This document shows positions 1 through 64,000 of a stretch of 64,000 nucleotides of DNA, piece after piece. Every line of letters begins with the position of its first letter. Positions within the stretch are counted from its first letter, which is position 1. Source of the DNA: Xanthobacteraceae bacterium (GTDB taxonomy: Bacteria > Pseudomonadota > Alphaproteobacteria > Rhizobiales > Xanthobacteraceae). Below the pieces are notes generated by a model, which was not told the origin of the DNA, searched no databases, and worked only from the letters and a program-made list of their open reading frames with translations. Made by a program: the position numbers and the translations under genes. Where the stretch lies: assembly GCA_035472475.1 (NCBI GenBank), contig DATIPA010000119.1, forward strand, positions 330 to 64,329, written 5' to 3'.

Positions 1-65
1 ACGCGGTGTTCCCGTTTCCGCGTCCGGAACCCCGGACGTCATAGAGGCAAACAAACAGCCGCATC

Positions 66-1361
66 CTATTCGGCGGCGGTCATGTGTGGTGTTGCGGGCG
101 GTTTGCCGCCGAGCATGCGCCAGTCGGTAGTCTTGGGGACCACCCCTTCGAACGACGCGATATCCGCATGCGGGATGTGCGGCTGCGTGGTGCCGAGCGC
201 AGGGCCGCCGTCGCGCATGGTTTTTGCGGCATCAAGCATCAGGCGCCGAAAGCGCGCCACCGCGATATCGCTGGTGCCGAGCCAATCCTTGCTGCGATCG
301 GCAATGCGACCCATCGTCTCCCACATGGCGATGTCCTGGTTGGGAATGCCGGTGATGCCGGTGAAGTTGCCGCGCTTCATTGCGTCGCGATCCTGCCCGA
401 AGTTGTTGGCGATCGTGCGCAGGTTGTGGAAATCGGCGGTGAGATCGACGCCGGGCTGGGCGTGATTGAACTTGCGCCAGGCTTCCTGGTCGATGCCCGG
501 CTTCTCGCCGTCGCTCCAGCCGATGAAATAGAACGCGGTGTTGATGTCGTCCTCCGGCACGATCACGGTCGCAATGTTGTAGGCATTGTTGGGCGGGATC
601 AGGCACGTGAACGGCGCGATATAGACGGTTGTGCGCACGTAGTCGTGGGTCTCGGGATTATGGATCGGCTTGCGGATCGCCGCGTAGCGAAACCCGTAGC
701 TGGTGTTTTCGCATTGCATGCGCGGCGCCTTGTCGGTCGAGGGCCGCAGCCAGGTGGTGTCGGTCGCCTTGGCGGCATCGACATTGGCCGGCACCATGTC
801 GGAGGAATGCAGGCTCGAGGAATGCGCCGAATCGATCTGGCCTTCGAGGATTTGCGCCCAATTACACGGCACGTGGATTTTAACGGTCGACATCCGCGCC
901 TGCGGGGTGGGCGCGAACGCCGGCGCTTCGAACGCCGGCATGGTGTCGGCCGGACCCATGTAGGTCCAGATGAAGCCCGCGGCCTCATGCGCCGGATAGG
1001 CCTTGTGTTTGATCTTGTCGGTGATCCGGCTTCCGGGCGGCTCGGACGCCATCTCCAGGATGTTGCCGTCCACGTCGACTTTCCAACCGTGATAGAGGCA
1101 CCGCAGCCCGCACTCCTCGTTGCGCCCCAGCACAAGTGAGGCGCGGCGGTGCGGACAATGTTCGTCGAGCACGCCGATCCGGCCGTTGCTGTCGCGAAAC
1201 GCCACCAGCTCCTCGCCCAGGAGGCGAACGCGCACCGGCGCGCCGTCGGGCTCGGCCAACTCTTCGGCGAGGCAGGCCGGCATCCAGTGCCGCCGCATCA
1301 GGTGGCCCATCGGGGCGTCGCCGGTCACGCGGCACAAGAGGTCGTTCTCTTCCCGGGTCAT
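66..1361 (-). CDS. Rieske [2Fe-2S] non-heme-iron ring-hydroxylating oxygenase, alpha subunit (VanA/phthalate-dioxygenase-like)
   Basis: ORF 66..1391. Rieske motif CPHRRASL...CLYHGW lies near the N-terminus. Start moved to ATG 1361 (MTREEN...), which has GGGAGGA upstream and aligns with the paralog at 16232..17560. Confidence 0.85.
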   Translation of the reverse strand: MTREENDLLCRVTGDAPMGHLMRRHWMPACLAEELAEPDGAPVRVRLLGEELVAFRDSNGRIGVLDEHCPHRRASLVLGRNEECGLRCLYHGWKVDVDGNILEMASEPPGSRITDKIKHKAYPAHEAAGFIWTYMGPADTMPAFEAPAFAPTPQARMSTVKIHVPCNWAQILEGQIDSAHSSSLHSSDMVPANVDAAKATDTTWLRPSTDKAPRMQCENTSYGFRYAAIRKPIHNPETHDYVRTTVYIAPFTCLIPPNNAYNIATVIVPEDDINTAFYFIGWSDGEKPGIDQEAWRKFNHAQPGVDLTADFHNLRTIANNFGQDRDAMKRGNFTGITGIPNQDIAMWETMGRIADRSKDWLGTSDIAVARFRRLMLDAAKTMRDGGPALGTTQPHIPHADIASFEGVVPKTTDWRMLGGKPPATPHMTAAE

Positions 1362-1411
1362 CGCAATCCTCCCGCGGCACAAAGACAGCAACGCAAACGT
1401 GGCTTGATTAT

Positions 1412-1438
1412 TCTTAGCCCTCTAAGATAAAATCTTAG
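1412..1438. promoter_or_regulatory. Candidate MarR-type operator in the divergent Rieske/marR intergenic region
   Basis: Inverted repeat TCTTAG-CCCT-CTAAGA (1412-1427) plus a third TCTTAG at 1433-1438, 21 nt from the first. It overlaps an AT-rich TTGATT...ATAAAA promoter-like stretch. Confidence 0.4.
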
Positions 1439-1466
1439 CGAATTTCTCCTCTTCGGTCCAGAGGCT

Positions 1467-2057
1467 ATGGCCACCGCCAAACCCCGCAACAGTTCGCACG
1501 CCGAAACCGTGCTGCGGCACTGGCGCGAAGCCGTCCCCAACGATCGGCTGGCGCATCTCGTCAAGGACGCAACCCGCGGACTCATCCGCGCGCTCACCAT
1601 GCGGCTTGCCGAGCACCAGGTCGCGTTCGGCCACTGGGCGTTCCTGCGCATCCTATGGGAGACCGACGGCCTGACCCAGCGCGAGCTCAGCCTGCAGGCC
1701 GGGGTCATGGAGCCGACGACGTTCGCCGCGATCAAGGCGATGGAGAAACTCGGCTACGTCGCGCGCAAGCAAATGCCGTCGAGTCGCAAGAACGTCTACG
1801 TGTTCCTCACGCCCACGGGCCGGGCGTTGAAGGGAAAGCTCGTGCCGCTCGCCGAAGAGGTCAACCGAATCGCGGTGCGCGGCGTTAGCGCAGCCGACAT
1901 CGCGGTGACGCGGCAAACGCTGCTGGCGATGATCGAGAACCTCGCGCTCGATGAAGCCGACGCGCACAAGCGCGAACAACGGGTGCCGTCGACCCGGCAA
2001 ATGGCGCGTCTCCTCGCCGACGCGGGCAGCGGCGCGCGACGCGCGCGGCGAGCTTGA
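1467..2057 (+). CDS. MarR family transcriptional regulator
   Basis: 196-aa ORF with a winged-helix MarR pattern (LTQRELSLQAGVMEPTTFAAIKAMEKLGYVARK...VFLTPTGR). Divergent from the Rieske oxygenase gene. Confidence 0.85.
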   Translation: MATAKPRNSSHAETVLRHWREAVPNDRLAHLVKDATRGLIRALTMRLAEHQVAFGHWAFLRILWETDGLTQRELSLQAGVMEPTTFAAIKAMEKLGYVARKQMPSSRKNVYVFLTPTGRALKGKLVPLAEEVNRIAVRGVSAADIAVTRQTLLAMIENLALDEADAHKREQRVPSTRQMARLLADAGSGARRARRA

Positions 2058-2070
2058 TCGAAAACGGCCG

Positions 2071-3312
2071 CTAGGCCGCGAGGTTGCCGAACTTCGCGAG
2101 ATTCTCGCGCTGCTTCTCATTGCGCGGCGCAAGCTTGAACAGCCGGGCCGCCGTGCCGCCCAGGATGTTGTGTTTGGCCTTCTCCGAGATGAACTTGAGA
2201 TCGTAGATCGTGCTCGGCAGGTCGAAGTCCCAGTGCGGATAGTCGGAGGAATAAAGCAGCTGGGTCTCCGCGTTGATCATGCGGAACGTGCATTCGAGCG
2301 CCTGCAGGTCCTGCGTCTCCATCGGCTGCGAGGAGTAGTACATGTCGCGCATGTAGTCGCTCGGCTTCTTCTTGAGCACCGGCGCCTCCGAGGGCCGCAG
2401 CATGTATTCATGGTCGAGCCGCTGCATCAGAAACGGGATCCAGGCGAGGCCGGCCTCGACCCAGATCACCGGCAGTTTTGGAAAGCGCTGGCCCATCCCA
2501 TTGATCACCCAGTTGGTGCAATGCAAGATGTTGTAGAACGAAAAGCCCAGCGCATGGACCGAGAGGAAACGGTTGCAGCCCTTGAACACCGGCTCGCCCC
2601 AGTTCACGCCCGAATGGAACGCGAGCGCGAGGCCGCGTTCCTCAATGGCGCGGTAGACTTTCATGTAGGCGTTGTCGTGCACCGGCAGGGTGCGCACGGT
2701 CGTGACCATGAATCCGGTCACGCCCTTGCGGTCGCCGAACTGCTCGACGTGGCGCAGGCTGGCATCCGGGTCGGAGAACGGCAGGTTGAGCATCGAATAA
2801 AGGCGACCATCGGAATCCGGCAGCACCTTTTCGGTGATCCAGCGGGCGTAGGCCCAGCACAGCTCGACTTCCATCTCCTTCTGCGGATGGGTGCCGAGGC
2901 TGAGCATTCCGGTTGGGAACAGACAGGAGTAGTCGACCCCCATCGCATCCATCCAGCGCTCGCCGAGCTGCACGTCGCGGATCTTGCCGGGCTCGGTCTT
3001 TTCAGATGAGCGCAGCGGGTAGCGCGTGACGCGGCCGCCCATGTCCTGGTAGCCGACCTGGCCGGGCACCAGGCTGGTGGCGCGTGGACCCTTGCCGAGA
3101 TTCGCAAGCGAGAGTTGACGGAAAACGTCGTTCTCCATGAACGGAACGATCTCGCTCATGTGCTCCATTTCATAATGGTGCGCGTCGACGTCGACGATCA
3201 GAACATCGTCAAACTTGCGCTGGTGCGCCTGCTGGCGCGCATGAGCCAGGAGTCGGGTGGTGTTGAGTTCATCGACCGATACCCGCCGGCCACGATCGGA
3301 AACGAGGTCCAT
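2071..3312 (-). CDS. Amidohydrolase family protein (amidohydrolase_2 / ACMSD-like metal-dependent hydrolase or decarboxylase)
   Basis: 413-aa ORF with AAGGAGG SD upstream of ATG 3312. Motifs VDVDAHHYE and SSDYPHWDFD are typical of the amidohydrolase-2 superfamily. Confidence 0.8.
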   Translation of the reverse strand: MDLVSDRGRRVSVDELNTTRLLAHARQQAHQRKFDDVLIVDVDAHHYEMEHMSEIVPFMENDVFRQLSLANLGKGPRATSLVPGQVGYQDMGGRVTRYPLRSSEKTEPGKIRDVQLGERWMDAMGVDYSCLFPTGMLSLGTHPQKEMEVELCWAYARWITEKVLPDSDGRLYSMLNLPFSDPDASLRHVEQFGDRKGVTGFMVTTVRTLPVHDNAYMKVYRAIEERGLALAFHSGVNWGEPVFKGCNRFLSVHALGFSFYNILHCTNWVINGMGQRFPKLPVIWVEAGLAWIPFLMQRLDHEYMLRPSEAPVLKKKPSDYMRDMYYSSQPMETQDLQALECTFRMINAETQLLYSSDYPHWDFDLPSTIYDLKFISEKAKHNILGGTAARLFKLAPRNEKQRENLAKFGNLAA

Positions 3313-3339
3313 GAGCTGCCTCCTTGATTCGTCGATTTG

Positions 3340-3768
3340 TCAGCGTCCGGTCCAGCTCTGCCACATGCCGAGCTCGAACACGGCCAAATTGGCGGAGCGC
3401 AGGATCCCACTTGCGGTTGTCATCACGGCGGTCGGTGGAACGCTTTGTGGCTTAACAGGAACATATTGCTGGCCGGCTTCGACCTGGGCCGAATAGACGT
3501 TGCAGGCGGCGGCCATCAGCGCCTGCACGGCCTGCGGGGTGAGCACATCGATCGAACCCGCCGCGAGCCCGCGCTCGACCTCGGCCGCGAGCCGCAGCGC
3601 CGCGCTCGACACGTTCACCGCGTCCCGCAACAGGCCCTCAGGGGCGGCGGCCGATTTGGCAACCGGCTTCGCGGCAGCAGCTTTCAGGGCGCTGGCTTTA
3701 GGCGGACGCTTTGGCGGCACCACTTTTCGACCGCTGCCACGCGCTGCCGAAGTCCTAGGCGACGACAT
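3340..3768 (-). CDS. Hypothetical protein with a Lys/Ala/Pro-rich N-terminus
   Basis: 142-aa ORF with strong GC3 bias in frame and GGAGAGGA upstream of ATG 3768. It overlaps the stop of the upstream Rieske ferredoxin gene by 14 nt. No family recognised. Confidence 0.55.
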   Translation of the reverse strand: MSSPRTSAARGSGRKVVPPKRPPKASALKAAAAKPVAKSAAAPEGLLRDAVNVSSAALRLAAEVERGLAAGSIDVLTPQAVQALMAAACNVYSAQVEAGQQYVPVKPQSVPPTAVMTTASGILRSANLAVFELGMWQSWTGR

Positions 3769-4126
3769 AGAGATCCTCTCCGCGCTGCACGACCTGATAC
3801 TTGCGCAGCTTGAGGCTGCGGTCCGACACGCATTCGCCGGTCTTCATGTCGTATTCGTAGCCGTGCCAGGGACAGACGAAGTGCTGCTCGTCTTCGGAGA
3901 AATACAGCCCGCGTGAAGTCTGATCGGGCATGATGCGCTCTTCGACCTTGGCGATGATGAGGCCCTCGCACGCCGGCCCACCTCGGTGAAGGCAGTAATT
4001 GCTGTAGGCGTAGTACTTGCCCCTGTCGCGGAAGATCCCGACCTCGGTATTGCCGAGGAACACGATCCGGCGATCGCCATCCTTGAATTCCGACGCTTTG
4101 CCGACGAGCTTCTCCCGTTCCGCCAT
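3755..4126 (-). CDS. Rieske [2Fe-2S] ferredoxin-like protein
   Basis: C-terminal 123 aa of ORF 3755..4450 starting MAEREKL. Motifs CLHRGG and CPWHGYEY. The upstream extension of the ORF is Arg/Pro-rich and looks non-coding. Confidence 0.8.
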   Translation of the reverse strand: MAEREKLVGKASEFKDGDRRIVFLGNTEVGIFRDRGKYYAYSNYCLHRGGPACEGLIIAKVEERIMPDQTSRGLYFSEDEQHFVCPWHGYEYDMKTGECVSDRSLKLRKYQVVQRGEDLYVVA

Positions 4127-4266
4127 TCCTCTCGTTCTCCCTTGGCGAATCCGCGCCGGCCACCGCGCGACGCGATTTTCGCGCAATTTGCGCTTTCCGG
4201 GATGGCAAAGCAACCGTCGCGCGGGCATGCGCAACATGCACTCGGGCGGTCCCGAAGAATGGCGAA

Positions 4267-5076
4267 CTAGATCAGATCCGGATTTTGCGGCCCGTCGTAC
4301 TCGTCGCTGCAGAACGGGCCGCCCTGGAACCACTCGGCAATCGGATCCGTCGTAAGCTTGGCCTGCGCGGCCAGCGCTTCGTCGCGAAAATCCTCGCTCT
4401 TGCCTTGCGGACGGTAGCCGTGGCGGAACGCCGCCTCGTTGTCCCACCACCCGCGCGCATTGTCCGATACGCCGAAAAAGATCTCGTAGCGGATGTCCGG
4501 GTGCTCAAGCCCGATGCGCACCAATTGCACCAGGTCCTCGGGCTTGAGCCAGATCGACAATCGGCGCCGGTCGGCTGGAATATCCGTGAGGTTACCGATC
4601 CGAATGCAGGTCACGCGCAGTCCGTGCTTGAACGCGTAGAGCGCTGCCACCGCTTCGCCGAACGCCTTGCTCATGCCGTAGCGCGAATCCGGGCGGACCG
4701 GGTCGTTGACTCCGATGCGGCGGCCGCGCGGATAGAAGCCGACCGCGTGGTTCGAGGACGCAAACACCACGCGCTCGACGTGATGCCGGCGCGCGCTCTC
4801 GAACAAATTGTAGGTGCCGACGATGTTGGATTGCAGCATCGCGTCCCAGGGCGCCTCGCCCGAGATGCCGCCGAGATGCACGATCCCGTCGACGCCGGCC
4901 ACCGCCTCGTCGAGAGCTTTGGCGTCGGCGAGATCGGCTTCGACAAAATGCTCGTCATTGCGAAGATCGGCTGGCCGCTTGAGATCGCTCAGGCGCAGCT
5001 CATAGACGCTCTTGAGCAGGCTGCGCAGCCGCGTGCCGATCCCGCCGGCCGCGCCCGTGATCAGGACCGTTTGCAT
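4267..5076 (-). CDS. NAD-dependent epimerase/dehydratase family oxidoreductase, uronate-dehydrogenase (Udh)-like
   Basis: Start at ATG 5076 (MQTVLITGAAGGIGTR, Rossmann GxxGxxG). IVHLGGIS, FASSNHAVGFYP, YGMSKAFGE and GWWDN resemble Agrobacterium Udh as recalled. Confidence 0.75.
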   Translation of the reverse strand: MQTVLITGAAGGIGTRLRSLLKSVYELRLSDLKRPADLRNDEHFVEADLADAKALDEAVAGVDGIVHLGGISGEAPWDAMLQSNIVGTYNLFESARRHHVERVVFASSNHAVGFYPRGRRIGVNDPVRPDSRYGMSKAFGEAVAALYAFKHGLRVTCIRIGNLTDIPADRRRLSIWLKPEDLVQLVRIGLEHPDIRYEIFFGVSDNARGWWDNEAAFRHGYRPQGKSEDFRDEALAAQAKLTTDPIAEWFQGGPFCSDEYDGPQNPDLI

Positions 5077-5093
5077 GTGGGCCTCGCTCGCAA

Positions 5094-5876
5094 CTATTGG
5101 TCGCTGAGTTTCTGGGCAAGCTTGTGATACCGCGCGCGGCTGTTGGCAAGGTGGCGCCGCATCACAGCGCGCGCCTTCGACACCGCGTGCACGCGGATCG
5201 CCAGCATGATGTCGCGGTGCTCGTTCTGAATCCGGTCGAGATAAGCGCGCCGCTCGCCCGCCGTGCCGATCGTCACCCGGATGGTCTGGCGCGGGATGAT
5301 GAAGCGGCCCAGATAGTCGAGAAAACGCGCAAACTGCGGATTGCCGGCGGCCTCTGCGATCCGGCAATGAAACGCGAAATCCTCATCGACTGCGGCGTCG
5401 CCGCGGCCAATGGCAGCACGCATCGCTTCATAGGCACCTTCGATACGGCGCAGATCGGCCCCTGTCGCCCGTTCGGCCGCAAGACCCGCGGCCTCGACCT
5501 CGATGCCGGTGCGCAGCTCCATGACCTCGATCACATGCTGCAGGGACGCGAGCTCGTCGCCATCGATCCTAAATGGCCGGCGCGGCGTCTCCGCCACGAA
5601 TGCACCGACCCCTTGTCGTGTGATCACGAGGCCTTCGGCGCGCAGCGCCGCGACCGCCTCGCGCACCACGGTGCGGCTCACCCCGGTCGCCGCGATCAGT
5701 TCCTGCTCGGTCGGCAGCTGCGCGCCCGGCGCCAGCTCGCCACTCGTGATTTGCGCGGTCAGGCGCTCGATGAGAACGTGCGTCAAACTACGCGGCGCGG
5801 CCAGTGGGCCGAGGCCGCCCGCGGTAGCGGCGGAGGGCTTGGCTGGCCTTGACAGCGTTGGTCGTAAGGTCATCAT
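5094..5876 (-). CDS. GntR family transcriptional regulator (FadR/FCD subfamily)
   Basis: 260-aa ORF with an N-terminal wHTH (LPTEQELIAATGVSRTVVREAVAALRAEGLV) and a C-terminal FCD-like helical domain. Confidence 0.85.
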   Translation of the reverse strand: MMTLRPTLSRPAKPSAATAGGLGPLAAPRSLTHVLIERLTAQITSGELAPGAQLPTEQELIAATGVSRTVVREAVAALRAEGLVITRQGVGAFVAETPRRPFRIDGDELASLQHVIEVMELRTGIEVEAAGLAAERATGADLRRIEGAYEAMRAAIGRGDAAVDEDFAFHCRIAEAAGNPQFARFLDYLGRFIIPRQTIRVTIGTAGERRAYLDRIQNEHRDIMLAIRVHAVSKARAVMRRHLANSRARYHKLAQKLSDQ

Positions 5877-5969
5877 ATGATATGATCACTAGCATGGCGC
5901 CGGACCTGCGACAACTGGCGGGCCGCGGCCGATACGAGGAACGCAACGGCAACCGCAGGGAGGAATTCG

Positions 5970-6950
5970 ATGCAAGCGCGCACATTGGCGTTGGCGGCCG
6001 CGCTGAGCCTGGCCGCCGTTCCGGCATTCGCGCAGCAGAAGCTCATCCTCAAGGCCTCCGACGTTCATCCGGCCGGTTATCCGACCGTGGTCGCGGTCGA
6101 AAACCTCGGCAAGAAGCTCTCAGCCGCGACCAACGGCCGGCTCAGCGTGCAGATGTTCGCTGCGATGCAGCTCGGCGGCGAGAAGGAGGCGATCGAACAG
6201 GCGCAGATCGGCGCCATCCAGTTCGCGCGCGTCAGCGTCGGCGCGCTCGGACCGGTGATCGACGACCTCAATGTGTTTAACTTGCCGTTCCTGTTTCGCA
6301 ACACCGCGCACATGCAGAAGGTCATCGACGGACCAATCGGCCAGGAACTGCTCGACAAGGTGACCAACAATCCGAAGGCCGGGCTCATCGGCATCTGCTG
6401 GATGGATGCCGGCGCGCGCAGCGTCTACGACACCAAGCGGCCGATCAAGGCGATCTCTGACCTCAAGGGCCTCAAGGTGCGGGTGATGGGCAACCCGATG
6501 TTCGTCGACATGATGAACGCACTCGGCGGCAACGGCGTTGCCATGGGCTATGACCAGGTGTTCGCGGCGCTGCAGACCGGCGTGGTCGACGGCGCCGAGA
6601 ACAATCCGCCGAGCTTTGTATTCGATAACCATTACCAGGTCGCCAAGTACTACACCCTGACCGAACACCTGATCGTGCCGGAAATGCTGGTGTTCTCGCG
6701 CAAGACCTGGGATGGGCTCTCCAAGGACGATCAGGCGCTGCTCATGAAATTCGGCCGCGAGGCGCAGCTTGAGGAACGCGCGCTGTGGACGAAGTACGAG
6801 CAGGAAGCGCTCGACAAGGCCAAGGGCGCCGGCATTCAGGTGATCGAGATCGCCGACAAGACCCCGTTCCAGGATGCCGTGAAGCCGGTGTGGGACAAGT
6901 ACGGCCCCAAGTACGCCGAGATGATCAAGCGCATCGGAGCGGTTGAGTGA
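5970..6950 (+). CDS. TRAP transporter substrate-binding protein (DctP family)
   Basis: 326-aa ORF with a signal peptide (AAVPAFAQQ) and DctP-family sequence. Followed by small and large TRAP permeases. Confidence 0.9.
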   Translation: MQARTLALAAALSLAAVPAFAQQKLILKASDVHPAGYPTVVAVENLGKKLSAATNGRLSVQMFAAMQLGGEKEAIEQAQIGAIQFARVSVGALGPVIDDLNVFNLPFLFRNTAHMQKVIDGPIGQELLDKVTNNPKAGLIGICWMDAGARSVYDTKRPIKAISDLKGLKVRVMGNPMFVDMMNALGGNGVAMGYDQVFAALQTGVVDGAENNPPSFVFDNHYQVAKYYTLTEHLIVPEMLVFSRKTWDGLSKDDQALLMKFGREAQLEERALWTKYEQEALDKAKGAGIQVIEIADKTPFQDAVKPVWDKYGPKYAEMIKRIGAVE

Positions 6951-6974
6951 GCGTGCTGCTGTAATCGTGCGCGA

Positions 6975-7481
6975 GTGACCGGCGCCATGGCGCTCCTCTA
7001 TCGGCAGGCGATGGACGCGCTCTACGCCGTCTGCGCCATCGTGGCCGGGACCGCGCTGGTGCTGATCTCTGCCGTGATTCCGTGGGCGGTCTACACCCGC
7101 TACGTGATCAACCGCGCGGCGTCCTGGCCGGAGCCGACCGCGGTGCTGCTCACCATCGTGGTGACCTTCATCGGCGCGGCGGCTTGCTATCGGGTGCGCG
7201 CCCATATGAACGTCTCGTTCTTTGTCGGCCTGCTGCCGGCCGGCCCTCGGCGCGTGGCCGAGTTCATTGCCGAGTTGCTGGTCGGCACGATGGCGCTGTT
7301 CATGCTGTGGTATGGCGCAATCCTGGTCGACACCACCTGGTACAACACGATCGCCGACTTCCCGGCTCTCTCCGTCGGGGTGACTTACCTGCCGATCCCG
7401 ATCGGCGGCGCCTGCCTGTTGCTGTTCGTTGTTGAACGACTGCTGATCGGGGCGCCCGACATGCGCGTCGCAGTGCATTAG
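6975..7481 (+). CDS. TRAP transporter small permease (DctQ family)
   Basis: 168-aa hydrophobic ORF with 4 predicted TM segments between the DctP and DctM genes. GTG 6975 or ATG 6987 could be the start. Confidence 0.85.
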   Translation: MTGAMALLYRQAMDALYAVCAIVAGTALVLISAVIPWAVYTRYVINRAASWPEPTAVLLTIVVTFIGAAACYRVRAHMNVSFFVGLLPAGPRRVAEFIAELLVGTMALFMLWYGAILVDTTWYNTIADFPALSVGVTYLPIPIGGACLLLFVVERLLIGAPDMRVAVH

Positions 7482-7499
7482 CCGCGGCGCGACACACCC

Positions 7500-8789
7500 A
7501 TGGATATCGCGGTTCTCCTGATCACGATGTTCTTCTGCTTCGTGATCGGCGTTCCGATCGCCTATTCGCTCGCGCTCGCCGCCATTGCCGGCGCGTTCTG
7601 GATTGGCATTCCGCTCGAAGCCGTGATGCTGAAGATCTCCGACGGCGTCAGCAAGGTCGCCATGCTGACGATTCCGTTCTTCGTGCTCGCCGGCGCCATC
7701 ATGGCGGAGGGCGGCATGGCACGCCGCCTGGTCGCATTCGCCGACGTGCTGGTCGGGGTCACGCGCGTGCGCGGCGGGCTCTCGGTGGTCAACGTGCTTG
7801 CCACTACGTTTCTCAGCGGCATCTCGGGCTCGGCCGTCGCCGATACATCGGCGATCGGATCGGTGATGATTCCGCAAATGGAGAAGAGCGGATTTCCGCG
7901 CGTGTTCGCTACCAATGTGACGATCACCGCCTCGGTCCAGGCCCTCCTGGTGCCGCCGAGCCACAACGCCGTAATCTATTCGCTCGCAACCGGCGGCACC
8001 ATCTCGATCATCAGCCTGTTCATGGCGGGCGTCGTGCCGGGCCTGCTGCTAGGGCTCTCGCTGGTTGTGCTCGTCGTCGTCATCGCGTACCGCGACCGGC
8101 ATCCGCGCGGACAAACCGTGCCGCTCGGCGAAGCCGTCAAGATCACGATCGACGCGGCCTGGGGGCTGATCACACTCGTCATCATTCTGGGCGGGATTCT
8201 GGGCGGCGTCTTCACCGCGGTCGAGGCCGGCGCGGTTGCCTGCGTGTGGGCGTTCTTCGTCACCATGTTCATCTATCGCGACTACCGCTGGCGCGACCTG
8301 CCCGGGCTCGTTCACCGCACCTTGCGCACGGTGGCGATGGTCATGACCTTGATCGCGTGTGCCTCCAGCGTCGGCTACGTGATGGCGCTCACCCAGATGC
8401 CGGCGAAGATCACCGCGTTCTTTCTGACGATCTCCAGCGATAAGAACGTGATCCTGCTCCTGATCAACATTCTTTTGCTGGTGCTCGGATGCCTGGTCGA
8501 CATGGCGCCGTCGATCCTGATCTGCACCCCGATCCTGCTGCCCGTAATGGTGAATTTTGGCGTCGACCCGGTTCACTTCGGCATGATCATGCTGCTCAAC
8601 CTCGGGATCGGGCTCTGCCATCCGCCGGTAGGCGCGATCCTGTTCGTCGGCTGCGCGGTCGGCAAGGTCACGATCGAAGAGGTCATGCGCCGGATCTGGC
8701 CGTTCTACGGAGTCATGTTCATGGTGCTGATGCTGGTCACCTACGTGCCCAGCATCTCGCTGTGGCTGCCGCGGCTGTTGGGGCTCTAG
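7500..8789 (+). CDS. TRAP transporter large permease (DctM family)
   Basis: 429-aa polytopic membrane ORF typical of DctM. Confidence 0.9.
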   Translation: MDIAVLLITMFFCFVIGVPIAYSLALAAIAGAFWIGIPLEAVMLKISDGVSKVAMLTIPFFVLAGAIMAEGGMARRLVAFADVLVGVTRVRGGLSVVNVLATTFLSGISGSAVADTSAIGSVMIPQMEKSGFPRVFATNVTITASVQALLVPPSHNAVIYSLATGGTISIISLFMAGVVPGLLLGLSLVVLVVVIAYRDRHPRGQTVPLGEAVKITIDAAWGLITLVIILGGILGGVFTAVEAGAVACVWAFFVTMFIYRDYRWRDLPGLVHRTLRTVAMVMTLIACASSVGYVMALTQMPAKITAFFLTISSDKNVILLLINILLLVLGCLVDMAPSILICTPILLPVMVNFGVDPVHFGMIMLLNLGIGLCHPPVGAILFVGCAVGKVTIEEVMRRIWPFYGVMFMVLMLVTYVPSISLWLPRLLGL

Positions 8790-9788
8790 TTACGGCTGCC
8801 AGTACACGAATGCCATCGCATTGCCGGTACCGGCCTCCGAGCGATAGCACGGCACGTAATCGACCGGATGGAACTTGAAGCCGAGCCGCGCCATCGCGCC
8901 CGCGACCGGCACCCAGTTCTTCACTTCCGACGTGCCCGCTTGGAAAACGCTCTCGCCGAGATCGGCAACCTTCTCGATCGAGCCTTCGCGCATGGCGTCG
9001 AAGATTGCGCGATCGACTTCCTCGTCGATCACAAAGTGGGTGAGCCCGCCCGACGCGATCAGCGCGACCCGCGCGTCGCTCTTCCACGACTCGATCGCGT
9101 TCACCAGCGACTCGCCGAACTGGTAGCAGCGCCGCACGCTCGGCTGGTTGGGCGGATAGAACGTGTTGAGGATGACAGGCACGCTCGGCACCGCCTTGTC
9201 GAGCATGATCTGCCGGTAGATGAAGCCGAACGCGTGCGGCGTCTCGTCGTGCGGCAGTTCGGTAAGCGTTGAGACATCGAACTCGTCCGCCACCAGCGAT
9301 TTGACGATGTGCATGCCAAGCTCGGGTGCACCCGGATAGGTGGCACCACCGGGCGGAATGTGTCCCGGGATCGCGATCGCGATGCCGGGCGGCAGCGACG
9401 CGATGCGCTCATCGGAGAACATCGTGTTGACGATGGTCTTGCCGTAAAACACGCTGATCGCCGGCGTGTAGGCGTCGCGAAAAATCTCCTTCTGATCATT
9501 GCCGACAATGACGGCGACGTCGGGCTTGACCTCCGCGAACACAGCGGCGAGCTCACCAAGCGCCCTGCGGCAGGCGGCGTGACGCTCGCGCCAGACCGGC
9601 AACTCGATCTGCTTGCCGAGGTTTTCAGCCCTGCGGACCTCGACCAGCTGATCAAAGGTCCAAGTCTTGCTCTTGTAGAAGTGCTCCTTGTTCTTCCTGT
9701 CGGCGAGCACACGCTGGCCCCATTCCTCGGGCGGGGTCGAAAGCATCGGCCCGTGTGAAGAACCCATTCCGAGTACGATCTTTGCCAC
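8790..9788 (-). CDS. Class III extradiol ring-cleavage dioxygenase (LigB family)
   Basis: 332-aa ORF. N-terminus MAKIVLGMGSSHGPML and overall pattern match LigB-type (protocatechuate 4,5- / gallate-dioxygenase-like) enzymes. Confidence 0.8.
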   Translation of the reverse strand: MAKIVLGMGSSHGPMLSTPPEEWGQRVLADRKNKEHFYKSKTWTFDQLVEVRRAENLGKQIELPVWRERHAACRRALGELAAVFAEVKPDVAVIVGNDQKEIFRDAYTPAISVFYGKTIVNTMFSDERIASLPPGIAIAIPGHIPPGGATYPGAPELGMHIVKSLVADEFDVSTLTELPHDETPHAFGFIYRQIMLDKAVPSVPVILNTFYPPNQPSVRRCYQFGESLVNAIESWKSDARVALIASGGLTHFVIDEEVDRAIFDAMREGSIEKVADLGESVFQAGTSEVKNWVPVAGAMARLGFKFHPVDYVPCYRSEAGTGNAMAFVYWQP

Positions 9789-9835
9789 GGCGTACCTCCT
9801 ACTTATTCCGAATCAGTTTCTCCGCGGGCCGGCCA

Positions 9836-10843
9836 TCACACCTTCAACTTGAACACTTTGCGCGCGTTGTCGGCGAAGATCTTGTTGCGGTCCTGCGGCG
9901 AGAGCCACGCGAAGCCTTCGATATGCGGCCGGATATGATCCATCGTGTGACCGGTGTCCGGATCGATCGTCGATCCGACCCCTGGACATTCCGACCCGAA
10001 AAGGCAGCGGTCGGGGCCGACGGTCTTGATCAGCAATTCCAGTGCGGGCGCCGTGTAAAGCACGGTGTCGAAATATAAAAGCTTGAGCCGGTCGCGAAAG
10101 CGCGTCGCCCCGCGCCCGCGCAGCGAGGGGGCGTCGAAGCGCCCGAGCTGATAAGGGATTGCGCCGCCGCCGTGCGACACGATGATCTTCAGGTTCGGAA
10201 AATCCTTGAACACATCCGAGGACAGAAGCCCGAGGATCGCGATCGTGCCCTCGTTGATCAGGTGGACCGAATAGCTGGCGCGCTCGGAACGCGAGCTCGC
10301 GGTGTGGATGTGGGCCGGAACATCGAGCTCGCGGAGCTTTTCGTAGAGCGGATACCAGTAGCGGTCGCCGAGCGGCGGAGCTTCCTGGCCGGAGTTCTCA
10401 TACGGGTCCGGATTGAGCAGACAGCCGACGAAGCCGAGCTCCTTGACGCAGCGTTCGAGCTCCGGCAGCGCCTCCTCGATCGGAGCGCCGGCCGCTTGCG
10501 GCAGGCTCGCGACGCCGAAGAACCGGTTGGGATAAAGCTGGGTTTGGCGGTGGATGATGTTGTGGCACTCCTCCGCGAACCAGCGCACCAGCTTCGCCGG
10601 CTTCTCGCTGTGCATGAGTTGGAACGGACGCGGGGAGACGAGCTGCACATCGGTGCCATGCGCGTGTAAAGCGTCGAGGTGACCCTTGGGACCGATCTCC
10701 GCGTGGTTGAGCGCAGCGCGCAGCTCGTCATCCGAAACCTTGACACCACCGCGGCCGTGCGAGCCGCGCGAGGCCAGCAAGCCGGCCTTGTAGGCCCAAA
10801 GCTGCGCTGGCGCGCTGACGTGCCCGTGGCAATCGATAATCAC
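9836..10843 (-). CDS. Amidohydrolase family protein, LigJ (4-oxalomesaconate hydratase)-like
   Basis: 335-aa ORF starting MIIDCHGHVSAP, which resembles the LigJ N-terminus as recalled. Adjacent to the LigB-type dioxygenase. Confidence 0.7.
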   Translation of the reverse strand: MIIDCHGHVSAPAQLWAYKAGLLASRGSHGRGGVKVSDDELRAALNHAEIGPKGHLDALHAHGTDVQLVSPRPFQLMHSEKPAKLVRWFAEECHNIIHRQTQLYPNRFFGVASLPQAAGAPIEEALPELERCVKELGFVGCLLNPDPYENSGQEAPPLGDRYWYPLYEKLRELDVPAHIHTASSRSERASYSVHLINEGTIAILGLLSSDVFKDFPNLKIIVSHGGGAIPYQLGRFDAPSLRGRGATRFRDRLKLLYFDTVLYTAPALELLIKTVGPDRCLFGSECPGVGSTIDPDTGHTMDHIRPHIEGFAWLSPQDRNKIFADNARKVFKLKV

Positions 10844-10893
10844 GCGACGTCCTCCCTTTTTGACCGACCGGTTCGCGGCCTTTTGTAGGCAAG

Positions 10894-11652
10894 TTATTTG
10901 GTCACGGTTTCGAACAGCTGGTGCGCGCGGATCGTCTCCAGCCGCCGCCGGATCAGCCGACAGGCGCGCTCGGCGTCGCCGGCTTCGACGGCGTCGAGCA
11001 CCGCCTTGTCGGCTGAGACCACCCGCTTGGTCACGGCGTTGCTGGTGCGTCGCCCGTAGATCGGTTCGAGCACAACCCGCAGAGCCTTGAACTGTGCCGA
11101 CAGCGCCCGGTTATGGGCGGCATCCACAAGCCCGGCGTGGAAATGCATGGCTGTCTGGGTGAAGCGGGCCGCCGTCGATGCGGTCAACGTCTTCTGCGAC
11201 ATCGTCTGCAATTCGCTCAAGATCGTACGCAGTTTCGCAAGGTCATCCTTGCTCGCCCGCCTGGCCGCAAGCTCGGTCGCCATTACCTCGATCGCAATCT
11301 GTGCGTCGAACATTTCCTCGATGCTGATGCCAACCAGCTTGAGCTGGACCGCGAGCGCGTCTGCAAAGCGATTGGGGTCGCCGGCGGCGATGCGGGCGCC
11401 GCCGTTGGCGCCCATCTTGACCTCGACGATGCCGAGCGCCTGCAGGGTCTTGAACGCATCGCGCACCGGCACGCGGCTGACGCCGAACTTCTTCGCGAGA
11501 TCGGTCTCCGAGCCGAGCACGTCGCCCGGCTTGAGCTCGCCACGGAATAGCGCCGCACGCACCTGATCGACGATGCGGCTCGAAACCGATTGTGGCCGCA
11601 CCTCCTGCCAGCGCGACCAGCGTTGCGTTGTCGACTGCGGTTTGGACGTCAC
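10894..11652 (-). CDS. GntR family transcriptional regulator (FadR subfamily)
   Basis: 252-aa ORF with wHTH (ETDLAKKFGVSRVPVRDAFKTLQALGIV). GTG start at 11652 is uncertain. Divergent from the hpaB-like gene. Confidence 0.85.
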   Translation of the reverse strand: MTSKPQSTTQRWSRWQEVRPQSVSSRIVDQVRAALFRGELKPGDVLGSETDLAKKFGVSRVPVRDAFKTLQALGIVEVKMGANGGARIAAGDPNRFADALAVQLKLVGISIEEMFDAQIAIEVMATELAARRASKDDLAKLRTILSELQTMSQKTLTASTAARFTQTAMHFHAGLVDAAHNRALSAQFKALRVVLEPIYGRRTSNAVTKRVVSADKAVLDAVEAGDAERACRLIRRRLETIRAHQLFETVTK

Positions 11653-11684
11653 CGGCGCTTTTCCAAGAAGTCAGCTTGACAGGT

Positions 11685-11699
11685 GTATAACTGTAATAC
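11685..11699. promoter_or_regulatory. Candidate GntR-family operator
   Basis: Imperfect palindrome GTATAACTGTAATAC (GTAT-N7-ATAC) immediately downstream of a TTGACA hexamer (11676-11681), in the gntR/hpaB-like divergent intergenic region. Confidence 0.35.
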
Positions 11700-11755
11700 A
11701 GATTTTCGATAAGGCAAGCGGCGAAGATCGTCGGCTGCCGCGAGGAGGAGCGTCC

Positions 11756-13231
11756 ATGATGTCACCAAGCGTTGGGCCGGCCGCCCGAGGCCGTGCCGAC
11801 AGGGTCGGCGCGCCCGGCATCATGGACGGGGCACGTTACATCGAGAGCCTGCGGGACGGGCGCGAAATCTGGCTGCACGGCGAGAGGGTCGCCGATGTCA
11901 CGCAGCATCCGGCGTTTTGCAATGTGGTTGCGACTTTCGCCGGGCTTTACGATCTGCAGCACCAGGCCGCCACCCGCGAGATCATGACCTACGTTGACCC
12001 CGACGGCGTGCGCGGCTCGGTGTCCTATTTGCCGCCAGCGTCGCCGGACGAACTGCTGCGCCGCCGCCGTAACACCGAAGTCTGGACCGAGCGCAGCTTT
12101 GGCATGCTCGGCCGGTTGCCCGACTTCTGCGCCGCCATGCTGGTCGGCTTCCATGACACCCGGGCCGAGCTCAACGCTCTGCACGCGGGCTTCGGCGACA
12201 ACGCGACGCGCTACCTCACGTACGCGCGCCAGAATGACCTTGCGCTTTCGCACGGCCTACACGATCCGCACATGGACAAGACGCTGCGCCCGCGCCAGGA
12301 CCCCGACCGCTGCCTGCGCATCGTCGCCGAACGCGACGACGGCGTGGTCGTGCGCGGCGCCCGCTTTGTGACGCTCGGGCCGCTGAGCAACGAGGTGGTG
12401 GTGGCGCCCACCTACGTGCTGGCCGACGACGAGGAGGAGTTTGCGATCTGGTTTGCCTGCCCGGTCAACCTGCCCGGCATCCGCCAGATCTGCCGCGACC
12501 CGTTCACCTTGCGGCCGCAGACCGCGGATCATCCGCTGTCGACCCGCTACGACGAGCAGGACGTGCTGATGATCTTCGACGACGTACTGATCCCGTGGGA
12601 ACGGGTTTTTCTGATGCGACAGCCGAAAGCGGCCAACGCGCTGTTCCGATCGCGTGTGATGTCGTGGGCGGGCTACGCCAGCATATTGCAGACCATGGCC
12701 CGGCTTGAGCTGATCATCGGCACCGCGCATCTGATCGCCGAGACCGGCGGCATCGCGAAGCGTCCGCATGTCGCGCTCGAAATGGGGGAGCTCGTCTCCT
12801 ACGCGGGTATGTTCAAGGGCATGCTGCGCGCCGCCGAAGTTGATTGCGTGCGCACGCCGGGCGGGCATTACACGCTCGGCGACACCGGGCACATCCGGCC
12901 GCTGATCGCCATGACCTCCGAGCGCATCATCAACATCTTCGAACACGTGGCGACCAGCGCGCCGGTGTTCGCGGCGACCGCGGAGGATTTCGACGTGCCG
13001 CAGCTGCGCCCGCTGCTCGATGTCTATGGCCGCGGCAAGGACGTTAGCGCCGATTACCGACATCGGCTCTGCCGGCTGGCCTGGGAGCTCACCGCCGATT
13101 CATTCGGCGGGCGGCAGCAGCTCTACGAGCGCCTGCACTCCGGTTCGCCCGAGGTCATCGTCAGCGGCGCCTATCAGCGCTACGACAAGGCCAAGGGCAT
13201 CGCCATGGTCAACACGCTGATAGGCGAGTGA
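11756..13231 (+). CDS. 4-hydroxyphenylacetate 3-monooxygenase oxygenase-component family protein (HpaB family)
   Basis: In-frame ATG 11756 is preceded by GAGGAGG. YIESLRDGREIWLHGERVADVTQHPAF is typical of the HpaB / 4-hydroxybutyryl-CoA dehydratase fold family. Confidence 0.85.
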   Translation: MMSPSVGPAARGRADRVGAPGIMDGARYIESLRDGREIWLHGERVADVTQHPAFCNVVATFAGLYDLQHQAATREIMTYVDPDGVRGSVSYLPPASPDELLRRRRNTEVWTERSFGMLGRLPDFCAAMLVGFHDTRAELNALHAGFGDNATRYLTYARQNDLALSHGLHDPHMDKTLRPRQDPDRCLRIVAERDDGVVVRGARFVTLGPLSNEVVVAPTYVLADDEEEFAIWFACPVNLPGIRQICRDPFTLRPQTADHPLSTRYDEQDVLMIFDDVLIPWERVFLMRQPKAANALFRSRVMSWAGYASILQTMARLELIIGTAHLIAETGGIAKRPHVALEMGELVSYAGMFKGMLRAAEVDCVRTPGGHYTLGDTGHIRPLIAMTSERIINIFEHVATSAPVFAATAEDFDVPQLRPLLDVYGRGKDVSADYRHRLCRLAWELTADSFGGRQQLYERLHSGSPEVIVSGAYQRYDKAKGIAMVNTLIGE

Positions 13232-13366
13232 CCGGCCCTGCGCGAAAGCGCCGCTATCCGTAAGCAGAATGCTGCGCTAAAGCTTGTTGCGTCGTCTTTC
13301 CGGGCAGCGCGCGCTGTTTGCGTCCCGGCCAGTGCACTTGACCAACGCGGAAGCGCAGCAACTGCC

Positions 13367-14488
13367 ATGCGAACCACTACTATCAATCCGCCGTCGTCTC
13401 GGCTCTGCATGAGCGTGGCGACGCTTGTGCTCGGGCTTTTGTTCATGCCGCAGGTTTTCCTGTCGAGGGCAGTGGCGCAGCCGGCGTCACTCACCCAATC
13501 GCAGTCCGACGCGCTCAACGCGTACAACAATGCGCTGAGCCAATTTAAGTCGATCCTGAGCCAGCGGCGCGCACAGATCAACTCGCACGAACCGCTGCCG
13601 AACCTGCCTGGACAGGCGCTTTATCTCGCCCGCAACAACATGATGAGCACGTACAAGGATCTCACGGACGTGCTGCCGTCCAAGATCGGGCGGCCCAATA
13701 AGTTCGGGATTCCCCCGGCCTACTTCGATGCCGACAACGAGCCGCTAATCGATGAGTACACGAATATCTTCAAGATCATGCAGGCGCCGCCCGCCAACGC
13801 GCAGAACTCGGAAACGCCGTTCAAGGACGTGGTCGACCTTGGAACCGCCATCGCCCGCGCCAAGGGCCTCGATGCGGCAAATGCCGATGCGGCAGGCCGT
13901 ATCAGCCTGGGCCTGTTTTTTGCCGAAACCAACGGCAACCAAAACATCGGGAACGCGCGCTCGAACAAGTACAAGGGAAGCCTGCAAACCGGTGTGTCAG
14001 AAAGTCAAAATGGTCAAGCCAAGTGGGCGGCGATCAAAAAATCGATTGCAGCGTTCGATCCCGCGCTGGTCGCCCGCGACGACAGGGAGGAGGCGCGGGT
14101 GGGCAGTTCGGATCATCGTTACAACCACTGGACCGCCGTGCGAGACGGCCTGATGAACGCGCACGCCAATCTTTTTCAGCAAATACCGGCGATCGCCAAA
14201 GCATTGCCCAATCCGATCGATCAGATGAAGCTGTTCGAGCTGATCCAGATCATTCCGAGCCCGACCAAGGCCGCCCTCGCGTCAGGCAACCTGGCCAATT
14301 ACAGAGTTTCAGACTCGACCATCATGGGATATCTGCGCAACAACAGCATGTTCGCCTATGGACAAGCTGATAGGGCCAAAACATCGGCAACCTTCCGCGA
14401 AATCATGAGCGCGATGTGGCTCTTCAACGAAAAATTCGAACGCGCTACGGCCAAATTCAACGAGATCAAGGCGCAGAAAAAGGGCTGA
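13367..14488 (+). CDS. Hypothetical exported protein
   Basis: 373-aa ORF with an N-terminal signal-like segment (VATLVLGLLFMPQVFLSRAVAQP). Visibly lower GC than its neighbours. No family recognised. Confidence 0.7.
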   Translation: MRTTTINPPSSRLCMSVATLVLGLLFMPQVFLSRAVAQPASLTQSQSDALNAYNNALSQFKSILSQRRAQINSHEPLPNLPGQALYLARNNMMSTYKDLTDVLPSKIGRPNKFGIPPAYFDADNEPLIDEYTNIFKIMQAPPANAQNSETPFKDVVDLGTAIARAKGLDAANADAAGRISLGLFFAETNGNQNIGNARSNKYKGSLQTGVSESQNGQAKWAAIKKSIAAFDPALVARDDREEARVGSSDHRYNHWTAVRDGLMNAHANLFQQIPAIAKALPNPIDQMKLFELIQIIPSPTKAALASGNLANYRVSDSTIMGYLRNNSMFAYGQADRAKTSATFREIMSAMWLFNEKFERATAKFNEIKAQKKG

Positions 14489-14512
14489 GTGCCGAGGTCA
14501 TTGCCAATAGGG

Positions 14513-14947
14513 CTATTCGGCGGGAATGGCTTTTTCACCTGCTCTCGCATAGTTCTGCAGCTTGTCTTTCAAAATCTCGACAGCGCTCTTGGCGCCGCCT
14601 TCGTTGCTCTTCGACGCTTCCGCGGTTCCGCCCTGTACTGTCGCGGGCGGCGGCAGGTCACGCACACGAACGAGATAGTTCGCAAGCACCGCGGCATATT
14701 GAGCCTTGGTGGTGTAATGCTCGTGCAGAAACCCCGTGAGGCTGCGGGCGTCGCGGCCGCGCCCTAAGCCTTGAGGCGAAGGGTGACAGGCCGAGCAGTC
14801 GGAGGCAAACAGCTGCTCGGGCGTCTTGCGGGCGCTGTAGTCGACCTGACCCAGCGCAAGGCCGGGCGACGCGACGACGACCCCAATCGACAACCATCGC
14901 CGCAAGAAGGCCGGGAACCAAGGGCGTGAACCTGAAATCATCTTCAC
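14513..14947 (-). CDS. Putative exported c-type cytochrome-like protein
   Basis: 144-aa ORF with a signal-like N-terminus and a single CxxCH haem-binding motif (CSACH). Confidence 0.6.
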   Translation of the reverse strand: MKMISGSRPWFPAFLRRWLSIGVVVASPGLALGQVDYSARKTPEQLFASDCSACHPSPQGLGRGRDARSLTGFLHEHYTTKAQYAAVLANYLVRVRDLPPPATVQGGTAEASKSNEGGAKSAVEILKDKLQNYARAGEKAIPAE

Positions 14948-15100
14948 CCACCATATTGTGTTTGGCAGGCCAGGGCTCGAGCACCTTCTTTAATCCACCC
15001 GGGGGTCGAATTTTGCCCCAATTGTTCTACAAATCCAATTGCTCTGTAAGCCCATTTAGTTGGCCTTGCCGTCAAGCTGACGAGGCCCAAAAGCATCTGA

Positions 15101-16099
15101 TCAGGGGATTAACACCATCGAGCCTGTGTTGCTCCTGGATTCGATCTCGCGGTGCGCCGCGGCGGCTTCGCTCAGTGGGAACGTACGGCTGATCTCGATC
15201 GTCAGCGCCCCCTTCTGCACGAGGTCGAACAGTTCGGCGGCGGCGGTCCGCATGGTCGCAACATCGCCGATGTAGCTCGAGAGCCCCGGCCGGCAGACCG
15301 AGAGCGACTTCGGCGCAAGGTGCAGGAGCTCGATCGGCGGCACGTGGCCGGACGCGTTGCCGTAGTTGACCGCCTTGCCGAACGGCCGGATGCAGGCGAA
15401 CGATTTGAGGAACGTATCCTTGCCGACGCCGTCGAACACGGCCGCGACACCCCCAGGCGCGATCTTGCCAACCACCTCGACGAAATCGATCTCGCGATAA
15501 AGGATCGTGTGCTCGCAGCCATGCTGCTCGGCGACCTTGGCCTTGTCGCGCGAGCCGGCCGTACCGATGACGCTCGCCCCGAGATGCTTCGCCCATTGGA
15601 CGAGGAGGAGACCAACGCCGCTTGCGGCCGCGTGGATCAGGATCGTGTCCCCAGGCTGAGGTCGGTGGATGCGATTGATGATCAGCGATGCGGTAAAGCC
15701 CTTCACCATCATGGCGGCGGCCTGCTGTTCGGAAAAACGCGGCGGCAGCTTGATCAGGCGCTCGGCAAAGACGTTGCGTTCCTCCGCATAAGCGCCGGTG
15801 TCCTCATAGAACTCGCCGCGCATGCCGGCATAGACGACGCGGTCGCCGGGCTTGACCTCGGTGACGCCGGGCCCGACCGCTTCCACCACGCCGGCCGCCT
15901 CATTGCCAAGCACGAGCGGAAATCGCGGCGGCCGCGCCAGGTAGAAGCCGCCGCGCCGGACGTTTACATCCGAATAATTGATCCCGACCGCGGTGTGGCG
16001 AATGCGCGCCTGGCCCGGTCCCGGCGGCGGAACCTCGATGTCTTCCCAGCGCATCACATCGGGCGTGCCGTTGGCGTGAATGCGGATTGCTTTGGGCAT
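15101..16099 (-). CDS. NADPH:quinone oxidoreductase / zinc-type alcohol dehydrogenase family (Qor-like)
   Basis: 332-aa ORF with an MDR-superfamily pattern (IRHTAVGINYSDVNVRRG...AAASGVGLLLVQWAK). Confidence 0.85.
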   Translation of the reverse strand: MPKAIRIHANGTPDVMRWEDIEVPPPGPGQARIRHTAVGINYSDVNVRRGGFYLARPPRFPLVLGNEAAGVVEAVGPGVTEVKPGDRVVYAGMRGEFYEDTGAYAEERNVFAERLIKLPPRFSEQQAAAMMVKGFTASLIINRIHRPQPGDTILIHAAASGVGLLLVQWAKHLGASVIGTAGSRDKAKVAEQHGCEHTILYREIDFVEVVGKIAPGGVAAVFDGVGKDTFLKSFACIRPFGKAVNYGNASGHVPPIELLHLAPKSLSVCRPGLSSYIGDVATMRTAAAELFDLVQKGALTIEISRTFPLSEAAAAHREIESRSNTGSMVLIP

Positions 16100-16120
16100 C
16101 TTTCAAACCGTCAGTCCATT

Positions 16121-16207
16121 GTCATGGCGGGGCTTGCCCCGGCCATCCACATTTTTCCTATTGATTGCATAAATCGCGTCGATGCCCGCGACAAGCGCGG
16201 GCATGAC
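16121..16207. repeat. REP-like intergenic element made of two inverted GC-rich hairpins
   Basis: Hairpin 1 at 16124-16146 (ATGGCgGGG-CUUGC-CCCgGCCAT). Hairpin 2 at 16182-16204 (ATGCCCGCG-ACAAG-CGCGGGCAT, 9 bp perfect). Hairpin 2 is roughly the reverse complement of hairpin 1. Confidence 0.5.
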
Positions 16208-16231
16208 CGGCAAGGATCTAGTCGCCCTGCC

Positions 16232-17560
16232 CTACTCCGCCGCGATCCGCAGCGCGCCGGTTGGGTTCTTGGAGGCGCGCATCTCCTCCGAATAGGCGCG
16301 CAGCCAGTCGAGCGCCGACGAGCTTGCGAAATCGCCGCCGCGCGCACCCTGATAGGTCTCGGGATTGTCGACGCCGGGGGGCACGATCCCTTCCATGTGG
16401 GCCTGCACGGCACGCAAGATGCGCCGGCGGGTGCGCGTGATCATCAGGTCGCTGATCGCGAGATTCTCGTGCTCGTGATCGACGATCCCGCCCATGCTTT
16501 CGGTGATCGCCTGATCCTGCAGATGGACGCCGTCAATTCCGGTATAGCTGATGTTGCGCGCCTGCTGGTCGCGATCCATCAGGTAGTCGTTCTCCTTGTT
16601 GGCCTTCAGGCGCCAGCGGCCGAACCAGCTGGTGTCGCTTTCCGCATACATGTGCGGCAAGACCGGCGCCATGCCGGGAATCGGGCTGCCGTCCTTCATC
16701 TTGCGCAAGCCCGGCGCGTTCTTCTTCCACGCCGCGTGCACGAACATGGTGTGGGTATCGTCCATCGGCACCCAGGCGCGCGCGACCACGTGATCGCGGA
16801 AATGCCCGTCGGGCGGAATCGTCCAGAACGGAAACATGAAGTGCGCGAAGCGCCAGTAGATCTCGCCTGGCGCGCCGGGCCGGTAGGCCGAATACATAGT
16901 GCCCCAGTCGGTGTCGGCGACGTGATACTCGGGCGCGCGGTTGGCGAGCGCATAGCGCCCAAGGTGGCCGGGCTCGGTGTCCTCGACCTCTACGCCGCCC
17001 ATGTGCAGGAAGCCGAGATGGGAGGTATCGATGTCGCCTTCGAGCGCCTGCAGATAACTGCACTCGCGCTGGACCATGAAAAGGTTGCGCTCGCTGTCGT
17101 CGGCGATCATGACCGATTCGAACATCGGCGGCGGCGGCGGTTCCTTGCGGGCGCCCATGTAGGTCCAGATCAGGCCGTTGCGCTCCGCGGTCGGATAGGC
17201 CTTGGCGGTGATCTTGTTGGGAAACGCCTGGTGCTTGGGAACGTTCGGCATGTCGAGACAATTGCCGTCGACGTCGAACATCCAGCCGTGGTACGCGCAG
17301 CGCAACCCATCTTTCTCGTTGCGGCCGAAGAACAAGGAGGCGCAGCGGTGTGGGCAGCGATGGTCGAGCACACCGACCCGGCCGGCGCGATCGCGAAATG
17401 CGATCAGCTGCTCGCCCAACAACATGAGCCGCATCGGCGGCCCATTGGCCGTCAGCTCGGCGGACAACGCGGCGGGAACCCAGTACTCCCGCATGAAGTT
17501 GCCCATTGGAGTTCCGGGCCCAACCCGACTGAGCAGCTCGCCCTCGGCTCGTGTGGTCAT
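16232..17560 (-). CDS. Rieske [2Fe-2S] non-heme-iron ring-hydroxylating oxygenase, alpha subunit (paralog of 66..1361)
   Basis: Real gene is the 442-aa C-terminal part of ORF 16232..18466, starting MTTRAEGELL at ATG 17560. Rieske motif CPHRCASL...CAYHGW. Confidence 0.85.
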   Translation of the reverse strand: MTTRAEGELLSRVGPGTPMGNFMREYWVPAALSAELTANGPPMRLMLLGEQLIAFRDRAGRVGVLDHRCPHRCASLFFGRNEKDGLRCAYHGWMFDVDGNCLDMPNVPKHQAFPNKITAKAYPTAERNGLIWTYMGARKEPPPPPMFESVMIADDSERNLFMVQRECSYLQALEGDIDTSHLGFLHMGGVEVEDTEPGHLGRYALANRAPEYHVADTDWGTMYSAYRPGAPGEIYWRFAHFMFPFWTIPPDGHFRDHVVARAWVPMDDTHTMFVHAAWKKNAPGLRKMKDGSPIPGMAPVLPHMYAESDTSWFGRWRLKANKENDYLMDRDQQARNISYTGIDGVHLQDQAITESMGGIVDHEHENLAISDLMITRTRRRILRAVQAHMEGIVPPGVDNPETYQGARGGDFASSSALDWLRAYSEEMRASKNPTGALRIAAE

Positions 17561-17671
17561 GCGCGTCTCCCGTTGCGTTTCTCGTTTTGATTGTAACCCG
17601 GTTGGAGCCTGTGCGTAATCCGGGGTAAGGAATATCTGATCCCGGATTTCATCCGGGCTACAGGTAAAAGC

Positions 17672-18607
17672 ATGGTTCAGAACTACGACATCGTCATCGC
17701 CGGCGGGGGTCTCGCCGGACTGACCGCGGCCGTCACGGCGGCACGGCTCGGCCGCAAGACGCTGGTACTCACCGGCGACGTCATTGGCGGACAACTCCTG
17801 AGCATCGAAAAGATCGAGGGCTTTCCCGGATTTCCGGACGGCGTCCCCGGTTACGATCTCGCCCCAATGACGCAGGAGGAAGCCGCAACCGCCGGCGCCG
17901 AATTCACCGCGGCCGAACTCAAAAACCTCACCCCCGACGCAGGCGGCTGGCGGCTGGCAACCGGCGAAGGCGAGGTTGCCGCCCGCGCCGTGGTGCTGGC
18001 GACCGGCTCGTCGCTGCGCGAGCTCGACGTGCCCGGCGAAGCGCGCCTGCGCGGCCAGGGCGTGAGCCATTGCGCGAGCTGCGATGCGCCATTGCTGCGC
18101 GACAAGATCGCCGTCGTCGTAGGAGGCGGCGATTCCGCCATGCAGGAGGCGCTGACCTTGGCGCAACACGTCAAGGAGGTCGCGATACTGACCCACGGCA
18201 CCGGCCTCGCCGGCCAGACGAGCTTTCGCGAGCGCGTGACGCAAAATCCGAAGATCAAGGTGCGGCCGCAGATCGAGGTGACGGAGATCCTCGGCGAGGC
18301 CAAGGTCACGGGCGTGCGCATGCGTGATATGTCGGGCGGCGCCGTGACAGATCTCGCTGCCGACGCGGTGTTTGTCTACACTGGCCTTCAACCAAATACC
18401 GCATTCCTCGATGGCCGGATCAAACTTGGCCCTGGGGGCGGAATTCCGACCGACGAGTGGATGCACACGGAGCTGATTGGCGTTTGTGCCGCCGGAACGG
18501 TTCGCGCCGGATCAGCTTGTCGGGCGGCCAGTTCGGCAGGCGACGGCGCCGCGGCCGCAATCGCGGTTGATCGGTACTTGACCGACGGCAGTTGGCGGCG
18601 AAATTAG
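17672..18607 (+). CDS. Thioredoxin-disulfide reductase-like FAD-dependent pyridine nucleotide-disulfide oxidoreductase
   Basis: 311-aa ORF. N-terminal GGGLAGL FAD motif, redox-active CASC in GVSHCASCDAPLL (compare E. coli TrxB GVSACATCDG) and a second Rossmann VVGGGDSAMQEA. Confidence 0.8.
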   Translation: MVQNYDIVIAGGGLAGLTAAVTAARLGRKTLVLTGDVIGGQLLSIEKIEGFPGFPDGVPGYDLAPMTQEEAATAGAEFTAAELKNLTPDAGGWRLATGEGEVAARAVVLATGSSLRELDVPGEARLRGQGVSHCASCDAPLLRDKIAVVVGGGDSAMQEALTLAQHVKEVAILTHGTGLAGQTSFRERVTQNPKIKVRPQIEVTEILGEAKVTGVRMRDMSGGAVTDLAADAVFVYTGLQPNTAFLDGRIKLGPGGGIPTDEWMHTELIGVCAAGTVRAGSACRAASSAGDGAAAAIAVDRYLTDGSWRRN

Positions 18608-18632
18608 CGCGACGGAATGAGAGGAGACCGCA

Positions 18633-20267
18633 ATGGCGGAACGACTGACGGTCCTCAATCCAACCGGATACCCGCCCAAGGTCGTGGGCAAGCGGCTCGC
18701 GCCGCGACCGCAGAGCCTCGACGGCAAGACGCTCTATCTGGTCGATTGCCTGTTCGACAACTCCGAAGCGTTCATGGATCAGATGCGGCGCTGGTTCGCC
18801 GAGCACCTACCCACCGTCAACACCCGCATGATCAAGCCGCGCGAGAGCTGGGTCGACGACCCGGACATGCGCGCCAAGGTCGCGGCCGACGGCGACGCCG
18901 CCATATTGGGTGTCGGACTTTGAAGCACCTGTAGCCCCACGGTCGTGGGGCTCGCCATGGCGCTGGAGCAGGCCGGTGTGCCGTCGGTCGCGCTCCATAC
19001 CCACGTGTTTGCGCGGCTTGCGCAATCGGTGGCGCGCGCCAACGGGATGCCGCGCACGCGCCAGGCCTATGTTCCGCAGCCGATCGTCGATCTTTCGCCC
19101 GAGCAGCTGCGCGGCTACATCGACGGCGCCGATCCGGTCTCGCGCCGCCCCTTTATGCAGGAAGTGATCGAGGCGCTGACGAGGCCGCTCGACGAAGACG
19201 ACCTCAAAGGTCTCACGTTCGAACGCTCGACGCCGCGGCTGCTCGAACCTGACACCGAAGACAACCTCCAGAAGCTGTTCATCGAGAACAACTGGACGGA
19301 CTTCCTGCCCGTCATTCTGCCGACCGAGGAACGGGTCGCCGCCATGCTCAAGGGCACGAGCCATCCGCCCGACAAGGTGGTGGGCCGGCTGCGCCCGACC
19401 TCGTTCCGCGAATTCTGGGAGCTCACGGTCGAGAAGGTCGCCGTCAACGCCGTCATGGCCGGTGCCAAGCCGGAGTATCTGCCCGTGATCCTGGCGCACG
19501 CGGCAAGCGGTGTCACCGCACGCTCATCGAGCACGACCTCGCTCGCGATGATCAGCCTGGTCAACGGTCCGATCCGCAACGAGATCGGCATGAGTTCGGG
19601 GATCGGCGCGATGGGTCCCTACAATCACGCCAACGTCACCATCGGTCGCGCCTACAATCTCCTCTCGATCAACGGCCAGGGCGGATCGGTGCCGGGTGAC
19701 ACCTACATGGGCACCCTCGGCAACGCGTTGAACTACAGCGCGACCTTTGCGGAAGCCGAGGAGCGCAGTCCGTGGCAACCCTTCCACGTGCAGAAGGGTT
19801 TCAAGCCGACCGACAGCACGGTCAGCATCTTCTTCGGCGGGCGCTACACCGCCTCGGGCTTCGGGCCGCGCGCGACCTGGAAGGAGAAGATGATCCGCTG
19901 CCTGACCTCGATCGATCACAACCAGGGGCCGCTGTTGGTGATGGACCCGATCGTCGCTCGCCTGTTCGTCGATCTCGGCTTTGACACCAAGGAAAAGCTG
20001 ATCGACTGGTGTGCCCAGAACGCCCAGATGCCAGCGCGCGACTATTGGGACGACCAATGGGTGCAGACGCTGACGCATCCGCTCGCGATTGCCGGCGTTG
20101 AGCCTTTTGCCAGCAAGCTCAAAGCCAGGCCTGACGAGATGGTGAAATTGTTCGAGCCGCACGACATCTCAATCGTGGTCGCCGGCGGCGAAACCCAGGG
20201 CGCCTGGAAGATGATTGGCGGCGCCTATCGGGGCAAGGCCACGGTCTCGGTCGATGCCTGGCGGTGA
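18633..20267 (+). CDS. Candidate selenoprotein (in-frame UGA at 18921-18923, U-S-T-C motif). GrdB/PrdB-like or UGSC-like N-terminal redox domain fused to a domain of unknown function
   Basis: ORFs 18633..18923 and 18945..20267 share a frame and are separated only by one TGA. GAGGAG SD precedes ATG 18633. There is no SD before GTG 18945. A SECIS-like hairpin follows the TGA. Confidence 0.6.
18933..18952 (+). promoter_or_regulatory. SECIS-like stem-loop (putative selenocysteine recoding signal)
   Basis: AGCCCCA-CGGUCG-UGGGGCU: a 7-bp perfect stem starting 9 nt after the UGA. The loop contains GGUC closed by C:G. The UGA-to-loop distance is 16 nt. Confidence 0.55.
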
Positions 20268-20374
20268 CGCGCCGGGCCGCTTGGCTCGGATGCGCCGCGC
20301 GGCTGTCTTTCCCAACTACTCCTAAGCTATGCTGCGCGCGCCCGCTGCACGCGGGGTCATCTGCGAGGCATGGC

Positions 20375-21376
20375 ATGCACAATCGGAATGTCAGTTTGAT
20401 ATGGGCGACAGCTGCCGCACTCTTTGTTGTGGCGGGTGGCGCGATCAGCGCCTCTGCCGACACCTACCCGAGCCGCCCGATCAAGATCATCGTGCCGTTC
20501 GCGGCCGGCACCTCCACCGACATCACGGCGCGCCGTGTCGGCGACGGCATGGCGCCGCTGCTGGGCCAGCCGTTTGTGGTCGAAGCCAAGGGCGGCGCCG
20601 GTGGAACGATTGGAACCGACCTCGTGGCAAAGTCTCCGCCGGACGGGTACACGCTCGTTCTCGGCAGCATCGGTACCCATGCCTTCAACGTCAGTCTCTA
20701 CAAGGCGCTGTCCTATGATCCGCTGCGGGACTTCGCTCCGGTGACCCGCCTCGTGTACGGCGGCTTCAACACGCTGTTGGTGAACCCGGCGCTGCCCGCC
20801 AACAATCTCACCGAATTCGTCGCGCTTGCGAAGGCACGCGATGCCGCTGGCAAACCTCTGACGTTCGGTTCCGCGGGAGTAGGCTCAGTCGGCCACCTCC
20901 TGGTGGAGCTTCTCAAGCAAGCGACCGACATCAAGGCCCTGCACGTGCCCTACAAGGGATCGTCGCTGATCGTCGCCGACGTCATGGGCGGGCACGTGGA
21001 TTTCTTCATCGCGGCGCCGTCGATCGCGATCCCGCAGGTGACCGGCAAGACCTTGAAGGCGATCGCCATCGACGCACCGGAGCGTTCGCCCTATCTGCCC
21101 GGTGTCGCGACCATGCGGGAGGCCGGCATCAACAACGTCGAGGCGCAGATCTGGCTCGGATTGTTCGCGCCCGCCGGAACGCCGCCCGATGTGATCAACC
21201 AGTTGCACGCGGCGGCGTTGCGGGTGTTGGCCACCGACAAGGTCAAAACGGAGTTTGACCGCGATGGCCTCACCATCGTGACCGACCAGAGCCCCGACGC
21301 GTTTCGCAAGGTCGTTGCCGCCGACATCACCAAGTGGGCCGCCGTCGTCAAGGCGGCAGGCATTGTGCCGGAATAG
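20375..21376 (+). CDS. Bug family tripartite tricarboxylate transporter substrate-binding protein (TctC-like)
   Basis: Start at ATG 20375 (MHNRNVSLIWATAAALFVVAGGAISASA signal peptide). YPSRPIKIIVPFAAGTSTD is typical of the Bug/TctC family. Confidence 0.85.
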   Translation: MHNRNVSLIWATAAALFVVAGGAISASADTYPSRPIKIIVPFAAGTSTDITARRVGDGMAPLLGQPFVVEAKGGAGGTIGTDLVAKSPPDGYTLVLGSIGTHAFNVSLYKALSYDPLRDFAPVTRLVYGGFNTLLVNPALPANNLTEFVALAKARDAAGKPLTFGSAGVGSVGHLLVELLKQATDIKALHVPYKGSSLIVADVMGGHVDFFIAAPSIAIPQVTGKTLKAIAIDAPERSPYLPGVATMREAGINNVEAQIWLGLFAPAGTPPDVINQLHAAALRVLATDKVKTEFDRDGLTIVTDQSPDAFRKVVAADITKWAAVVKAAGIVPE

Positions 21377-21404
21377 GCCGCGCTCATGGCCAGATGGACC
21401 AACC

Positions 21405-21791
21405 ATGATTAAACCGATCGAGTATGCGGACGCCTCGCGCGACGTGCGCGCCGTGTTCGACGACATCAAGAAGACCCGTAACGTTCCCGACGTGAACAAC
21501 TTCTGGAAATACCTCGCGCACGATCCGGTCGGCCTCAAGCGCACCTGGGAGAGCGTCAAGGAGGTGATGGCGCCCGGCGCCATCGATGCGCTCACCAAGG
21601 AGATGATCTACCTCGCGGTCAGCGTCACCAACGGCTGCGGCTATTGCATCGCGAGCCACGGTGCGGCCGCCCGCAAGGCCGGCATGACCGAAGCCATGTT
21701 CGGCGAGCTGATGGGGGTCGTCGGCATGGCGAACGAGACCAACCGGCTAGCGAACGGCTACCGGGTGCCGATCGATCCGGCGTTCGAATAG
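21405..21791 (+). CDS. Carboxymuconolactone decarboxylase family protein (AhpD-like, CxxC)
   Basis: 128 aa from ATG 21405. AhpD-type motif NGCGYCIASH. Confidence 0.85.
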   Translation: MIKPIEYADASRDVRAVFDDIKKTRNVPDVNNFWKYLAHDPVGLKRTWESVKEVMAPGAIDALTKEMIYLAVSVTNGCGYCIASHGAAARKAGMTEAMFGELMGVVGMANETNRLANGYRVPIDPAFE

Positions 21792-21883
21792 GATTCAAGC
21801 ATGCCGGGTCCAACGATCGCGCGACTTGACGGGCACACGCGGCCAAAGAACCATAGCGAGCGCCTGCGCTCCGGGATAACAGC

Positions 21884-23239
21884 ATGCCCATGATGAAGCT
21901 TGGACTGTTCTTCGAAGGCTGCGGCCATCACATCGCGGCGTGGCGCGATCCGGAGGTCGATGCGCACGCCAAGCAGTCGCTCGCCCACTACGTCGAGATT
22001 GCGCGGCTCGCTGAGCGCGGCAAGTTTGATCTTCTGTTCACCGCCGATACCAACGCGACGTTCGGCCCGGATGATGTCGAAGCCTGGACCCGCACCACAG
22101 CGGCCTCGCGGCTCGAGCCGATTACGCTGCTGGGCGCGCTTGCGGCCGTCACCAGCAGGATCGGGCTCGTCGCCACCGCCACCACGACCTACTTCGAGCC
22201 GTTCCACGTCGCGCGCTTTTTTGCGTCACTCGACCAGATCAGCGGCGGCCGCGCCGGTTGGAATCTCGTGACCTCGTCTGCCGCCGCCGAGGCTTACAAC
22301 TTTGGTCGCGAACAGCACGCCGGCCATGCCGACCGCTACGCACGGGCGCACGAGTTTGCCAAGGTGGTGCTCGGTCTGTGGGATAGCTGGGAGGACCATG
22401 CGGTCATCGCCGACAAACAGAATGGCCTCTATCTCGACCGCGACAAGCTGCACTTCCTCAACCACAAGGGTCAGCACTTCGCGGTGCGCGGTCCGCTGAC
22501 GGTGCACCCCTCACCGCAAGGCCATCCTGTGATCGTGCAGGCCGGACAGTCCGAGGACGGCCGCGAGCTCGCGGCCGAAACTGCGGAGGTCATCTTCACG
22601 GTGCAGCAGGACCTCGCCGCGGGGCGCGAGTTCTACAACGACGTCAAGCGCCGCGCCGCCGCTTACGGCCGTCCGCCCGAGGCCATCAAGGTGATGCCCG
22701 GCGTGATGACGGTGATCGGGCGGACGCGCGCGGAGGCCGAGGACAAATATGGCCGGTTGCAGGATCTGATCGCGCCCGAGATCGGCATCAAGATGTTGTC
22801 GACCTACCTTGGGGTGGATCTGACGCGACACTCGCTCGACGGCCCGGTTCCGGAACCGAAGTACACCAGCCAGGAAGTCGGCCGCGTCAAGGTCATGGTC
22901 GATCTTGCCCGGCGCGAGAACCTGACGATCCGCCAGCTCTACAAGCGCGTCGTCGGCCAGCGCGCCCATCGCGTGGTGATTGGCACGCCGGGTGACATCG
23001 CGGATGCGCTCGAGCAATGGTTCACGGCCGGCGCGGCCGACGGCTTCAACATCCTGCCGCTCACGTTCCCGCGCGGGCTCGAGGAGTTGGTTGACTTCGT
23101 CATTCCGGAACTGCAGCGGCGCGGGCTGTTCCGGACCGAGTACGAAGGCCGCACGCTACGGGAAAATCTCGGCCTGCCGCACCCCCTCAATCGCTGGTCG
23201 GCGGATAGGCAGCGAGCGGCGCTACGGCACGTCAGCTGA
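21884..23239 (+). CDS. LLM class flavin-dependent monooxygenase (NtaA/SnaA/DszA family)
   Basis: 451-aa ORF. MKLGLFFEGCGHHIAAWRDP and overall layout are typical of the nitrilotriacetate-monooxygenase component A family. Confidence 0.85.
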   Translation: MPMMKLGLFFEGCGHHIAAWRDPEVDAHAKQSLAHYVEIARLAERGKFDLLFTADTNATFGPDDVEAWTRTTAASRLEPITLLGALAAVTSRIGLVATATTTYFEPFHVARFFASLDQISGGRAGWNLVTSSAAAEAYNFGREQHAGHADRYARAHEFAKVVLGLWDSWEDHAVIADKQNGLYLDRDKLHFLNHKGQHFAVRGPLTVHPSPQGHPVIVQAGQSEDGRELAAETAEVIFTVQQDLAAGREFYNDVKRRAAAYGRPPEAIKVMPGVMTVIGRTRAEAEDKYGRLQDLIAPEIGIKMLSTYLGVDLTRHSLDGPVPEPKYTSQEVGRVKVMVDLARRENLTIRQLYKRVVGQRAHRVVIGTPGDIADALEQWFTAGAADGFNILPLTFPRGLEELVDFVIPELQRRGLFRTEYEGRTLRENLGLPHPLNRWSADRQRAALRHVS

Positions 23240-23260
23240 CAAGGGCCGCCAGTCGGCCGT

Positions 23261-23716
23261 TCAAGTGCAATGTGGGTAAATGGCTGTCAGTTCGTGGCCG
23301 CGCAGCAGGATCAGGTGCGAGTTGAGGCCGCCGCGCCGCAAGATCCAACCGCGCACCTCGGCGGGATAGAGATCCATCATCAGACGGGTGGCCTCCGGTT
23401 GCGGTACTACGTGCCCGCGCTCGGCTGGAACCCACGCCGCGTGGAAGCCGAGCACCGCCCGCGACGTGACGCAAATCCGGCTTCTCGGTACGACCCCGAG
23501 GACTAGCGTGCAGGCCGAAAGACATGGGCCATCGATGACGACGCGCTCTCCAGTTGCCCGCACCTCTTCGAACAGGTCGAGGAATTCGCCGATTTGCCCG
23601 CCCGGGCTCGACTTGATGCGCACCTCCGCCGTGGCCGGACCGAGCACCGCCAGCACGACCAGCATCGCGGCCGCGATTCCACACGCCGCCGGTGTCCCTG
23701 TTTTGAAGGTTCCCAT
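23261..23716 (-). CDS. Hypothetical exported protein
   Basis: 151-aa ORF with a signal-like N-terminus (AAAMLVVLAVLGPATAEV). No family recognised. Confidence 0.55.
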   Translation of the reverse strand: MGTFKTGTPAACGIAAAMLVVLAVLGPATAEVRIKSSPGGQIGEFLDLFEEVRATGERVVIDGPCLSACTLVLGVVPRSRICVTSRAVLGFHAAWVPAERGHVVPQPEATRLMMDLYPAEVRGWILRRGGLNSHLILLRGHELTAIYPHCT

Positions 23717-23799
23717 CGACCCCGAAAGGCTAACGACGCCAGCGCGGAAAACTAGGACATGACGCGAGCAGGTGCAAACCGGTATCTAAATAGGGCAAA

Positions 23800-24678
23800 T
23801 CATCGCCGCTTCATGGTCGGATCGAGCGCGACCCGCATTGATTCGCCGAGGGCATTGAAGGCAAGCGCGGTGAACAGGATGGCGAGGCCGGGCGCGTACA
23901 TCTGTTCGGGCGCGATCTCGATATAGTTGTACGCGCGTGCCAGCATGCCGCCCCAGCTTGCCGCCGGCGGCTGCACGCCAAGCGACAGGAAGCTCAGGCT
24001 TGCCTCGGCGAGCAGCGCGATCGCGAGCATGAGCGTGACCTGGACAATCACAGGCTGGATGGCGTTCGGCACGATGTGCCTGATGATGATGTGGCTGGTG
24101 CTGGCGCCGAACCCGCGCGCGGCGTCGACGTAGAGCGCGCTCTTCACCACCAGGGTCTGGGCGCGCACCAGTCTCGCCAGCACCGGCGCGAACACAAAAC
24201 CGACCGACAGCATCGCGTTGGTCAGTCCGATCCCGAGCGCACCGGTAACCGCAATCGCCAGCACGATCGGCGGGAACGACAGAAGCGCGTCGATGAAGCG
24301 GCTGGTTGCCTCGTCGATCCAACCTCCGAGGAACCCGATGACGAGGCCAACCGGAACGCCGAGCGCGACGCCGACGCCGACCGCCAGGAACGAGGCATAG
24401 AGAGAGTTGGGTGCGCCCCAGATCAGCCGGCTGAGCACGTCGCGACCAAGATCGTCGGTGCCAAGCCAGTGTGCGGCGCTCGGCGGCAGCAGCAGCTGGG
24501 TCACGTCCTGATCGACCGGCGAATACGGCGCCAGCACCGGGGCGAAGATCGAAACAATCACCATCAACCCGAGAAACGCAATGCTCAGCACGGCGCGCAG
24601 GTCGCGGCGCATCCAGCGCAGAACCTTGATGGCGCGCGAGCGCCGCGGCGGTGCCGGAACGTCGACGACGGCGGTCAT
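23800..24678 (-). CDS. ABC transporter permease (DppC/OppC-like)
   Basis: 292-aa polytopic ORF with a 4-nt ATGA overlap with the upstream permease gene. Confidence 0.9.
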   Translation of the reverse strand: MTAVVDVPAPPRRSRAIKVLRWMRRDLRAVLSIAFLGLMVIVSIFAPVLAPYSPVDQDVTQLLLPPSAAHWLGTDDLGRDVLSRLIWGAPNSLYASFLAVGVGVALGVPVGLVIGFLGGWIDEATSRFIDALLSFPPIVLAIAVTGALGIGLTNAMLSVGFVFAPVLARLVRAQTLVVKSALYVDAARGFGASTSHIIIRHIVPNAIQPVIVQVTLMLAIALLAEASLSFLSLGVQPPAASWGGMLARAYNYIEIAPEQMYAPGLAILFTALAFNALGESMRVALDPTMKRR

Positions 24679-25628
24679 GCTTCCGCCGCCCGCGGATCAA
24701 GTAGCGCGTTGAGCACGTCGACCGCCAGATTGACCAGGATGACGATGACGACCAGCACCAGCACCACACCCTGCACCACCGGGAAATCTTTGTTGAGGGC
24801 CGAGGTGGCGACGAGACTGCCGACGCCGGGAATCGCGAACACCGCTTCGATCACGACCGCACCTGAGAACAACCGATTAACCTGGAGGCCGAGCAACGTC
24901 AGCATCGTCACGCTGATGTTGCGCAGGCCGTGCTTCCAAAGCACCGCACCAGCGCCGAGACCTTTTGCGCGCAGCGTGCGGATATATTGCGAGTTGAGCA
25001 CCTCGATCAGGGCGCTGCGCACCTGGCGGGCAAGCTCGGCGATCACTCCTACCGCAAGCGCAACCGCCGGAAGGGTCGCGTGCATCAGTGCGCCCCATGG
25101 ATCGGCTGTGATCGACACCGCGCCCGTGGTCGGGAACCAGTGGTATTTGAGCGACAGCGTCGCGACCAGGAGCATGGCGAGCCAGAAGCTCGGAAGCGCT
25201 ACACCAAGCGACGCAAGCCCGGTGATAAGCGAGTCAAGCTTCGTGCCGACCCGGGTGGCCGCGAGCACACCGAGCGAAACTCCGACCAGGCCCGCGATCA
25301 CGAGCGCATAGACCGCGATCAGGATCGTGTTCGGAAGCCGGTAGAGGATCAGCTCCGACACCGGCTGGCTTGTCAGAAGCGAGCGTCCGAGATTTCCCTC
25401 AAGGGCGTGCAGAAGCCACACCCCGTATTGAACTACGAACGGCTGATCGAGCCCGTAGAGCTGCCTGATCTCGGCGATGCGCTGTTCCGACGCGTAATCG
25501 CCGGCGAGCACGACCGCGGGATCGCCGGGCACCAGCTGCAGCAGCGAGAACACCACGAAGGTCGCAAACACAATGATCGGCAGCAGTTGCCACAGACGGC
25601 GGCCGATCAGGCGTGGAAGTTTGCCCAT
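24675..25628 (-). CDS. ABC transporter permease (DppB/OppB-like)
   Basis: 317-aa polytopic ORF with a typical N-terminus MGKLPRLIGRRLWQLLPIIVF. Confidence 0.9.
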   Translation of the reverse strand: MGKLPRLIGRRLWQLLPIIVFATFVVFSLLQLVPGDPAVVLAGDYASEQRIAEIRQLYGLDQPFVVQYGVWLLHALEGNLGRSLLTSQPVSELILYRLPNTILIAVYALVIAGLVGVSLGVLAATRVGTKLDSLITGLASLGVALPSFWLAMLLVATLSLKYHWFPTTGAVSITADPWGALMHATLPAVALAVGVIAELARQVRSALIEVLNSQYIRTLRAKGLGAGAVLWKHGLRNISVTMLTLLGLQVNRLFSGAVVIEAVFAIPGVGSLVATSALNKDFPVVQGVVLVLVVIVILVNLAVDVLNALLDPRAAEA

Positions 25629-25637
25629 TACTGGTCC

Positions 25638-27200
25638 TTACGCAGACAGCCAGACCTCGGTGAACTTCGGCGTTGCCGGCAGGCCGTCGGTGTAGTTTTG
25701 CACTTTGGGGCTCATCACGCCGATCGCTGGCGCGATGAATTGCACCATCTGCAACGCGTTTTCGACCACGAACCGCTGCAGCTTGGCAAACGCCGCCTTG
25801 CGCACGCTCTGCTCCGGCGTGTCCATGGTGGCGTCGAGGAGTTCGCGGAAGCCCGGCAGCTCGACCCGGCCGGCGTTGCGCAGCGCGTCTTTGCCGAACA
25901 GATTTTCGTAGAACTGGCTCGGATCGGCGAACGGCGACGACGGGCTGATGAACATCGCGCCCTTCCTGTCGATCATGAACGCCTGCACGGCCTGCTGCGG
26001 AGACAGCGCCGTCAGCTTGACGCGGATGCCGGCCTTGGCGAGCTGCGAGATGATCAGCTCCTGGCGCTGCATCGCGGTCTGGTCGGGCCAACCGATCGAC
26101 TCGATCTCGATCCCGTCGGGATGGCCGGCTTCGGCCAGTAGCTTCTTCGCCTTGTCGAGATCGTACGTGTAGTAGTTCGCGGTCGCCGGATCGCACGCCC
26201 ACAGCGCCTTCGACAGGATTGTGCTGGACACTTGCCCGAGGCCGAGCGCCGCCACCTTGTTGATCTCGTCGCGATTGATCGCGTAGTTCAACGCCTGCCG
26301 AACGCGCACGTCATCCAGCGGCGGGCGCGAGTAGTTGATGAACGTGCCGTAGGGCACCAGCGACGGAAAAACTTTCGTCACCACGTTGGGAGATCGATCG
26401 GCGACCGCCTTCTGCTGCGGCTGTAGGTTGAGGGCCACGTCGGTCTCGCCGGCGATCACCGTGCGAGCAACCGTATTGAGCTCGCTGATGATGCGCATGT
26501 TGATGCCGTCTAGGTACGGCAGGCCCGGCCTCCAGTAGTTCTCATTGCGGGTGAGCACGAAACTGTCGTTGTCCTGCCAGCTCACAAACTTGAATGGGCC
26601 GGTTCCCACAGGATTGCGGTCGACGTTCGGTCCTTTCTCCTGGATCGATTTGGGCGAGACCATCAATCCGACTCGGTTGGTCAAAATGGTCGGAAGGCCG
26701 ACGTTGGGCTTGTTCAGCCTGATGGTCACCTGGTTGGGCCCGGTGACCTCGACCTTGTCGACGGTGCCGAGGTCAGATTTCACGTTTGAGCGTGGATCGT
26801 TCTTGTAGCGCTCGAGGTTGAACTTGACCGCTTCGGCATTGAGCGGCGAACCATCGTGAAAATTCACGCCTTCGACCAGATCGAGCACGAGCGTCTTCAG
26901 ATCCGTGAACTTCCAGGTCTTGGCGAGGCCGGGCTTGAGCTCGAGCGTGAGCGGTTCGAAGTCGACCAGCGCATCGAACACGCCGTAGAGGACGTTGAAG
27001 TCCGTGAGGTTTCGCCCGGTCATGGGGTCGACCGAGCCGGGATTGTAGGGCATCGCCACCCGCAGAATGCCGCCCTTGCGCGGTGTTCCTTGCGCGACTG
27101 CGCCGCCCGGCAGCAACAAGGCTCCGGCGGCCGCCGCAGTCGCCTTCATAACGTCGCGGCGGTCCAGCATGACCTGATCGATGTCCCTCGTCATCTCCAT
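25638..27200 (-). CDS. ABC transporter substrate-binding protein (peptide/nickel family 5), copy 1
   Basis: 520-aa ORF with a Tat-like signal (DRRDVMKATAAAAGALLLP) and family-5 SBP sequence. Confidence 0.9.
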   Translation of the reverse strand: MEMTRDIDQVMLDRRDVMKATAAAAGALLLPGGAVAQGTPRKGGILRVAMPYNPGSVDPMTGRNLTDFNVLYGVFDALVDFEPLTLELKPGLAKTWKFTDLKTLVLDLVEGVNFHDGSPLNAEAVKFNLERYKNDPRSNVKSDLGTVDKVEVTGPNQVTIRLNKPNVGLPTILTNRVGLMVSPKSIQEKGPNVDRNPVGTGPFKFVSWQDNDSFVLTRNENYWRPGLPYLDGINMRIISELNTVARTVIAGETDVALNLQPQQKAVADRSPNVVTKVFPSLVPYGTFINYSRPPLDDVRVRQALNYAINRDEINKVAALGLGQVSSTILSKALWACDPATANYYTYDLDKAKKLLAEAGHPDGIEIESIGWPDQTAMQRQELIISQLAKAGIRVKLTALSPQQAVQAFMIDRKGAMFISPSSPFADPSQFYENLFGKDALRNAGRVELPGFRELLDATMDTPEQSVRKAAFAKLQRFVVENALQMVQFIAPAIGVMSPKVQNYTDGLPATPKFTEVWLSA

Positions 27201-27294
27201 CCTCCCATGGCGTCAATCAATCCGGCGTCACAGTCGCCGTCGGATCCTCGTCTGGCCTGAACCATAGCCCGCGCGCACAATGGGCGCACGCCGT

Positions 27295-28845
27295 TCAGGC
27301 AGAGGCATCAAGCCACACCTCGGTGAACTTTGGCGTGCCCGGCAGGTTGTCGACCAGATTACGGACCTTGGGGCTCGTAACAATGATGTTGGGCGAGATG
27401 AACTGTGGAACCTGCAGCGCCTGCTCGATCACAAAGCGCTGGAGCTTGGCGAAGGCCGCCTTACGAGCGAGCTGATCCTGCGCCGCCATGGTGGCGTCGA
27501 CGAGCTCGCGATAGCCCGGAACTTCGATCTTGGCGGCGTTGCGCAGCGCGTCCTTGCCGAACATCGCGTCGTAAAACTGACTCGGATCCGGGTAACCGCC
27601 GGTCGGGCTGATCAGCATGGCGCCCTTCTTTTCCAGCAGGAAGTTCTGCATCGCTTGCCCGGGCGCGACCGGGGTCAGTTTCACGCGGAAGCCAGCCTTT
27701 GCGAGTTGCGATACGATCAGCTCCTGACGCTGCATCGCGGTCTGATCCGGCCAGCCGAAGGCGTCGAGGTCGAGGCCGTTCGCGTATCCAGCCTCGGCCA
27801 GCAGCCGCTTGGCCTTGTCCGGGTCGTGGCCGTAGTAGTTGATGGTGGTCTCGTCGCAAGCCCAATGCTGCTTGGGCAGAATCGCATTGGTCGGCTGACC
27901 GAGCCCGAGCACGATCACCTTGTTGATTTCCTCGCGATTGATCGCGTAGTTGAGCGCTTGCCGGACGCGCACATCGTCGAGCGGCGGTCGACCGTAATTC
28001 AGGAATATTCCGTAGAACGTCAGCGAGGGCCCGACGCTCACCGTCACGTTGGTCGAGCGATCCGCCACCGCCTTCTGTTGCGCCTGCATGTTGAGGACGA
28101 CGTCGGCCTCACCAGCGATCGCGGTGCGCAGCGCGGTGTTGAGCTCGTTGATGATGCGAATGTTGATGCCGTCGAGATAGGGCAAGCCCTGCTTCCGGTA
28201 CCTGTCGTTGCGCACGAGCGTGAAGCTGGCGTTGTCCTGCCAGTCGACGAACCGGAATGGTCCGGTCCCAACCGGCGTGCGGTCGATGTTCGGTCCCTTG
28301 TCCTGCACCGACTTGGGCGAAACCATGCAGCCGACCCGGTTGGTCAGGACGGTCGGAAGGCCGGCGTTCGGCTTGTTCAGGCGCAATGTGACCTGATTTG
28401 CGCCGGTGACCTCGATCTTGTCCAACGTGCCGAGATCAGGCTTCACATTGGAGCGCGGGTCGGTCTTGTAACGCTCCAGGTTGAACTCGACGGCCTCGGC
28501 GTTGAACGGCGTGCCGTCGTGGAAGCTCACGCCTTCGACGAGGTCCAACACGAGCGTGGTTGGATCGCTGAAGCTCCAAGACTTGGCCAAGCCGGGCTTG
28601 AGCGCGAGCGTCGCCGGCTCAAAGTCGATCAGCGCGTCGAACACCGCGTACAGGACATTGAAATCCGGCAGATTGCGGCCGGTCATCGGATCGACCGAGG
28701 CCGGATTGTAGGGCATTGATACCCGTAGGCTGCCGCCCTTGCGCGGTGTTGTTGCCGAGAACGCGCTGCGCGGCAACAGACCCGCGCTCGCCGCCGCTGC
28801 GCCTGCCTTTATGACCGTGCGCCGGTCTACCGTTGCGCCAACCAT
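27295..28845 (-). CDS. ABC transporter substrate-binding protein (peptide/nickel family 5), copy 2 (tandem paralog)
   Basis: 516-aa ORF, collinear and highly similar to 25638..27200 over its whole length. Confidence 0.9.
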   Translation of the reverse strand: MVGATVDRRTVIKAGAAAASAGLLPRSAFSATTPRKGGSLRVSMPYNPASVDPMTGRNLPDFNVLYAVFDALIDFEPATLALKPGLAKSWSFSDPTTLVLDLVEGVSFHDGTPFNAEAVEFNLERYKTDPRSNVKPDLGTLDKIEVTGANQVTLRLNKPNAGLPTVLTNRVGCMVSPKSVQDKGPNIDRTPVGTGPFRFVDWQDNASFTLVRNDRYRKQGLPYLDGINIRIINELNTALRTAIAGEADVVLNMQAQQKAVADRSTNVTVSVGPSLTFYGIFLNYGRPPLDDVRVRQALNYAINREEINKVIVLGLGQPTNAILPKQHWACDETTINYYGHDPDKAKRLLAEAGYANGLDLDAFGWPDQTAMQRQELIVSQLAKAGFRVKLTPVAPGQAMQNFLLEKKGAMLISPTGGYPDPSQFYDAMFGKDALRNAAKIEVPGYRELVDATMAAQDQLARKAAFAKLQRFVIEQALQVPQFISPNIIVTSPKVRNLVDNLPGTPKFTEVWLDASA

Positions 28846-28910
28846 GTGTTTCTCCCTTCCGGTCTCGTTTTGTTGTTTGGTCTTGACGTCATGAACGCGA
28901 CGTTGCGCGA

Positions 28911-29912
28911 TCAGTTGATGGCCGCTTTGCCCTCGCTCGTAGGCACCGCAGCCGATTGTCCAGCAAAATGGCAGGCCGCAAAATGGCCGGGCGTGATCTC
29001 ACGCCACTCCGGCTCGCGCGCCGAACATTCCGCCACCGCTAACGGGCATCTGGTGTGGAACCGGCAGCCGCTCGGCGGCGCCAGCGCGCTCGGAATCTCA
29101 CCCTGCAAAATGATGCGCTGCTTACTGCGCAGCCGCGCCGGCACGGGCTCCGGCTCGGCCGACATCAGCGCCTGCGTATAGGGATGCAGCGGGGTCGTCA
29201 TCAGCGCCTGCGCGGGACCCAGTTCGACCAGCTTGCCGAAATACATCACCGCCACCCGGTCGCTGACGTGGGCGACAACGCGCAGATCATGGCTGATGAA
29301 AACATAGGTGAGCGAAAACTCGCGCTGGAGCTCCGCGAACAGGTTGAGCATATCGGCCTGGATCGATACATCGAGCGCCGCCACGACTTCATCGCACACG
29401 ATCAGCCGCGGCTCGAGCACCAACGCCCGCGCGATATTGGCCCGCTGTTTCTGGCCGCCCGAGATCTCGTGCGGATAGCGACCCGCGAGCTCGGCCGAGA
29501 GCGCGACCCGGTCGAGCATGGCGAGCGCTTGCCTGTACCGATCCTGCGAGGATCCGATACCGGCGACGTCGAGCGGCTCGCGCACGCTTTCCAGGATTGT
29601 CATGCGCGGATCGAGCGCCGCGTTGGGATCCTGGAAGATGATCTGAAACCCGCGGCGATGACGCCGCAGCTCATGGGCATTGAGCGCAAACGGGTTTTCG
29701 CCGTCGTGCAGCACGCGCCCGCTCGTCGGCCGCACCAGGCATACGATGCAGCGTCCAAGCGTCGACTTGCCCGAACCGGACTCGCCGATGACGCCAAAAG
29801 TCTCGCCTTGCGCGACCCGAAATCCCACGCCGTCAACCGCGCGGATGAACTGATGGCGCTGGCGCGCCGGAAACGCGATCTCGAGTTCATCGACGGTCAG
29901 GATATCGCTCAC
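28911..29912 (-). CDS. ABC transporter ATP-binding protein (DppF/OppF-like)
   Basis: GTG 29912 overlaps the upstream stop (GTGA). Walker [10 protein letters not shown], signature SGGQKQR and a C-terminal oligopeptide-ABC domain. The longer ORF to 30761 is an out-of-frame extension over the upstream gene. Confidence 0.85.
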
Positions 29913-30949
29913 GATCCGGCTCCCGCCAGGACCAGCGCGTCGGCTCGCCGGCAGCGCACCTGGCGCTCGCCGCGGGCGACGAGTATCTGTGGCTCGCGGC
30001 AGGCCGCCTCGGCGTGGCTGCAGCGTGGACCAAATCGGCAACCGGTTGGCATTTCGCGCGGCGAGGGAACGCGTCCGGGAATCGACGGCAGCTTCGACTT
30101 GCGATGACGTTGCTGCGGCAGTGAACCGAGCAAGCCAGCCGTATAGGGATGCAGCGGCCGCGACAGGATGTCGTCGACCGGTCCATCCTCGACCACCTGC
30201 CCGGCGTACATGGTCAGCATTCGCGAGCAGCTTTCGGCCACGATCCCGAGGTTGTGGGTGATGAACAGGAGCGCCGTGCCGGTGCGTTGACTGAGGTCCT
30301 GCAACAAATCGACAATCTGCGCCTGGATGGTCACATCGAGCGCCGTGGTCGGCTCGTCGGCGATCAGCAGCCGCGGCTCGCACACCAGCGCCATCGCGAT
30401 CATCACCCGCTGCCGCATGCCGCCAGACAAGCTCATCGGATACATCGTCACGCAGTTGCGTGGCGACGGGATCCCGACCGCGGCCAGCGCCTCGACCGCG
30501 CGTTCGCGGGCCTCGCTTGCCGACACCGGGAAATGCGCGCGCACCGTTTCGGCGATCTGATGACCGACGGTGAACACCGGATCGAGCGCGCTCATCGGCT
30601 CCTGAAAGATCATGCCGATGCGGCGTCCGCGCACCCGGCGCATATCGGCCTCGCCGAATTGCACGAGGTCGCGACCCTCGAACAGAATCTGGCCGGTCCG
30701 ACGGCAGCCGCGCCGCGGCAACAACCCGAGGATCGAGAGCGCGGTGATCGATTTGCCGCAACCACTCTCGCCGACGACGCCGAGGGTTTCGCCCGGCATC
30801 ACAGCAAACGAAACGTCCGTGAGCACGGAAAACCAGTCAGATCCGTCGTTGAACGCGATTGACAGATTGCGCACCGACAACAGCGCTTCGCGGGCGGCCG
30901 GTGAGCCGCGCGTTTCCGCGCTCGGTGTTTCGAGTTGGGCCTGAACCAT
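29909..30949 (-). CDS. ABC transporter ATP-binding protein (DppD/OppD-like)
   Basis: 346-aa ORF with Walker A GESGCGKS and signature LSGGMRQR. Confidence 0.9.
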
Positions 30950-30961
30950 GCGAAGAATGTT

Positions 30962-31933
30962 CTACTCTTTCTCGATCTTGGCGGCCTGCACGATTCGGCG
31001 CCACTTCTCGTACTCGCCCTTGATCACCTCGCCCATCGCGGCGGGCGACGCCGATGGCCGCGGCTCCGCGCCCGCTTCGAACAAGAACTTGCGGGTTGCC
31101 GGTCGTTCGACGATCTCGACCAGCCAATCATGCATGCGCCCGATGATCGGCTCCGGGGTCGTCCTCGGGAACCATGCGCCCCACACAACCGAATAGTCGA
31201 AATCGGGCACGCCTGCCTCCTGCATGGTGGGAAGCTCGGGCGCGACCGAGACGCGTTTCGCCGGCGTCGATGCGAGCATGCGCATGCGCCCCTGCGAGGC
31301 CTGCGCCATCGCCAAGGTAGCGTCCGGGAAATAGAAGTCGATCAGCCCAGCCACGATGTCGGAGGCAGCCTCGGCTGCGCTCTTGTAGTTCACGCGTGTC
31401 GCCTCGGCGCCGATTTTCTGGAGATAGAGGTTGGCCGCAACCAGGGCACTCGAGGTCTGCACCCCGTAGAGCGCCTTGCCGTTCTTGCTCTTGATGAATG
31501 CCGTGAGCTCGGCGACCGAATGAATAGGCAGTTTCGGATTGACCACCAGAATGAGACCGAGTTCGTTGAGTGTCGTGATCGGCGCCAGCGCCACCATCGG
31601 ATCGTAGTCGATGCCTTTCATTAGCAGCGGATTGCCCACATAGGCGGACGCCCCGGTGATGATCATGGTGTAGCCGTCGGGTCGGGCATCCATCGCGGCC
31701 TGATCGCCGACGTGACCGTTAGCCCCGACCTTGTTCTCGACCACGACCGGCTTTCCGGCCAAGTCCGTCAGGGCGTTGGCATACCAGCGCACCATCAGGT
31801 CGCCGCCGCCGCCAGCCGCATACGCGCAGATGACCTTGATGTTCCGATCGGGATAATCAGCGCGGGCGAGCGACCAGATTGGCACGCTCGCGATCGATAG
31901 CGTGGCAAGCGTCCGCACGAGCCATCGATTCAC
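30962..31933 (-). CDS. Bug family tripartite tricarboxylate transporter substrate-binding protein (TctC-like)
   Basis: 323-aa ORF with a signal peptide and Bug-family pattern (YPDRNIKVICAYAAGGGGD). Its stop is 12 nt upstream of the ABC ATPase start. Confidence 0.85.
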   Translation of the reverse strand: MNRWLVRTLATLSIASVPIWSLARADYPDRNIKVICAYAAGGGGDLMVRWYANALTDLAGKPVVVENKVGANGHVGDQAAMDARPDGYTMIITGASAYVGNPLLMKGIDYDPMVALAPITTLNELGLILVVNPKLPIHSVAELTAFIKSKNGKALYGVQTSSALVAANLYLQKIGAEATRVNYKSAAEAASDIVAGLIDFYFPDATLAMAQASQGRMRMLASTPAKRVSVAPELPTMQEAGVPDFDYSVVWGAWFPRTTPEPIIGRMHDWLVEIVERPATRKFLFEAGAEPRPSASPAAMGEVIKGEYEKWRRIVQAAKIEKE

Positions 31934-32089
31934 GGGTTTCCTCCGGGCTGCTTTGGCCGGCCGTTATCGCCTTGCTGAGACTTGTTGTGGAGAAGCCGGA
32001 CTTGGTCAAGCGTGGGCGAAGGCTGAGGTGGGCAGCGCTTCAGGCTACGGTCATATCGAGGCCAGGGCCACACGGCCCACGCACACGTC

Positions 32090-33391
32090 TCAAGCCGGGG
32101 GCGTTCCGTTCGCGGCCAGCACTTCACCCGCCAGGTAGAGCGACCCGGTGATGAGGATGCGCGGCGGCGGCGACAGCGCGAGCCCGCCGGCCTGGGTCAA
32201 CGCGGCTTCGATCGAATCGCAACGATCCGCCGGGATGCCGACCTTGCGCGCGACCTCCGCCAGAGCATCCGATGTCAGGGTCTTGTCTTGGTGGATCGGC
32301 AGCGTCAGCAGACGTCGTGTCAGCCCGGCGAAGTTACGCAAAAACCCCTCGGCGTCCTTGCTGGCGAGCATGCCCACGATCAGCACCAGCGGGCGCGAGA
32401 CCCGTTCCTCGAGGTCCGCCAATGCGGCCGCGATGATGCGACCGCCGTCGAGGTTGTGGCCGCCGTCGAGCCAGATCTCACTCCCGGCCGGCGCGAGCGC
32501 GATCAGCTTTCCGCTCGTCAGTCGTTGCATGCGCGCGGGCCAGTCGGCCTTGATGATACCTTGCTCGAACGCCCGCGCCGGCAGCGGCAGTCCGGACGCC
32601 CGCAACGCCGCAATCGCGGTCCCGGCGTTGTCGAACTGATGACGACCAAACAACCGCGGCGCCGGCAGATCAAGTAGCCCGGCCGTGTCCTGATAGACCA
32701 GGCGACCGCGCTCCTCGCCGGCAACCCAGTCCTGGCCCATGATGTGCGGGGGCGCGCCGATTTCCTGGGCCCGGTGTGCGATGATCGCGAGCGGACCTTC
32801 GCTCTGGCGACCGATCACGGCCGGCACGTTCCGCCGCAGAATGGCGGCCTTTTCGGTCGCGATCTTCTCGAGCGTATCCCCAAGCAGATCCACATGATCA
32901 ATTGACACCGATGTGATCACGCTGGCGATCGGCCGCTCGACCACGTTGGTTGCATCGAGCCGCCCGCCCAGCCCGACTTCGAGCAGCAACACGTCGGCGG
33001 CGTGACGCGCGAACAGCATGAACGCGGCCGCGGTCTCGATCTCGAACACGGTAATCGGCGCATCGCCGTTGGCACGTTCGCATTCGGCGAGCGCCGAAGC
33101 CAGTTCGTCGTCCGAGACCAGTGTTCCTGCTAATCGAAACCGCTCGTTGATGCGCACCAGATTAGGCGACGTATAGACATGGACGCGTTTGCCGGCGGCC
33201 TCGAGCATCGCGCGCATGAAGGCGATGGTGGAGCCCTTGCCGTTGGTGCCAGCGACGTGGATGACGGGCGGCGCCTTACGTTCGGGATGACCGAGCGACT
33301 CGAGGATGCGCCACATGCGTCCGAGCGAGAGATCGATCCGCCTGGGATGCAGCGCCAGCAGTCGAGCCAGGATTGCGTCGACGTCCGTCAT
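32090..33391 (-). CDS. folC: Bifunctional folylpolyglutamate synthase / dihydrofolate synthase
   Basis: 433-aa ORF with Mur-ligase P-loop HVAGTNGKGST. Conserved accD-folC synteny. Confidence 0.9.
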   Translation of the reverse strand: MTDVDAILARLLALHPRRIDLSLGRMWRILESLGHPERKAPPVIHVAGTNGKGSTIAFMRAMLEAAGKRVHVYTSPNLVRINERFRLAGTLVSDDELASALAECERANGDAPITVFEIETAAAFMLFARHAADVLLLEVGLGGRLDATNVVERPIASVITSVSIDHVDLLGDTLEKIATEKAAILRRNVPAVIGRQSEGPLAIIAHRAQEIGAPPHIMGQDWVAGEERGRLVYQDTAGLLDLPAPRLFGRHQFDNAGTAIAALRASGLPLPARAFEQGIIKADWPARMQRLTSGKLIALAPAGSEIWLDGGHNLDGGRIIAAALADLEERVSRPLVLIVGMLASKDAEGFLRNFAGLTRRLLTLPIHQDKTLTSDALAEVARKVGIPADRCDSIEAALTQAGGLALSPPPRILITGSLYLAGEVLAANGTPPA

Positions 33392-33416
33392 GGGCGGCCG
33401 AGGCCCTTTGCGCCGG

Positions 33417-34313
33417 TTACGCGCTCGCGGGAGCGGGCGACGCCGGAGCAGGTTCGGCCGGCGCGGCGGCGTTGGTGAGCAACCGGCACAGACGTGCGAG
33501 CGTCGCGCGCAGGTCCCGGCGATGCACCACCATGTCCACCATGCCGTGTTCCTTGAGGTATTCGGCCTTTTGAAATCCGTCCGGCAGCTTTTCGCGGATC
33601 GTCTGCTCGATCACCCGTGGTCCCGCAAAACCGATCAACGCGCCGGGCTCGGCGATGTGCACGTCGCCCAGCATTGCGTAGGACGCGGTCACGCCGCCGG
33701 TGGTCGGATTGGTCAGCACGACAATGTAGGGCTTGCGCGTTTCGCGCAGACGCTGAATTGCGATCGTCGTGCGCGGCAGCTGCATGAGTGACAAGATGCC
33801 TTCCTGCATGCGCGCCCCGCCTGACGCCGCAAACACGATGAAGGGCGTGCCCTTGCTGACCGCGGTTTCGATGCCTTTGATTACAGCCTCGCCGGCCGCC
33901 ATGCCGAGCGAGCCGCCCATGAAGTCGAAGTCCTGCACGCCGATGACCACGGGCTGCCGCTCGAGCCGTCCGAACCCGAGCTTGATCGCGTCGTTGAGCC
34001 CGGTCTTGGCGCGCGCATCCTTGATGCGATCGGTATAGCGGCGCTCGTCGCGAAATTTCAGCGGATCGATCGGGACTTCGGGGACCGCAATGTCAAACCA
34101 GGTCTCGTTGTCGAACATCGACTTGAGGCGCGCCAGCGCCCCCATGCGCATATGGTAGTTCGAGCCAGGAATCACGAAGAGATTGGCTTCCACGTCCTTG
34201 TAGAACACGAGCTGGCCGGTCTCCGGGCACTTGATCCAGAGATTTTCCGGCGTATCGCGCCGCACCAGCATGTTGCGGATCTTTGGCCGGACAACGTTGG
34301 AGATCCAGTTCAT
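33417..34313 (-). CDS. accD: Acetyl-CoA carboxylase carboxyltransferase subunit beta
   Basis: 298-aa ORF with [12 protein letters not shown] and LMQLPRTT motifs. trpA-accD-folC synteny. Confidence 0.9.
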
Positions 34314-34358
34314 GAACGCACGCTACCTATCTTCGGTCCGATCGTTTGCCGCGAAGCA

Positions 34359-35195
34359 CTACTCTGCAGCACGCACGCGCGCGCCGCGTACGCCCGCCGC
34401 AAGATCAGCAACCAGGCCGGCGACCGCCTTGACCGTGCCAGGACCGGCCTTTCCATTTACCAGACTTCCGCGCAGAGCATCGACCAAGGCGGAGCCTACC
34501 ACGACGCCGTCAGCACCGCGTGCGATTGCAGCTGCGCTGCCGGCATCCTTCACGCCGAAGCCGACGCAGACCGGCAGCGCCGTGTGGCGCTTGATACGCG
34601 CGACCGCGGCGGAAACCTTGCCGGCATCCGGAACCGCCGAGCCGGTGATGCCGGTGATCGACACGTAGTAGACGAAGCCGGACGTGTTCGTGAGCACCGC
34701 CGGCAAACGCTTGTCATCGGTTGTCGGGGTCGCGAGCCGGATGAAGTTGAGGCCGGCGCGCAATGCCGGCCGACAGAGCTCATCGTCTTCTTCGGGCGGC
34801 AGATCAACCACGATCAATCCGTCGACACCGGCCGCTTTCGCATCGGTCAGGAAACGCTCGACCCCGTAAATATAGATCGGGTTGTAGTAACCCATCAGCA
34901 CGATCGGCGTCTTATCGTCGCTGCGGCGAAATGCAGTCACCATTGCCAGCGTCTTCGTCAAGGTCTGCCCACCCTTGAGCGCGCGCAAGCCGGCGGCCTG
35001 GATCGCCGGGCCGTCCGCCATCGGGTCGGTGAACGGCATGCCGAGCTCGATCACATCGGCCCCGGCGGCCGGCAGCGCCTTGGTGATGGCGAGCGAGGTC
35101 TCATAGTCCGGGTCGCCGCTCATCAGGAAGGTGACAAGCGCGGAACGACCCTCGCGCTTCAATGCGGCAAAGCGGCGGTCGATGCGCGTAGTCAT
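34359..35195 (-). CDS. trpA: Tryptophan synthase alpha chain
   Basis: Start ATG 35195 ([13 protein letters not shown]) overlaps the trpB stop (TAATG). [17 protein letters not shown] motif. Confidence 0.9.
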
Positions 35196-36442
35196 TAGAT
35201 CGTTGTTCCCAGGTGCTCGGCCACGGCAAAAATGTCCTTGTCGCCTCGCCCGCACATATTCATCACCATGAGGTGGTCGACCGGTTTGGCGGGCGCAAGC
35301 TCCAGCACCCTGGCAAGCGCGTGCGCGGGTTCAAGCGCCGGAATGATGCCTTCAAGCTTGCAGCACAGCTGGAAAGCGTTGAGCGCCTCCGCGTCGGTCG
35401 CCGACAAATATTTCACGCGGCCGAGATCGCTGAGCCATGAGTGTTCGGGCCCGATGCCCGGGTAATCCAGACCCGCAGAAATCGAGTGGGCTTCCTTGAT
35501 CTGCCCGTCCTCGTCCATCAACAAATAAGTTCGATTGCCGTGCAGCACACCGGGGCGCCCACCGGCAATCGACGCCGCATGCAGGCCGGTCGTAAGTCCG
35601 TGGCCGGCCGCTTCGACCCCGTAGATCTCGATCTCCTTGTCGTCCAGGAACGGGTGGAACAATCCCATCGCATTGGAGCCGCCGCCGATGCATGCCACCA
35701 GGCTGTCGGGCAACCGGCCTTCCGCGGCTAGCATTTGTTCGCGGGTTTCGCGCCCGATCACCGATTGGAAGTCGCGCACCATCATCGGATAAGGATGCGG
35801 ACCCGCAACCGTGCCGATGCAGTAGAACGTCGTGTCTACGTTGGTGACCCAGTCGCGCAACGCCTCGTTCATGGCGTCCTTGAGGGTTTTTGAGCCGGAC
35901 TTCACCGGCCGCACTTCCGCGCCCAGCAGCTTCATCCGAAAAACGTTCGGCTTCTGCCGCTCAACGTCGACAGCGCCCATATAGACGATGCACTCGAGTC
36001 CGAAGCGTGCACACAACGTCGCGGTCGCAACCCCATGCTGGCCGGCGCCGGTTTCGGCGATGATGCGCCGCTTACCCATGCGGCGTGCCAGCAGGATCTG
36101 GCCCAGCACATTATTCACCTTGTGGGCGCCAGTGTGGTTGAGCTCATCGCGCTTGAAATAGATCTTCGCGCCACCGGCGCCGCCGTTAGCCGCCGATACC
36201 GCGCGCAGATGGTCCGTCATCCGTTCCGCGAAATAGAGCGGGCTCGGCCGGCCGACGTAATGCGCGAGGTAATAGTCCATGTCGCGCTTGAATGCCGGAT
36301 CGACCTTCGCGGCCGCATAGGCCTGCTCGAGCTCGAGGATCAGCGGCATCAGCGTTTCGGCCACGAACCGCCCGCCGAACAATCCGAAATGTCCGCGCTC
36401 GTCAGGACCGGTGCGGAAGGAATTGGGCTGTTGAACGGTCAT
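35195..36442 (-). CDS. trpB: Tryptophan synthase beta chain
   Basis: 415-aa ORF with the PLP-lysine region [11 protein letters not shown] and GGGSNAMG. Confidence 0.95.
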
Positions 36443-37131
36443 ACGCGGCTCATGACGTTGGTAGCGGGTATTTGCATCCGCCGTGCTGCGCGAATGAAGG
36501 CGCGGATCTTGTCGTGATCCTTTTCACCGGGCGCGCGCTCGACCCCCGACGACACGTCGACGCCGGGTGCATTGGTGATAAGCAGAGCAGCCGCGACGTT
36601 GTCCGGGTCGAGGCCGCCGGAGAGCATGTAGGGAACCGCAAGATCGAGCTGTTCCAGCAAATGCCAGTCAAACGGCTTGCCGAGACCGCCCGGACGGGTT
36701 GCCTCGCGCGGCGCGCGCGCGTCGAACAGCAATCGATCTACCACCGTGTCATAGCGTGTAACGGCTGCGAGGTCGGCGCGGGCCTGAACCGCAATCGCCT
36801 TCATCACCGGCAGGCCAAAGCGAGCCTTGATCGCCCGCACGCGCGCCGGCGTTTCGGCGCCATGAAGCTGCAGCAAGTCGGGCCGCAACGCGTCGATGAT
36901 GCCTGCCAGCAGAACATCGTCGGCATCGACGGTGAGCGCGACTTTGCCGGCGCGATCCCCGACGCGGCGCCCCAATTCGGCTGCCGCCACAAGGCCGACG
37001 TCGCGCGGCGACGGCGGAAAGAACACAAAGCCAACCATGTCCGCCCCCGCCTCGAGTGCGACATCGAGCGCGTCGGGGGTTTTCAAGCCGCAGATTTTGA
37101 CCAATACGGACATAGGGTTCGCCAGATTCAA
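36439..37131 (-). CDS. trpF: Phosphoribosylanthranilate isomerase
   Basis: 230-aa ORF ([13 protein letters not shown]...) with an ATGA overlap with trpB. Start could be the internal ATG at MSVLVK. Confidence 0.85.
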
Positions 37132-37140
37132 GGCGCCGTT

Positions 37141-38115
37141 CTACGCCGATTGTGCGGCGTTGTCTCCCGGCCCCGAAGGCAAGCTCCGCCATACCAGGAT
37201 GGCAGCAGCGAGATCCTCGATTGCACTCCCGACCGACTTGAATAGCGTGATTTCGCCCAGCGCGGCCCGGCCTGCCACCTTGCCGCGGCAAAGATCGAAC
37301 AGGTCGCCGGCGATGTCCGCGGCCGCAATGATGCCGCGCGCCATTGGATCGACGATGTCGCCGGCCTCGCTCAAGGCCCCGGCCCGTGTATCGACATAGA
37401 CCCGCGCGCGCCGCACGACGTCATCGTCGGCTTCGCGCATCGTTGCCGTAAATCCTCCGACGAGGTCGATGTGCGTGCCCTCGCGGATCCAGGCGCCCCG
37501 TAGCAACGGAGTGCTCGCGAGCGTGGCACATGAGATGATGTCCGCCGCACGCGCCGCGGCTTCAAGATCGTCCTCCACCGAAACAGCGAGGCCGGTGTCC
37601 GCAAGCGCTGACGCGAGCGCGTTGGCGCTGCACCGCGTCCGGTTCCAGAGCGTAACCGTCCGAACGGGCCGCACCGCGGCGTGAGCGCGCACGAGGTGGC
37701 GCGCAAGCGCACCTGCACCCACCATCAGCAGGTGCGAGGCATCGGCGCGAGCAAGGTAGCGGGCCGCGAGCGCGGAAGCCGCCGCCGTGCGCCATGCGGT
37801 CAAGGCACGCCCGTCCAGCATGGCGAGTGGCTCGCCGGTCTCGCCCGATAGCAGCACATAGAGGCCATGGAGAGAGGGGCTGCCGAGCTTCGCGTTGTCG
37901 GGGAACACGGTGACGAGCTTGCAACCCAGAAACCCGTCAGCTGTCGTCGTCCACGCGGGCATGAGCAGCAAAGTGGCGTCTCTGCCCGGCCGGGTGATGG
38001 TGTGGTGGTGGCGAACTGGCGTTACGATCTCGGCGCGAAACGCCTCCGCGAGAGCGTCAGCAAGACCGACATAGCTCACCGCGCGGCCGATGGCGTCCGC
38101 GGAGACGATCCGCAC
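37141..38115 (-). CDS. Ornithine cyclodeaminase / mu-crystallin family protein
   Basis: 324-aa ORF with a Rossmann segment LLMVGAGALARHLVRAH and an OCD/mu-crystallin-like layout. Confidence 0.8.
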   Translation of the reverse strand: MRIVSADAIGRAVSYVGLADALAEAFRAEIVTPVRHHHTITRPGRDATLLLMPAWTTTADGFLGCKLVTVFPDNAKLGSPSLHGLYVLLSGETGEPLAMLDGRALTAWRTAAASALAARYLARADASHLLMVGAGALARHLVRAHAAVRPVRTVTLWNRTRCSANALASALADTGLAVSVEDDLEAAARAADIISCATLASTPLLRGAWIREGTHIDLVGGFTATMREADDDVVRRARVYVDTRAGALSEAGDIVDPMARGIIAAADIAGDLFDLCRGKVAGRAALGEITLFKSVGSAIEDLAAAILVWRSLPSGPGDNAAQSA

Positions 38116-38123
38116 GGAGTTGG

Positions 38124-38495
38124 CTATGCCGCCGCCGGGGGCCGCAGCGCAATCCGACGCGCGTCGGCGGGGGCCGCACTTGTGTCAACCGCGTCCAGGC
38201 GGCGCTTGAGTTCGAGATTTTCGCCGCGTAGCGCACGGGCTTCCCGGTCGAGGATGCGAGCGCTACGCCGCCAGCGCGCCTGCCGCAACCAAACCGCGCT
38301 GCCGCCGATAATGACACCGATGATCACCATCGCGAGGGCGACCGTCCAGGCTCTGGGCGAAACGGCAAGCGGTGGAGTGGTCAGCCCCAAAGGATCGAGG
38401 TTGACGATGACGCGCTGCCGGTTCGCCACCGCGAACGCGACCACCATCGCGGCGATCACCAGCAGGATCAGCCAATTGATGACTTTGCCGATCAT
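38124..38495 (-). CDS. LapA-domain (DUF1049) inner-membrane protein
   Basis: 123-aa ORF with two TM segments, then an Arg-rich coiled tail. Sits in the usual position downstream of ihfB. Confidence 0.7.
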   Translation of the reverse strand: MIGKVINWLILLVIAAMVVAFAVANRQRVIVNLDPLGLTTPPLAVSPRAWTVALAMVIIGVIIGGSAVWLRQARWRRSARILDREARALRGENLELKRRLDAVDTSAAPADARRIALRPPAAA

Positions 38496-38530
38496 CGACG
38501 CGGTGCCGGGCTCATGCGTGACAACCCCGT

Positions 38531-38818
38531 TCAGGATTGGATGCGATTGAGACGCTCGCGCATCTCCTTGCCGGTCTTGAAGAACGGCACATGCTTTTCG
38601 TCGACCGCGACATGCGCGCCGGTACGTGGGTTGCGTCCGGTTCTAGCCGGCCGCTCTTTCACCGAAAAGGCGCCGAAACCGCGCAATTCCACGCGGTCGC
38701 CACGTGCCAGTGCGGCGATGATTTCGCCCAGGATGGCGTTGACGATGTTCTCGACGTCGCGTTGATAAAGATGCGGGTTCTGCGTAGCGACACGCTGAAC
38801 GAGTTCTGACTTGATCAT
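38531..38818 (-). CDS. ihfB: Integration host factor subunit beta
   Basis: 95-aa [14 protein letters not shown]...[26 protein letters not shown], an HU/IHF-family signature. Confidence 0.9.
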
Positions 38819-38972
38819 GTTTCGTCGCCGTTTGCCGCGAGGCGCGCGGCCCCTGATCGAGAGTGCCTTCGGGCGATGACCCCGCCGGTCGAGCCCGGCT
38901 CTCCGTCCGAAACGCTTTTATGAGCGAAACTAGAGCGATTTCCAATGCCCATCAAACGAAAATCGCTCGCGA

Positions 38973-39003
38973 GTGCGGTCGACAAAGGTGTGCGGTCGAC
39001 AAA
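38973..39003. repeat. Tandem direct repeat GTGCGGTCGACAAA x2 (17-nt period) upstream of ihfB
   Basis: Exact 14-mers at 38973-38986 and 38990-39003, each containing the GTCGAC palindrome. An AAAGTG-N5-CACTTT inverted repeat follows at 39002-39018. Confidence 0.4.
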
Positions 39004-39103
39004 AGTGAACTGCACTTTGTGCTCAACGCGCTCGCGCTCATTGCCTCAGCGTAAGTTGCGTTGACAGGCGCTCGCGGCCTTACGATCCGGAACTGCCCGC
39101 CGC

Positions 39104-40081
39104 TCAGTTCGTGGCCGGAGGGTGCCAAAGCGCTAGAAGACCGTCAAGGTTGAGTTGCTCGAGCGCCCGCACCGTCCCGGCGTCCTCGATGCGGCGCGCA
39201 AGCGACGCGAGGCCGACGAACTCGAAAACCGCGGCGGCCGGATGCAGGAACGAAAAGTCGGAAAACCGTGACCGCACCCGCCAATCGCGCACTGGTGTAT
39301 TGGGGTCAATGCTGCGTTCCTTGGCGAGCCACGCCACCGCGGATTTCTCATCGCCGAGCTCGTCCACGAGCTTGAGATCGATCGCCTGCCGGCCAGTAAA
39401 CACGCGACCGTCGGCGACACGTCCGAGGGCTTCGCCGTCGAGGTGACGCCGGGTCTGCACTAGTCCGCGGAACCACGCGTAGGAATCCATCACGATCGCC
39501 TCGATTGCGGCGCGCGCTTCCGGACTCGTCGGTTCAAAACCGTTGGGCGCGGCCTTCAGCGGGGATGATTTGATCTCCTCGACCTTGATGCCGATCGTCT
39601 TCATCAGCTCGGTCAAGTTCGGGTATTGGAACAGGACGCCGACCGATCCGACGAGCGACGTGCCCTGGGCAACGATGTGGTCCGACGCCATGGCGGTGAT
39701 GTAGCCCCCGGACGCGGCCAGACCATCGATCACGACGACCATCGGTTTGCGCGCGGCAAGCCGCCGCAAGGCATCGAACAGCTGTTCGGAGCCGGCGGTC
39801 GTCCCGCCCGGACTATCGACGTGCACGATGACAGCCTTCACCGAGGAACGGCCAAGCCGTTCGATCGATTCGACCCGCTCGGTGTCGCCGCGGATAAGGC
39901 CTTGGATCGTCAATCGCGCGATCGATCCGCTCGTCCCGCCTAACGCTCCGCGCCGCTCAGCCAGCAGGGCGGCTGTGGAAATAACGACCGCTGCGACGAT
40001 CAGGAATGCGAGCACACGCCAGAAGGTCAGCTTCCGCCGCAGGCGACGGCGGTCAACAATGGCGTCGGTATCCAACGGCAT
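39104..40081 (-). CDS. sppA: Signal peptide peptidase SppA (36K type)
   Basis: 325-aa ORF with an N-terminal TM and ClpP/crotonase-like motifs (DSPGGT, LAASGGYITA). Confidence 0.85.
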   Translation of the reverse strand: MPLDTDAIVDRRRLRRKLTFWRVLAFLIVAAVVISTAALLAERRGALGGTSGSIARLTIQGLIRGDTERVESIERLGRSSVKAVIVHVDSPGGTTAGSEQLFDALRRLAARKPMVVVIDGLAASGGYITAMASDHIVAQGTSLVGSVGVLFQYPNLTELMKTIGIKVEEIKSSPLKAAPNGFEPTSPEARAAIEAIVMDSYAWFRGLVQTRRHLDGEALGRVADGRVFTGRQAIDLKLVDELGDEKSAVAWLAKERSIDPNTPVRDWRVRSRFSDFSFLHPAAAVFEFVGLASLARRIEDAGTVRALEQLNLDGLLALWHPPATN

Positions 40082-40173
40082 GGATCAGCTCCTGCGAAGA
40101 CGTCATGCGCAAAAACTGATGCGCGGAGGCAGCTCTCCGCGCATCGTGTCTGCAAATCGCGTCGCGCCCGCGC

Positions 40174-41901
40174 CTATTCCTCGTCGCCCTCCTCCTTGGC
40201 GTCGCCCTTTTCGCCAGCGCGCTTAAGAGCGGTTCCAAGGATGTCGCCAAGCGTTGCGCCGGAGTCGGACGATCCGTACTGGGCGATCGCCTCCTTCTCC
40301 TCGGCGACCTCGAGTGCCTTGATCGAGACCGTGACCTTGTGGGTGCGGCGATCGAACTGGGTGACGCGCGCGTCGACCTTCTGGCCGACCTGGAAGCGAT
40401 CGGGCCGCTGCTCCTCGCGGTCGCGCGCGAGTTCCGAGCGCTTGATGAAGGCGGTGAGATCGGTTCCGACCAGCTTGACCTCGAGCCCGGAATCCTTGAC
40501 CTCGGTCACTTCACAGGTGACGACCGATCCCTTCTTCAGATCGCCGGCTTCCGCGAAAGGATCGCCCTGCAGCTGCTTGACGCCGAGCGAGATACGCTCC
40601 TTTTCGACGTCGACGTCCAGAACCTTGGCCCGGACCTTATCGCCCTTTTTGTAGTCGTCGATGACCTGTTCGCCGGGCCGTTTCCAGTCGAGATCCGACA
40701 GGTGGACCATGCCATCGATGTCGCCATCGAGGCCGAGGAACAGCCCGAATTCGGTCTTGTTCTTGACCTCGCCTTCAATGACGCTGCCGGGCGGATATTT
40801 TTCGACAAAGACTTCCCACGGGTTGCGCATAGTCTGCTTGAGACCGAGCGAGATGCGCCGCTTGACCGGGTCGACCTCGAGAATCTGCACCTCGACTTCC
40901 TGCGAGGTGGAGACGATCTTGCCCGGATGCACGTTCTTCTTGGTCCACGACATTTCCGACACGTGGATCAGGCCTTCGATGCCGGGCTCAAGCTCGACGA
41001 ACGCGCCGTAGTCGGTGATGTTGGTGACCCGACCCTTAAGCCGCATTCCAATTGGATATTTCGCATCGATGCCCTGCCAGGGGTCGGCCTGCAATTGCTT
41101 CATGCCGAGCGAGATGCGGTGCGTCTCGTGGTTGATCTTGATGATCTTGACCTTGACCTGCTGGCCGATGTTGAGCATCTCGGTCGGGTGGTTGACGCGC
41201 CGCCAGGCGATGTCGGTCACGTGCAGCAGGCCGTCGATGCCCCCGAGATCCACAAACGCGCCGTAGTCGGTAATGTTCTTGACCACGCCGTCGATGACCT
41301 GGCCCTCTTCGAGATTCTGCACCAGTTCCTGACGCTGTTCGGCACGGGTTTCTTCCAGCACGGTACGGCGGGACACTACGATGTTGCCGCGCCGACGGTC
41401 CATTTTCAGGATTTGGAACGGCTGCGGCACATTCATCAACGGCGTGACGTCGCGAATCGGCCGGATATCGACCTGCGAGCGCGGTAGGAATGCAACCGCG
41501 CCGTCGAGATCGACAGTGAACCCGCCCTTGACCTGGTTGAAGATGACGCCGGAAACCTTCTCGTTGCCCTTGAAGGCCTGTTCCAGCTTGCCCCAGCTCT
41601 CTTCGCGGCGCGCCTTGTCGCGTGACAGCACGGCTTCGCCGAGCGCGTTTTCGACGCGCTCGAGATAAACCTCGACCGTATCGCCGACCTTGAGTTCGTT
41701 TTGACGTCCCGGGCCCGCGAATTCGCGCACCGGCACACGTCCTTCGGTCTTCAATCCGACATCGATGACTGCGAGGTCCTTCTCGATGCCGACAATGATC
41801 CCCTTGATGACGGAGCCTTCCTGCAGGTTGCCCTTAGTGAAGGACTCTTCGAGCAATTGGGCAAAATCTTCGCGCGACGGCGCAGCGGCAGTAGCAACCA
41901 T
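40174..41901 (-). CDS. rpsA: 30S ribosomal protein S1
   Basis: Start ATG 41901 ([21 protein letters not shown]) followed by six S1 repeats. The ORF extension to 42168 looks non-coding. Confidence 0.95.
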
Positions 41902-42194
41902 GAACTCTCCTGGGCGCCGACGGTTAGAATGAAGGGCGTTCCGAACGCGCGGGCTGAAGGCCACGGGGACCTGCAGCGACTGCCAAACGGCAGGCCGGCG
42001 CGTAACCGAGCGGTCGGAACGATGGTTATTGTGGGTCGGCCGTGAAAGAAGCCTGCGCGCGGACTGATCCTCCTCGACGAGGACCCCGTTTGGCGTCCTC
42101 GGCCCGCGCGGACGGCTTCGACCTTGTCGATGGCTGCCCGAACCGGGGGGATATAGCCAACCACGCAAGCGTGGGCAAGGGCCGCGAGAGGCCG

Positions 42195-43823
42195 TCAGGC
42201 CCTCATTAGAACCGCATCCAGCACACTCCCGAGCGCCTTTTCCGGGTCGCCGATCATCGTCTTTGCACGCCAGGCGACGAAGCCGTCAGGACGAATCAGG
42301 ACCGCGCCGTCCTGCGACAAGCCATAGGCCTGCGCGAACGCGGCCTCGGGATCGTGCACGTCCGCGCCTCCGACGACATGCGCGGCGATCGCAAGGTCCG
42401 GAAACCGCCGAGCCACGGCGCTTGCAGCTCGGCACCACGTATCGCCGCCCCGCGCGGCCAGGAGAACGAACGCGTCGCCGAAGAGGTCGAGCGTCGACAC
42501 CTGCCGCCCGGTTCGCTCGAGCCAGACGTGTGGAGCGCGCGAACCGGGACGACCGCACGTCCTGTGCGGATCGGCATGGACGGCCGCGTCACCATCGTCC
42601 GCGACGATCGCCGACGAGTGATAGATGTGACCGAGTTCGATGTCGAAATCATCCGCAAGCGGCTGGAAATCGGTCGCCCCAAGATAAGGAGCGGTCCGCG
42701 TGACGTAGCGGGTGTAAGCCTGTTCAACCGTGAACTTTGCGATCGGGCGGCGTTCCATGTCGTAGGTCTCGAGCAGCCTGGGTCCGGCCAAGCCCTTGAG
42801 GACGTAGGCAAGCTTCCAGGCCAGGTTGTGCGCGTCGTGAATACCGGTGTTGCCGCCGAAGCCGCCGTTGGGCGGCATCAGATGCGCGGCGTCGCCCGCG
42901 AGGAAAATCCGGCCTTGCGCAAACTGCCGGGCGACGTCAGACGTCGCCCGCCAGCGCGCGACCCCATCGATCCGTACCGACAGATCGGGAACGCCCGCGG
43001 CGGCACGCACGAACTCGATCAAGCGTTTTTCGCTCACGTCCTTGGCGACGTTGGCAGCGTCCGGATCGGTCAGCGGATCGCCGACCCGGTTGATGCCAAT
43101 GAAGCCCGATTGGCAATCCTTGTTCATCCGCATGAATCCACCGAACACCGGATTGTTGATGTAGATGACGCTCAACGGCTTGCCGCCCAGTTGCGGCGAC
43201 AGATCAGCCGTGAAGTAGATCGTGATGCTGTTGGAAAAGACGCCGCGTCCGTCGAGCGGAACGCCCAGCAATTCGCGCACCACGCTGTGTGCCCCATCGG
43301 CGCCGACGAGATATTGCCCGCGCAACTCCTTCGACTCGCCGCTGTCGGCGTTCTTCACCGTGACCGTGACGCCATTGTCATCCTGTGCAACCGACGCGAC
43401 CGCGTATCCTTCCAGCAATTGCGCGCCGGCCTCCTTGGCACGTCGGCGTAGAATCGGCTCGAGGCTCGGCTGACTGATGAACAACCGCCGGCACGGGCTC
43501 AGCGCCTCGACGCCGGCGTTGAGGCTGCCGATGATGTCGGCGAGCTTTTTGCCGGAGAGGTTGTCCATCGCGATGATGGCGCCTTCGGGCAGGAAATCTT
43601 CCTCCGAGCGGCGCTTGACCTCGTCCTCTATTCCGGCGAGGCGGAACAGTTCGAGCGTGCGCATGTGGAAATGCGCCGCCCGCGGCAGCGGCGACCCACC
43701 TTTCAATCGCTCAACCGCGATCGACGCGATCCCCTGTTGGGCGAGAAACATCGCGGTCGATAAGCCGATCAGGCCGCCGCCTGCGATCACGACGGGACAT
43801 TCCTGCGTCGCTTCCGCACGCAT
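42195..43823 (-). CDS. FAD-dependent aromatic-ring monooxygenase (PheA/TfdB-like)
   Basis: 542-aa ORF with GxGxxG (VVIAGGGLIGL), GADGAHS and LAGDAAH motifs. Confidence 0.85.
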   Translation of the reverse strand: MRAEATQECPVVIAGGGLIGLSTAMFLAQQGIASIAVERLKGGSPLPRAAHFHMRTLELFRLAGIEDEVKRRSEEDFLPEGAIIAMDNLSGKKLADIIGSLNAGVEALSPCRRLFISQPSLEPILRRRAKEAGAQLLEGYAVASVAQDDNGVTVTVKNADSGESKELRGQYLVGADGAHSVVRELLGVPLDGRGVFSNSITIYFTADLSPQLGGKPLSVIYINNPVFGGFMRMNKDCQSGFIGINRVGDPLTDPDAANVAKDVSEKRLIEFVRAAAGVPDLSVRIDGVARWRATSDVARQFAQGRIFLAGDAAHLMPPNGGFGGNTGIHDAHNLAWKLAYVLKGLAGPRLLETYDMERRPIAKFTVEQAYTRYVTRTAPYLGATDFQPLADDFDIELGHIYHSSAIVADDGDAAVHADPHRTCGRPGSRAPHVWLERTGRQVSTLDLFGDAFVLLAARGGDTWCRAASAVARRFPDLAIAAHVVGGADVHDPEAAFAQAYGLSQDGAVLIRPDGFVAWRAKTMIGDPEKALGSVLDAVLMRA

Positions 43824-43921
43824 GACGCATCCTCCGGCCGTTGATTGCCGGAATGTTAGCGCGTTGGAGGAGGTCCCTGCACCAACTTCGCGTTATGAAG
43901 CCCATTCCGCGGAAACGGGCA

Positions 43922-45903
<1,982 letters not shown>

Positions 45904-46037
45904 TTAGCACCCGGTGGCGCCCACGTCATCTCGCCGACCCGGCCGCATTTGTGCCCCTGGCGCTATTGACAGCCGCTCCGTGGGCAGCATAGGGGAGAGC
46001 CCTTTTCCAACCACCCGTTTTTTAAGGATCGCGCACG

Positions 46038-46445
46038 GTGGCGAAACCCGAGCTTGGTACCAAACGCCTCTGCGCCAGTTGCGGCGCGAAGTTCTACGAC
46101 CTGAACAAGACCCCGATCGCGTGCCCCAAATGCGGCACGCCGTTCGAAGTCGTTCCGGTGACCACGCGACCACGCCCCGATCAGCGAGCGGCGGCACGCC
46201 AGCCCGAGGTCGAGGTCGAGGAGGTACAGGAGGCCGAGCTGATCTCGCTCGAGGAAGCCGACGCCGAGGCCCAGGGCAAGAAGGTACCGGCCGCTGCGGA
46301 AGGTGCAGAGGCGACCGAGGACGGGGAGACGGAAGAGGCCATTGAGGACGACGCCGAGGACACGTTCATCGAGCAGGAGGAAGAAGAAGACACCGACGTC
46401 TCCGAGATCATCGGCGGCGACATCGAGGATGAAGAAGAGACTTGA
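46038..46445 (+). CDS. TIGR02300 (FYDLN_acid) family protein
   Basis: 135-aa ORF from GTG with CxxC...CPKC, a FYDLN motif (CASCGAKFYDLNK) and an acidic C-terminal tail. Confidence 0.8.
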   Translation: MAKPELGTKRLCASCGAKFYDLNKTPIACPKCGTPFEVVPVTTRPRPDQRAAARQPEVEVEEVQEAELISLEEADAEAQGKKVPAAAEGAEATEDGETEEAIEDDAEDTFIEQEEEEDTDVSEIIGGDIEDEEET

Positions 46446-46528
46446 CGCCGACGGCGGTGGTATATGGTTGCGGTGTAGGTCTATCGTTGAGGTGCGGCGC
46501 GGCAATCCCAAGACCGCGCATCTCGGTC

Positions 46529-46604
<76 letters not shown>

Positions 46605-46746
46605 AATAAAATGTCCGTTTCTCTAATAGGCTAACAAGGCCGCGGCGGCCCTGACGGGCGAACGTTGGCGGCCGCCCCGCAGGCAACGCGCTTGCGACCG
46701 GCGCCTGCCCACCACACTATTCAGCCCGCAAGCGGGAGGATCGGCC

Positions 46747-47742
46747 ATGCAAGGCAAAGTCGGCCTGGAAGAACACTTCGCAATCGAGGACACCATCAAC
46801 GACTCGAAGGGATTTCTGCCTGAGCGGGTGTGGCCAGAGCTGCGCGCGCGGCTGCTCGATTTCCACGACAAGCGGCTTGCCGAGATGGACAAGCACGGCA
46901 TGGAGATCATGATCCTGTCGCTCAACGCGCCGGCCGTGCAAGCAATCCCCGACCCGAAGCGTGCGAACGACGTCGCCCGCGAGGCCAACGATCTCCTCGC
47001 CGAACAAGTCCGCAAGCGGCCCGACCGATTTGCCGCGCTCGCCGCGCTCCCGATGCAGGATCCGGAGCTCGCCATCGCCGAGCTTGAACGCTGCGTGCGT
47101 GATCTCGGCTTCTGCGGCGCGCTCGCCAACGGCTTTTCGCAGGTCGGCGACGCCAACACGGCGGCCTACCTTGACCTTAAGCGTTACTGGCCGTTTTGGG
47201 CGACGGTCGAAAGACTCGACGTTCCGTTCTATCTGCATCCGCGCAATCCGCTGCCGGCATGGTCGCAGATCTATGAAGGCCATTCCTGGCTGCTCGGCCC
47301 GACCTGGGCGTTCGGAGTCGAGACCGCGACCCACGCATTGCGGCTGATGGGCTCGGGCCTGTTCGACGCCTATCCGCGCCTGCAGATTGTTTTGGGCCAC
47401 ATGGGCGAAGGCTTGCCCTACTCGATGTGGCGGGTCGACAACCGCAACAACTGGTCGAAATCGCCGCACAATTGTCCGGCCAAGAAGAAGATGGGTGAGT
47501 ATTTTGCGGCCAACTTCTACCTGACCACGGCCGGCAATTTCCGCACCCAGACGCTGATCGACGCCATGCTGGAGATCGGCGTCGACCGGCTGTTGTTCTC
47601 CACCGACTGGCCGTTCGAGGATATCAGCGACGCAGCGGTGTGGTTCGATGCCGCACCTATCAGTGAGCCGGACCGCATCAAAATCGGCCGCACCAATGCC
47701 TTGCGGCTGTTCAAGCTGGCCGGTCATGCGGCCGCGACTTGA
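46747..47742 (+). CDS. Amidohydrolase-2 family decarboxylase, 2,6-dihydroxybenzoate (gamma-resorcylate) decarboxylase-like
   Basis: 331-aa ORF MQGKVGLEEHFAIEDT...MILSLNAPAVQAIPD...FYLHPRNPLP...LFSTDWPFE. Collinear with Rhizobium gamma-resorcylate decarboxylase as recalled. Confidence 0.85.
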   Translation: MQGKVGLEEHFAIEDTINDSKGFLPERVWPELRARLLDFHDKRLAEMDKHGMEIMILSLNAPAVQAIPDPKRANDVAREANDLLAEQVRKRPDRFAALAALPMQDPELAIAELERCVRDLGFCGALANGFSQVGDANTAAYLDLKRYWPFWATVERLDVPFYLHPRNPLPAWSQIYEGHSWLLGPTWAFGVETATHALRLMGSGLFDAYPRLQIVLGHMGEGLPYSMWRVDNRNNWSKSPHNCPAKKKMGEYFAANFYLTTAGNFRTQTLIDAMLEIGVDRLLFSTDWPFEDISDAAVWFDAAPISEPDRIKIGRTNALRLFKLAGHAAAT

Positions 47743-47813
47743 CCGGAACGTTGCCCGGTGACATGGCGGTCTGATAAACCGCAATCAGCAACAATATCGA
47801 ATCGGGGCAGCTC

Positions 47814-48608
47814 ATGGATCAACGCGTTCCAAACAAGCGTGACGCGCTCGCGAGCTTGATCGCATTCGTATCGAACTCCGTCGCGCAAGCCCGCGTGGTC
47901 GAGAAGCCGTTCTACCATCTCGTGTTCGATCGCGTGTTTCCGAACGACACCTACGCCCAGATGGTCGACGCGATGCCGAGCGCGGCCGATTACCGGCCGC
48001 TGTGGGGACGCAACAAGGGCAACATGCGCGAGGACGGCACCTCGACCCGCGTGAAGATCGATTTGTTCCCCGAGTACACGCGCCATCTGCCGGACCACAA
48101 ACGCGCGCTGTGGGACCTGGTTGGCCGCGCGCTTTGCTCAGCTGAAGTTCAATCGGCGCTGATGCGCGCGCTCGCGCCCGCCTTGAAGCGGCGCTTCGGC
48201 GACGGCTTCGCGGATGTCGGCATGTATCCGATTCCGGTGCTCACCCGCGACACGCCCGGCTACCGGATCACGCCGCACACCGACACCCAGTGGAAAGGCA
48301 TCACTGTGCAGCTCTATCTGCCGCGCGACGACAAGGCGACCCACATCGGCACGATCTTTCACGGCCGCCTGCCCGACGGCTCGCTGCCGAAGGCAACGCA
48401 GATGCGGTTTGCGCCCAACACCGGCTACGCCTTCGCGGTCGGCGACAACACTTGGCATTCGGCCGATCCGGTGGGAAACGAAGTCGAGACGCGCGACAGC
48501 GTCCTGCTCACCTATTTTGTCGACGCCGGATTGCTGCGCTTCTTGCGCAACCGCGGCAAGCGTGTTGGCAATTTCATGCTCAACGAGGTCCGCTACCTCG
48601 CCGGCTAG
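47814..48608 (+). CDS. Hypothetical protein, possibly 2OG-Fe(II)-oxygenase-like
   Basis: 264-aa ORF with good GC3 bias. HxD (ITPHTD) and a distal His (NTWHSADP) suggest a cupin/2OG facial triad. The assignment is weak. Confidence 0.55.
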   Translation: MDQRVPNKRDALASLIAFVSNSVAQARVVEKPFYHLVFDRVFPNDTYAQMVDAMPSAADYRPLWGRNKGNMREDGTSTRVKIDLFPEYTRHLPDHKRALWDLVGRALCSAEVQSALMRALAPALKRRFGDGFADVGMYPIPVLTRDTPGYRITPHTDTQWKGITVQLYLPRDDKATHIGTIFHGRLPDGSLPKATQMRFAPNTGYAFAVGDNTWHSADPVGNEVETRDSVLLTYFVDAGLLRFLRNRGKRVGNFMLNEVRYLAG

Positions 48609-48636
48609 CGTGCCGCGGGGCGGTCGCGCAGCCTGC

Positions 48637-48665
48637 TTGAACGCGCGCCGCTTCGCTCCCATATA
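48637..48665 (+). promoter_or_regulatory. Candidate sigma-70-type promoter for hsp20
   Basis: TTGAAC (48637-48642), a 17-nt spacer, then CATATA (48660-48665). Confidence 0.4.
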
Positions 48666-48671
48666 GCGGTG

Positions 48672-48761
48672 TGAGCCGCCGAGGAGGGCCTTGGGCATCC
48701 TCGCCCGGTTCAGGGGCGCCGCGAGGGCCCCTCGCAAAGTCGCTATCGAGGACTTTGGCCC
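48672..48761 (+). promoter_or_regulatory. ROSE-like RNA thermometer in the hsp20 5' UTR
   Basis: Three hairpins at 48680-48703, 48713-48731 and 48736-48756. The last is AAAG-UC(G)CU-AUCG-AGGA-CUUU, which pairs SD AGGA (48749-48752) with a UCGCU motif and leaves a bulged G. Confidence 0.6.
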
Positions 48762-49187
48762 ATGTCGCGTTTGCCCTCCCTCTCCAGCCCGTTTCTACTC
48801 GGCTTTGACGAGATCGAGCGCGCGCTCGACCGGGTGACCAAAACCGCCGACGGCTATCCGCCCTACAACATCGAGCGAATCGCGCGCGGGCAAAGTAGCC
48901 CCGAGCGGCTGCGGATCACGCTCGCCGTTGCCGGCTTTACCTGCGATCAACTCGACGTGAGCGTGGAGGAGCGCCAACTCGTGATCCGTGGACGGCAGCA
49001 CGACGACAAGGAGCGGCAATACATCCATCGCGGCATTGCGGCGCGGCAATTTCAGCGGACGTTCGTTTTGGCCGACGGCATGGAGGTCCTGGGCGCGGAT
49101 CTGCGCAATGGGCTGTTGTCGATCGACCTCGCGCGGCCGGACGCGGAGCGCAGTGCAAAATCTATCGCTATCAGACAACATGAATAG
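48762..49187 (+). CDS. Hsp20/alpha-crystallin family small heat-shock protein (IbpA-like)
   Basis: 141-aa ORF with an alpha-crystallin domain (YPPYNIERI...LRITLAVAGF...FQRTFVLADGMEVLGADLRNGLLSIDL). Confidence 0.9.
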   Translation: MSRLPSLSSPFLLGFDEIERALDRVTKTADGYPPYNIERIARGQSSPERLRITLAVAGFTCDQLDVSVEERQLVIRGRQHDDKERQYIHRGIAARQFQRTFVLADGMEVLGADLRNGLLSIDLARPDAERSAKSIAIRQHE

Positions 49188-49277
49188 GCCTTCAGACTAA
49201 CGACGAAGGTATGGGAGGAACGTCGCGAGGGAACAGAACAGGCTGCATCGGTGTTAATGAGTACAAGGGTTCAGGTC

Positions 49278-49544
49278 ATGACAAACGAAACAACAAATTC
49301 AAACCACCCGAAGATGTCACCCGAAGCGCTCGCGCAACTCGGCGGCGGCCGCATTGCGTATCTGCGGACGATCCGCTCGGAAGAGGTTGCGACGCTATTT
49401 CCGCAGGCACCCGAGATGGCGCCGGGCTTGAACCTGTTCGCGTTGCTTGCTGCCGATGGCACGCCGATCATGCTCACCGACACGCGCGAGGCCGCGATCG
49501 CCAATGCCTGGGACAATGAGCTCGAGATGGTGAGCGTGCATTGA
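49278..49544 (+). CDS. DUF1150 family protein
   Basis: 88 aa from ATG 49278 (alternative starts at 49251 and 49257). The hsp20-DUF1150 gene pair is common in Rhizobiales. Confidence 0.7.
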   Translation: MTNETTNSNHPKMSPEALAQLGGGRIAYLRTIRSEEVATLFPQAPEMAPGLNLFALLAADGTPIMLTDTREAAIANAWDNELEMVSVH

Positions 49545-49595
49545 TCCGTGTGCAGCTGCGCGGCTAGTTCGTCAAACAATATCTGACTGCTGCCT

Positions 49596-49619
49596 ATGGC
49601 CCGCTTTTAAGCGGGCCAT
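49596..49619. terminator. Candidate bidirectional terminator hairpin between convergent genes
   Basis: ATGGCCCGC-UUUUAA-GCGGGCCAT: a 9-bp perfect GC-rich stem between DUF1150 (+) and ptsN-like (-). The flanking U-tract is weak. Confidence 0.5.
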
Positions 49620-49659
49620 TGCGTATCAGAGCGCGGGTTGTTCTCAGATCTGAAATTCG

Positions 49660-50121
49660 CTAGCCGTGCACCGGCGAGGGCATGGCCAGCACGGAATATA
49701 TCGCTTCCGACGCATGCGCGTCGCGCAGCTTGTTGGCGATGTCCGGATCGCGCAACAGTCGCGCCACGCGGGCGAGCGCCTTGAGGTGGTCGGCACCGGC
49801 AGCCTCGGGAGCGAGCAGCACGAACACGAGGTCGACCGGTTGGCCGTCGAGCGCCTCGAAGTCGATCGCCCGGTCGAGCCGGGCGAACAATCCGAACAGC
49901 CGATCGAGCTTGGCGAGCTTTCCGTGCGGGATCGCGATGCCGGAACCTACGCCGGTCGAGCCGAGCTTCTCGCGCTGCATGAGAACGTCGAACACCTCGC
50001 GTTCGCTGCGACCAGTGAGATCCGCCGCCTTGGCCGCGAGCTCGTGCAGCGCCTGCTTCTTGTTATTGACCTTGAGCGCCGGAATGATCGCCTGCGGCGC
50101 AACGAGATCATTTAGCGGCAT
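49660..50121 (-). CDS. ptsN: PTS IIA-like nitrogen-regulatory protein (PtsN / EIIA-Ntr)
   Basis: 153 aa from ATG 50121 (MPLNDLVAPQAIIP...). Active-site region GSGIAIPHGKL. Confidence 0.8.
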   Translation of the reverse strand: MPLNDLVAPQAIIPALKVNNKKQALHELAAKAADLTGRSEREVFDVLMQREKLGSTGVGSGIAIPHGKLAKLDRLFGLFARLDRAIDFEALDGQPVDLVFVLLAPEAAGADHLKALARVARLLRDPDIANKLRDAHASEAIYSVLAMPSPVHG

Positions 50122-50499
50122 GGGTAAATTCCGAAAGAGGTTGCCCCAATGGATTTGTTCTCGCGGCACTCCCGCGGCGCATTGGGCGGCGGACCATAGG
50201 GACCGCCCTACCCGCCGTCAATAGCACTTACGCTTGTTGTAACGCGCTGGCACCAGTCGCGGTTTCGAACGCGAGCAAAGGCCACACCGGACGTTTCAGC
50301 GTACCATCCGCGACCAATCCGCCGCGTTGGTTTTGCTGAGAAATTGGACGGGAATGGGATTTTTCAAGATGTCACATTTGCACGCCAGACCTTCCCATCG
50401 CGGGGGCTCACGTCGGCGTATCAAAAGTTGGCCGGATTGCGTCCTTGTCCCCACGCGGCGAAATGGTATCCGTTTCCACAATCGCGGCCGCAGAGCGCT

Positions 50500-50575
50500 C
50501 TAGTGTCCCGCTTCCGACGCTTGAACCCCTTAGCGGCGGGCACTTTTACAAGCGTCGGAAACAAAGCGACACTAG
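50500..50575. repeat. Long imperfect palindrome A (about 22 bp of pairing)
   Basis: Outer CTAGTGTC/GACACTAG (8 bp) and inner TTCCGACGCTTG/CAAGCGTCGGAA (12 bp) around a 25-nt loop. Confidence 0.5.
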
Positions 50576-50585
50576 CAACTTTATG

Positions 50586-50669
50586 ATTCTAAGTGTGGCT
50601 TTGGATTGACGTTCCTACGAAGAACTCGCCGCGATGCTGGTAGGAACGTCAAATCCGCCACACTAGGAT
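50586..50669. repeat. Long imperfect palindrome B (about 29 bp of pairing), 26 nt upstream of the nasT ATG
   Basis: Inner TTGACGTTCCTAC/GTAGGAACGTCAA (13 bp) and outer GTGTGGC/GCCACAC (7 bp) plus flanking pairs. It shares CTA(A)GTGT...ACACTAG termini with palindrome A. Confidence 0.5.
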
Positions 50670-50694
50670 AGCCCGCCGCGTATACATCGAGCCC

Positions 50695-51285
50695 ATGGAT
50701 CCGACTCCCAATCTCAAAATCGTCATTGTCGACGAAAATCCGATCCGGGCCGCGATTCTGGAAGACGGGCTGCGCGAGGCCGGTTTCGTGCAAGTGATGC
50801 GACTCGATGAAACCGCCAACCTGCTTGCCCGCATTTACGCAATCGATCCCGACGTCATCCTGATTGATCTCGAAAATCCCAGTCGCGACGTGCTCGAGCA
50901 GATGTTCCAGGTCAGCCGGATCGTGAAGCGCCCGATCGCGATGTTTGTCGATCAGAGCGACACCGCCTCGATCCAGGCCTCGGTCGACGCCGGCGTATCC
51001 GCTTACATCGTCGATGGGCTCAAGAAGGAGCGCATGAAGCACATCCTCGATCTGTGCATCTCGCGCTTCAATGCGTTCTCGCGCCTGCAGGATGAGTTGG
51101 AGCGCGCGAAGAGTGCGCTCGAAGAACGCAAGGTGATCGATCGTGCCAGGGGCATCTTGATGAAAGCCAAGAATCTGACCGAAGAACAGGCCTACGCGTT
51201 GATGCGCAAAACGGCGATGAACGAAAACAAGCGGATCGCGGAGATCGCCCAGTCCATCATTACCGCCGCGGATTTACTGCGATGA
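50695..51285 (+). CDS. nasT: ANTAR-domain response regulator (nitrate/nitrite antiterminator NasT)
   Basis: 196-aa ORF with a REC domain (KIVIVDENPIRAAIL) and a C-terminal ANTAR domain (VIDRARGILMKAKNLTEEQAYALMRKTAMNENKRI). Confidence 0.85.
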   Translation: MDPTPNLKIVIVDENPIRAAILEDGLREAGFVQVMRLDETANLLARIYAIDPDVILIDLENPSRDVLEQMFQVSRIVKRPIAMFVDQSDTASIQASVDAGVSAYIVDGLKKERMKHILDLCISRFNAFSRLQDELERAKSALEERKVIDRARGILMKAKNLTEEQAYALMRKTAMNENKRIAEIAQSIITAADLLR

Positions 51286-52421
51286 GCGCTGAACTCCTGC
51301 GCATCGGCTTCATTCCCCTGTGCGATGCCGCCGCGCTGCTGATCGCCGTCGACAAAGGTTTTTGCCGCGAGGCCGGACTCAATGTCGAACTTGTCCGCGA
51401 AGTCTCATGGTCGAACGTGCGCGACAAGCTCAACATCGGCCTGTTCGACGCCGCGCACCTGCTGGCCCCGGTCGCGATCGCCTCGAGCCTGGGGCTCGGG
51501 CACGTCAAGGTTCCGATCATCGGGCCGTTCAATCTTGGCATCAACGGCAACGCCATCACGGTCTCACCCGACCTGCACGCGGCGCTGAAAGCTGCCGCCG
51601 AAGGCGACATCGCCGACCCGATGGTGTCGGCGCGCGCTCTCGCCCGTGTGGTCGCCGAGCGCAAGCGCAAGGTCCGGGAGCCGGTGACCTTCGGAATGAC
51701 CTTCCCGTTCTCGACCCACAATTATCATCTGCGATTCTGGATGGCGGCGGGCGGCGTTGATCCGGACGAGGACGTTCGCCTGGTCGTTCTGCCTCCGCCC
51801 TACATGGTCGAGAGCCTCGCCAACAAGCACGTCGAGGGATTCTGCGTCGGCGCACCCTGGAACTCGGTCGCGGTCGATCTCGGCATCGGGTTCATCCTGC
51901 ACTTCGTATCCGACATCCTGGCGAGCGCGGCCGAAAAAGTCCTGGCCGTGCGCAACACATGGGCGCAGGAGCACCCTGATACGCTTGCCGCACTCGTGCG
52001 TGCCCACGGCCGCGCCGCCGACTACATCGAGGACGCCGTCAATCGCGACGAGGTGTGCGCTTTGCTGGCGAGGCCGCACCGCATCGGCGTTGCGCCTGAG
52101 GTCGTTCGGCGCTCGCTTGACGGACGGCTGAAGGTTTCGCCGGACGGGACTGTCCGGGCGAGCGAACGCTACCTGCGCATCGGCCGCGCCCGCGCGGCGC
52201 GACCTGACCCGGTGCACGCCGCCTGGCTCTACGGCCAGATGGTCCGCTGGCGGCAAGCCGAGTTCTCGCCTGAACGGCTGGCGGCGGCGCAAGCCGTGTT
52301 CCGGCCCGACCTCTACGACGCCATCCTCGGGCGCGCCGCAGCATCGTCGGCAGACGAGCCTCCCGACCACGTCGGGGCGTTTGCAGGACCACCGTTCGAT
52401 CCGACAAAAATCGCGCCTTAG
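51282..52421 (+). CDS. nasS: NrtA/CmpA-like nitrate/nitrite-sensing protein NasS
   Basis: 379-aa ORF with an ATGA overlap with nasT. NrtA-like periplasmic-binding fold without a signal peptide (LRIGFIPLCDAAALLIAVDKGF). Confidence 0.8.
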   Translation: MSAELLRIGFIPLCDAAALLIAVDKGFCREAGLNVELVREVSWSNVRDKLNIGLFDAAHLLAPVAIASSLGLGHVKVPIIGPFNLGINGNAITVSPDLHAALKAAAEGDIADPMVSARALARVVAERKRKVREPVTFGMTFPFSTHNYHLRFWMAAGGVDPDEDVRLVVLPPPYMVESLANKHVEGFCVGAPWNSVAVDLGIGFILHFVSDILASAAEKVLAVRNTWAQEHPDTLAALVRAHGRAADYIEDAVNRDEVCALLARPHRIGVAPEVVRRSLDGRLKVSPDGTVRASERYLRIGRARAARPDPVHAAWLYGQMVRWRQAEFSPERLAAAQAVFRPDLYDAILGRAAASSADEPPDHVGAFAGPPFDPTKIAP

Positions 52422-52495
52422 AAGCACTGGTACGCACGCTTTTTTTCGAGCTCGATTTGGCGCGCTGATTAGCATGTAAGCGGCACTGCCTATTT

Positions 52496-52510
52496 TTGTG
52501 CATCGCACAA
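52496..52510. promoter_or_regulatory. Perfect palindrome TTGTGC-ATC-GCACAA (candidate enhancer-binding-protein/NtrC-type site)
   Basis: 15-bp perfect dyad in an AT-rich stretch about 120 nt upstream of the sigma-54-like element at 52626. Confidence 0.35.
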
Positions 52511-52625
52511 TAATTCCGCAAATAACTTGCCGAATTGCATCGCCGATAAGCAAAATTCCAATTGGATAGATTTTAATCACTGTGACAACCAGCTGATTTG
52601 ACAAGCTTTTCCGGAAATCGCCGAT

Positions 52626-52640
52626 TGGCATGCTGCTTGT
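52626..52640 (+). promoter_or_regulatory. Sigma-54-like -24/-12 element (imperfect)
   Basis: TGGCAT-GCTGC-TTGT versus consensus TGGCAC-N5-TTGC. Spacing is correct and there are two mismatches, including the -12 C. Confidence 0.35.
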
Positions 52641-52678
52641 AAAGGACCTGGCAAGAGGTCCACCGACGGGCCGGCCCG

Positions 52679-52735
52679 GCAACGCCGCTTATCGAGGGCA
52701 CGCGCAAGCGGCCATCGGTTGCGGTTTTTTGTTTT
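52679..52735 (+). terminator. Leader intrinsic terminator upstream of the globin/nas operon (probable NasT antitermination target)
   Basis: GCAAC-GCCGCUU...AAGCGGC-(CAUCG)-GUUGC followed by GG-UUUUUUGUUUU (T-tract 52725-52735). It lies 150 nt upstream of the globin ATG and directly downstream of nasST. Confidence 0.55.
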
Positions 52736-52888
52736 CTGGCGGCAGCGAACGCAAAGGATGACCAGGTCAATGACGACAAAGGCACAGGGGACCAAGCGAA
52801 CAGTGCAGATGAGCCTACCTCAAGTGCCGTCAGCGCGTGCTCGAGCGCCTCTACGAGCACCACCGCTACGTGAAAGCGGCGTGACGCG

Positions 52889-53311
52889 ATGACACCGGAT
52901 CAGGTCAAATCGGTACAGGCGAGCTTCGCCAAGGTGGCGCCCATCGCCGAAGCGGCGGCCGGCATTTTCTACGGCCGGCTGTTCGAGATCGCGCCCGAGG
53001 TCGAGCCGCTGTTTCGCGGCGACATGACCGAGCAGGGGCGCAAGCTGATGAAGACCCTGGCCGTGGTGGTCAACGGACTCGGCAATCTCGGCTCCATTCT
53101 TCCGGCCGCGAGCGCGCTCGCTAAGAACCACGTCGCCTACGGGGTCAAGGCATCGCACTACGCGTCGGTCGGCGCGGCGCTGTTATGGACGCTCGAGCGC
53201 GGGCTCGGCCCGGATTGGACGCCGGAAGTCCAGAACGCCTGGAGCGCAGCCTATGCGACGCTCTCGAATTTCATGATCGGCGAGGCCTACGGAGCGGCCG
53301 CGGCCGAATGA
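52889..53311 (+). CDS. Single-domain bacterial haemoglobin (Vgb/Bjgb-like)
   Basis: 140-aa ORF that aligns by eye with Vitreoscilla Hb: FY (Tyr-B10), EQGRKL (Gln-E7), AKNH (His-F8). Confidence 0.85.
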   Translation: MTPDQVKSVQASFAKVAPIAEAAAGIFYGRLFEIAPEVEPLFRGDMTEQGRKLMKTLAVVVNGLGNLGSILPAASALAKNHVAYGVKASHYASVGAALLWTLERGLGPDWTPEVQNAWSAAYATLSNFMIGEAYGAAAAE

Positions 53312-53375
53312 ACACCGCGCCCCGGGCGCGCGAGGTCGCAGCGCCGGCGGCCCATAAAGTTCGGAAGAGACTGTC

Positions 53376-54695
53376 ATGAGTGAACCCCTGGTCATCGTCG
53401 GCAATGGCATGGCGGCGGCGCGCTTTTGCGAAGAGCTTATCGAGCGTGCCTGCGGCCGTTACGCCATCGCGGTGATCGGCGAGGAGCCGCGGCTCGCCTA
53501 TAACCGCGTGCTTTTGTCCTCGCTGCTGGCCGACGAAGTCTCCGCCGCCGATGTCGAGCTCAGGCCGGCACGCTGGTGGCGTGATCGCGGCGTGACCGTG
53601 CTCTACGGACGACCGGCGACCGCAATCGATCCCGCGATCCGGCGCGTGCGCCTCGCCAACGGGGCCAGCATTCCCTACTCCAAGCTCGTCATCGCTACCG
53701 GCTCGCGACCGATCCGCCTCACCGCGCCCGGAATGGATCTGCGTGGCGTCAGGGTGTTTCGCGACTTCGCCGACGTCGCCCATTTGCGACGCGCCGCGAA
53801 AGGCGCGCGCGCCGTCGTCATCGGGGGCGGACTGCTGGGGCTCGAGGCCGCGTACGGTCTCGCAAAAGGCGGCGCCAAGGTCACGCTGGTTCACCTCATG
53901 GACCGCTTGATGGAGCGTCAGCTCGACGCTCGCAGCGCGGACATGCTTGGGCGCGAGGTCGAGGCGCGTGGCGTCGAAGTTCTGCTCGGTGCCGAAACCA
54001 CCAAGGTCGAAGGCATCCGTCGCGTCGAGGGCGTACGGCTTGCCGATGGTCGCGTCATCGAAGCCGATCTGCTCGTGGTCGCCGTCGGCGTGCGCCCCAA
54101 CACCGACCTGGCGCGTGCGGCCGGAATCGCTGTCGATCGCGGCATTATTGTCGACGACGGCCTGCAGACCAGCGTCGCGGACATTCATGCGATCGGAGAA
54201 TGCGCCGAACATCGCGGCCAGTGCTACGGCCTGGTCGAGCCGGCGCACGAGCAGGCGCGGGTCCTGGCGCGGCGCCTCGCGGGTGTCGGTGCGCATTATC
54301 GGGGCAGCGTGCTCGCCACCAATCTCAAGGTCTCGGGCGTCCGGGTGTTCTCGGCCGGCGATTTCCTCGGCGCCACCGGTACCGAAGCGATCGTGCTCTC
54401 GGACCCGGGGCTCAAGACCTACAAGAAGCTCGTCATCGCAAACGACCGCCTGGTCGGCGCGGTGCTGTTCGGCGACACCACCGATGGCCCCGGGTATTTC
54501 GATCTGATCCGCTCAGGAGCAAGCATCGACGCGGTCCGCAACGAACTCGTCTTCGGTCGGACGTTCGCCGGCCTGCCCGCCGGTTGCCCACAAAATGAGC
54601 ACGATGAGAAGTTGGGCAATGAGCCGCCCGAAAGGGCAGCATCTCTGACCTACGCGGTATCCAATTCATCCGGACCGCAAACCATAACCCCTTGA
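53376..54695 (+). CDS. FAD-dependent NAD(P)H oxidoreductase (NirB N-terminal-like; Flp-type electron donor)
   Basis: 439-aa ORF with two Rossmann motifs (VIVGNGMAAARF, VVIGGGLLGLEAA). Located between the globin and nitrite-handling genes. Confidence 0.8.
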   Translation: MSEPLVIVGNGMAAARFCEELIERACGRYAIAVIGEEPRLAYNRVLLSSLLADEVSAADVELRPARWWRDRGVTVLYGRPATAIDPAIRRVRLANGASIPYSKLVIATGSRPIRLTAPGMDLRGVRVFRDFADVAHLRRAAKGARAVVIGGGLLGLEAAYGLAKGGAKVTLVHLMDRLMERQLDARSADMLGREVEARGVEVLLGAETTKVEGIRRVEGVRLADGRVIEADLLVVAVGVRPNTDLARAAGIAVDRGIIVDDGLQTSVADIHAIGECAEHRGQCYGLVEPAHEQARVLARRLAGVGAHYRGSVLATNLKVSGVRVFSAGDFLGATGTEAIVLSDPGLKTYKKLVIANDRLVGAVLFGDTTDGPGYFDLIRSGASIDAVRNELVFGRTFAGLPAGCPQNEHDEKLGNEPPERAASLTYAVSNSSGPQTITP

Positions 54696-54725
54696 GACGT
54701 CAAGAGATTGCCTGATGAGGCCAGA

Positions 54726-54741
54726 TGGCACCCGAATTGCA
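54726..54741 (+). promoter_or_regulatory. Sigma-54 (RpoN) promoter, exact consensus
   Basis: TGGCAC-CCGAA-TTGCA matches TGGCAC-N5-TTGCW exactly, about 210 nt upstream of the FNT gene ATG. Confidence 0.6.
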
Positions 54742-54951
54742 AAAACGAATTTGCGGACGCCATCGACGCCGATTGGCAACGTTCCCAACGCCGGGATTCG
54801 AACCAGCACCGAAGCTGAATCCGACCTCGTCGATGCGAGGGCGGCCTTCTTTCGCTTGGCCCGGCGCCTTGTCGCCGGTGCTGCGGTTCAACACCACGCC
54901 GGCTGGCTCACCTTTGGCCGACCCGGCGACACGAATTCGAGGGATATCCCG

Positions 54952-55779
54952 ATGGATTACGCCAAGCCGGCCGAAGTCGTTGCATCGATGCTCGAGAGTG
55001 CCAACAACAAGTTGCGGCTCTCGCCGCGCGACCTGCTGATCCGCGGCATACTGTCCGGCGCCATTCTTGGCGTCGCGACCAGCCTCGCGTTCAACGCCGC
55101 GCTCTCGACCGGGCAGCCGCTCGTCGGCGCCATCATTTTCCCGGTCGGTCTCGTCATCATCGTGCTGCTCGGGCTCGAACTGGTGACCGGCAGCTTCGGC
55201 CTCTTGCCGCTCGTTTGGATGAATCGCGAGGCGAGTGCCGGGCAGGTGATCGTCAACTGGAGCTGGGTTTTTCTCGGCAACCTGATCGGCAGCGTCGCCT
55301 ACGGTGCCCTGCTCGCGATTGCACTCACCAACATGGGAACGAGTGAGCCCACCGGAGTTGCGGCGCGAATCATCGCCGCGGCCGAAGCCAAGACCATCGG
55401 CTACGCGGCGCTCGGCACCGCCGGGATGGTGACGGCTTTCGTCAAGGCGATGCTGTGCAACTGGCTGGTCTGCCTCGGCGTCGTGCTCGGCATGACCAGC
55501 AAGTCCACCATCGGCAAGATTGCCGCCACCTGGATGCCGATCTTCGTGTTCTTCGCCCAGGGCTTCGAGCATGCGGTGGTCAACATGTTCATCATTCCGA
55601 CCGGCATGCTGCTCGGCGCCAAGGTGACGTTCGCCGACTGGTGGCTGTGGAATCAGATCCCGGTGACCCTGGGCAACCTGGTCGGCGGCTTCGTGTTCAC
55701 GGGGCTCGCGCTCTACCTCACCTACGGGCCTAAGCGGGCAGCCGCGCCGATCGCGGCCGCGCAAGTGCCGGCGGAATGA
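54952..55779 (+). CDS. Formate/nitrite transporter family channel (NirC-like)
   Basis: 275 aa from ATG 54952 (MDYAKPAEV...). FNT motifs LELVTGSF and FAQGFEHAVVNMF. The upstream part of ORF 54715.. looks non-coding. Confidence 0.85.
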   Translation: MDYAKPAEVVASMLESANNKLRLSPRDLLIRGILSGAILGVATSLAFNAALSTGQPLVGAIIFPVGLVIIVLLGLELVTGSFGLLPLVWMNREASAGQVIVNWSWVFLGNLIGSVAYGALLAIALTNMGTSEPTGVAARIIAAAEAKTIGYAALGTAGMVTAFVKAMLCNWLVCLGVVLGMTSKSTIGKIAATWMPIFVFFAQGFEHAVVNMFIIPTGMLLGAKVTFADWWLWNQIPVTLGNLVGGFVFTGLALYLTYGPKRAAAPIAAAQVPAE

Positions 55780-55801
55780 CGCGCGCGCGCATGCAAACAG
55801 C

Positions 55802-57592
55802 ATGAACGCACTTACCACCATGAGCGGCGATTTCACCCCGGAGCAGAAGCGCTACCTCGAGGGCTTTACCTCGGGTTTGCAGGCCGGACGCGCGGCCCGC
55901 GCGCTGACGCCCGGCACGGCGGGTGGACCGCCGCCCGCAGTGCCGGCCGGGCCCGATGCGGCGGCCATCAAGGCTCAGGATCGCGTCATCGCCGAGGGCA
56001 AGAAGCTTTCGGACCAGGAAAAGTTCAAGCGCGATCTCAACCCGCTCGACGGCTACGAGAAGCTCAAGGCGCAGGCCGCCGCCAACGAGGCGCCCAAGCC
56101 GGACGATAATTTCCGCTGGCGTTTCTTCGGGCTGTTCTACTGCGCGCCGACGCAGACGACCTACATGTGCCGGCTGCGCATCCCCAACGGCGTGCTCAAG
56201 CATTGGCAGTTCGCGGGCATCGCCGATCTCGCAGAGAGCTACGCCGGCGGCTATGCGCATGTCACCACGCGCGCCAACCTGCAGATGCGCGAGGTCGAAC
56301 CGAAGAACGCGGTCGCCATGGTGGAGGCGATCCAGGATCTCGGTCTCTGTTCGCGCGGGTCCGGTGCCGATAACATCCGCAACGTCACCGGCACGCCCAC
56401 CGCCGGCATCGATCCGCAGGAACTGCTCGACACCCGCCCCTACGCGCGCGAGTGGCACTTCCATATTCTCAACGATCGCTCGCTCTACGGCATTCCGCGC
56501 AAGTTCAACGTCGGCTTCGACGGCGCCGGCGTCATCCCGGTGCTGGAGGATACCAACGACATCGGCTTTCAGGCGGTCGAAGTTGCGGATGGCTCCGTGA
56601 TCGAGCCCGGCGTCTGGTTTCGCGTCATGCTCGGCGGCATCACCGGCCACCACGATTTCGCGCGCGAGACCGGCGTGGTCGTGCGGCCCGCGGAAGCGAC
56701 CGCGATCGCGGACGCGGTGGTGCGCGTGTTCATCGATCATGGCAACCGCACCGACCGCACCAAGGCGCGGCTCAAATACGTGCTCGACGGTATGGGGACC
56801 GAGAAATTCCTCACGCTGGTCGAGGAAAAGCTCGGCCGCCAGCTCGTGCGTGTCTCCCCGGCGGCGCTCAAGCGGCCGTCGCAGGATCGGGCGGCCCATG
56901 TCGGGGTGCATGCGCAGAAGCAACCGGGCCTCAACTGGATCGGCGTCGTGCTGCCGGTCGGCAGGCTCACCGGTCCGCAGCTGCGCGGGCTCGCCAAGAT
57001 CGCAGCTGATCTCGGTGACGGCGATATCCGCCTCACGGTCTGGCAGAACCTGCTGATCTCTGGGATACCCGACGACAAGGTGGCGCTCGCCGAAGCCGCG
57101 GTCGCGGCGGTCGGGCTCTCCACCAAGGCAACCTCGATCCGCGCCGGGCTTGTCGCCTGCACCGGCAACATCGGCTGCAAGTTCGCGGCGTCCGACACCA
57201 AGCGTCACGCCGAGGATATCGCCCGCTGGTGCGAGACGCGCGTCGAGCTCGACGGGCCGATCAACATTCATCTGACCGGATGTCATCACTCGTGCGCCCA
57301 GCACTATATCGGCGACGTCGGCCTGCTCGCCTGCAAGGTGCAGACCTCGGACGATGGCGACACCGTCGAGGGCTATCACGTGCTGGTTGGCGGCGGCTTC
57401 GGGGCCGAGGCCGCGCTTGCGCGCGACGTCTATCGCGACGTGAAGGCGGAGGATGCGCCGCGTGTCGTTGAGCGCATTCTCAAGGCCTATCTCGCACACC
57501 GCGCCGCCCCTGATGAAGCATTTCTGGCGTTCACGCGCCGGCACGACGTCGAGGCGCTCAAGACTTTGTTCGACGCGGAGACGATTGAATGA
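55802..57592 (+). CDS. nirA: Ferredoxin-type sirohaem nitrite/sulfite reductase (NirA/CysI family)
   Basis: 596-aa ORF with two nitrite/sulfite reductase half-domains and a Cys cluster (CTGNIGCKFA...LTGCHHSC). Sits in a nas gene context. Confidence 0.8.
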   Translation: MNALTTMSGDFTPEQKRYLEGFTSGLQAGRAARALTPGTAGGPPPAVPAGPDAAAIKAQDRVIAEGKKLSDQEKFKRDLNPLDGYEKLKAQAAANEAPKPDDNFRWRFFGLFYCAPTQTTYMCRLRIPNGVLKHWQFAGIADLAESYAGGYAHVTTRANLQMREVEPKNAVAMVEAIQDLGLCSRGSGADNIRNVTGTPTAGIDPQELLDTRPYAREWHFHILNDRSLYGIPRKFNVGFDGAGVIPVLEDTNDIGFQAVEVADGSVIEPGVWFRVMLGGITGHHDFARETGVVVRPAEATAIADAVVRVFIDHGNRTDRTKARLKYVLDGMGTEKFLTLVEEKLGRQLVRVSPAALKRPSQDRAAHVGVHAQKQPGLNWIGVVLPVGRLTGPQLRGLAKIAADLGDGDIRLTVWQNLLISGIPDDKVALAEAAVAAVGLSTKATSIRAGLVACTGNIGCKFAASDTKRHAEDIARWCETRVELDGPINIHLTGCHHSCAQHYIGDVGLLACKVQTSDDGDTVEGYHVLVGGGFGAEAALARDVYRDVKAEDAPRVVERILKAYLAHRAAPDEAFLAFTRRHDVEALKTLFDAETIE

Positions 57593-59208
57593 CTCAGGCT
57601 GTCGTACCCCCACGCGTCGAATTGATTGGATCCAACGCGCCGTTTTCCCCCGAGCAGCGCGACTGGCTCAATGGTTTCTTCGCCGGCTTGATCTCGCTCG
57701 ACGGCGCCGGCATCACGGCACTCTCAGCCGAAGCGTCGGCCGCGCTGATGCCAGGTGCAACGGGCGCACCGGTCGGCGATGACGACGACGGCGAAGCTCC
57801 CTGGCACGACCAGTCGCTCGAACTTCCGGACCGCATGAAGCTCGCCGAGGGCCGTCCATTGCGCCGCCGCATGATGGCGGCGATGGCGCAGCAGGACTGC
57901 GGCCAGTGCGGCTACAACTGCAACGACTATTCGGAAGCGCTGTTCGCCAAGAAAGAAGAGCGGCTGAACCTGTGCGTGCCGGGTGGCAAAGACACCAACC
58001 GCATGCTCAAGAAACTCTATGAGGAGATGGACGCCAAGCCTGCGGCGCCCGCCATTATTACCCCTGCCGACGAAAAGCCGGCTCCCTCGGCACCAGCCGG
58101 CATCACGCGCGATACGCCGGCGATGGCGTGTTTTCGCTCGCGCACGCGACTCAACAAGAAGGGCTCCGAGAAGGAGACCTGGCACATCGAGTTCGACCTG
58201 ACCGGCAGCGGGATCGACTATGTGGTCGGCGACTCGTTCGGCCTCTATCCGACCAACGATCCGGCGGTGGTCGACGCCGTCATCCGCGCGGTCGGCGCGC
58301 CGCCGGATTTTCCGATCGGCGGCCGCGCGTTGCGCGACGTGTTGATCGACAGCGTATCGCTCGCGCCCGCACCCGACATGCTGTTTCAGCTCATCTCCTA
58401 CATCACCGGCGGCGAGCGCCGTCAGAAGGCGCGCGCGCTGGCGGAGGGCGAAAACCCCGACGGCGACGCCGAGACCCTCGACGTGCTGGCCGCGCTGGAG
58501 AAATTTGCCGGCGTGCGTGCGGATCCGGAAGCGTTCATAGAGGCGCTCGAGCCCCTGCAGCCGCGGCTTTATTCGATTGCCTGCTCGCCCAAAAGCAACC
58601 CGAACGCGGTCGCACTCACGGTCGACGCCGTGCGCTACGCCATCAACGGCCGCCGCCGCCTCGGTGTCGCCTCGACGTTCCTGGCGGAACGCGTTGCGCC
58701 CGGCGATCAGATCAAGGCCTACGTTCAGAAGGCGCACGCGTTCGGGCTGCCGAACGATCCCGCGAGCCCGATCATCATGATCGGTCCGGGGACCGGCGTG
58801 GCGCCATTCCGCGCGTTCCTGCATGAGCGCATGGCCACCAAGGCGCCCGGCCGCAACTGGCTGTTCTTCGGCCACCAGCGACGCGACTGCGACTTCTTCT
58901 ATGAAGACGAATTCACCGGCATGAAGGCGGCCGGCGTGCTGACGCGCTTATCGCTCGCCTGGTCGCGCGACGGGCAGGAAAAATTCTACGTGCAGGACCG
59001 CATGCGCGAGGTCGGGCGCGAGCTGTGGGCGTGGCTCGCCGACGGCGCGCACCTCTACGTGTGCGGTGACGGCAAGCGCATGGCCAAGGACGTCGAGCGC
59101 GCGTTGGTCGACATCACCGCCCAGTTTGGCGCGCGCACGACCGATGAGGCGATCGCGTTCGTGGCCGACCTCAAGCGCAAGGGCCGCTACCAGCAGGACG
59201 TCTACTGA
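57589..59208 (+). CDS. Sulfite-reductase-flavoprotein-alpha-like FAD/NADPH reductase (CysJ-like, no obvious flavodoxin domain, Cys-rich N-terminal region)
   Basis: 539-aa ORF with an ATGA overlap with nirA. FNR-like C-terminus (RLYSIACSP, GPGTGVAPFRAF, ...QQDVY). N-terminal CGQCGYNC...C motif. Confidence 0.8.
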   Translation: MTQAVVPPRVELIGSNAPFSPEQRDWLNGFFAGLISLDGAGITALSAEASAALMPGATGAPVGDDDDGEAPWHDQSLELPDRMKLAEGRPLRRRMMAAMAQQDCGQCGYNCNDYSEALFAKKEERLNLCVPGGKDTNRMLKKLYEEMDAKPAAPAIITPADEKPAPSAPAGITRDTPAMACFRSRTRLNKKGSEKETWHIEFDLTGSGIDYVVGDSFGLYPTNDPAVVDAVIRAVGAPPDFPIGGRALRDVLIDSVSLAPAPDMLFQLISYITGGERRQKARALAEGENPDGDAETLDVLAALEKFAGVRADPEAFIEALEPLQPRLYSIACSPKSNPNAVALTVDAVRYAINGRRRLGVASTFLAERVAPGDQIKAYVQKAHAFGLPNDPASPIIMIGPGTGVAPFRAFLHERMATKAPGRNWLFFGHQRRDCDFFYEDEFTGMKAAGVLTRLSLAWSRDGQEKFYVQDRMREVGRELWAWLADGAHLYVCGDGKRMAKDVERALVDITAQFGARTTDEAIAFVADLKRKGRYQQDVY

Positions 59209-59424
59209 GGGCCATCATGGGGGCCCGCCGCTCGCATCCGGAGCACGCTGACCGGCACTCCCCGGAGGGCAATGTCGTATGCGCCCAACGGCCCCGGGAT
59301 GGAATATCTAAGCATCCTTCGGCACCTACATGGACTTATTTTCTTAATTTAACCGCACAGTTGCGCTTATTTAAAATAAAATTCTATTTATGGGGATCGG
59401 CCCTCCTCTTTGAGAGCAGCGATC

Positions 59425-60927
59425 ATGTCCCTTCAGACCAGCCATCCGGCCGATTGGACCGGCGCGAACCGGGCGCGCAGCGACACCGCCCAGGTGCCAT
59501 GGATCAGCGAGGATTGGCTGTCCGTGGTGATCGGTCTTTTCATTTTTGTTCTGGCGCTGGCGGTGCTCGCCAACGTCGATCTGATCGGCTGGGTCGTCAC
59601 GACCTCGGTGTGGAGCAATGTAACGCTCGCGCTCAACACCAACTCGAAAACGTTCGCAGGGCTCGGGGGCATCGGTGCGCTGGTCGCGACCTACGTGGCG
59701 CTGCCCATCGTGTTCAGCGCGGCTGCGGTCGCGCTCAAGAGCGACGTGAAGAAATTCGCGCTCGCATTCACGGCGGTGTTCTGGATCGCGTATGCGAGCT
59801 GGATCGCCGGCAACTACGCCAATTTCGCGGCGGTGACCCCGGCCGAGCTCCAGAAATTCGGGATCAGCTGGTCGCTCAAGCTCACCAACGAGGGCGCCTA
59901 CATCTTCGCGCTGATCGCCGGGCTCTTGATCGCGAACTTCCTGCCGGGCTTCGCCGAAGCGATCAAGGATGCGGTCCGGCCCGAACTCTACATCAAGGTC
60001 GCGATCGTGATCTTGGGCGGCTTCTTCGCAGTGACTGCCGCCGGCAAGCTCAATCTTGCGAGCGCGCTGCTGCTGCGCGGGGTCGCGGCGATCGTCGAGG
60101 CCTATCTGATTTATTGGGCGGTGGTCTATTTTGTTGCCCGCAAATGGTTCGGCTTCAACCGCGAATGGGCGGCGCCGCTCGCATCCGGCATCTCGATCTG
60201 CGGCGTATCGGCAGCGATCGCGACCGGCGGCGCGATCCGGGCGCGGCCGCTCATACCGGTGCTGGTGTCCTCGCTGGTGGTCGTGTTCGCGGTGATCGAA
60301 GTGCTGATCCTGCCGTTCCTGGCGCAGACGTTCCTCTCCGGCGAGCCGCTGGTGGCCGGCGCCTGGATGGGGCTTGCGGTCAAGACCGACGGCGCCGCGG
60401 TCGCAGCCGGCGGGATCACCGAGTCACTGATCCTGGCGAAGGCCGCAGCCGAAGGCATCAAGTATCAGCCAGGCTGGATTCTTGGCACCGCCGCGACCGT
60501 GAAGGTGTTCATCGACATTTTCATCGGCATCTGGGCATTCGTGCTCGGCTGGATCTGGACCAACCACATCAACAAGTCGGGCAGCGACAAGGCCAGGATC
60601 GTGGAGATCTGGGAGCGCTTTCCCAAATTCATCATCGGGTTCGTGATCACGTTCGCGGTCGGGCTCTATCTCGCCCTGGGAACTCCGGCCGAGATCGCGT
60701 CGAAAGTGCCGGCCGCGATCGGCGAGGCGAATGCGTTCCGGGTGATCTTCTTCATCCTGACGTTCTTCTCGATCGGCGTTCTCTCCAACTTCAGGAAGCT
60801 GTGGCAGGAGGGTATCGGCAAACTCGCCGCCGTTTATGTGGTCAGCTTGTTCGGCTTCGTGATCTGGGTCGGTCTGCTGATCTCGTGGCTGTTCTTCGCC
60901 GGCATCAAGCCACCGCTGGCCAGCTGA
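59425..60927 (+). CDS. UPF0324 / YeiH-like (putative sulfate-exporter family) polytopic membrane protein
   Basis: About 500 aa from ATG 59425 (ORF 59410 starts at TTG). Many TM segments. SGISICGVSAAIATGGAI is typical of the YeiH family. Confidence 0.7.
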   Translation: MSLQTSHPADWTGANRARSDTAQVPWISEDWLSVVIGLFIFVLALAVLANVDLIGWVVTTSVWSNVTLALNTNSKTFAGLGGIGALVATYVALPIVFSAAAVALKSDVKKFALAFTAVFWIAYASWIAGNYANFAAVTPAELQKFGISWSLKLTNEGAYIFALIAGLLIANFLPGFAEAIKDAVRPELYIKVAIVILGGFFAVTAAGKLNLASALLLRGVAAIVEAYLIYWAVVYFVARKWFGFNREWAAPLASGISICGVSAAIATGGAIRARPLIPVLVSSLVVVFAVIEVLILPFLAQTFLSGEPLVAGAWMGLAVKTDGAAVAAGGITESLILAKAAAEGIKYQPGWILGTAATVKVFIDIFIGIWAFVLGWIWTNHINKSGSDKARIVEIWERFPKFIIGFVITFAVGLYLALGTPAEIASKVPAAIGEANAFRVIFFILTFFSIGVLSNFRKLWQEGIGKLAAVYVVSLFGFVIWVGLLISWLFFAGIKPPLAS

Positions 60928-60945
60928 ACTTCGGAGTAACTCATC

Positions 60946-61101
60946 ATGTCGCAACCGAACATCCGCGACGAACTGCGCAAAGCCCCGACCGAGCCGCTGC
61001 TGCCGATCGAAAAACAATTGATCGGCTGGAGCCTGGGGATCGGTGTCGCGCTGCTGGTCGTGCTTGCAGTCGTCAACCACTACTTCCCGGTGACGCTGTA
61101 A
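60946..61101 (+). CDS. Small (51-aa) single-TM hypothetical protein, below the ORF-track cutoff
   Basis: ATG 60946 with GGAG 9 nt upstream. Translation MSQPNIRDELRKAPTEPLLPIEKQLIGWSLGIGVALLVVLAVVNHYFPVTL, GC3-rich. Starts 19 nt after the YeiH-like stop. Confidence 0.4.
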   Translation: MSQPNIRDELRKAPTEPLLPIEKQLIGWSLGIGVALLVVLAVVNHYFPVTL

Positions 61102-61156
61102 GAGACCATGTAACGGCGTCGCGGCTTGCGAGCCGACGTCATGCTGGAGGCGGCGC

Positions 61157-63838
61157 ATGAACGTGCACCAGCCGCCGCAGATACGAACTACGTGTCCCTA
61201 TTGCGGGGTCGGGTGCGGCTTGCTGGCGGCGCCTGACGGCCGCGGCGGCGCGACGATTTCCGCCGACCCGGCGCATCCGGCGAACCTCGGCCGGATGTGC
61301 TCCAAAGGGGCAGCGCTCGACGACACCCTCGGTCTCACCGGACGGCTGCTGCACCCGATGCTGCGCCAGCGTGACGGTTCCTTCGCGCGCGTGGATTGGA
61401 CGAGCGCCCTCAATCGCGTTGCCGGGGAGTTCGAGCGCATCCTCGATCGCGACGGGCCGGACGCGATCGCGTTCTATCTCTCCGGTCAGCTTCTGATCGA
61501 GGATTATTACGTCGCCAACAAGCTGATGAAGGGCTTTCTCGGATCCGCCAATGTCGACACCAATTCACGCCTGTGCATGGCCTCGACCGTCGCAGGGCAT
61601 CGGCGGGCATTCGGGTCCGACACCGTGCCGGGCGCCTATGAGGATCTCGAGCGCGCCGACCTGATCGTGCTGGTCGGGTCCAACGCGGCCTGGTGCCATC
61701 CTGTGCTCTACCAGCGCATGATCGCCAACAAACACACGCGCGGCGCAAAGATTGTCGTGATCGATCCCCGCCGCACCGCGACCGCCGAGGACGCCGATAT
61801 GGTCCTGCAGCTCGCGAGCGGGAGCGACAGCGCGCTGTTCTGCGGCCTGCTGGTGCATCTCGCCGAACAGGACGCGCTCGACCGCCTTGCCATCGAGGCT
61901 CATACCAGCGGCTTCGACCAGGCGCTGGCGCGCGCCTACGAGATCGCACCCGATGCGCGCGCCGCCGCGCGCGCGACCGGTTTGAGCCCGGACGAGGTGA
62001 CGCGTTTCTTTGATTTGTTCCGCACGACCGAAAAGGTGGTGACCGCGTTCTCGCAGGGCGTCAACCAGTCGGCGCAGGGCACCGACAAAGTCAATGCGAT
62101 CATCAATTGTCATCTGGCGACCGGCCGCATCGGCAAGCCCGGTATGGGGCCGTTCTCGCTCACCGGCCAGCCCAACGCCATGGGGGGACGCGAGGTCGGC
62201 GGCCTCGCCAACCAGCTCGCCGCCCACATGGGCTTTACGCCTGACGAGATCGACCGCGTGCGCCGATTCTGGGACGCACCGCGCGTGGCGAGCCAAGAGG
62301 GCCACAAAGCGGTCGCCATGTTCGACGCGATCGCGCGCGGCAAGATCAAAGCGCTGTGGGTCATGGCGACCAACCCGGCGGTGTCGATGCCGGATGCGTC
62401 CCTGGTGCGCGCGGGGCTCTCCAAGCTTGAGTTGCTGGTGGTGTCCGACAATGTGTTTTCGAACGACACCGTGAACAGCGGCGCACACATTCTGCTGCCG
62501 GCCGCCGCCTGGGGCGAGAAGGACGGCACCGTCACCAATTCGGAACGGCGGATCTCGCGGCAGCGCGCGTTCCTGCCGCTTCCGGGCGACGCGATGCCGG
62601 ACTGGTGGATGGTCACGCAAGTCGCGCACCGGCTCGGGTTTGACGACCGGTTCCCCTATCGCTCCGCCGCCGACGTGTTTCGAGAGCACGCGGCGCTCTC
62701 GGCGTTCGAGAACGACGGTACGCGCGACTTCGATATCGGCGCACTGGCGACGCTCGACGACGACGGCTACGACGCGCTCGAACCGACGCAATGGCCCGCG
62801 CCCGCCGGACGGCCCAGTCGCGAACGCCTGTTCGCGGACGGTCATTTTTTCACGCCCGACCACAAGGCCCGGTTCATCCCGCCGGAGCCGTTGGCGCCCG
62901 GCGCCGAGACCACACAAGACTTTCCATTCCGCCTCAATACCGGGCGCGTGCGCGATCAATGGCACACCATGACGCGCACCGGCATGAGCCCGAAGCTCGC
63001 GGCGCATCGCGCCGAGCCATTCGTCGACGTCCACCCCGCCGACGCGGCGCGCATCGGCCTGCGCAACGACGGCTTTGCGCGCGTTGCGACCGGTTATGGC
63101 GCGGGCGTGCTCAAGGTCCGCCTCGATGCCGGTCAGCAGCCTGGCACGCTGTTTGTTCCGATTCACTGGAGCGAGGTCAATTCCGCGGCCGCGCGCGTCG
63201 GCGATCTCGTGGCGCCGGTGACCGACCCCCATTCGGGCCAGCCCGACGCCAAGGCGACGCCCGCGTCGATCGCGCCGCTCGAGTTTCGCATGCGTGGGTT
63301 TGCGCTCACCCGCGTGCCGATCGCGCTGCTCGGCGACACGTGGTGGGTGCGGATCGCGGTTGCCAACGGGTTCGGCTACAGCTTCGCGACCAACAAGAGT
63401 CCCGCCGCCTGGCGCGATCATCTGGCCGGGACCTTCGCGGGTGAGCCCGCCGAGTACGTCGACGAGGCCCGCGGCATCTTCCGGGCCGCGTCCTTCATCG
63501 ACGGGCGCCTTGGCGGTTGCATCTTTGTCGGCCCCGCAGGGGCGGTGCCGCCATGGGACGCGGTCAAGGCATTGTTCGAGGCCGATGCCATCGCCGAACG
63601 CGAACGCCAGACATTGCTCTCCGGCCGCAATGGCCTGCCGGATCCCGGGCCGGTGATATGTGCCTGCTTTGCGGTCGGTCTCGCGCAGATTCAAAACATG
63701 GTTGCATCCGGCGCAACGACGGTCGAAAACATCGGCAAGGCGTTGCGCGCGGGGACCAATTGCGGGTCGTGTTTGCCCGAGCTGCGGAGGCTTGTCGCCC
63801 GCACGCAAGCCGTGGAGGTTAGTCATGAGCGCGTCTGA
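61157..63838 (+). CDS. nasC: Assimilatory nitrate reductase catalytic subunit (molybdopterin, N-terminal 4Fe-4S, C-terminal BFD-like 2Fe-2S)
   Basis: 893-aa ORF with a GGAGG SD. CPYCGVGCG...C motif, MopB domains and a C-terminal CACF...CGSC BFD-like domain. Confidence 0.9.
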   Translation: MNVHQPPQIRTTCPYCGVGCGLLAAPDGRGGATISADPAHPANLGRMCSKGAALDDTLGLTGRLLHPMLRQRDGSFARVDWTSALNRVAGEFERILDRDGPDAIAFYLSGQLLIEDYYVANKLMKGFLGSANVDTNSRLCMASTVAGHRRAFGSDTVPGAYEDLERADLIVLVGSNAAWCHPVLYQRMIANKHTRGAKIVVIDPRRTATAEDADMVLQLASGSDSALFCGLLVHLAEQDALDRLAIEAHTSGFDQALARAYEIAPDARAAARATGLSPDEVTRFFDLFRTTEKVVTAFSQGVNQSAQGTDKVNAIINCHLATGRIGKPGMGPFSLTGQPNAMGGREVGGLANQLAAHMGFTPDEIDRVRRFWDAPRVASQEGHKAVAMFDAIARGKIKALWVMATNPAVSMPDASLVRAGLSKLELLVVSDNVFSNDTVNSGAHILLPAAAWGEKDGTVTNSERRISRQRAFLPLPGDAMPDWWMVTQVAHRLGFDDRFPYRSAADVFREHAALSAFENDGTRDFDIGALATLDDDGYDALEPTQWPAPAGRPSRERLFADGHFFTPDHKARFIPPEPLAPGAETTQDFPFRLNTGRVRDQWHTMTRTGMSPKLAAHRAEPFVDVHPADAARIGLRNDGFARVATGYGAGVLKVRLDAGQQPGTLFVPIHWSEVNSAAARVGDLVAPVTDPHSGQPDAKATPASIAPLEFRMRGFALTRVPIALLGDTWWVRIAVANGFGYSFATNKSPAAWRDHLAGTFAGEPAEYVDEARGIFRAASFIDGRLGGCIFVGPAGAVPPWDAVKALFEADAIAERERQTLLSGRNGLPDPGPVICACFAVGLAQIQNMVASGATTVENIGKALRAGTNCGSCLPELRRLVARTQAVEVSHERV

Positions 63839-64000
63839 CAGGACCCGCAAACCGAGCGAGGCGCGTTCGCCGCGCATGGACGACCTGGCGCGCCTGCCGG
63901 TGTTCTTCGCGCTCGAGGGCAAACGCGCGATGGTCGCCGGCGCAGGCCCGGGCGCGCCCTGGAAGGTCGAACTGCTGTCGGCCGCCGGTGCCCACGTTGA
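63825..64000 (+). CDS. cysG: Sirohaem synthase (precorrin-2 dehydrogenase N-terminal domain), 3'-truncated by the window end
   Basis: ATG 63825 overlaps the nasC end by 14 nt. LPVFFALEGKRAMVAGAGPGAPWKVELLSAAGAHV resembles the CysG N-terminal Rossmann region. Confidence 0.65.
   Translation, partial: MSASDRTRKPSEARSPRMDDLARLPVFFALEGKRAMVAGAGPGAPWKVELLSAAGAHV

Follow-up and report, generated by a model that had tools for sequence, protein, structure and literature searches.

A thioredoxin reductase-like gene as a specific partner of a cytoplasmic UGSC-fusion selenoprotein gene, and a likely two-gene redox couple, in a Xanthobacteraceae bacterium

UGSC-containing proteins were the most frequently used selenoprotein family in nonmarine samples of the 2008 GOS study (PMC2398784), and they belong to the most abundant of the selenoproteins that are predicted in aquatic metagenomes. 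A fusion of the family with a domain called "Unknown_1", which may be the C-terminal domain described here, is already mentioned in that study (PMC2398784). No function, reductase partner or structure of UGSC-containing proteins is described in the searchable literature. Other systems that bear comparison with the present locus are the flavoprotein-driven relays TrxB–TrxA and AhpF–AhpC, and the clostridial glycine and proline reductase selenoproteins GrdB and PrdB, which have a thioredoxin system encoded next to them.

In a 64-kb window (the whole stretch of Xanthobacteraceae DNA that was analysed, 64,000 nucleotides), five open reading frames were confirmed on the plus strand at 17672-23239 with successive gaps of 25, 107, 28 and 92 nt. 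The block is flanked by minus-strand genes on both sides (Table 1). A sequence-only reading of this DNA had described five same-strand genes with these gaps and had taken them for one redox module. The ORF positions agree with that description, and the Pfam and NCBIfam matches agree with the identities it gave to the TrxR-like (CASC), TctC, AhpD/CMD (GCGYC) and NtaA/DmoA monooxygenase genes.

Table 1. Features of the locus, with positions counted from the first nucleotide of the window
Feature	Coordinates	Strand	Evidence or remark
Rieske/LigXa oxygenase	16235-17560	-	bounds the block on the left
TrxR-like FAD/NAD(P)H disulfide reductase, 311 aa	17672..18607	+	Pfam/NCBIfam scans, PDB TrxR alignments, neighbourhood, reciprocal test
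UGSC-fusion selenoprotein, 544 aa with UGA read through	18633..20267	+	translation; Cys homologues aligning full-length across the UGA
N-terminal UGSC domain, residues ~7-160	18651..19112	+	PF24696, secondary structure, weak fold matches
UGA selenocysteine codon, U97	18921..18923	+	in-frame TGA, conserved codon
SECIS-type bacterial hairpin, 8-bp stem, GGUC loop	18933..18952	+	fold, covariation
C-terminal domain, ~350-380 residues	19230..20264	+	conservation; AF2 model
TctC/Bug-type periplasmic solute-binding protein, signal peptide	20375..21376	+	PF03401, 199 bits
AhpD/CMD-family CxxC protein, 128 aa, GCGYC	21405..21791	+	PF02627, 64 bits; TIGR00778, 59 bits
NtaA/DmoA-family FMN-dependent luciferase-like monooxygenase (LLM), 451 aa	21884..23239	+	TIGR03860, 571 bits (cut-off 279.7)
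151-aa ORF	23264-23716	-	bounds the block on the right

The second gene of the block had been proposed as a candidate selenoprotein gene. Public gene callers split the fusion gene at the UGA into products of 95/96 and 435/436 amino acids, and neither sel genes nor a tRNA-Sec gene were found within the 64-kb window. Both observations would fit a UGA that acts as a true stop, so that the locus encodes a 96-aa peptide and a separate protein of 436-440 aa, or a pseudogene. Such a reading is very improbable in view of several findings that oppose it. First, the reading frame and its conservation run across the UGA in loci from many phyla; among 83 related loci, the codon at this position is TGA in 71, a Cys codon (TGC/TGT) in 11 and CTA in one, and the C-S-T-C homologues have flanks identical to those of the Sec form. 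Second, the UGA lies inside one Pfam domain, PF24696, which matches residues 7-160 with 95.2 bits (cut-off 25). Third, a SECIS-type hairpin that begins 13 nt downstream, counted from the U of the UGA, covaries, with a score of 0.286 compared to 0.166 for shuffles (none of 500 shuffles reached 0.286); the Sec forms keep on average 4.9 of its 6 inner pairs, and the Cys forms, in which the hairpin is lost, 2.5 of 6. Fourth, sel genes (selD, selA and/or selB) accompany the orthologue in five other genomes. Judged from these sequence comparisons, the UGA gene is a genuine UxxC selenoprotein gene, as had been proposed, and the automatic annotation that divides it at the UGA is corrected by the present analysis. 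A protein-database search scored about 7,900 homologues of this fusion form. The protein of the window carries no signal peptide.

The N-terminal domain is predicted to adopt a flavodoxin-like α/β structure carrying GVGL-U97-S-T-C100, as suggested by secondary structure and weak flavodoxin-like fold matches. Relatives show the motif as U-STC, U-PGC, U-DGC, U-GGC or C-STC; the family models do not demand the literal UGSC sequence, and U/C-x-x-C suffices. Fused to it is a domain with the conserved motifs WTDxLP(I/V)xxPTE, VEKVAVNAVMAG, VNGPIR, ANxTIGRA and ENEExSPW, which contains no conserved Cys and gave no match in Pfam, PHROG and PDB sequence searches. Its AF2 model has a pLDDT of 90. Foldseek matches of the model in the PDB were weak and confined to class I (Fe-S) fumarate hydratase and Toblerone-fold cyclic amide hydrolases (E 3.6e-4 and 0.04-1), with a TM of ~0.2, an rmsd of ~17 Å and an identity of ~9%. 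Unlike class I fumarate hydratase, the domain has no conserved Cys for an Fe-S cluster. Judged from the model, it resembles the fumarate hydratase or Toblerone topology remotely at most and is not a member of either group. In many full-length family members one redox residue, or the two together, have been lost (CSTT, SSSTT, DSAATT), and the C-terminal domain may therefore work independently of redox chemistry.

The first gene encodes a protein of the Pyr_redox_2/TRX_reduct-like family by Pfam and NCBIfam scans, which aligns with Deinococcus TrxR (2q7v) with an E of 1e-55 in PDB alignments. GGGLAG, GGGDSA and C134ASC137 represent its FAD and NAD(P)H GxGxxG/A motifs and its redox-active CxxC, the last within the sequence SHC134ASC137DAP. 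Aligned with the TrxB of E. coli and with 25 orthologues of the partner, the protein shows THGTGLAG in place of the HRRxxxR motif of TrxB, which is taken as the motif that binds the 2'-phosphate of NADPH. This motif is lost in nearly all partner orthologues, where variable residues, often one of them acidic, stand instead; a single orthologue (L017) retains HRR. TrxB-type metagenome matches keep HRRxxxR. Because the motif is lost, strict NADPH dependence is doubtful, and the enzyme is probably not strictly NADPH-dependent. Identity as a TrxB equivalog was considered and rejected, as the TIGR01292 score of 254.4 bits lies under the cut-off of 343.45 and HRRxxxR is missing; the protein is a paralogue.

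ORF clustering across the 83 loci returned the TrxR-like gene as the only specific recurrent neighbour of the fusion gene. It was found in 26 loci, adjacent in 20 and on the same strand in 25. For the comparison of clades, 80 species-level loci were divided into a cytoplasmic clade (at least 50% identity, 43 loci) and a distant clade (37 loci). The TrxR-like gene lies near the fusion gene in 25 of the 43 cytoplasmic-clade loci, and 19 of these pairs are adjacent and on the same strand. In the distant clade it was found near the fusion gene in 3 of 37 loci; most members of this clade carry TAT or Sec signal peptides, and their export would place them out of the reach of a cytoplasmic reductase. 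The pair recurs in Alpha-, Beta- and Gammaproteobacteria, Chloroflexota, Actinomycetota, Binatia and others, and occurs as a Cys form in cultured Neorhizobium galegae. Depending on the locus, the TrxR-like gene stands upstream or downstream of the fusion gene, with adjacency maintained.

The linkage is also reciprocal. Starting from the reductase genes in metagenomes, the fusion gene adjoins a TrxR-like gene of the SHCASCD type that lacks HRR in 6 of 12 loci, compared to 0 of 68 TrxB-type genes. Among the remaining six SHCASCD-type loci, three lie on contigs that are too short for a verdict, two are no more than partly informative and one is clearly without the fusion gene. The partnership is thereby specific to one subclade of TrxR-like genes, to which the gene of the window belongs. 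No nearby TrxR-like gene is present in 18 of the 43 cytoplasmic-clade loci, among them relatives with identities of 95% and 84%, which implies that the partner can be encoded elsewhere or replaced. The TrxR-like gene is a specific partner of the cytoplasmic fusion, and ordinary TrxB is no substitute; the tie between the two genes in the sequence-only reading is borne out.

The same neighbourhood analysis did not support the linkage of the other three genes, and the proposed five-gene redox module fails on these counts. Among the 80 species-level loci, TctC is found near the fusion gene in five, the LLM gene in one, on the opposite strand, and AhpD in none; in no case does TctC accompany the pair as a directly adjacent gene on the same strand. 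It may still be asked whether all five genes constitute one functional operon in the organism of the window. The monooxygenase, the selenoprotein and AhpD would then act on an organic acid brought in by TctC (N-terminus MHNRNVSLIWATAAALFVVAGGAISASA, a signal peptide), with the TrxR-like protein as common reductant. The common strand, the short gaps and the lack of a convincing terminator in the gaps between the five genes agree with such an operon, as does the identical gene order in two further contigs (L164 and L168). These contigs, the only other places where the order was found, belong to the species of the window or to one almost identical with it (96-100% identity) and hence are not independent evidence. 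At 95% identity (L081) all four partners are missing, relatives at 87% and 78% have TrxR only, and one at 84% has no partner. These genomes are rich in TctC/Bug genes, of which the window by itself contains two, and plasmid homologues of the AhpD/CMD protein and the monooxygenase are found in unrelated contexts, the latter beside ABC transporters, an acyl-CoA dehydrogenase family gene, a second LLM or TauD. A single five-gene system is accordingly unlikely on the species counts and these contexts. Co-transcription of all five genes may occur in the species of the window, but the genes of TctC, AhpD and the NtaA/DmoA monooxygenase adjoin the pair in a lineage-specific manner and stand outside the conserved system.

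The two remaining genes form the conserved unit, and it is likely that they specify a redox couple, from NAD(P)H through the flavoprotein to the Sec-x-x-Cys motif. In this couple, pyridine nucleotide would donate electrons to the FAD and the C134xxC137 site of the TrxR-like flavoprotein, which would reduce a U97-C100 selenenylsulfide in the UGSC domain of the cytoplasmic selenoprotein encoded next to it. Because no separate thioredoxin gene lies between the two genes, the UGSC domain itself would serve as acceptor in the manner of a thioredoxin. Once reduced, the Sec/Cys pair would attack a substrate that the fused C-terminal domain, itself free of Cys, holds in place. We infer this direction of electron flow, a direct interaction of both proteins and the existence of a substrate.

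A role of the pair in handling selenium, for example in reducing or trafficking it to supply selenide to SelD, was weighed against substrate-directed catalysis, since selD, selA and/or selB stand beside or among the pair in some loci. The order is fusion-selD-TrxR-like in L005, L006 and L008, with selA and selB next in L005 and L008, and L006 stops short of them. In L014 the order is fusion-TrxR-selB, and in L003 the pair is preceded by selB and selA. Selenoprotein genes, however, often adjoin sel genes without having a role in selenium metabolism, and most loci have no sel genes nearby. The TrxR-like partner is also kept by Cys forms (L028, L031, L033, L036, L043 and N. galegae), and the large conserved C-terminal domain together with the exported clades bearing TAT or Sec signals argues for a substrate-directed enzyme. 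A selenium-handling function is therefore improbable, and the redox couple remains the preferred reading.

As a tentative and rather doubtful extension of the redox couple, the TrxR-like protein and the UGSC fusion might together be a two-component selenoenzyme that is widespread but has so far gone unrecognised. NADH may be the preferred donor of its dedicated reductase, its Sec-x-x-Cys, recharged by this reductase, would drive a reduction in a catalytic domain of new fold, and its exported TAT/Sec versions would use another reductant; the pair inside a sel operon may be a principal reason why some soil and aquatic aerobes keep the Sec machinery. For the family as a whole, the dedicated TrxR-like partner of the cytoplasmic fusion form provides a concrete and testable biochemical handle, and Cys versions of the pair are available in culturable bacteria such as N. 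galegae. Three unrelated genes have been taken out of the proposed pathway.

Compared to GrdB and PrdB, with which the sequence-only reading had drawn an analogy, the present locus is alike in having a UxxC selenoprotein, possibly part of a substrate-specific reductase, encoded beside a thioredoxin-reductase-type gene. The analogy found no support in sequence: PF07355 (GRDB) did not match the fusion protein even at E<=10, and neither GrdA nor pyruvoyl/carbonyl partner subunits (GrdE/PrdA) are encoded at the locus or among the recurrent neighbours. A GrdB-like identity was rejected on these grounds. In addition, no thioredoxin gene is adjacent, the domain architecture differs, and most hosts belong to aerobic lineages from soil and freshwater.

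Compared to the UGSC family (PF24696; NF041046; Zhang & Gladyshev 2008, PMC2398784), the selenoprotein shares the Pfam-matching N-terminal domain, a UxxC placed after a β-strand, a UGA with a bacterial SECIS element, and Cys homologues; PGAP labels its relatives "UGSC family (seleno)protein". It differs in its motif, U-S-T-C rather than U-G-S-C, in its length of 544 residues compared to ~150, and in the additional C-terminal domain, which has no classification. NF041046, the equivalog model of a stand-alone protein of ~147 aa, scores 67.6 bits, below its cut-off of 125, and the protein of the window counts as a fusion variant, distinct from that equivalog.

Compared to the TrxB–TrxA and AhpF–AhpC relays, the locus likewise has a flavoprotein of this fold, with Rossmann motifs for FAD and NAD(P)H and an active-site CxxC, encoded next to a protein with a redox-active dyad. 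The active site of this flavoprotein reads HCA(S/T)CD(A/G)P, compared to CATCDG in TrxB, and its acceptor would be neither a thioredoxin nor a peroxiredoxin, but a flavodoxin-like UGSC domain with selenocysteine.

Profile searches agreed with the families that the sequence-only reading had assigned to four of the five co-oriented genes. Gene 1 encodes a low-Mr thioredoxin reductase (TrxR)-type flavoprotein with C134-A-S-C137; its TIGR01292 score of 254 bits falls below the cut-off of 343, which makes it a paralogue and not the housekeeping TrxB. Genes 3, 4 and 5 encode a TctC/Bug binding protein with a signal peptide, an AhpD/CMD-core protein carrying GCGYC and an NtaA/DmoA FMN monooxygenase (LLM; 571 bits), respectively. 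The description of gene 2 as GrdB-like had to be dropped. A Pfam scan of its N-terminal 186 and C-terminal 355 residues at E ≤ 10 returned the UGSC family (PF24696, residues 7-160) alone, with PF07355 absent even at that threshold, and GrdB/PrdB homology was rejected. The in-frame UGA lies in the middle of the UGSC domain, within GVGL-U-S-T-C.

Features in and around the five-gene block
Feature	Position	Strand	Remarks
Rieske/LigXa-type paralogue	267-1358	-	37% identity to the gene at 16235-17560
HpaB-type 4-hydroxyphenylacetate 3-hydroxylase	11573-13228		
373-aa protein	13367-14485	+	secreted-looking; no Pfam match
144-aa protein	14516-14947	-	CSACH haem-binding motif; weak cytochrome c match
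Rieske/LigXa-type oxygenase gene	16235-17560	-	borders block upstream
Palindrome	17618-17647		near-perfect
Five-gene block	17672-23239	+	gaps of 25, 107, 28 and 92 nt with biologically sensible starts chosen
Gene 1, TrxR-like	17672-18607	+	
Gene 2, UGSC-fusion	18633-20267	+	
UGA (U97)	18921-18923	+	
SECIS-type hairpin	18933-18952	+	8 bp, GGUC loop, 13 nt past the U of the UGA
Gene 3, TctC	20375-21376	+	
Gene 4, AhpD/CMD	21405-21791	+	
Gene 5, LLM	21884-23239	+	
Unclassified 151-aa ORF	23264-23716	-	borders block downstream; no Pfam match; dpp/opp-type ABC system beyond it

The fusion gene is decoded with selenocysteine (Sec), so that the candidate selenoprotein proved real, on the evidence of TGA/Cys codon exchange, a covarying hairpin and sel genes near orthologues. 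First, a scan with one genome per GTDB species yielded 80 loci encoding fusion relatives, and three contigs brought the set to 83; at the U97 position, 71 of them have TGA, 11 have TGC or TGT and one has CTA. In alignments, complete Cys homologues (545-570 aa) continue through the UGA site, with C-S-T-C there. Second, the hairpin helix carries compensatory changes over 72 Sec-form sequences (pair 18-27 is GC in 44, CG in 12 and AU in 4), and its covariation score of 0.286, compared to 0.166 for column shuffles, was reached by none of 500 shuffles. The inner pairs are kept at a mean of 4.9 of 6 in Sec forms versus 2.5 of 6 in Cys forms, a contrast that persists at the identical encoded peptide STCAPAV (4.4 versus 2.3). 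Rfam gave no SECIS family match in the window, tRNA-Ala being its sole hit. Third, five genomes have selD, selA and/or selB immediately next to the genes or interspersed with them (loci L003, L005, L006, L008 and L014); the order in L005 is fusion (8001-9605), selD (9910-10932), TrxR-like (10953-11876), selA (11893-13320) and selB (13320-15236). Since the 64-kb window holds neither a sel gene nor a tRNA-Sec, the Sec machinery of this host is inferred rather than seen. Public gene calls break the fusion protein, which would be a ~59-kDa Se-protein with the peptide GVGL-U-STCSPT, into pieces of 95/96 and 435/436 aa; set beside the codon exchange and the covarying hairpin, a real stop at the UGA is hardly credible.

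The sequence-only reading had further joined all five genes into one redox module, and conservation of the neighbourhood was checked. Searches by tblastn with the window's proteins found TctC-like genes in 5 of the 80 species-level loci (34-38% identity, none adjacent on the same strand). One locus had an LLM gene, on the strand opposite to the fusion, and no locus had the AhpD protein. When all ORFs lying up to 5 kb from the fusion at the 83 loci were clustered without supervision, the TrxR-like gene emerged as the sole specific recurrent neighbour (26 loci; in 25 it shares the fusion's strand, and in 20 it is no more than 400 nt away). The real clusters that followed consisted of generic genes for ABC transporters and binding proteins. 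Among close relatives, two Xanthobacteraceae MAG loci from this species or one close to it (L164 and L168, 100% and 96% identity) keep all five genes. All four partners are absent from L081 (95%), the TrxR-like gene is the only one of the four present in L082 (87%) and L171 (78%), and L083, L169 and L170 (84%) are without TrxR and have an opposite-strand TctC gene adjoining a TauD gene. On these partner counts and comparisons the five-gene module fails, and the arrangement is a species-level juxtaposition. TctC/Bug genes are common in these genomes, two of them lying within the window, so that chance proximity to the fusion is expected now and then. LLM homologues on rhizobial plasmids adjoin ABC transporters, an acyl-CoA dehydrogenase family gene, a second LLM or TauD, and CMD homologues have varied contexts; a separate conserved TctC-CMD-LLM unit was rejected, as none was present on plasmids. 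The five genes may still be co-transcribed because scanning the intergenic gaps for promoters and terminators, and folding them, gave no convincing terminator. An operon with a genuine function in this species only, in keeping with such gaps and with the intact block of the closest relatives, is nevertheless unlikely.

The near-perfect palindrome, ATCCGGGGTAAGGAATATCTGATCCCGGAT, occupies the divergent intergenic region between the TrxR-like gene and the Rieske/LigXa-type oxygenase gene, which is transcribed divergently from it. About 0.02 chance matches are expected; the element is confined to the same-species contigs L164-L167, is not conserved outside the species and could be an operator. 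With its two Rieske/LigXa paralogues and the HpaB-type hydroxylase, this region of the window looks like an aromatic-catabolism neighbourhood.

The linkage between the TrxR-like and fusion genes is specific and reciprocal and correlates with cellular location. The TrxR-like gene is present in 25 of 43 loci with 50% or more identity between their fusion and that of the window (19 same-strand and adjacent, 3 more parted from the fusion by selD alone) and in 3 of 37 more distant loci. Its side varies with lineage, upstream of the fusion or downstream of it, a pattern that points to selection for adjacency and not to inherited synteny. A reverse metagenome scan was seeded with the TrxR-like family, and loci counted as partner type when identity reached 44% or more, the motif SHCASCD(G/A)P was present and HRRxxxR was missing. 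The fusion gene stood alongside in 6 of 12 partner-type loci but in none of 68 loci whose motifs (CATCDG, HRRxxxR) mark an ordinary TrxB; the other six partner-type loci comprised three contigs too short to judge, two only partly informative and one, L091, clearly without a fusion. The pairing of a TrxR-like protein with a selenoprotein was upheld as a recurrent and reciprocal association, although the selenoprotein is not GrdB-like. In the partner clade, the HRRxxxR NADPH motif is consistently replaced by variable residues, frequently acidic at the strand end, and this suggests that cofactor specificity may be relaxed or NADH-directed.

Cys-form pairs are present on Neorhizobium galegae chromids; that of strain HAMBI 540 lies around 21.4-23.1 kb of NZ_HG938354.1. 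In strain VafX2 (L172; CP090555.1, 134.7-137.3 kb), the Cys-form fusion and the downstream TrxR-like gene each align in two frames, which reflects frameshifts or assembly errors, and in PLSDB the fusion is annotated as a pair of hypothetical proteins, with no entry for the reductase. One genome or contig can contain both a Sec and a Cys paralogue of the fusion, as in L004 and L030 (same MAG, SJ505) and in the metagenome contig L178 (1607-7658), where a Cys paralogue and a GMC oxidoreductase accompany a convergent TrxR-like gene and Sec paralogue. Two Sec copies stand in tandem in L045 (4099-5880 and 8001-9641).

The window's fusion clade is without a signal peptide, whereas most distant-clade members carry an N-terminal twin-arginine-type signal (M-x-x-NRRKLLSLLGxSPALLAG) or a Sec/lipoprotein-type signal. 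Signal-bearing N-termini were found at L045, L046, L050, L051, L053-L055, L057, L059, L061, L063, L064, L066 and L080, and further at L041, L052, L056, L062, L068, L070, L071, L076 and L078. These distant homologues (<46% identity) come from Acidobacteriota, Verrucomicrobiia and Desulfobacterota, and a TrxR-like neighbour is absent. Judged by their N-termini, most of the distant-clade proteins appear to be exported selenoproteins; a cytoplasmic flavoprotein would then be unusable, which would explain the missing TrxR-like partner. Distant homologues (27-34% identity) also occur on haloarchaeal megaplasmids of Natrinema, Halalkalicoccus, Halorientalis and Haloterrigena (plasmid matches H22, H24, H26, H27 and H28), whose annotation in some cases pairs a hypothetical protein with a 'UGSC family (seleno)protein'.

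The remaining ~380 residues of the fusion had no match in Pfam, NCBIfam or PHROGs, and none in the PDB by phmmer or profile search, so the C-terminal domain is effectively uncharacterised. It is nearly always joined to the UGSC domain; among ten atypical representatives, six have that domain and four are long (~710-740 aa) without any Pfam match, and no informative alternative partner domain was found. The domain carries strongly conserved motifs (WTDxLPxxxPTE, VEKVAVNAVMAG, VNGPIR, ANxTIGRA and ENEExSPW), and none of its cysteines is conserved. Invariant residues include D223, T231, E267, N334, R339, E374 and W381. For a full-length Cys homologue, the AlphaFold model (pLDDT 79) has a flavodoxin-like alpha/beta N-terminal domain, and Foldseek against the PDB gave no significant match, with weak flavodoxin-like hits to that domain. 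A second model, of the window's 447 post-UGA residues from a 105-sequence alignment (pLDDT 90, pTM 0.89), had class I fumarate hydratases as best hits (E 3.6e-4, TM ~0.2, rmsd ~17 Å, 9% identity) and also matched Toblerone-fold cyclic amide hydrolases (E 0.04-1). Homology to either was rejected at TM ~0.2, and the modelled fold would share at most a remote likeness in topology. Many full-length relatives have lost the U/C-x-x-C dyad, with C-S-T-T, S-S-S-T-T or D-S-A-A-T-T in its place (e.g., P0129, P0135, P0207, P0224 and P0240 in alignment A6), which implies that in those lineages the conserved C-terminal domain has a redox-independent role; its activity may thus not always require the redox pair.

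The best-supported interpretation is a two-component relay of the TrxR-like protein and the UGSC-fusion, whose fused architecture is itself observed. Electrons would pass from a pyridine nucleotide to FAD and the C134/C137 disulfide of the TrxR-like protein, which would then reduce a U97-C100 selenenylsulfide in the UGSC domain. Because a thioredoxin gene is absent, the UGSC domain would take thioredoxin's place, and the reduced U97/C100 pair would act on a substrate held by the C-terminal domain. Whether electrons flow in this direction and directly, which cofactor is preferred, and whether there is a substrate and of what kind are all matters of inference. A role of the pair in selenium trafficking would suit its embedding in sel operons, but Cys-form pairs and exported clades both exist, and such a role is improbable.

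The UGSC-containing family has been on record since 2005-2008 as a predicted selenoprotein of unknown function, and a 'UGSC/Unknown_1' fusion was recorded in 2008, whose 'Unknown_1' may or may not equal the C-terminal domain described here (PMC2398784, PMC1976440, PMC9312934, PMC13188914). The selenoprotein is therefore a member of a known family, as a fusion variant. The literature examined on the family assigned it neither a function nor a reductase partner. Compared to this record, three features appear to be new: a dedicated TrxR-like subclade partnering the UGSC-fusion, the division of the fusion family into a cytoplasmic clade with the partner and exported clades without it, and the demonstration that TctC, AhpD and LLM lie outside the system.

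Follow-up and report, generated by a model that had tools for sequence, protein, structure and literature searches.

In the window, i.e., the whole 64-kb stretch of DNA that was analyzed, one reading frame runs on the forward strand from ATG 18633-18635 to TGA 20265-20267 and contains a single internal stop, TGA 18921-18923. The frame (18633-20267, + strand) comprises 544 codons plus the stop, and a Shine-Dalgarno-like GAGGAG can be read from the sequence at 18621-18626 (+ strand), with a 6-nt spacer to the ATG. If the internal UGA (18921-18923, + strand) is translated as selenocysteine (Sec), the read-through product has 544 residues, with Sec as codon and residue 97 (U97). It reads ...AAILGVGL-U-STC-SPTVVGLAMALEQAGVPSVALHT..., and its Sec-spanning stretch is ILGVGL-U-STCSPTVVGLAMALEQAGVPSVALHTHVFAR, also written ...GVGL-U-STC-SPTVVG.... 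The predicted redox motif U-S-T-C, formed by U97 and C100, is encoded at 18921-18932 (+ strand) and is followed at 18933-18952 (+ strand) by a hairpin of the bacterial SECIS type. In public gene calls the gene is cut in two, yielding proteins of 96 aa and 436 aa. The region had been proposed in a first-pass annotation, made from the sequence alone, as a candidate selenoprotein gene, and the statements made there on the frame, the TGA, the GAGGAG, the stem, and the loop were all correct when re-read.

Upstream, ending 25 nt before the selenoprotein start, lies a gene (17672-18607, + strand) for a thioredoxin reductase (TrxR)-like FAD flavoprotein of 311 aa (Pfam Pyr_redox_2, 8.7e-36), the translation of which contains the redox motif C-A-S-C. 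The flavoprotein scores 254 bits against NCBIfam TIGR01292, under the 343-bit equivalog cut-off. Downstream, also on the + strand, Pfam identifies a TctC-family solute receptor (about 20375-21376), a CMD/AhpD-like protein (about 21405-21791), and a luciferase-like monooxygenase (21884-23239). These downstream neighbors (20375-23239) are given purely as genomic context; their order is kept in the closest relatives alone (L002, L003, L004, L007, and L052). A scan for promoters and terminators was uninformative.

Conservation of the UGA codon and its hairpin

Scanning a single genome for each species identified 44 loci encoding relatives of the downstream ORF, drawn from Alpha-, Beta-, and Gammaproteobacteria, Dehalococcoidia, Chloroflexia, Acidobacteriota, and Desulfatiglans, and the position of the internal stop is present in 43 of them. 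TGA occupies the aligned codon in 42 of these 43 loci, which represent at least five phylum-level groups, the exception being a Hyphomicrobiaceae locus (L030) with TGC. Each of the 42 loci has a conserved N-terminal segment of ~100 residues, in frame, ahead of the TGA. The recurrence of TGA, frame, and hairpin in 42 of 43 independent loci places the feature far beyond chance. The motif itself varies among related loci (USTC, UPGC, or UIGC), with only the U-x-x-C spacing constant. A sequencing or assembly error, or the mark of a pseudogene, would account for the mere fact that the frame has an internal stop, and for nothing else; with 42 independent assemblies and thousands of database fragments sharing this codon, and with purifying selection persisting on both halves of the frame, the probability of such an error or mark is negligible.

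Homologs that are single polypeptides and have Cys at the position of the UGA, named in the first-pass annotation as a check on its proposal, do exist. An exhaustive search of representative proteins returned full-length, end-to-end homologs of 535-570 aa, in which the motif is CSTC (P0122, P0123, and P0156), CPGC (P0127), or CGSC (P0213); in others of full length (P0129, P0135, and P0142) it has been lost. Among the 120 closest database proteins, 118 have a length of 433-438 aa. These 118 relatives begin at a Met located after the motif, which indicates that gene callers truncated all of them at one common position. The codons that follow the TGA point the same way: in 27 distinct proteobacterial orthologs, the Thr codon (ACC, ACA, ACT, or ACG) and the Cys codon (TGT or TGC) of the motif undergo synonymous change only and hence are translated.

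Such constraint extends over the whole interval of 11 codons that separates the TGA from ATG 18957, where the amino acids are kept and the codons vary synonymously. This is difficult to reconcile with a true stop at the TGA and production of two proteins, of 96 aa and 436-440 aa, the second restarting at ATG 18957 or GTG 18945, even though every public gene call splits there and a GGGG run 6-9 nt before ATG 18957 could serve as a weak ribosome-binding site. One Pfam domain crosses the stop, the Cys homologs are single chains, distant orthologs lack a Met near the TGA, and the frame is never shifted in the 42 loci, leaving termination and restart extremely unlikely. Together, the conserved TGA, the Cys homologs, the unbroken Pfam match, and the synonymous-only codons are taken to rule out two genes, a pseudogene, and a sequencing error. 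As judged from these comparisons of sequence, 18633-20267 is very probably a genuine Sec-encoding gene of the UGSC family that produces one 544-residue protein.

The stem of the hairpin, AGCCCCA/UGGGGCU, pairs 18933-18939 with 18946-18952 and is extended to 8 bp by C18940:G18945, leaving nucleotides 18941-18944 (GGUC) as the loop. Relative to the UGA, the stem begins 9 nt and the loop 17 nt downstream. The 20-nt hairpin has a predicted energy of -15.1 kcal/mol (z = -4.1), a stability that none of 200 shuffles equaled; this significance is limited to the 20-nt hairpin, as the surrounding 76-nt region is not more stable than its shuffles (z = -0.76). The published bSECIS model specifies a loop of 3-9 nt, a stem of 4-16 bp, a G in the first two loop positions, a location 16-37 nt from the UGA, and an MFE of -7.5 kcal/mol or lower (PMC13188914). 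The hairpin falls within all of these limits, with a 4-nt loop, an 8-bp stem, a spacing of 17 nt, and -15.1 kcal/mol. In the window at gathering thresholds, Rfam places no known RNA at the hairpin site, and no bacterial SECIS model is among its matches.

Covariation was evaluated in an alignment of 31 sequences covering 61 nt and the 8-bp stem. Paired bases occupy 81.5% of the stem cells versus 65.8% in column shuffles, with 0 of 500 shuffles as good. When the 3' partner was slid by 1-3 columns as a control, pairing was 29-57%, and the stem covariation score was 0.08-0.18 versus 0.45 in the true register. Between the Pro and Val codons, whose third positions are four-fold degenerate, covariation at those positions is perfect in 27 proteobacterial sequences, the combinations being CCC/GTG (15), CCG/GTC (10), and CCT/GTA (2). 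In the same set the loop codons never depart from ACG GTC (27/27) nor the preceding Ser codon from AGC (27/27), and the Gly codon is GGG in 25/27. Four-fold codons flanking the hairpin use three to five synonyms each, in contrast to the suppressed synonymous sites within it. In distant phyla a hairpin is formed at the same place by other sequences, with the register shifted by one base in Desulfatiglans. The first-pass proposal of a selenoprotein with a hairpin fitting bacterial SECIS models has thus held up against the conserved TGA, the single-chain Cys homologs, the bSECIS limits, and covariation, the last of which backs the stem.

Sec machinery and the proposed decoding of UGA

None of selA, selB, selD, and the gene for tRNA-Sec was found in the 64-kb window, where tRNA-Ala is the sole tRNA, and tblastn with approximate E. 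coli SelA, SelB, and SelD queries gave no match in the window. In related loci, tblastn matches to sel genes were re-checked with NCBIfam, and the bit scores given here exceed the curated cut-offs. Three of these loci have sel genes adjoining the family gene. The order in L010 is the TrxR-like gene, two tandem selenoprotein copies, both of which carry the TGA and the hairpin, selA (582 bits), and selB (366 bits). In L014 the family gene is followed by selD (497 bits), the TrxR-like gene, and selA. In L028 the opposite strand carries selB and selA (563 bits), after which come the TrxR-like gene and the family gene; its selB is partial and was seen by tblastn alone. A 97-nt 'tRNA-Gly' called by ARAGORN in L011 was considered as a possible tRNA-Sec and was rejected as a false positive, since Rfam is empty there even at E = 1.

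A window in which sel genes and tRNA-Sec were not found would also suit read-through of the UGA by other means, for example by a near-cognate Trp or Cys tRNA in a host that has no Sec machinery, or a relic that was recently stranded in such a host. Several observations make this very unlikely. Compensatory change maintains the SECIS-type hairpin, selA, selB, or selD adjoins the gene in the three relatives described above, and both the TGA and the hairpin persist in every relative that is 95-98% identical to the window. In addition, genes of the window itself terminate with TGA and TAG, giving no sign of stop-codon reassignment. For Sec insertion, it is proposed that UGA 18921-18923 would be recoded by SelB and Sec-tRNA, recruited by the hairpin at 18933-18952. 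Comparative evidence underlies both the recoding and the role assigned to the hairpin.

Domain architecture and family assignment

The N-terminal part of the protein, residues 7-160 (18651-19112, + strand), is a UGSC domain with a predicted flavodoxin/Rossmann-like beta-alpha-beta fold that spans the UGA (Pfam PF24696; model m018a89f2cc05). Its match to PF24696 reaches 95.2 bits, where 25 is the cut-off (E = 6.4e-27), covers profile positions 2-156 of 172, and is unbroken at residue 97; the 'UGSC-motif family' named in the first-pass annotation was therefore the right one. The Pfam UGSC match is found in 22/22 diverse full-length relatives. The NCBIfam equivalog NF041046 matches 20/22 of the diverse relatives, with a best E-value of 3e-24. 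The window protein scores 67.6 bits against NF041046, below the curated 125, which places it in a related subfamily and not among the equivalogs or classic short UGSC proteins. The literal U-G-S-C is absent from the window protein, which has U-S-T-C instead.

The nearest full-length Cys homolog, P0123, is 54% identical, and its structural model is of high confidence (pLDDT 94.1, pTM 0.93). The model displays a repeated beta-alpha pattern with the motif at a strand-to-helix junction, before helix 111-125. In a fold search with this model, the best local PDB matches were SIS/flavodoxin-like (3eua, probability 0.98), and thioredoxin was absent from the top matches.

Selenoproteins containing UGSC were published in 2007-2008 from Hyphomonas neptunium and metagenomes (PMC1976440; PMC2398784). 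The Global Ocean Sampling survey notes a 'UGSC/Unknown_1' fusion (PMC2398784, Fig. S1A; PMC1976440), and a thioredoxin-like fold was proposed for UGSC in the 2008 report (PMC2398784). Reviews still give the function of UGSC as unknown (PMC9312934; PMC13188914), and two truncated relatives of 435-436 aa bear the NCBI name 'UGSC family (seleno)protein'. Of the first-pass description 'unannotated selenoprotein', the Sec assignment stands, and the novelty does not, as both the family and a fusion of UGSC to an unknown domain are published (PMC1976440; PMC2398784). By profile and motif, the window protein is a long-form USTC subfamily member of the already catalogued UGSC family. It is neither a new recoding principle nor a new selenoprotein family.

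The remaining ~380 aa form a C-terminal domain (19128-20264, + strand) that belongs to no family described in Pfam, NCBIfam, or PDB searches. Pfam and NCBIfam are empty for this domain across 22 diverse members, and a PDB sequence-profile search returned no relative of it, in agreement with the first-pass statement that this part has no recognizable family. Conserved motifs of the domain include WTDxLPxxxPTE, VAVNAVMAG, VNGP, ANxxIGRA, AENEE..PW, and a terminal (V/I)DxWR (VDAWR in the window protein). The window's own C-terminal domain was modeled with high confidence (pLDDT 93.5, pTM 0.89), and the full-length model of P0123 had no fold match at E <= 1e-3 in PDB or BFVD. Assignment to class I fumarate hydratase or to the 'Toblerone-fold' cyclic amide hydrolases was considered and rejected, the matches being too weak to classify the domain (E 8e-4 to 5e-2, TM 0.16-0.24, rmsd 12-18 A). 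As far as the models indicate, the fold of the C-terminal domain is apparently undescribed. Since some family members lack the redox motif, the domain may also act without it.

The family is large, comprising 4,349 representative clusters at E <= 1e-3, and database hits in the first search alone numbered more than 7,900. Among soil Xanthobacteraceae and other Proteobacteria, the long UGSC form occurs very commonly. The window gene and thousands of its public relatives are split into two bogus ORFs where one selenoprotein should be annotated. What is added here to the published family is the recognition of a flavoprotein as its conserved partner, three loci with linked selA, selB, or selD, and confident models of the unclassified 380-residue domain, which together open the function to genetics and biochemistry.

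Flavoprotein partner and comparison with known systems

The TrxR-like gene adjoins the family gene in the window and in L002-L004, L007, L009, L010, L014, L026-L028, L032, L047, L048, L052, L054, and L055. This adjacency spans the closest relatives, Beta- and Gammaproteobacterial loci, and one Chloroflexia locus. It is also observed beside two Cys homologs, P0213 (33% identity) and P0123 (54%). In many loci the TrxR-like gene is absent within 3 kb of the family gene. The other neighbors vary, and include TctC, SBP_bac_5, Peripla_BP_6, and NMT1 binding proteins, amidohydrolases, and Rieske oxygenases, giving no clear pointer to the substrate. Some paralogs without the redox motif adjoin glycyl-radical enzymes.

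The flavoprotein at 17672-18607 is the probable electron donor to the selenoprotein. From the recurrence of a CASC flavoprotein as neighbor, we infer an electron relay that would pass from NAD(P)H through the flavoprotein and U97-C100 to the substrate. First, NAD(P)H would reduce the FAD and the C-A-S-C center of the flavoprotein, which would then reduce the Se-S bond (selenenylsulfide) between U97 and C100. The resulting selenolate would act on a small substrate, held in the C-terminal domain, by reducing or reductively cleaving it. This flavoprotein-driven reductase mechanism is suggested by gene adjacency and by analogy to GrdB/PrdB, and it is offered tentatively, with its chance of being correct placed somewhat below even. 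A broader and rather doubtful proposal is that the flavoprotein and the long UGSC protein constitute a new Se-dependent reductase that is driven by NAD(P)H and occurs in aerobic bacteria of soil and fresh water, with a catalytic C-terminal fold that has no solved relative. If this were true, GrdB/PrdB-like chemistry would occur outside anaerobic amino-acid fermentation, and the pair might be the main reason for retention of the Sec machinery in some genomes, namely those in which selA, selB, or selD adjoins it.

With respect to the recoding signal, the hairpin resembles the SECIS of E. coli fdhF in lying a few nt past the UGA within the coding sequence and in possessing a GGUC apical tetraloop. 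The fdhF loop, at +22 to +25, compares with +21 to +24 here. The two differ in that fdhF has a bulged U, which is missing from the perfect 8-bp stem described here.

The closest known proteins are those of the UGSC family itself (PF24696, NF041046, and ABI76733.1 of Hyphomonas neptunium), which share Sec in U-x-x-C at the same position and are likewise often mis-called by gene callers (PMC1976440; PMC2398784; PMC13188914). The window protein differs in its length of 544 aa, with an extra ~380 aa outside the 147-position NCBIfam and 172-position Pfam profiles. In the 'UGSC/Unknown_1' fusion, a UGSC domain is similarly joined to a conserved domain of unknown function (PMC2398784). A thioredoxin-like fold is suggested in that paper, whereas the model described here is flavodoxin/Rossmann-like.

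The proposed relay can be compared with the low-molecular-weight TrxR/thioredoxin and AhpF/AhpC relays, which likewise involve a flavoprotein of TrxR architecture, a C-x-x-C center, and an adjacent gene for a U/C-x-x-C protein. In contrast to these systems, the flavoprotein here is below the TrxB cut-off (254 versus 343 bits), no thioredoxin gene is adjacent, and the acceptor domain does not appear to be of the thioredoxin fold.

A likeness to the GrdB/PrdB reductase selenoproteins had been remarked upon in the first-pass annotation. Faint local similarity around Sec is indeed present; membership in these families is not, PrdB giving E = 0.034 and 13.6 bits against 300. The thresholds of the family HMMs TIGR01917, TIGR04483, and Pfam GRDB are not reached, as GrdB gives E = 0.064 in one relative and Pfam GRDB is empty. 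Beyond this local similarity, Sec resides in U-x-x-C in both cases, and the logic of catalysis is plausibly shared, with a selenolate nucleophile that would be recycled via an Se-S bond. The grd operons also include a thioredoxin-reductase-type gene within the same gene cluster. Unlike GrdB/PrdB, the window protein has no GrdA-, GrdE-, or PrdA-type partner among its annotated neighbors, and whereas the hosts of GrdB/PrdB are amino-acid-fermenting anaerobes, the hosts here are aerobic soil Proteobacteria.

Selenocysteine genes adjoining the family gene

In a Hyphomicrobiales metagenome-assembled genome (JAHFPN010000007; L010 1-7335), a thioredoxin reductase (TrxR)-like flavoprotein gene precedes a tandem pair of long UGSC selenoprotein genes, at 938-2566 and 2710-4338, which both carry the TGA and the same hairpin; selA and selB come next. 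Since selA and selB come after both tandem copies, this locus forms a compact cluster of selenoprotein and machinery. In two further related loci, sel genes directly adjoin both the family gene and the TrxR-like gene that partners it, namely selD and selA in L014 (4495-7365) and selA and selB in L028 (1-1661). This arrangement hints that the Sec machinery of both genomes serves the long UGSC protein as a main client. Within another related locus, L011, ARAGORN called a 97-nt "tRNA-Gly (tcc)" on the minus strand (2085-2181), the length expected of tRNA-Sec. This call is most likely a false positive within a coding region, as Rfam gave no match at these positions even at E = 1.

Gene neighborhood in the window

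Upstream of the family gene, an 812-amino acid ORF on the plus strand (15152-17590) has no family match, and the first ~330 residues of a 744-amino acid ORF on the minus strand (16232-18466) match nothing. In this high-GC DNA, the former and the unmatched part of the latter resemble shadow or over-extended ORFs. The true gene here probably encodes a Rieske/LigXa-like oxygenase and would lie on the minus strand (~16235-17560), transcribed divergently from the TrxR-like gene. Just downstream, the minus strand of 23800-30950 encodes an Opp/Dpp-type ABC importer, whose components comprise permeases and ATPases as well as two binding proteins of the SBP_bac_5 family. The full-length Cys homolog P0123 (L048) likewise lies directly after an SBP_bac_5 gene with a similar transporter set. 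These transporter genes near both family members may hint at the class of substrate.

Farther along, 55802-63838 contains genes for an assimilatory nitrite/sulfite reductase-like protein, a flavoprotein reductase, and a nitrate-reductase-like molybdopterin oxidoreductase with a BFD-like [2Fe-2S] domain, none of which has an in-frame TGA. The presence of rpsA (40177-42168) and tRNA-Ala (46529-46604) makes the window look chromosomal.

C-terminal domain and paralogs lacking Sec and Cys

For the C-terminal domain (19128-20264; predicted structure md21da9e9daaf), the only consistent hints from the fold search, both weak, were class I fumarate hydratases and Toblerone-fold cyclic amide hydrolases, the latter including barbiturase and cyanuric acid hydrolase. 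Some members of the family (L054 and L055) have genes for hydantoinase and amidohydrolase nearby, which may be coincidence.

Two family paralogs in a JGI metagenome (3300049473; L050 3571-13102) carry neither Sec nor Cys, as in P0135 with "GHMDTLGP". They lie on either side of genes for a radical-SAM activase and two PFL-like glycyl-radical enzymes, a context that differs from that of the aerobic proteobacterial family loci.
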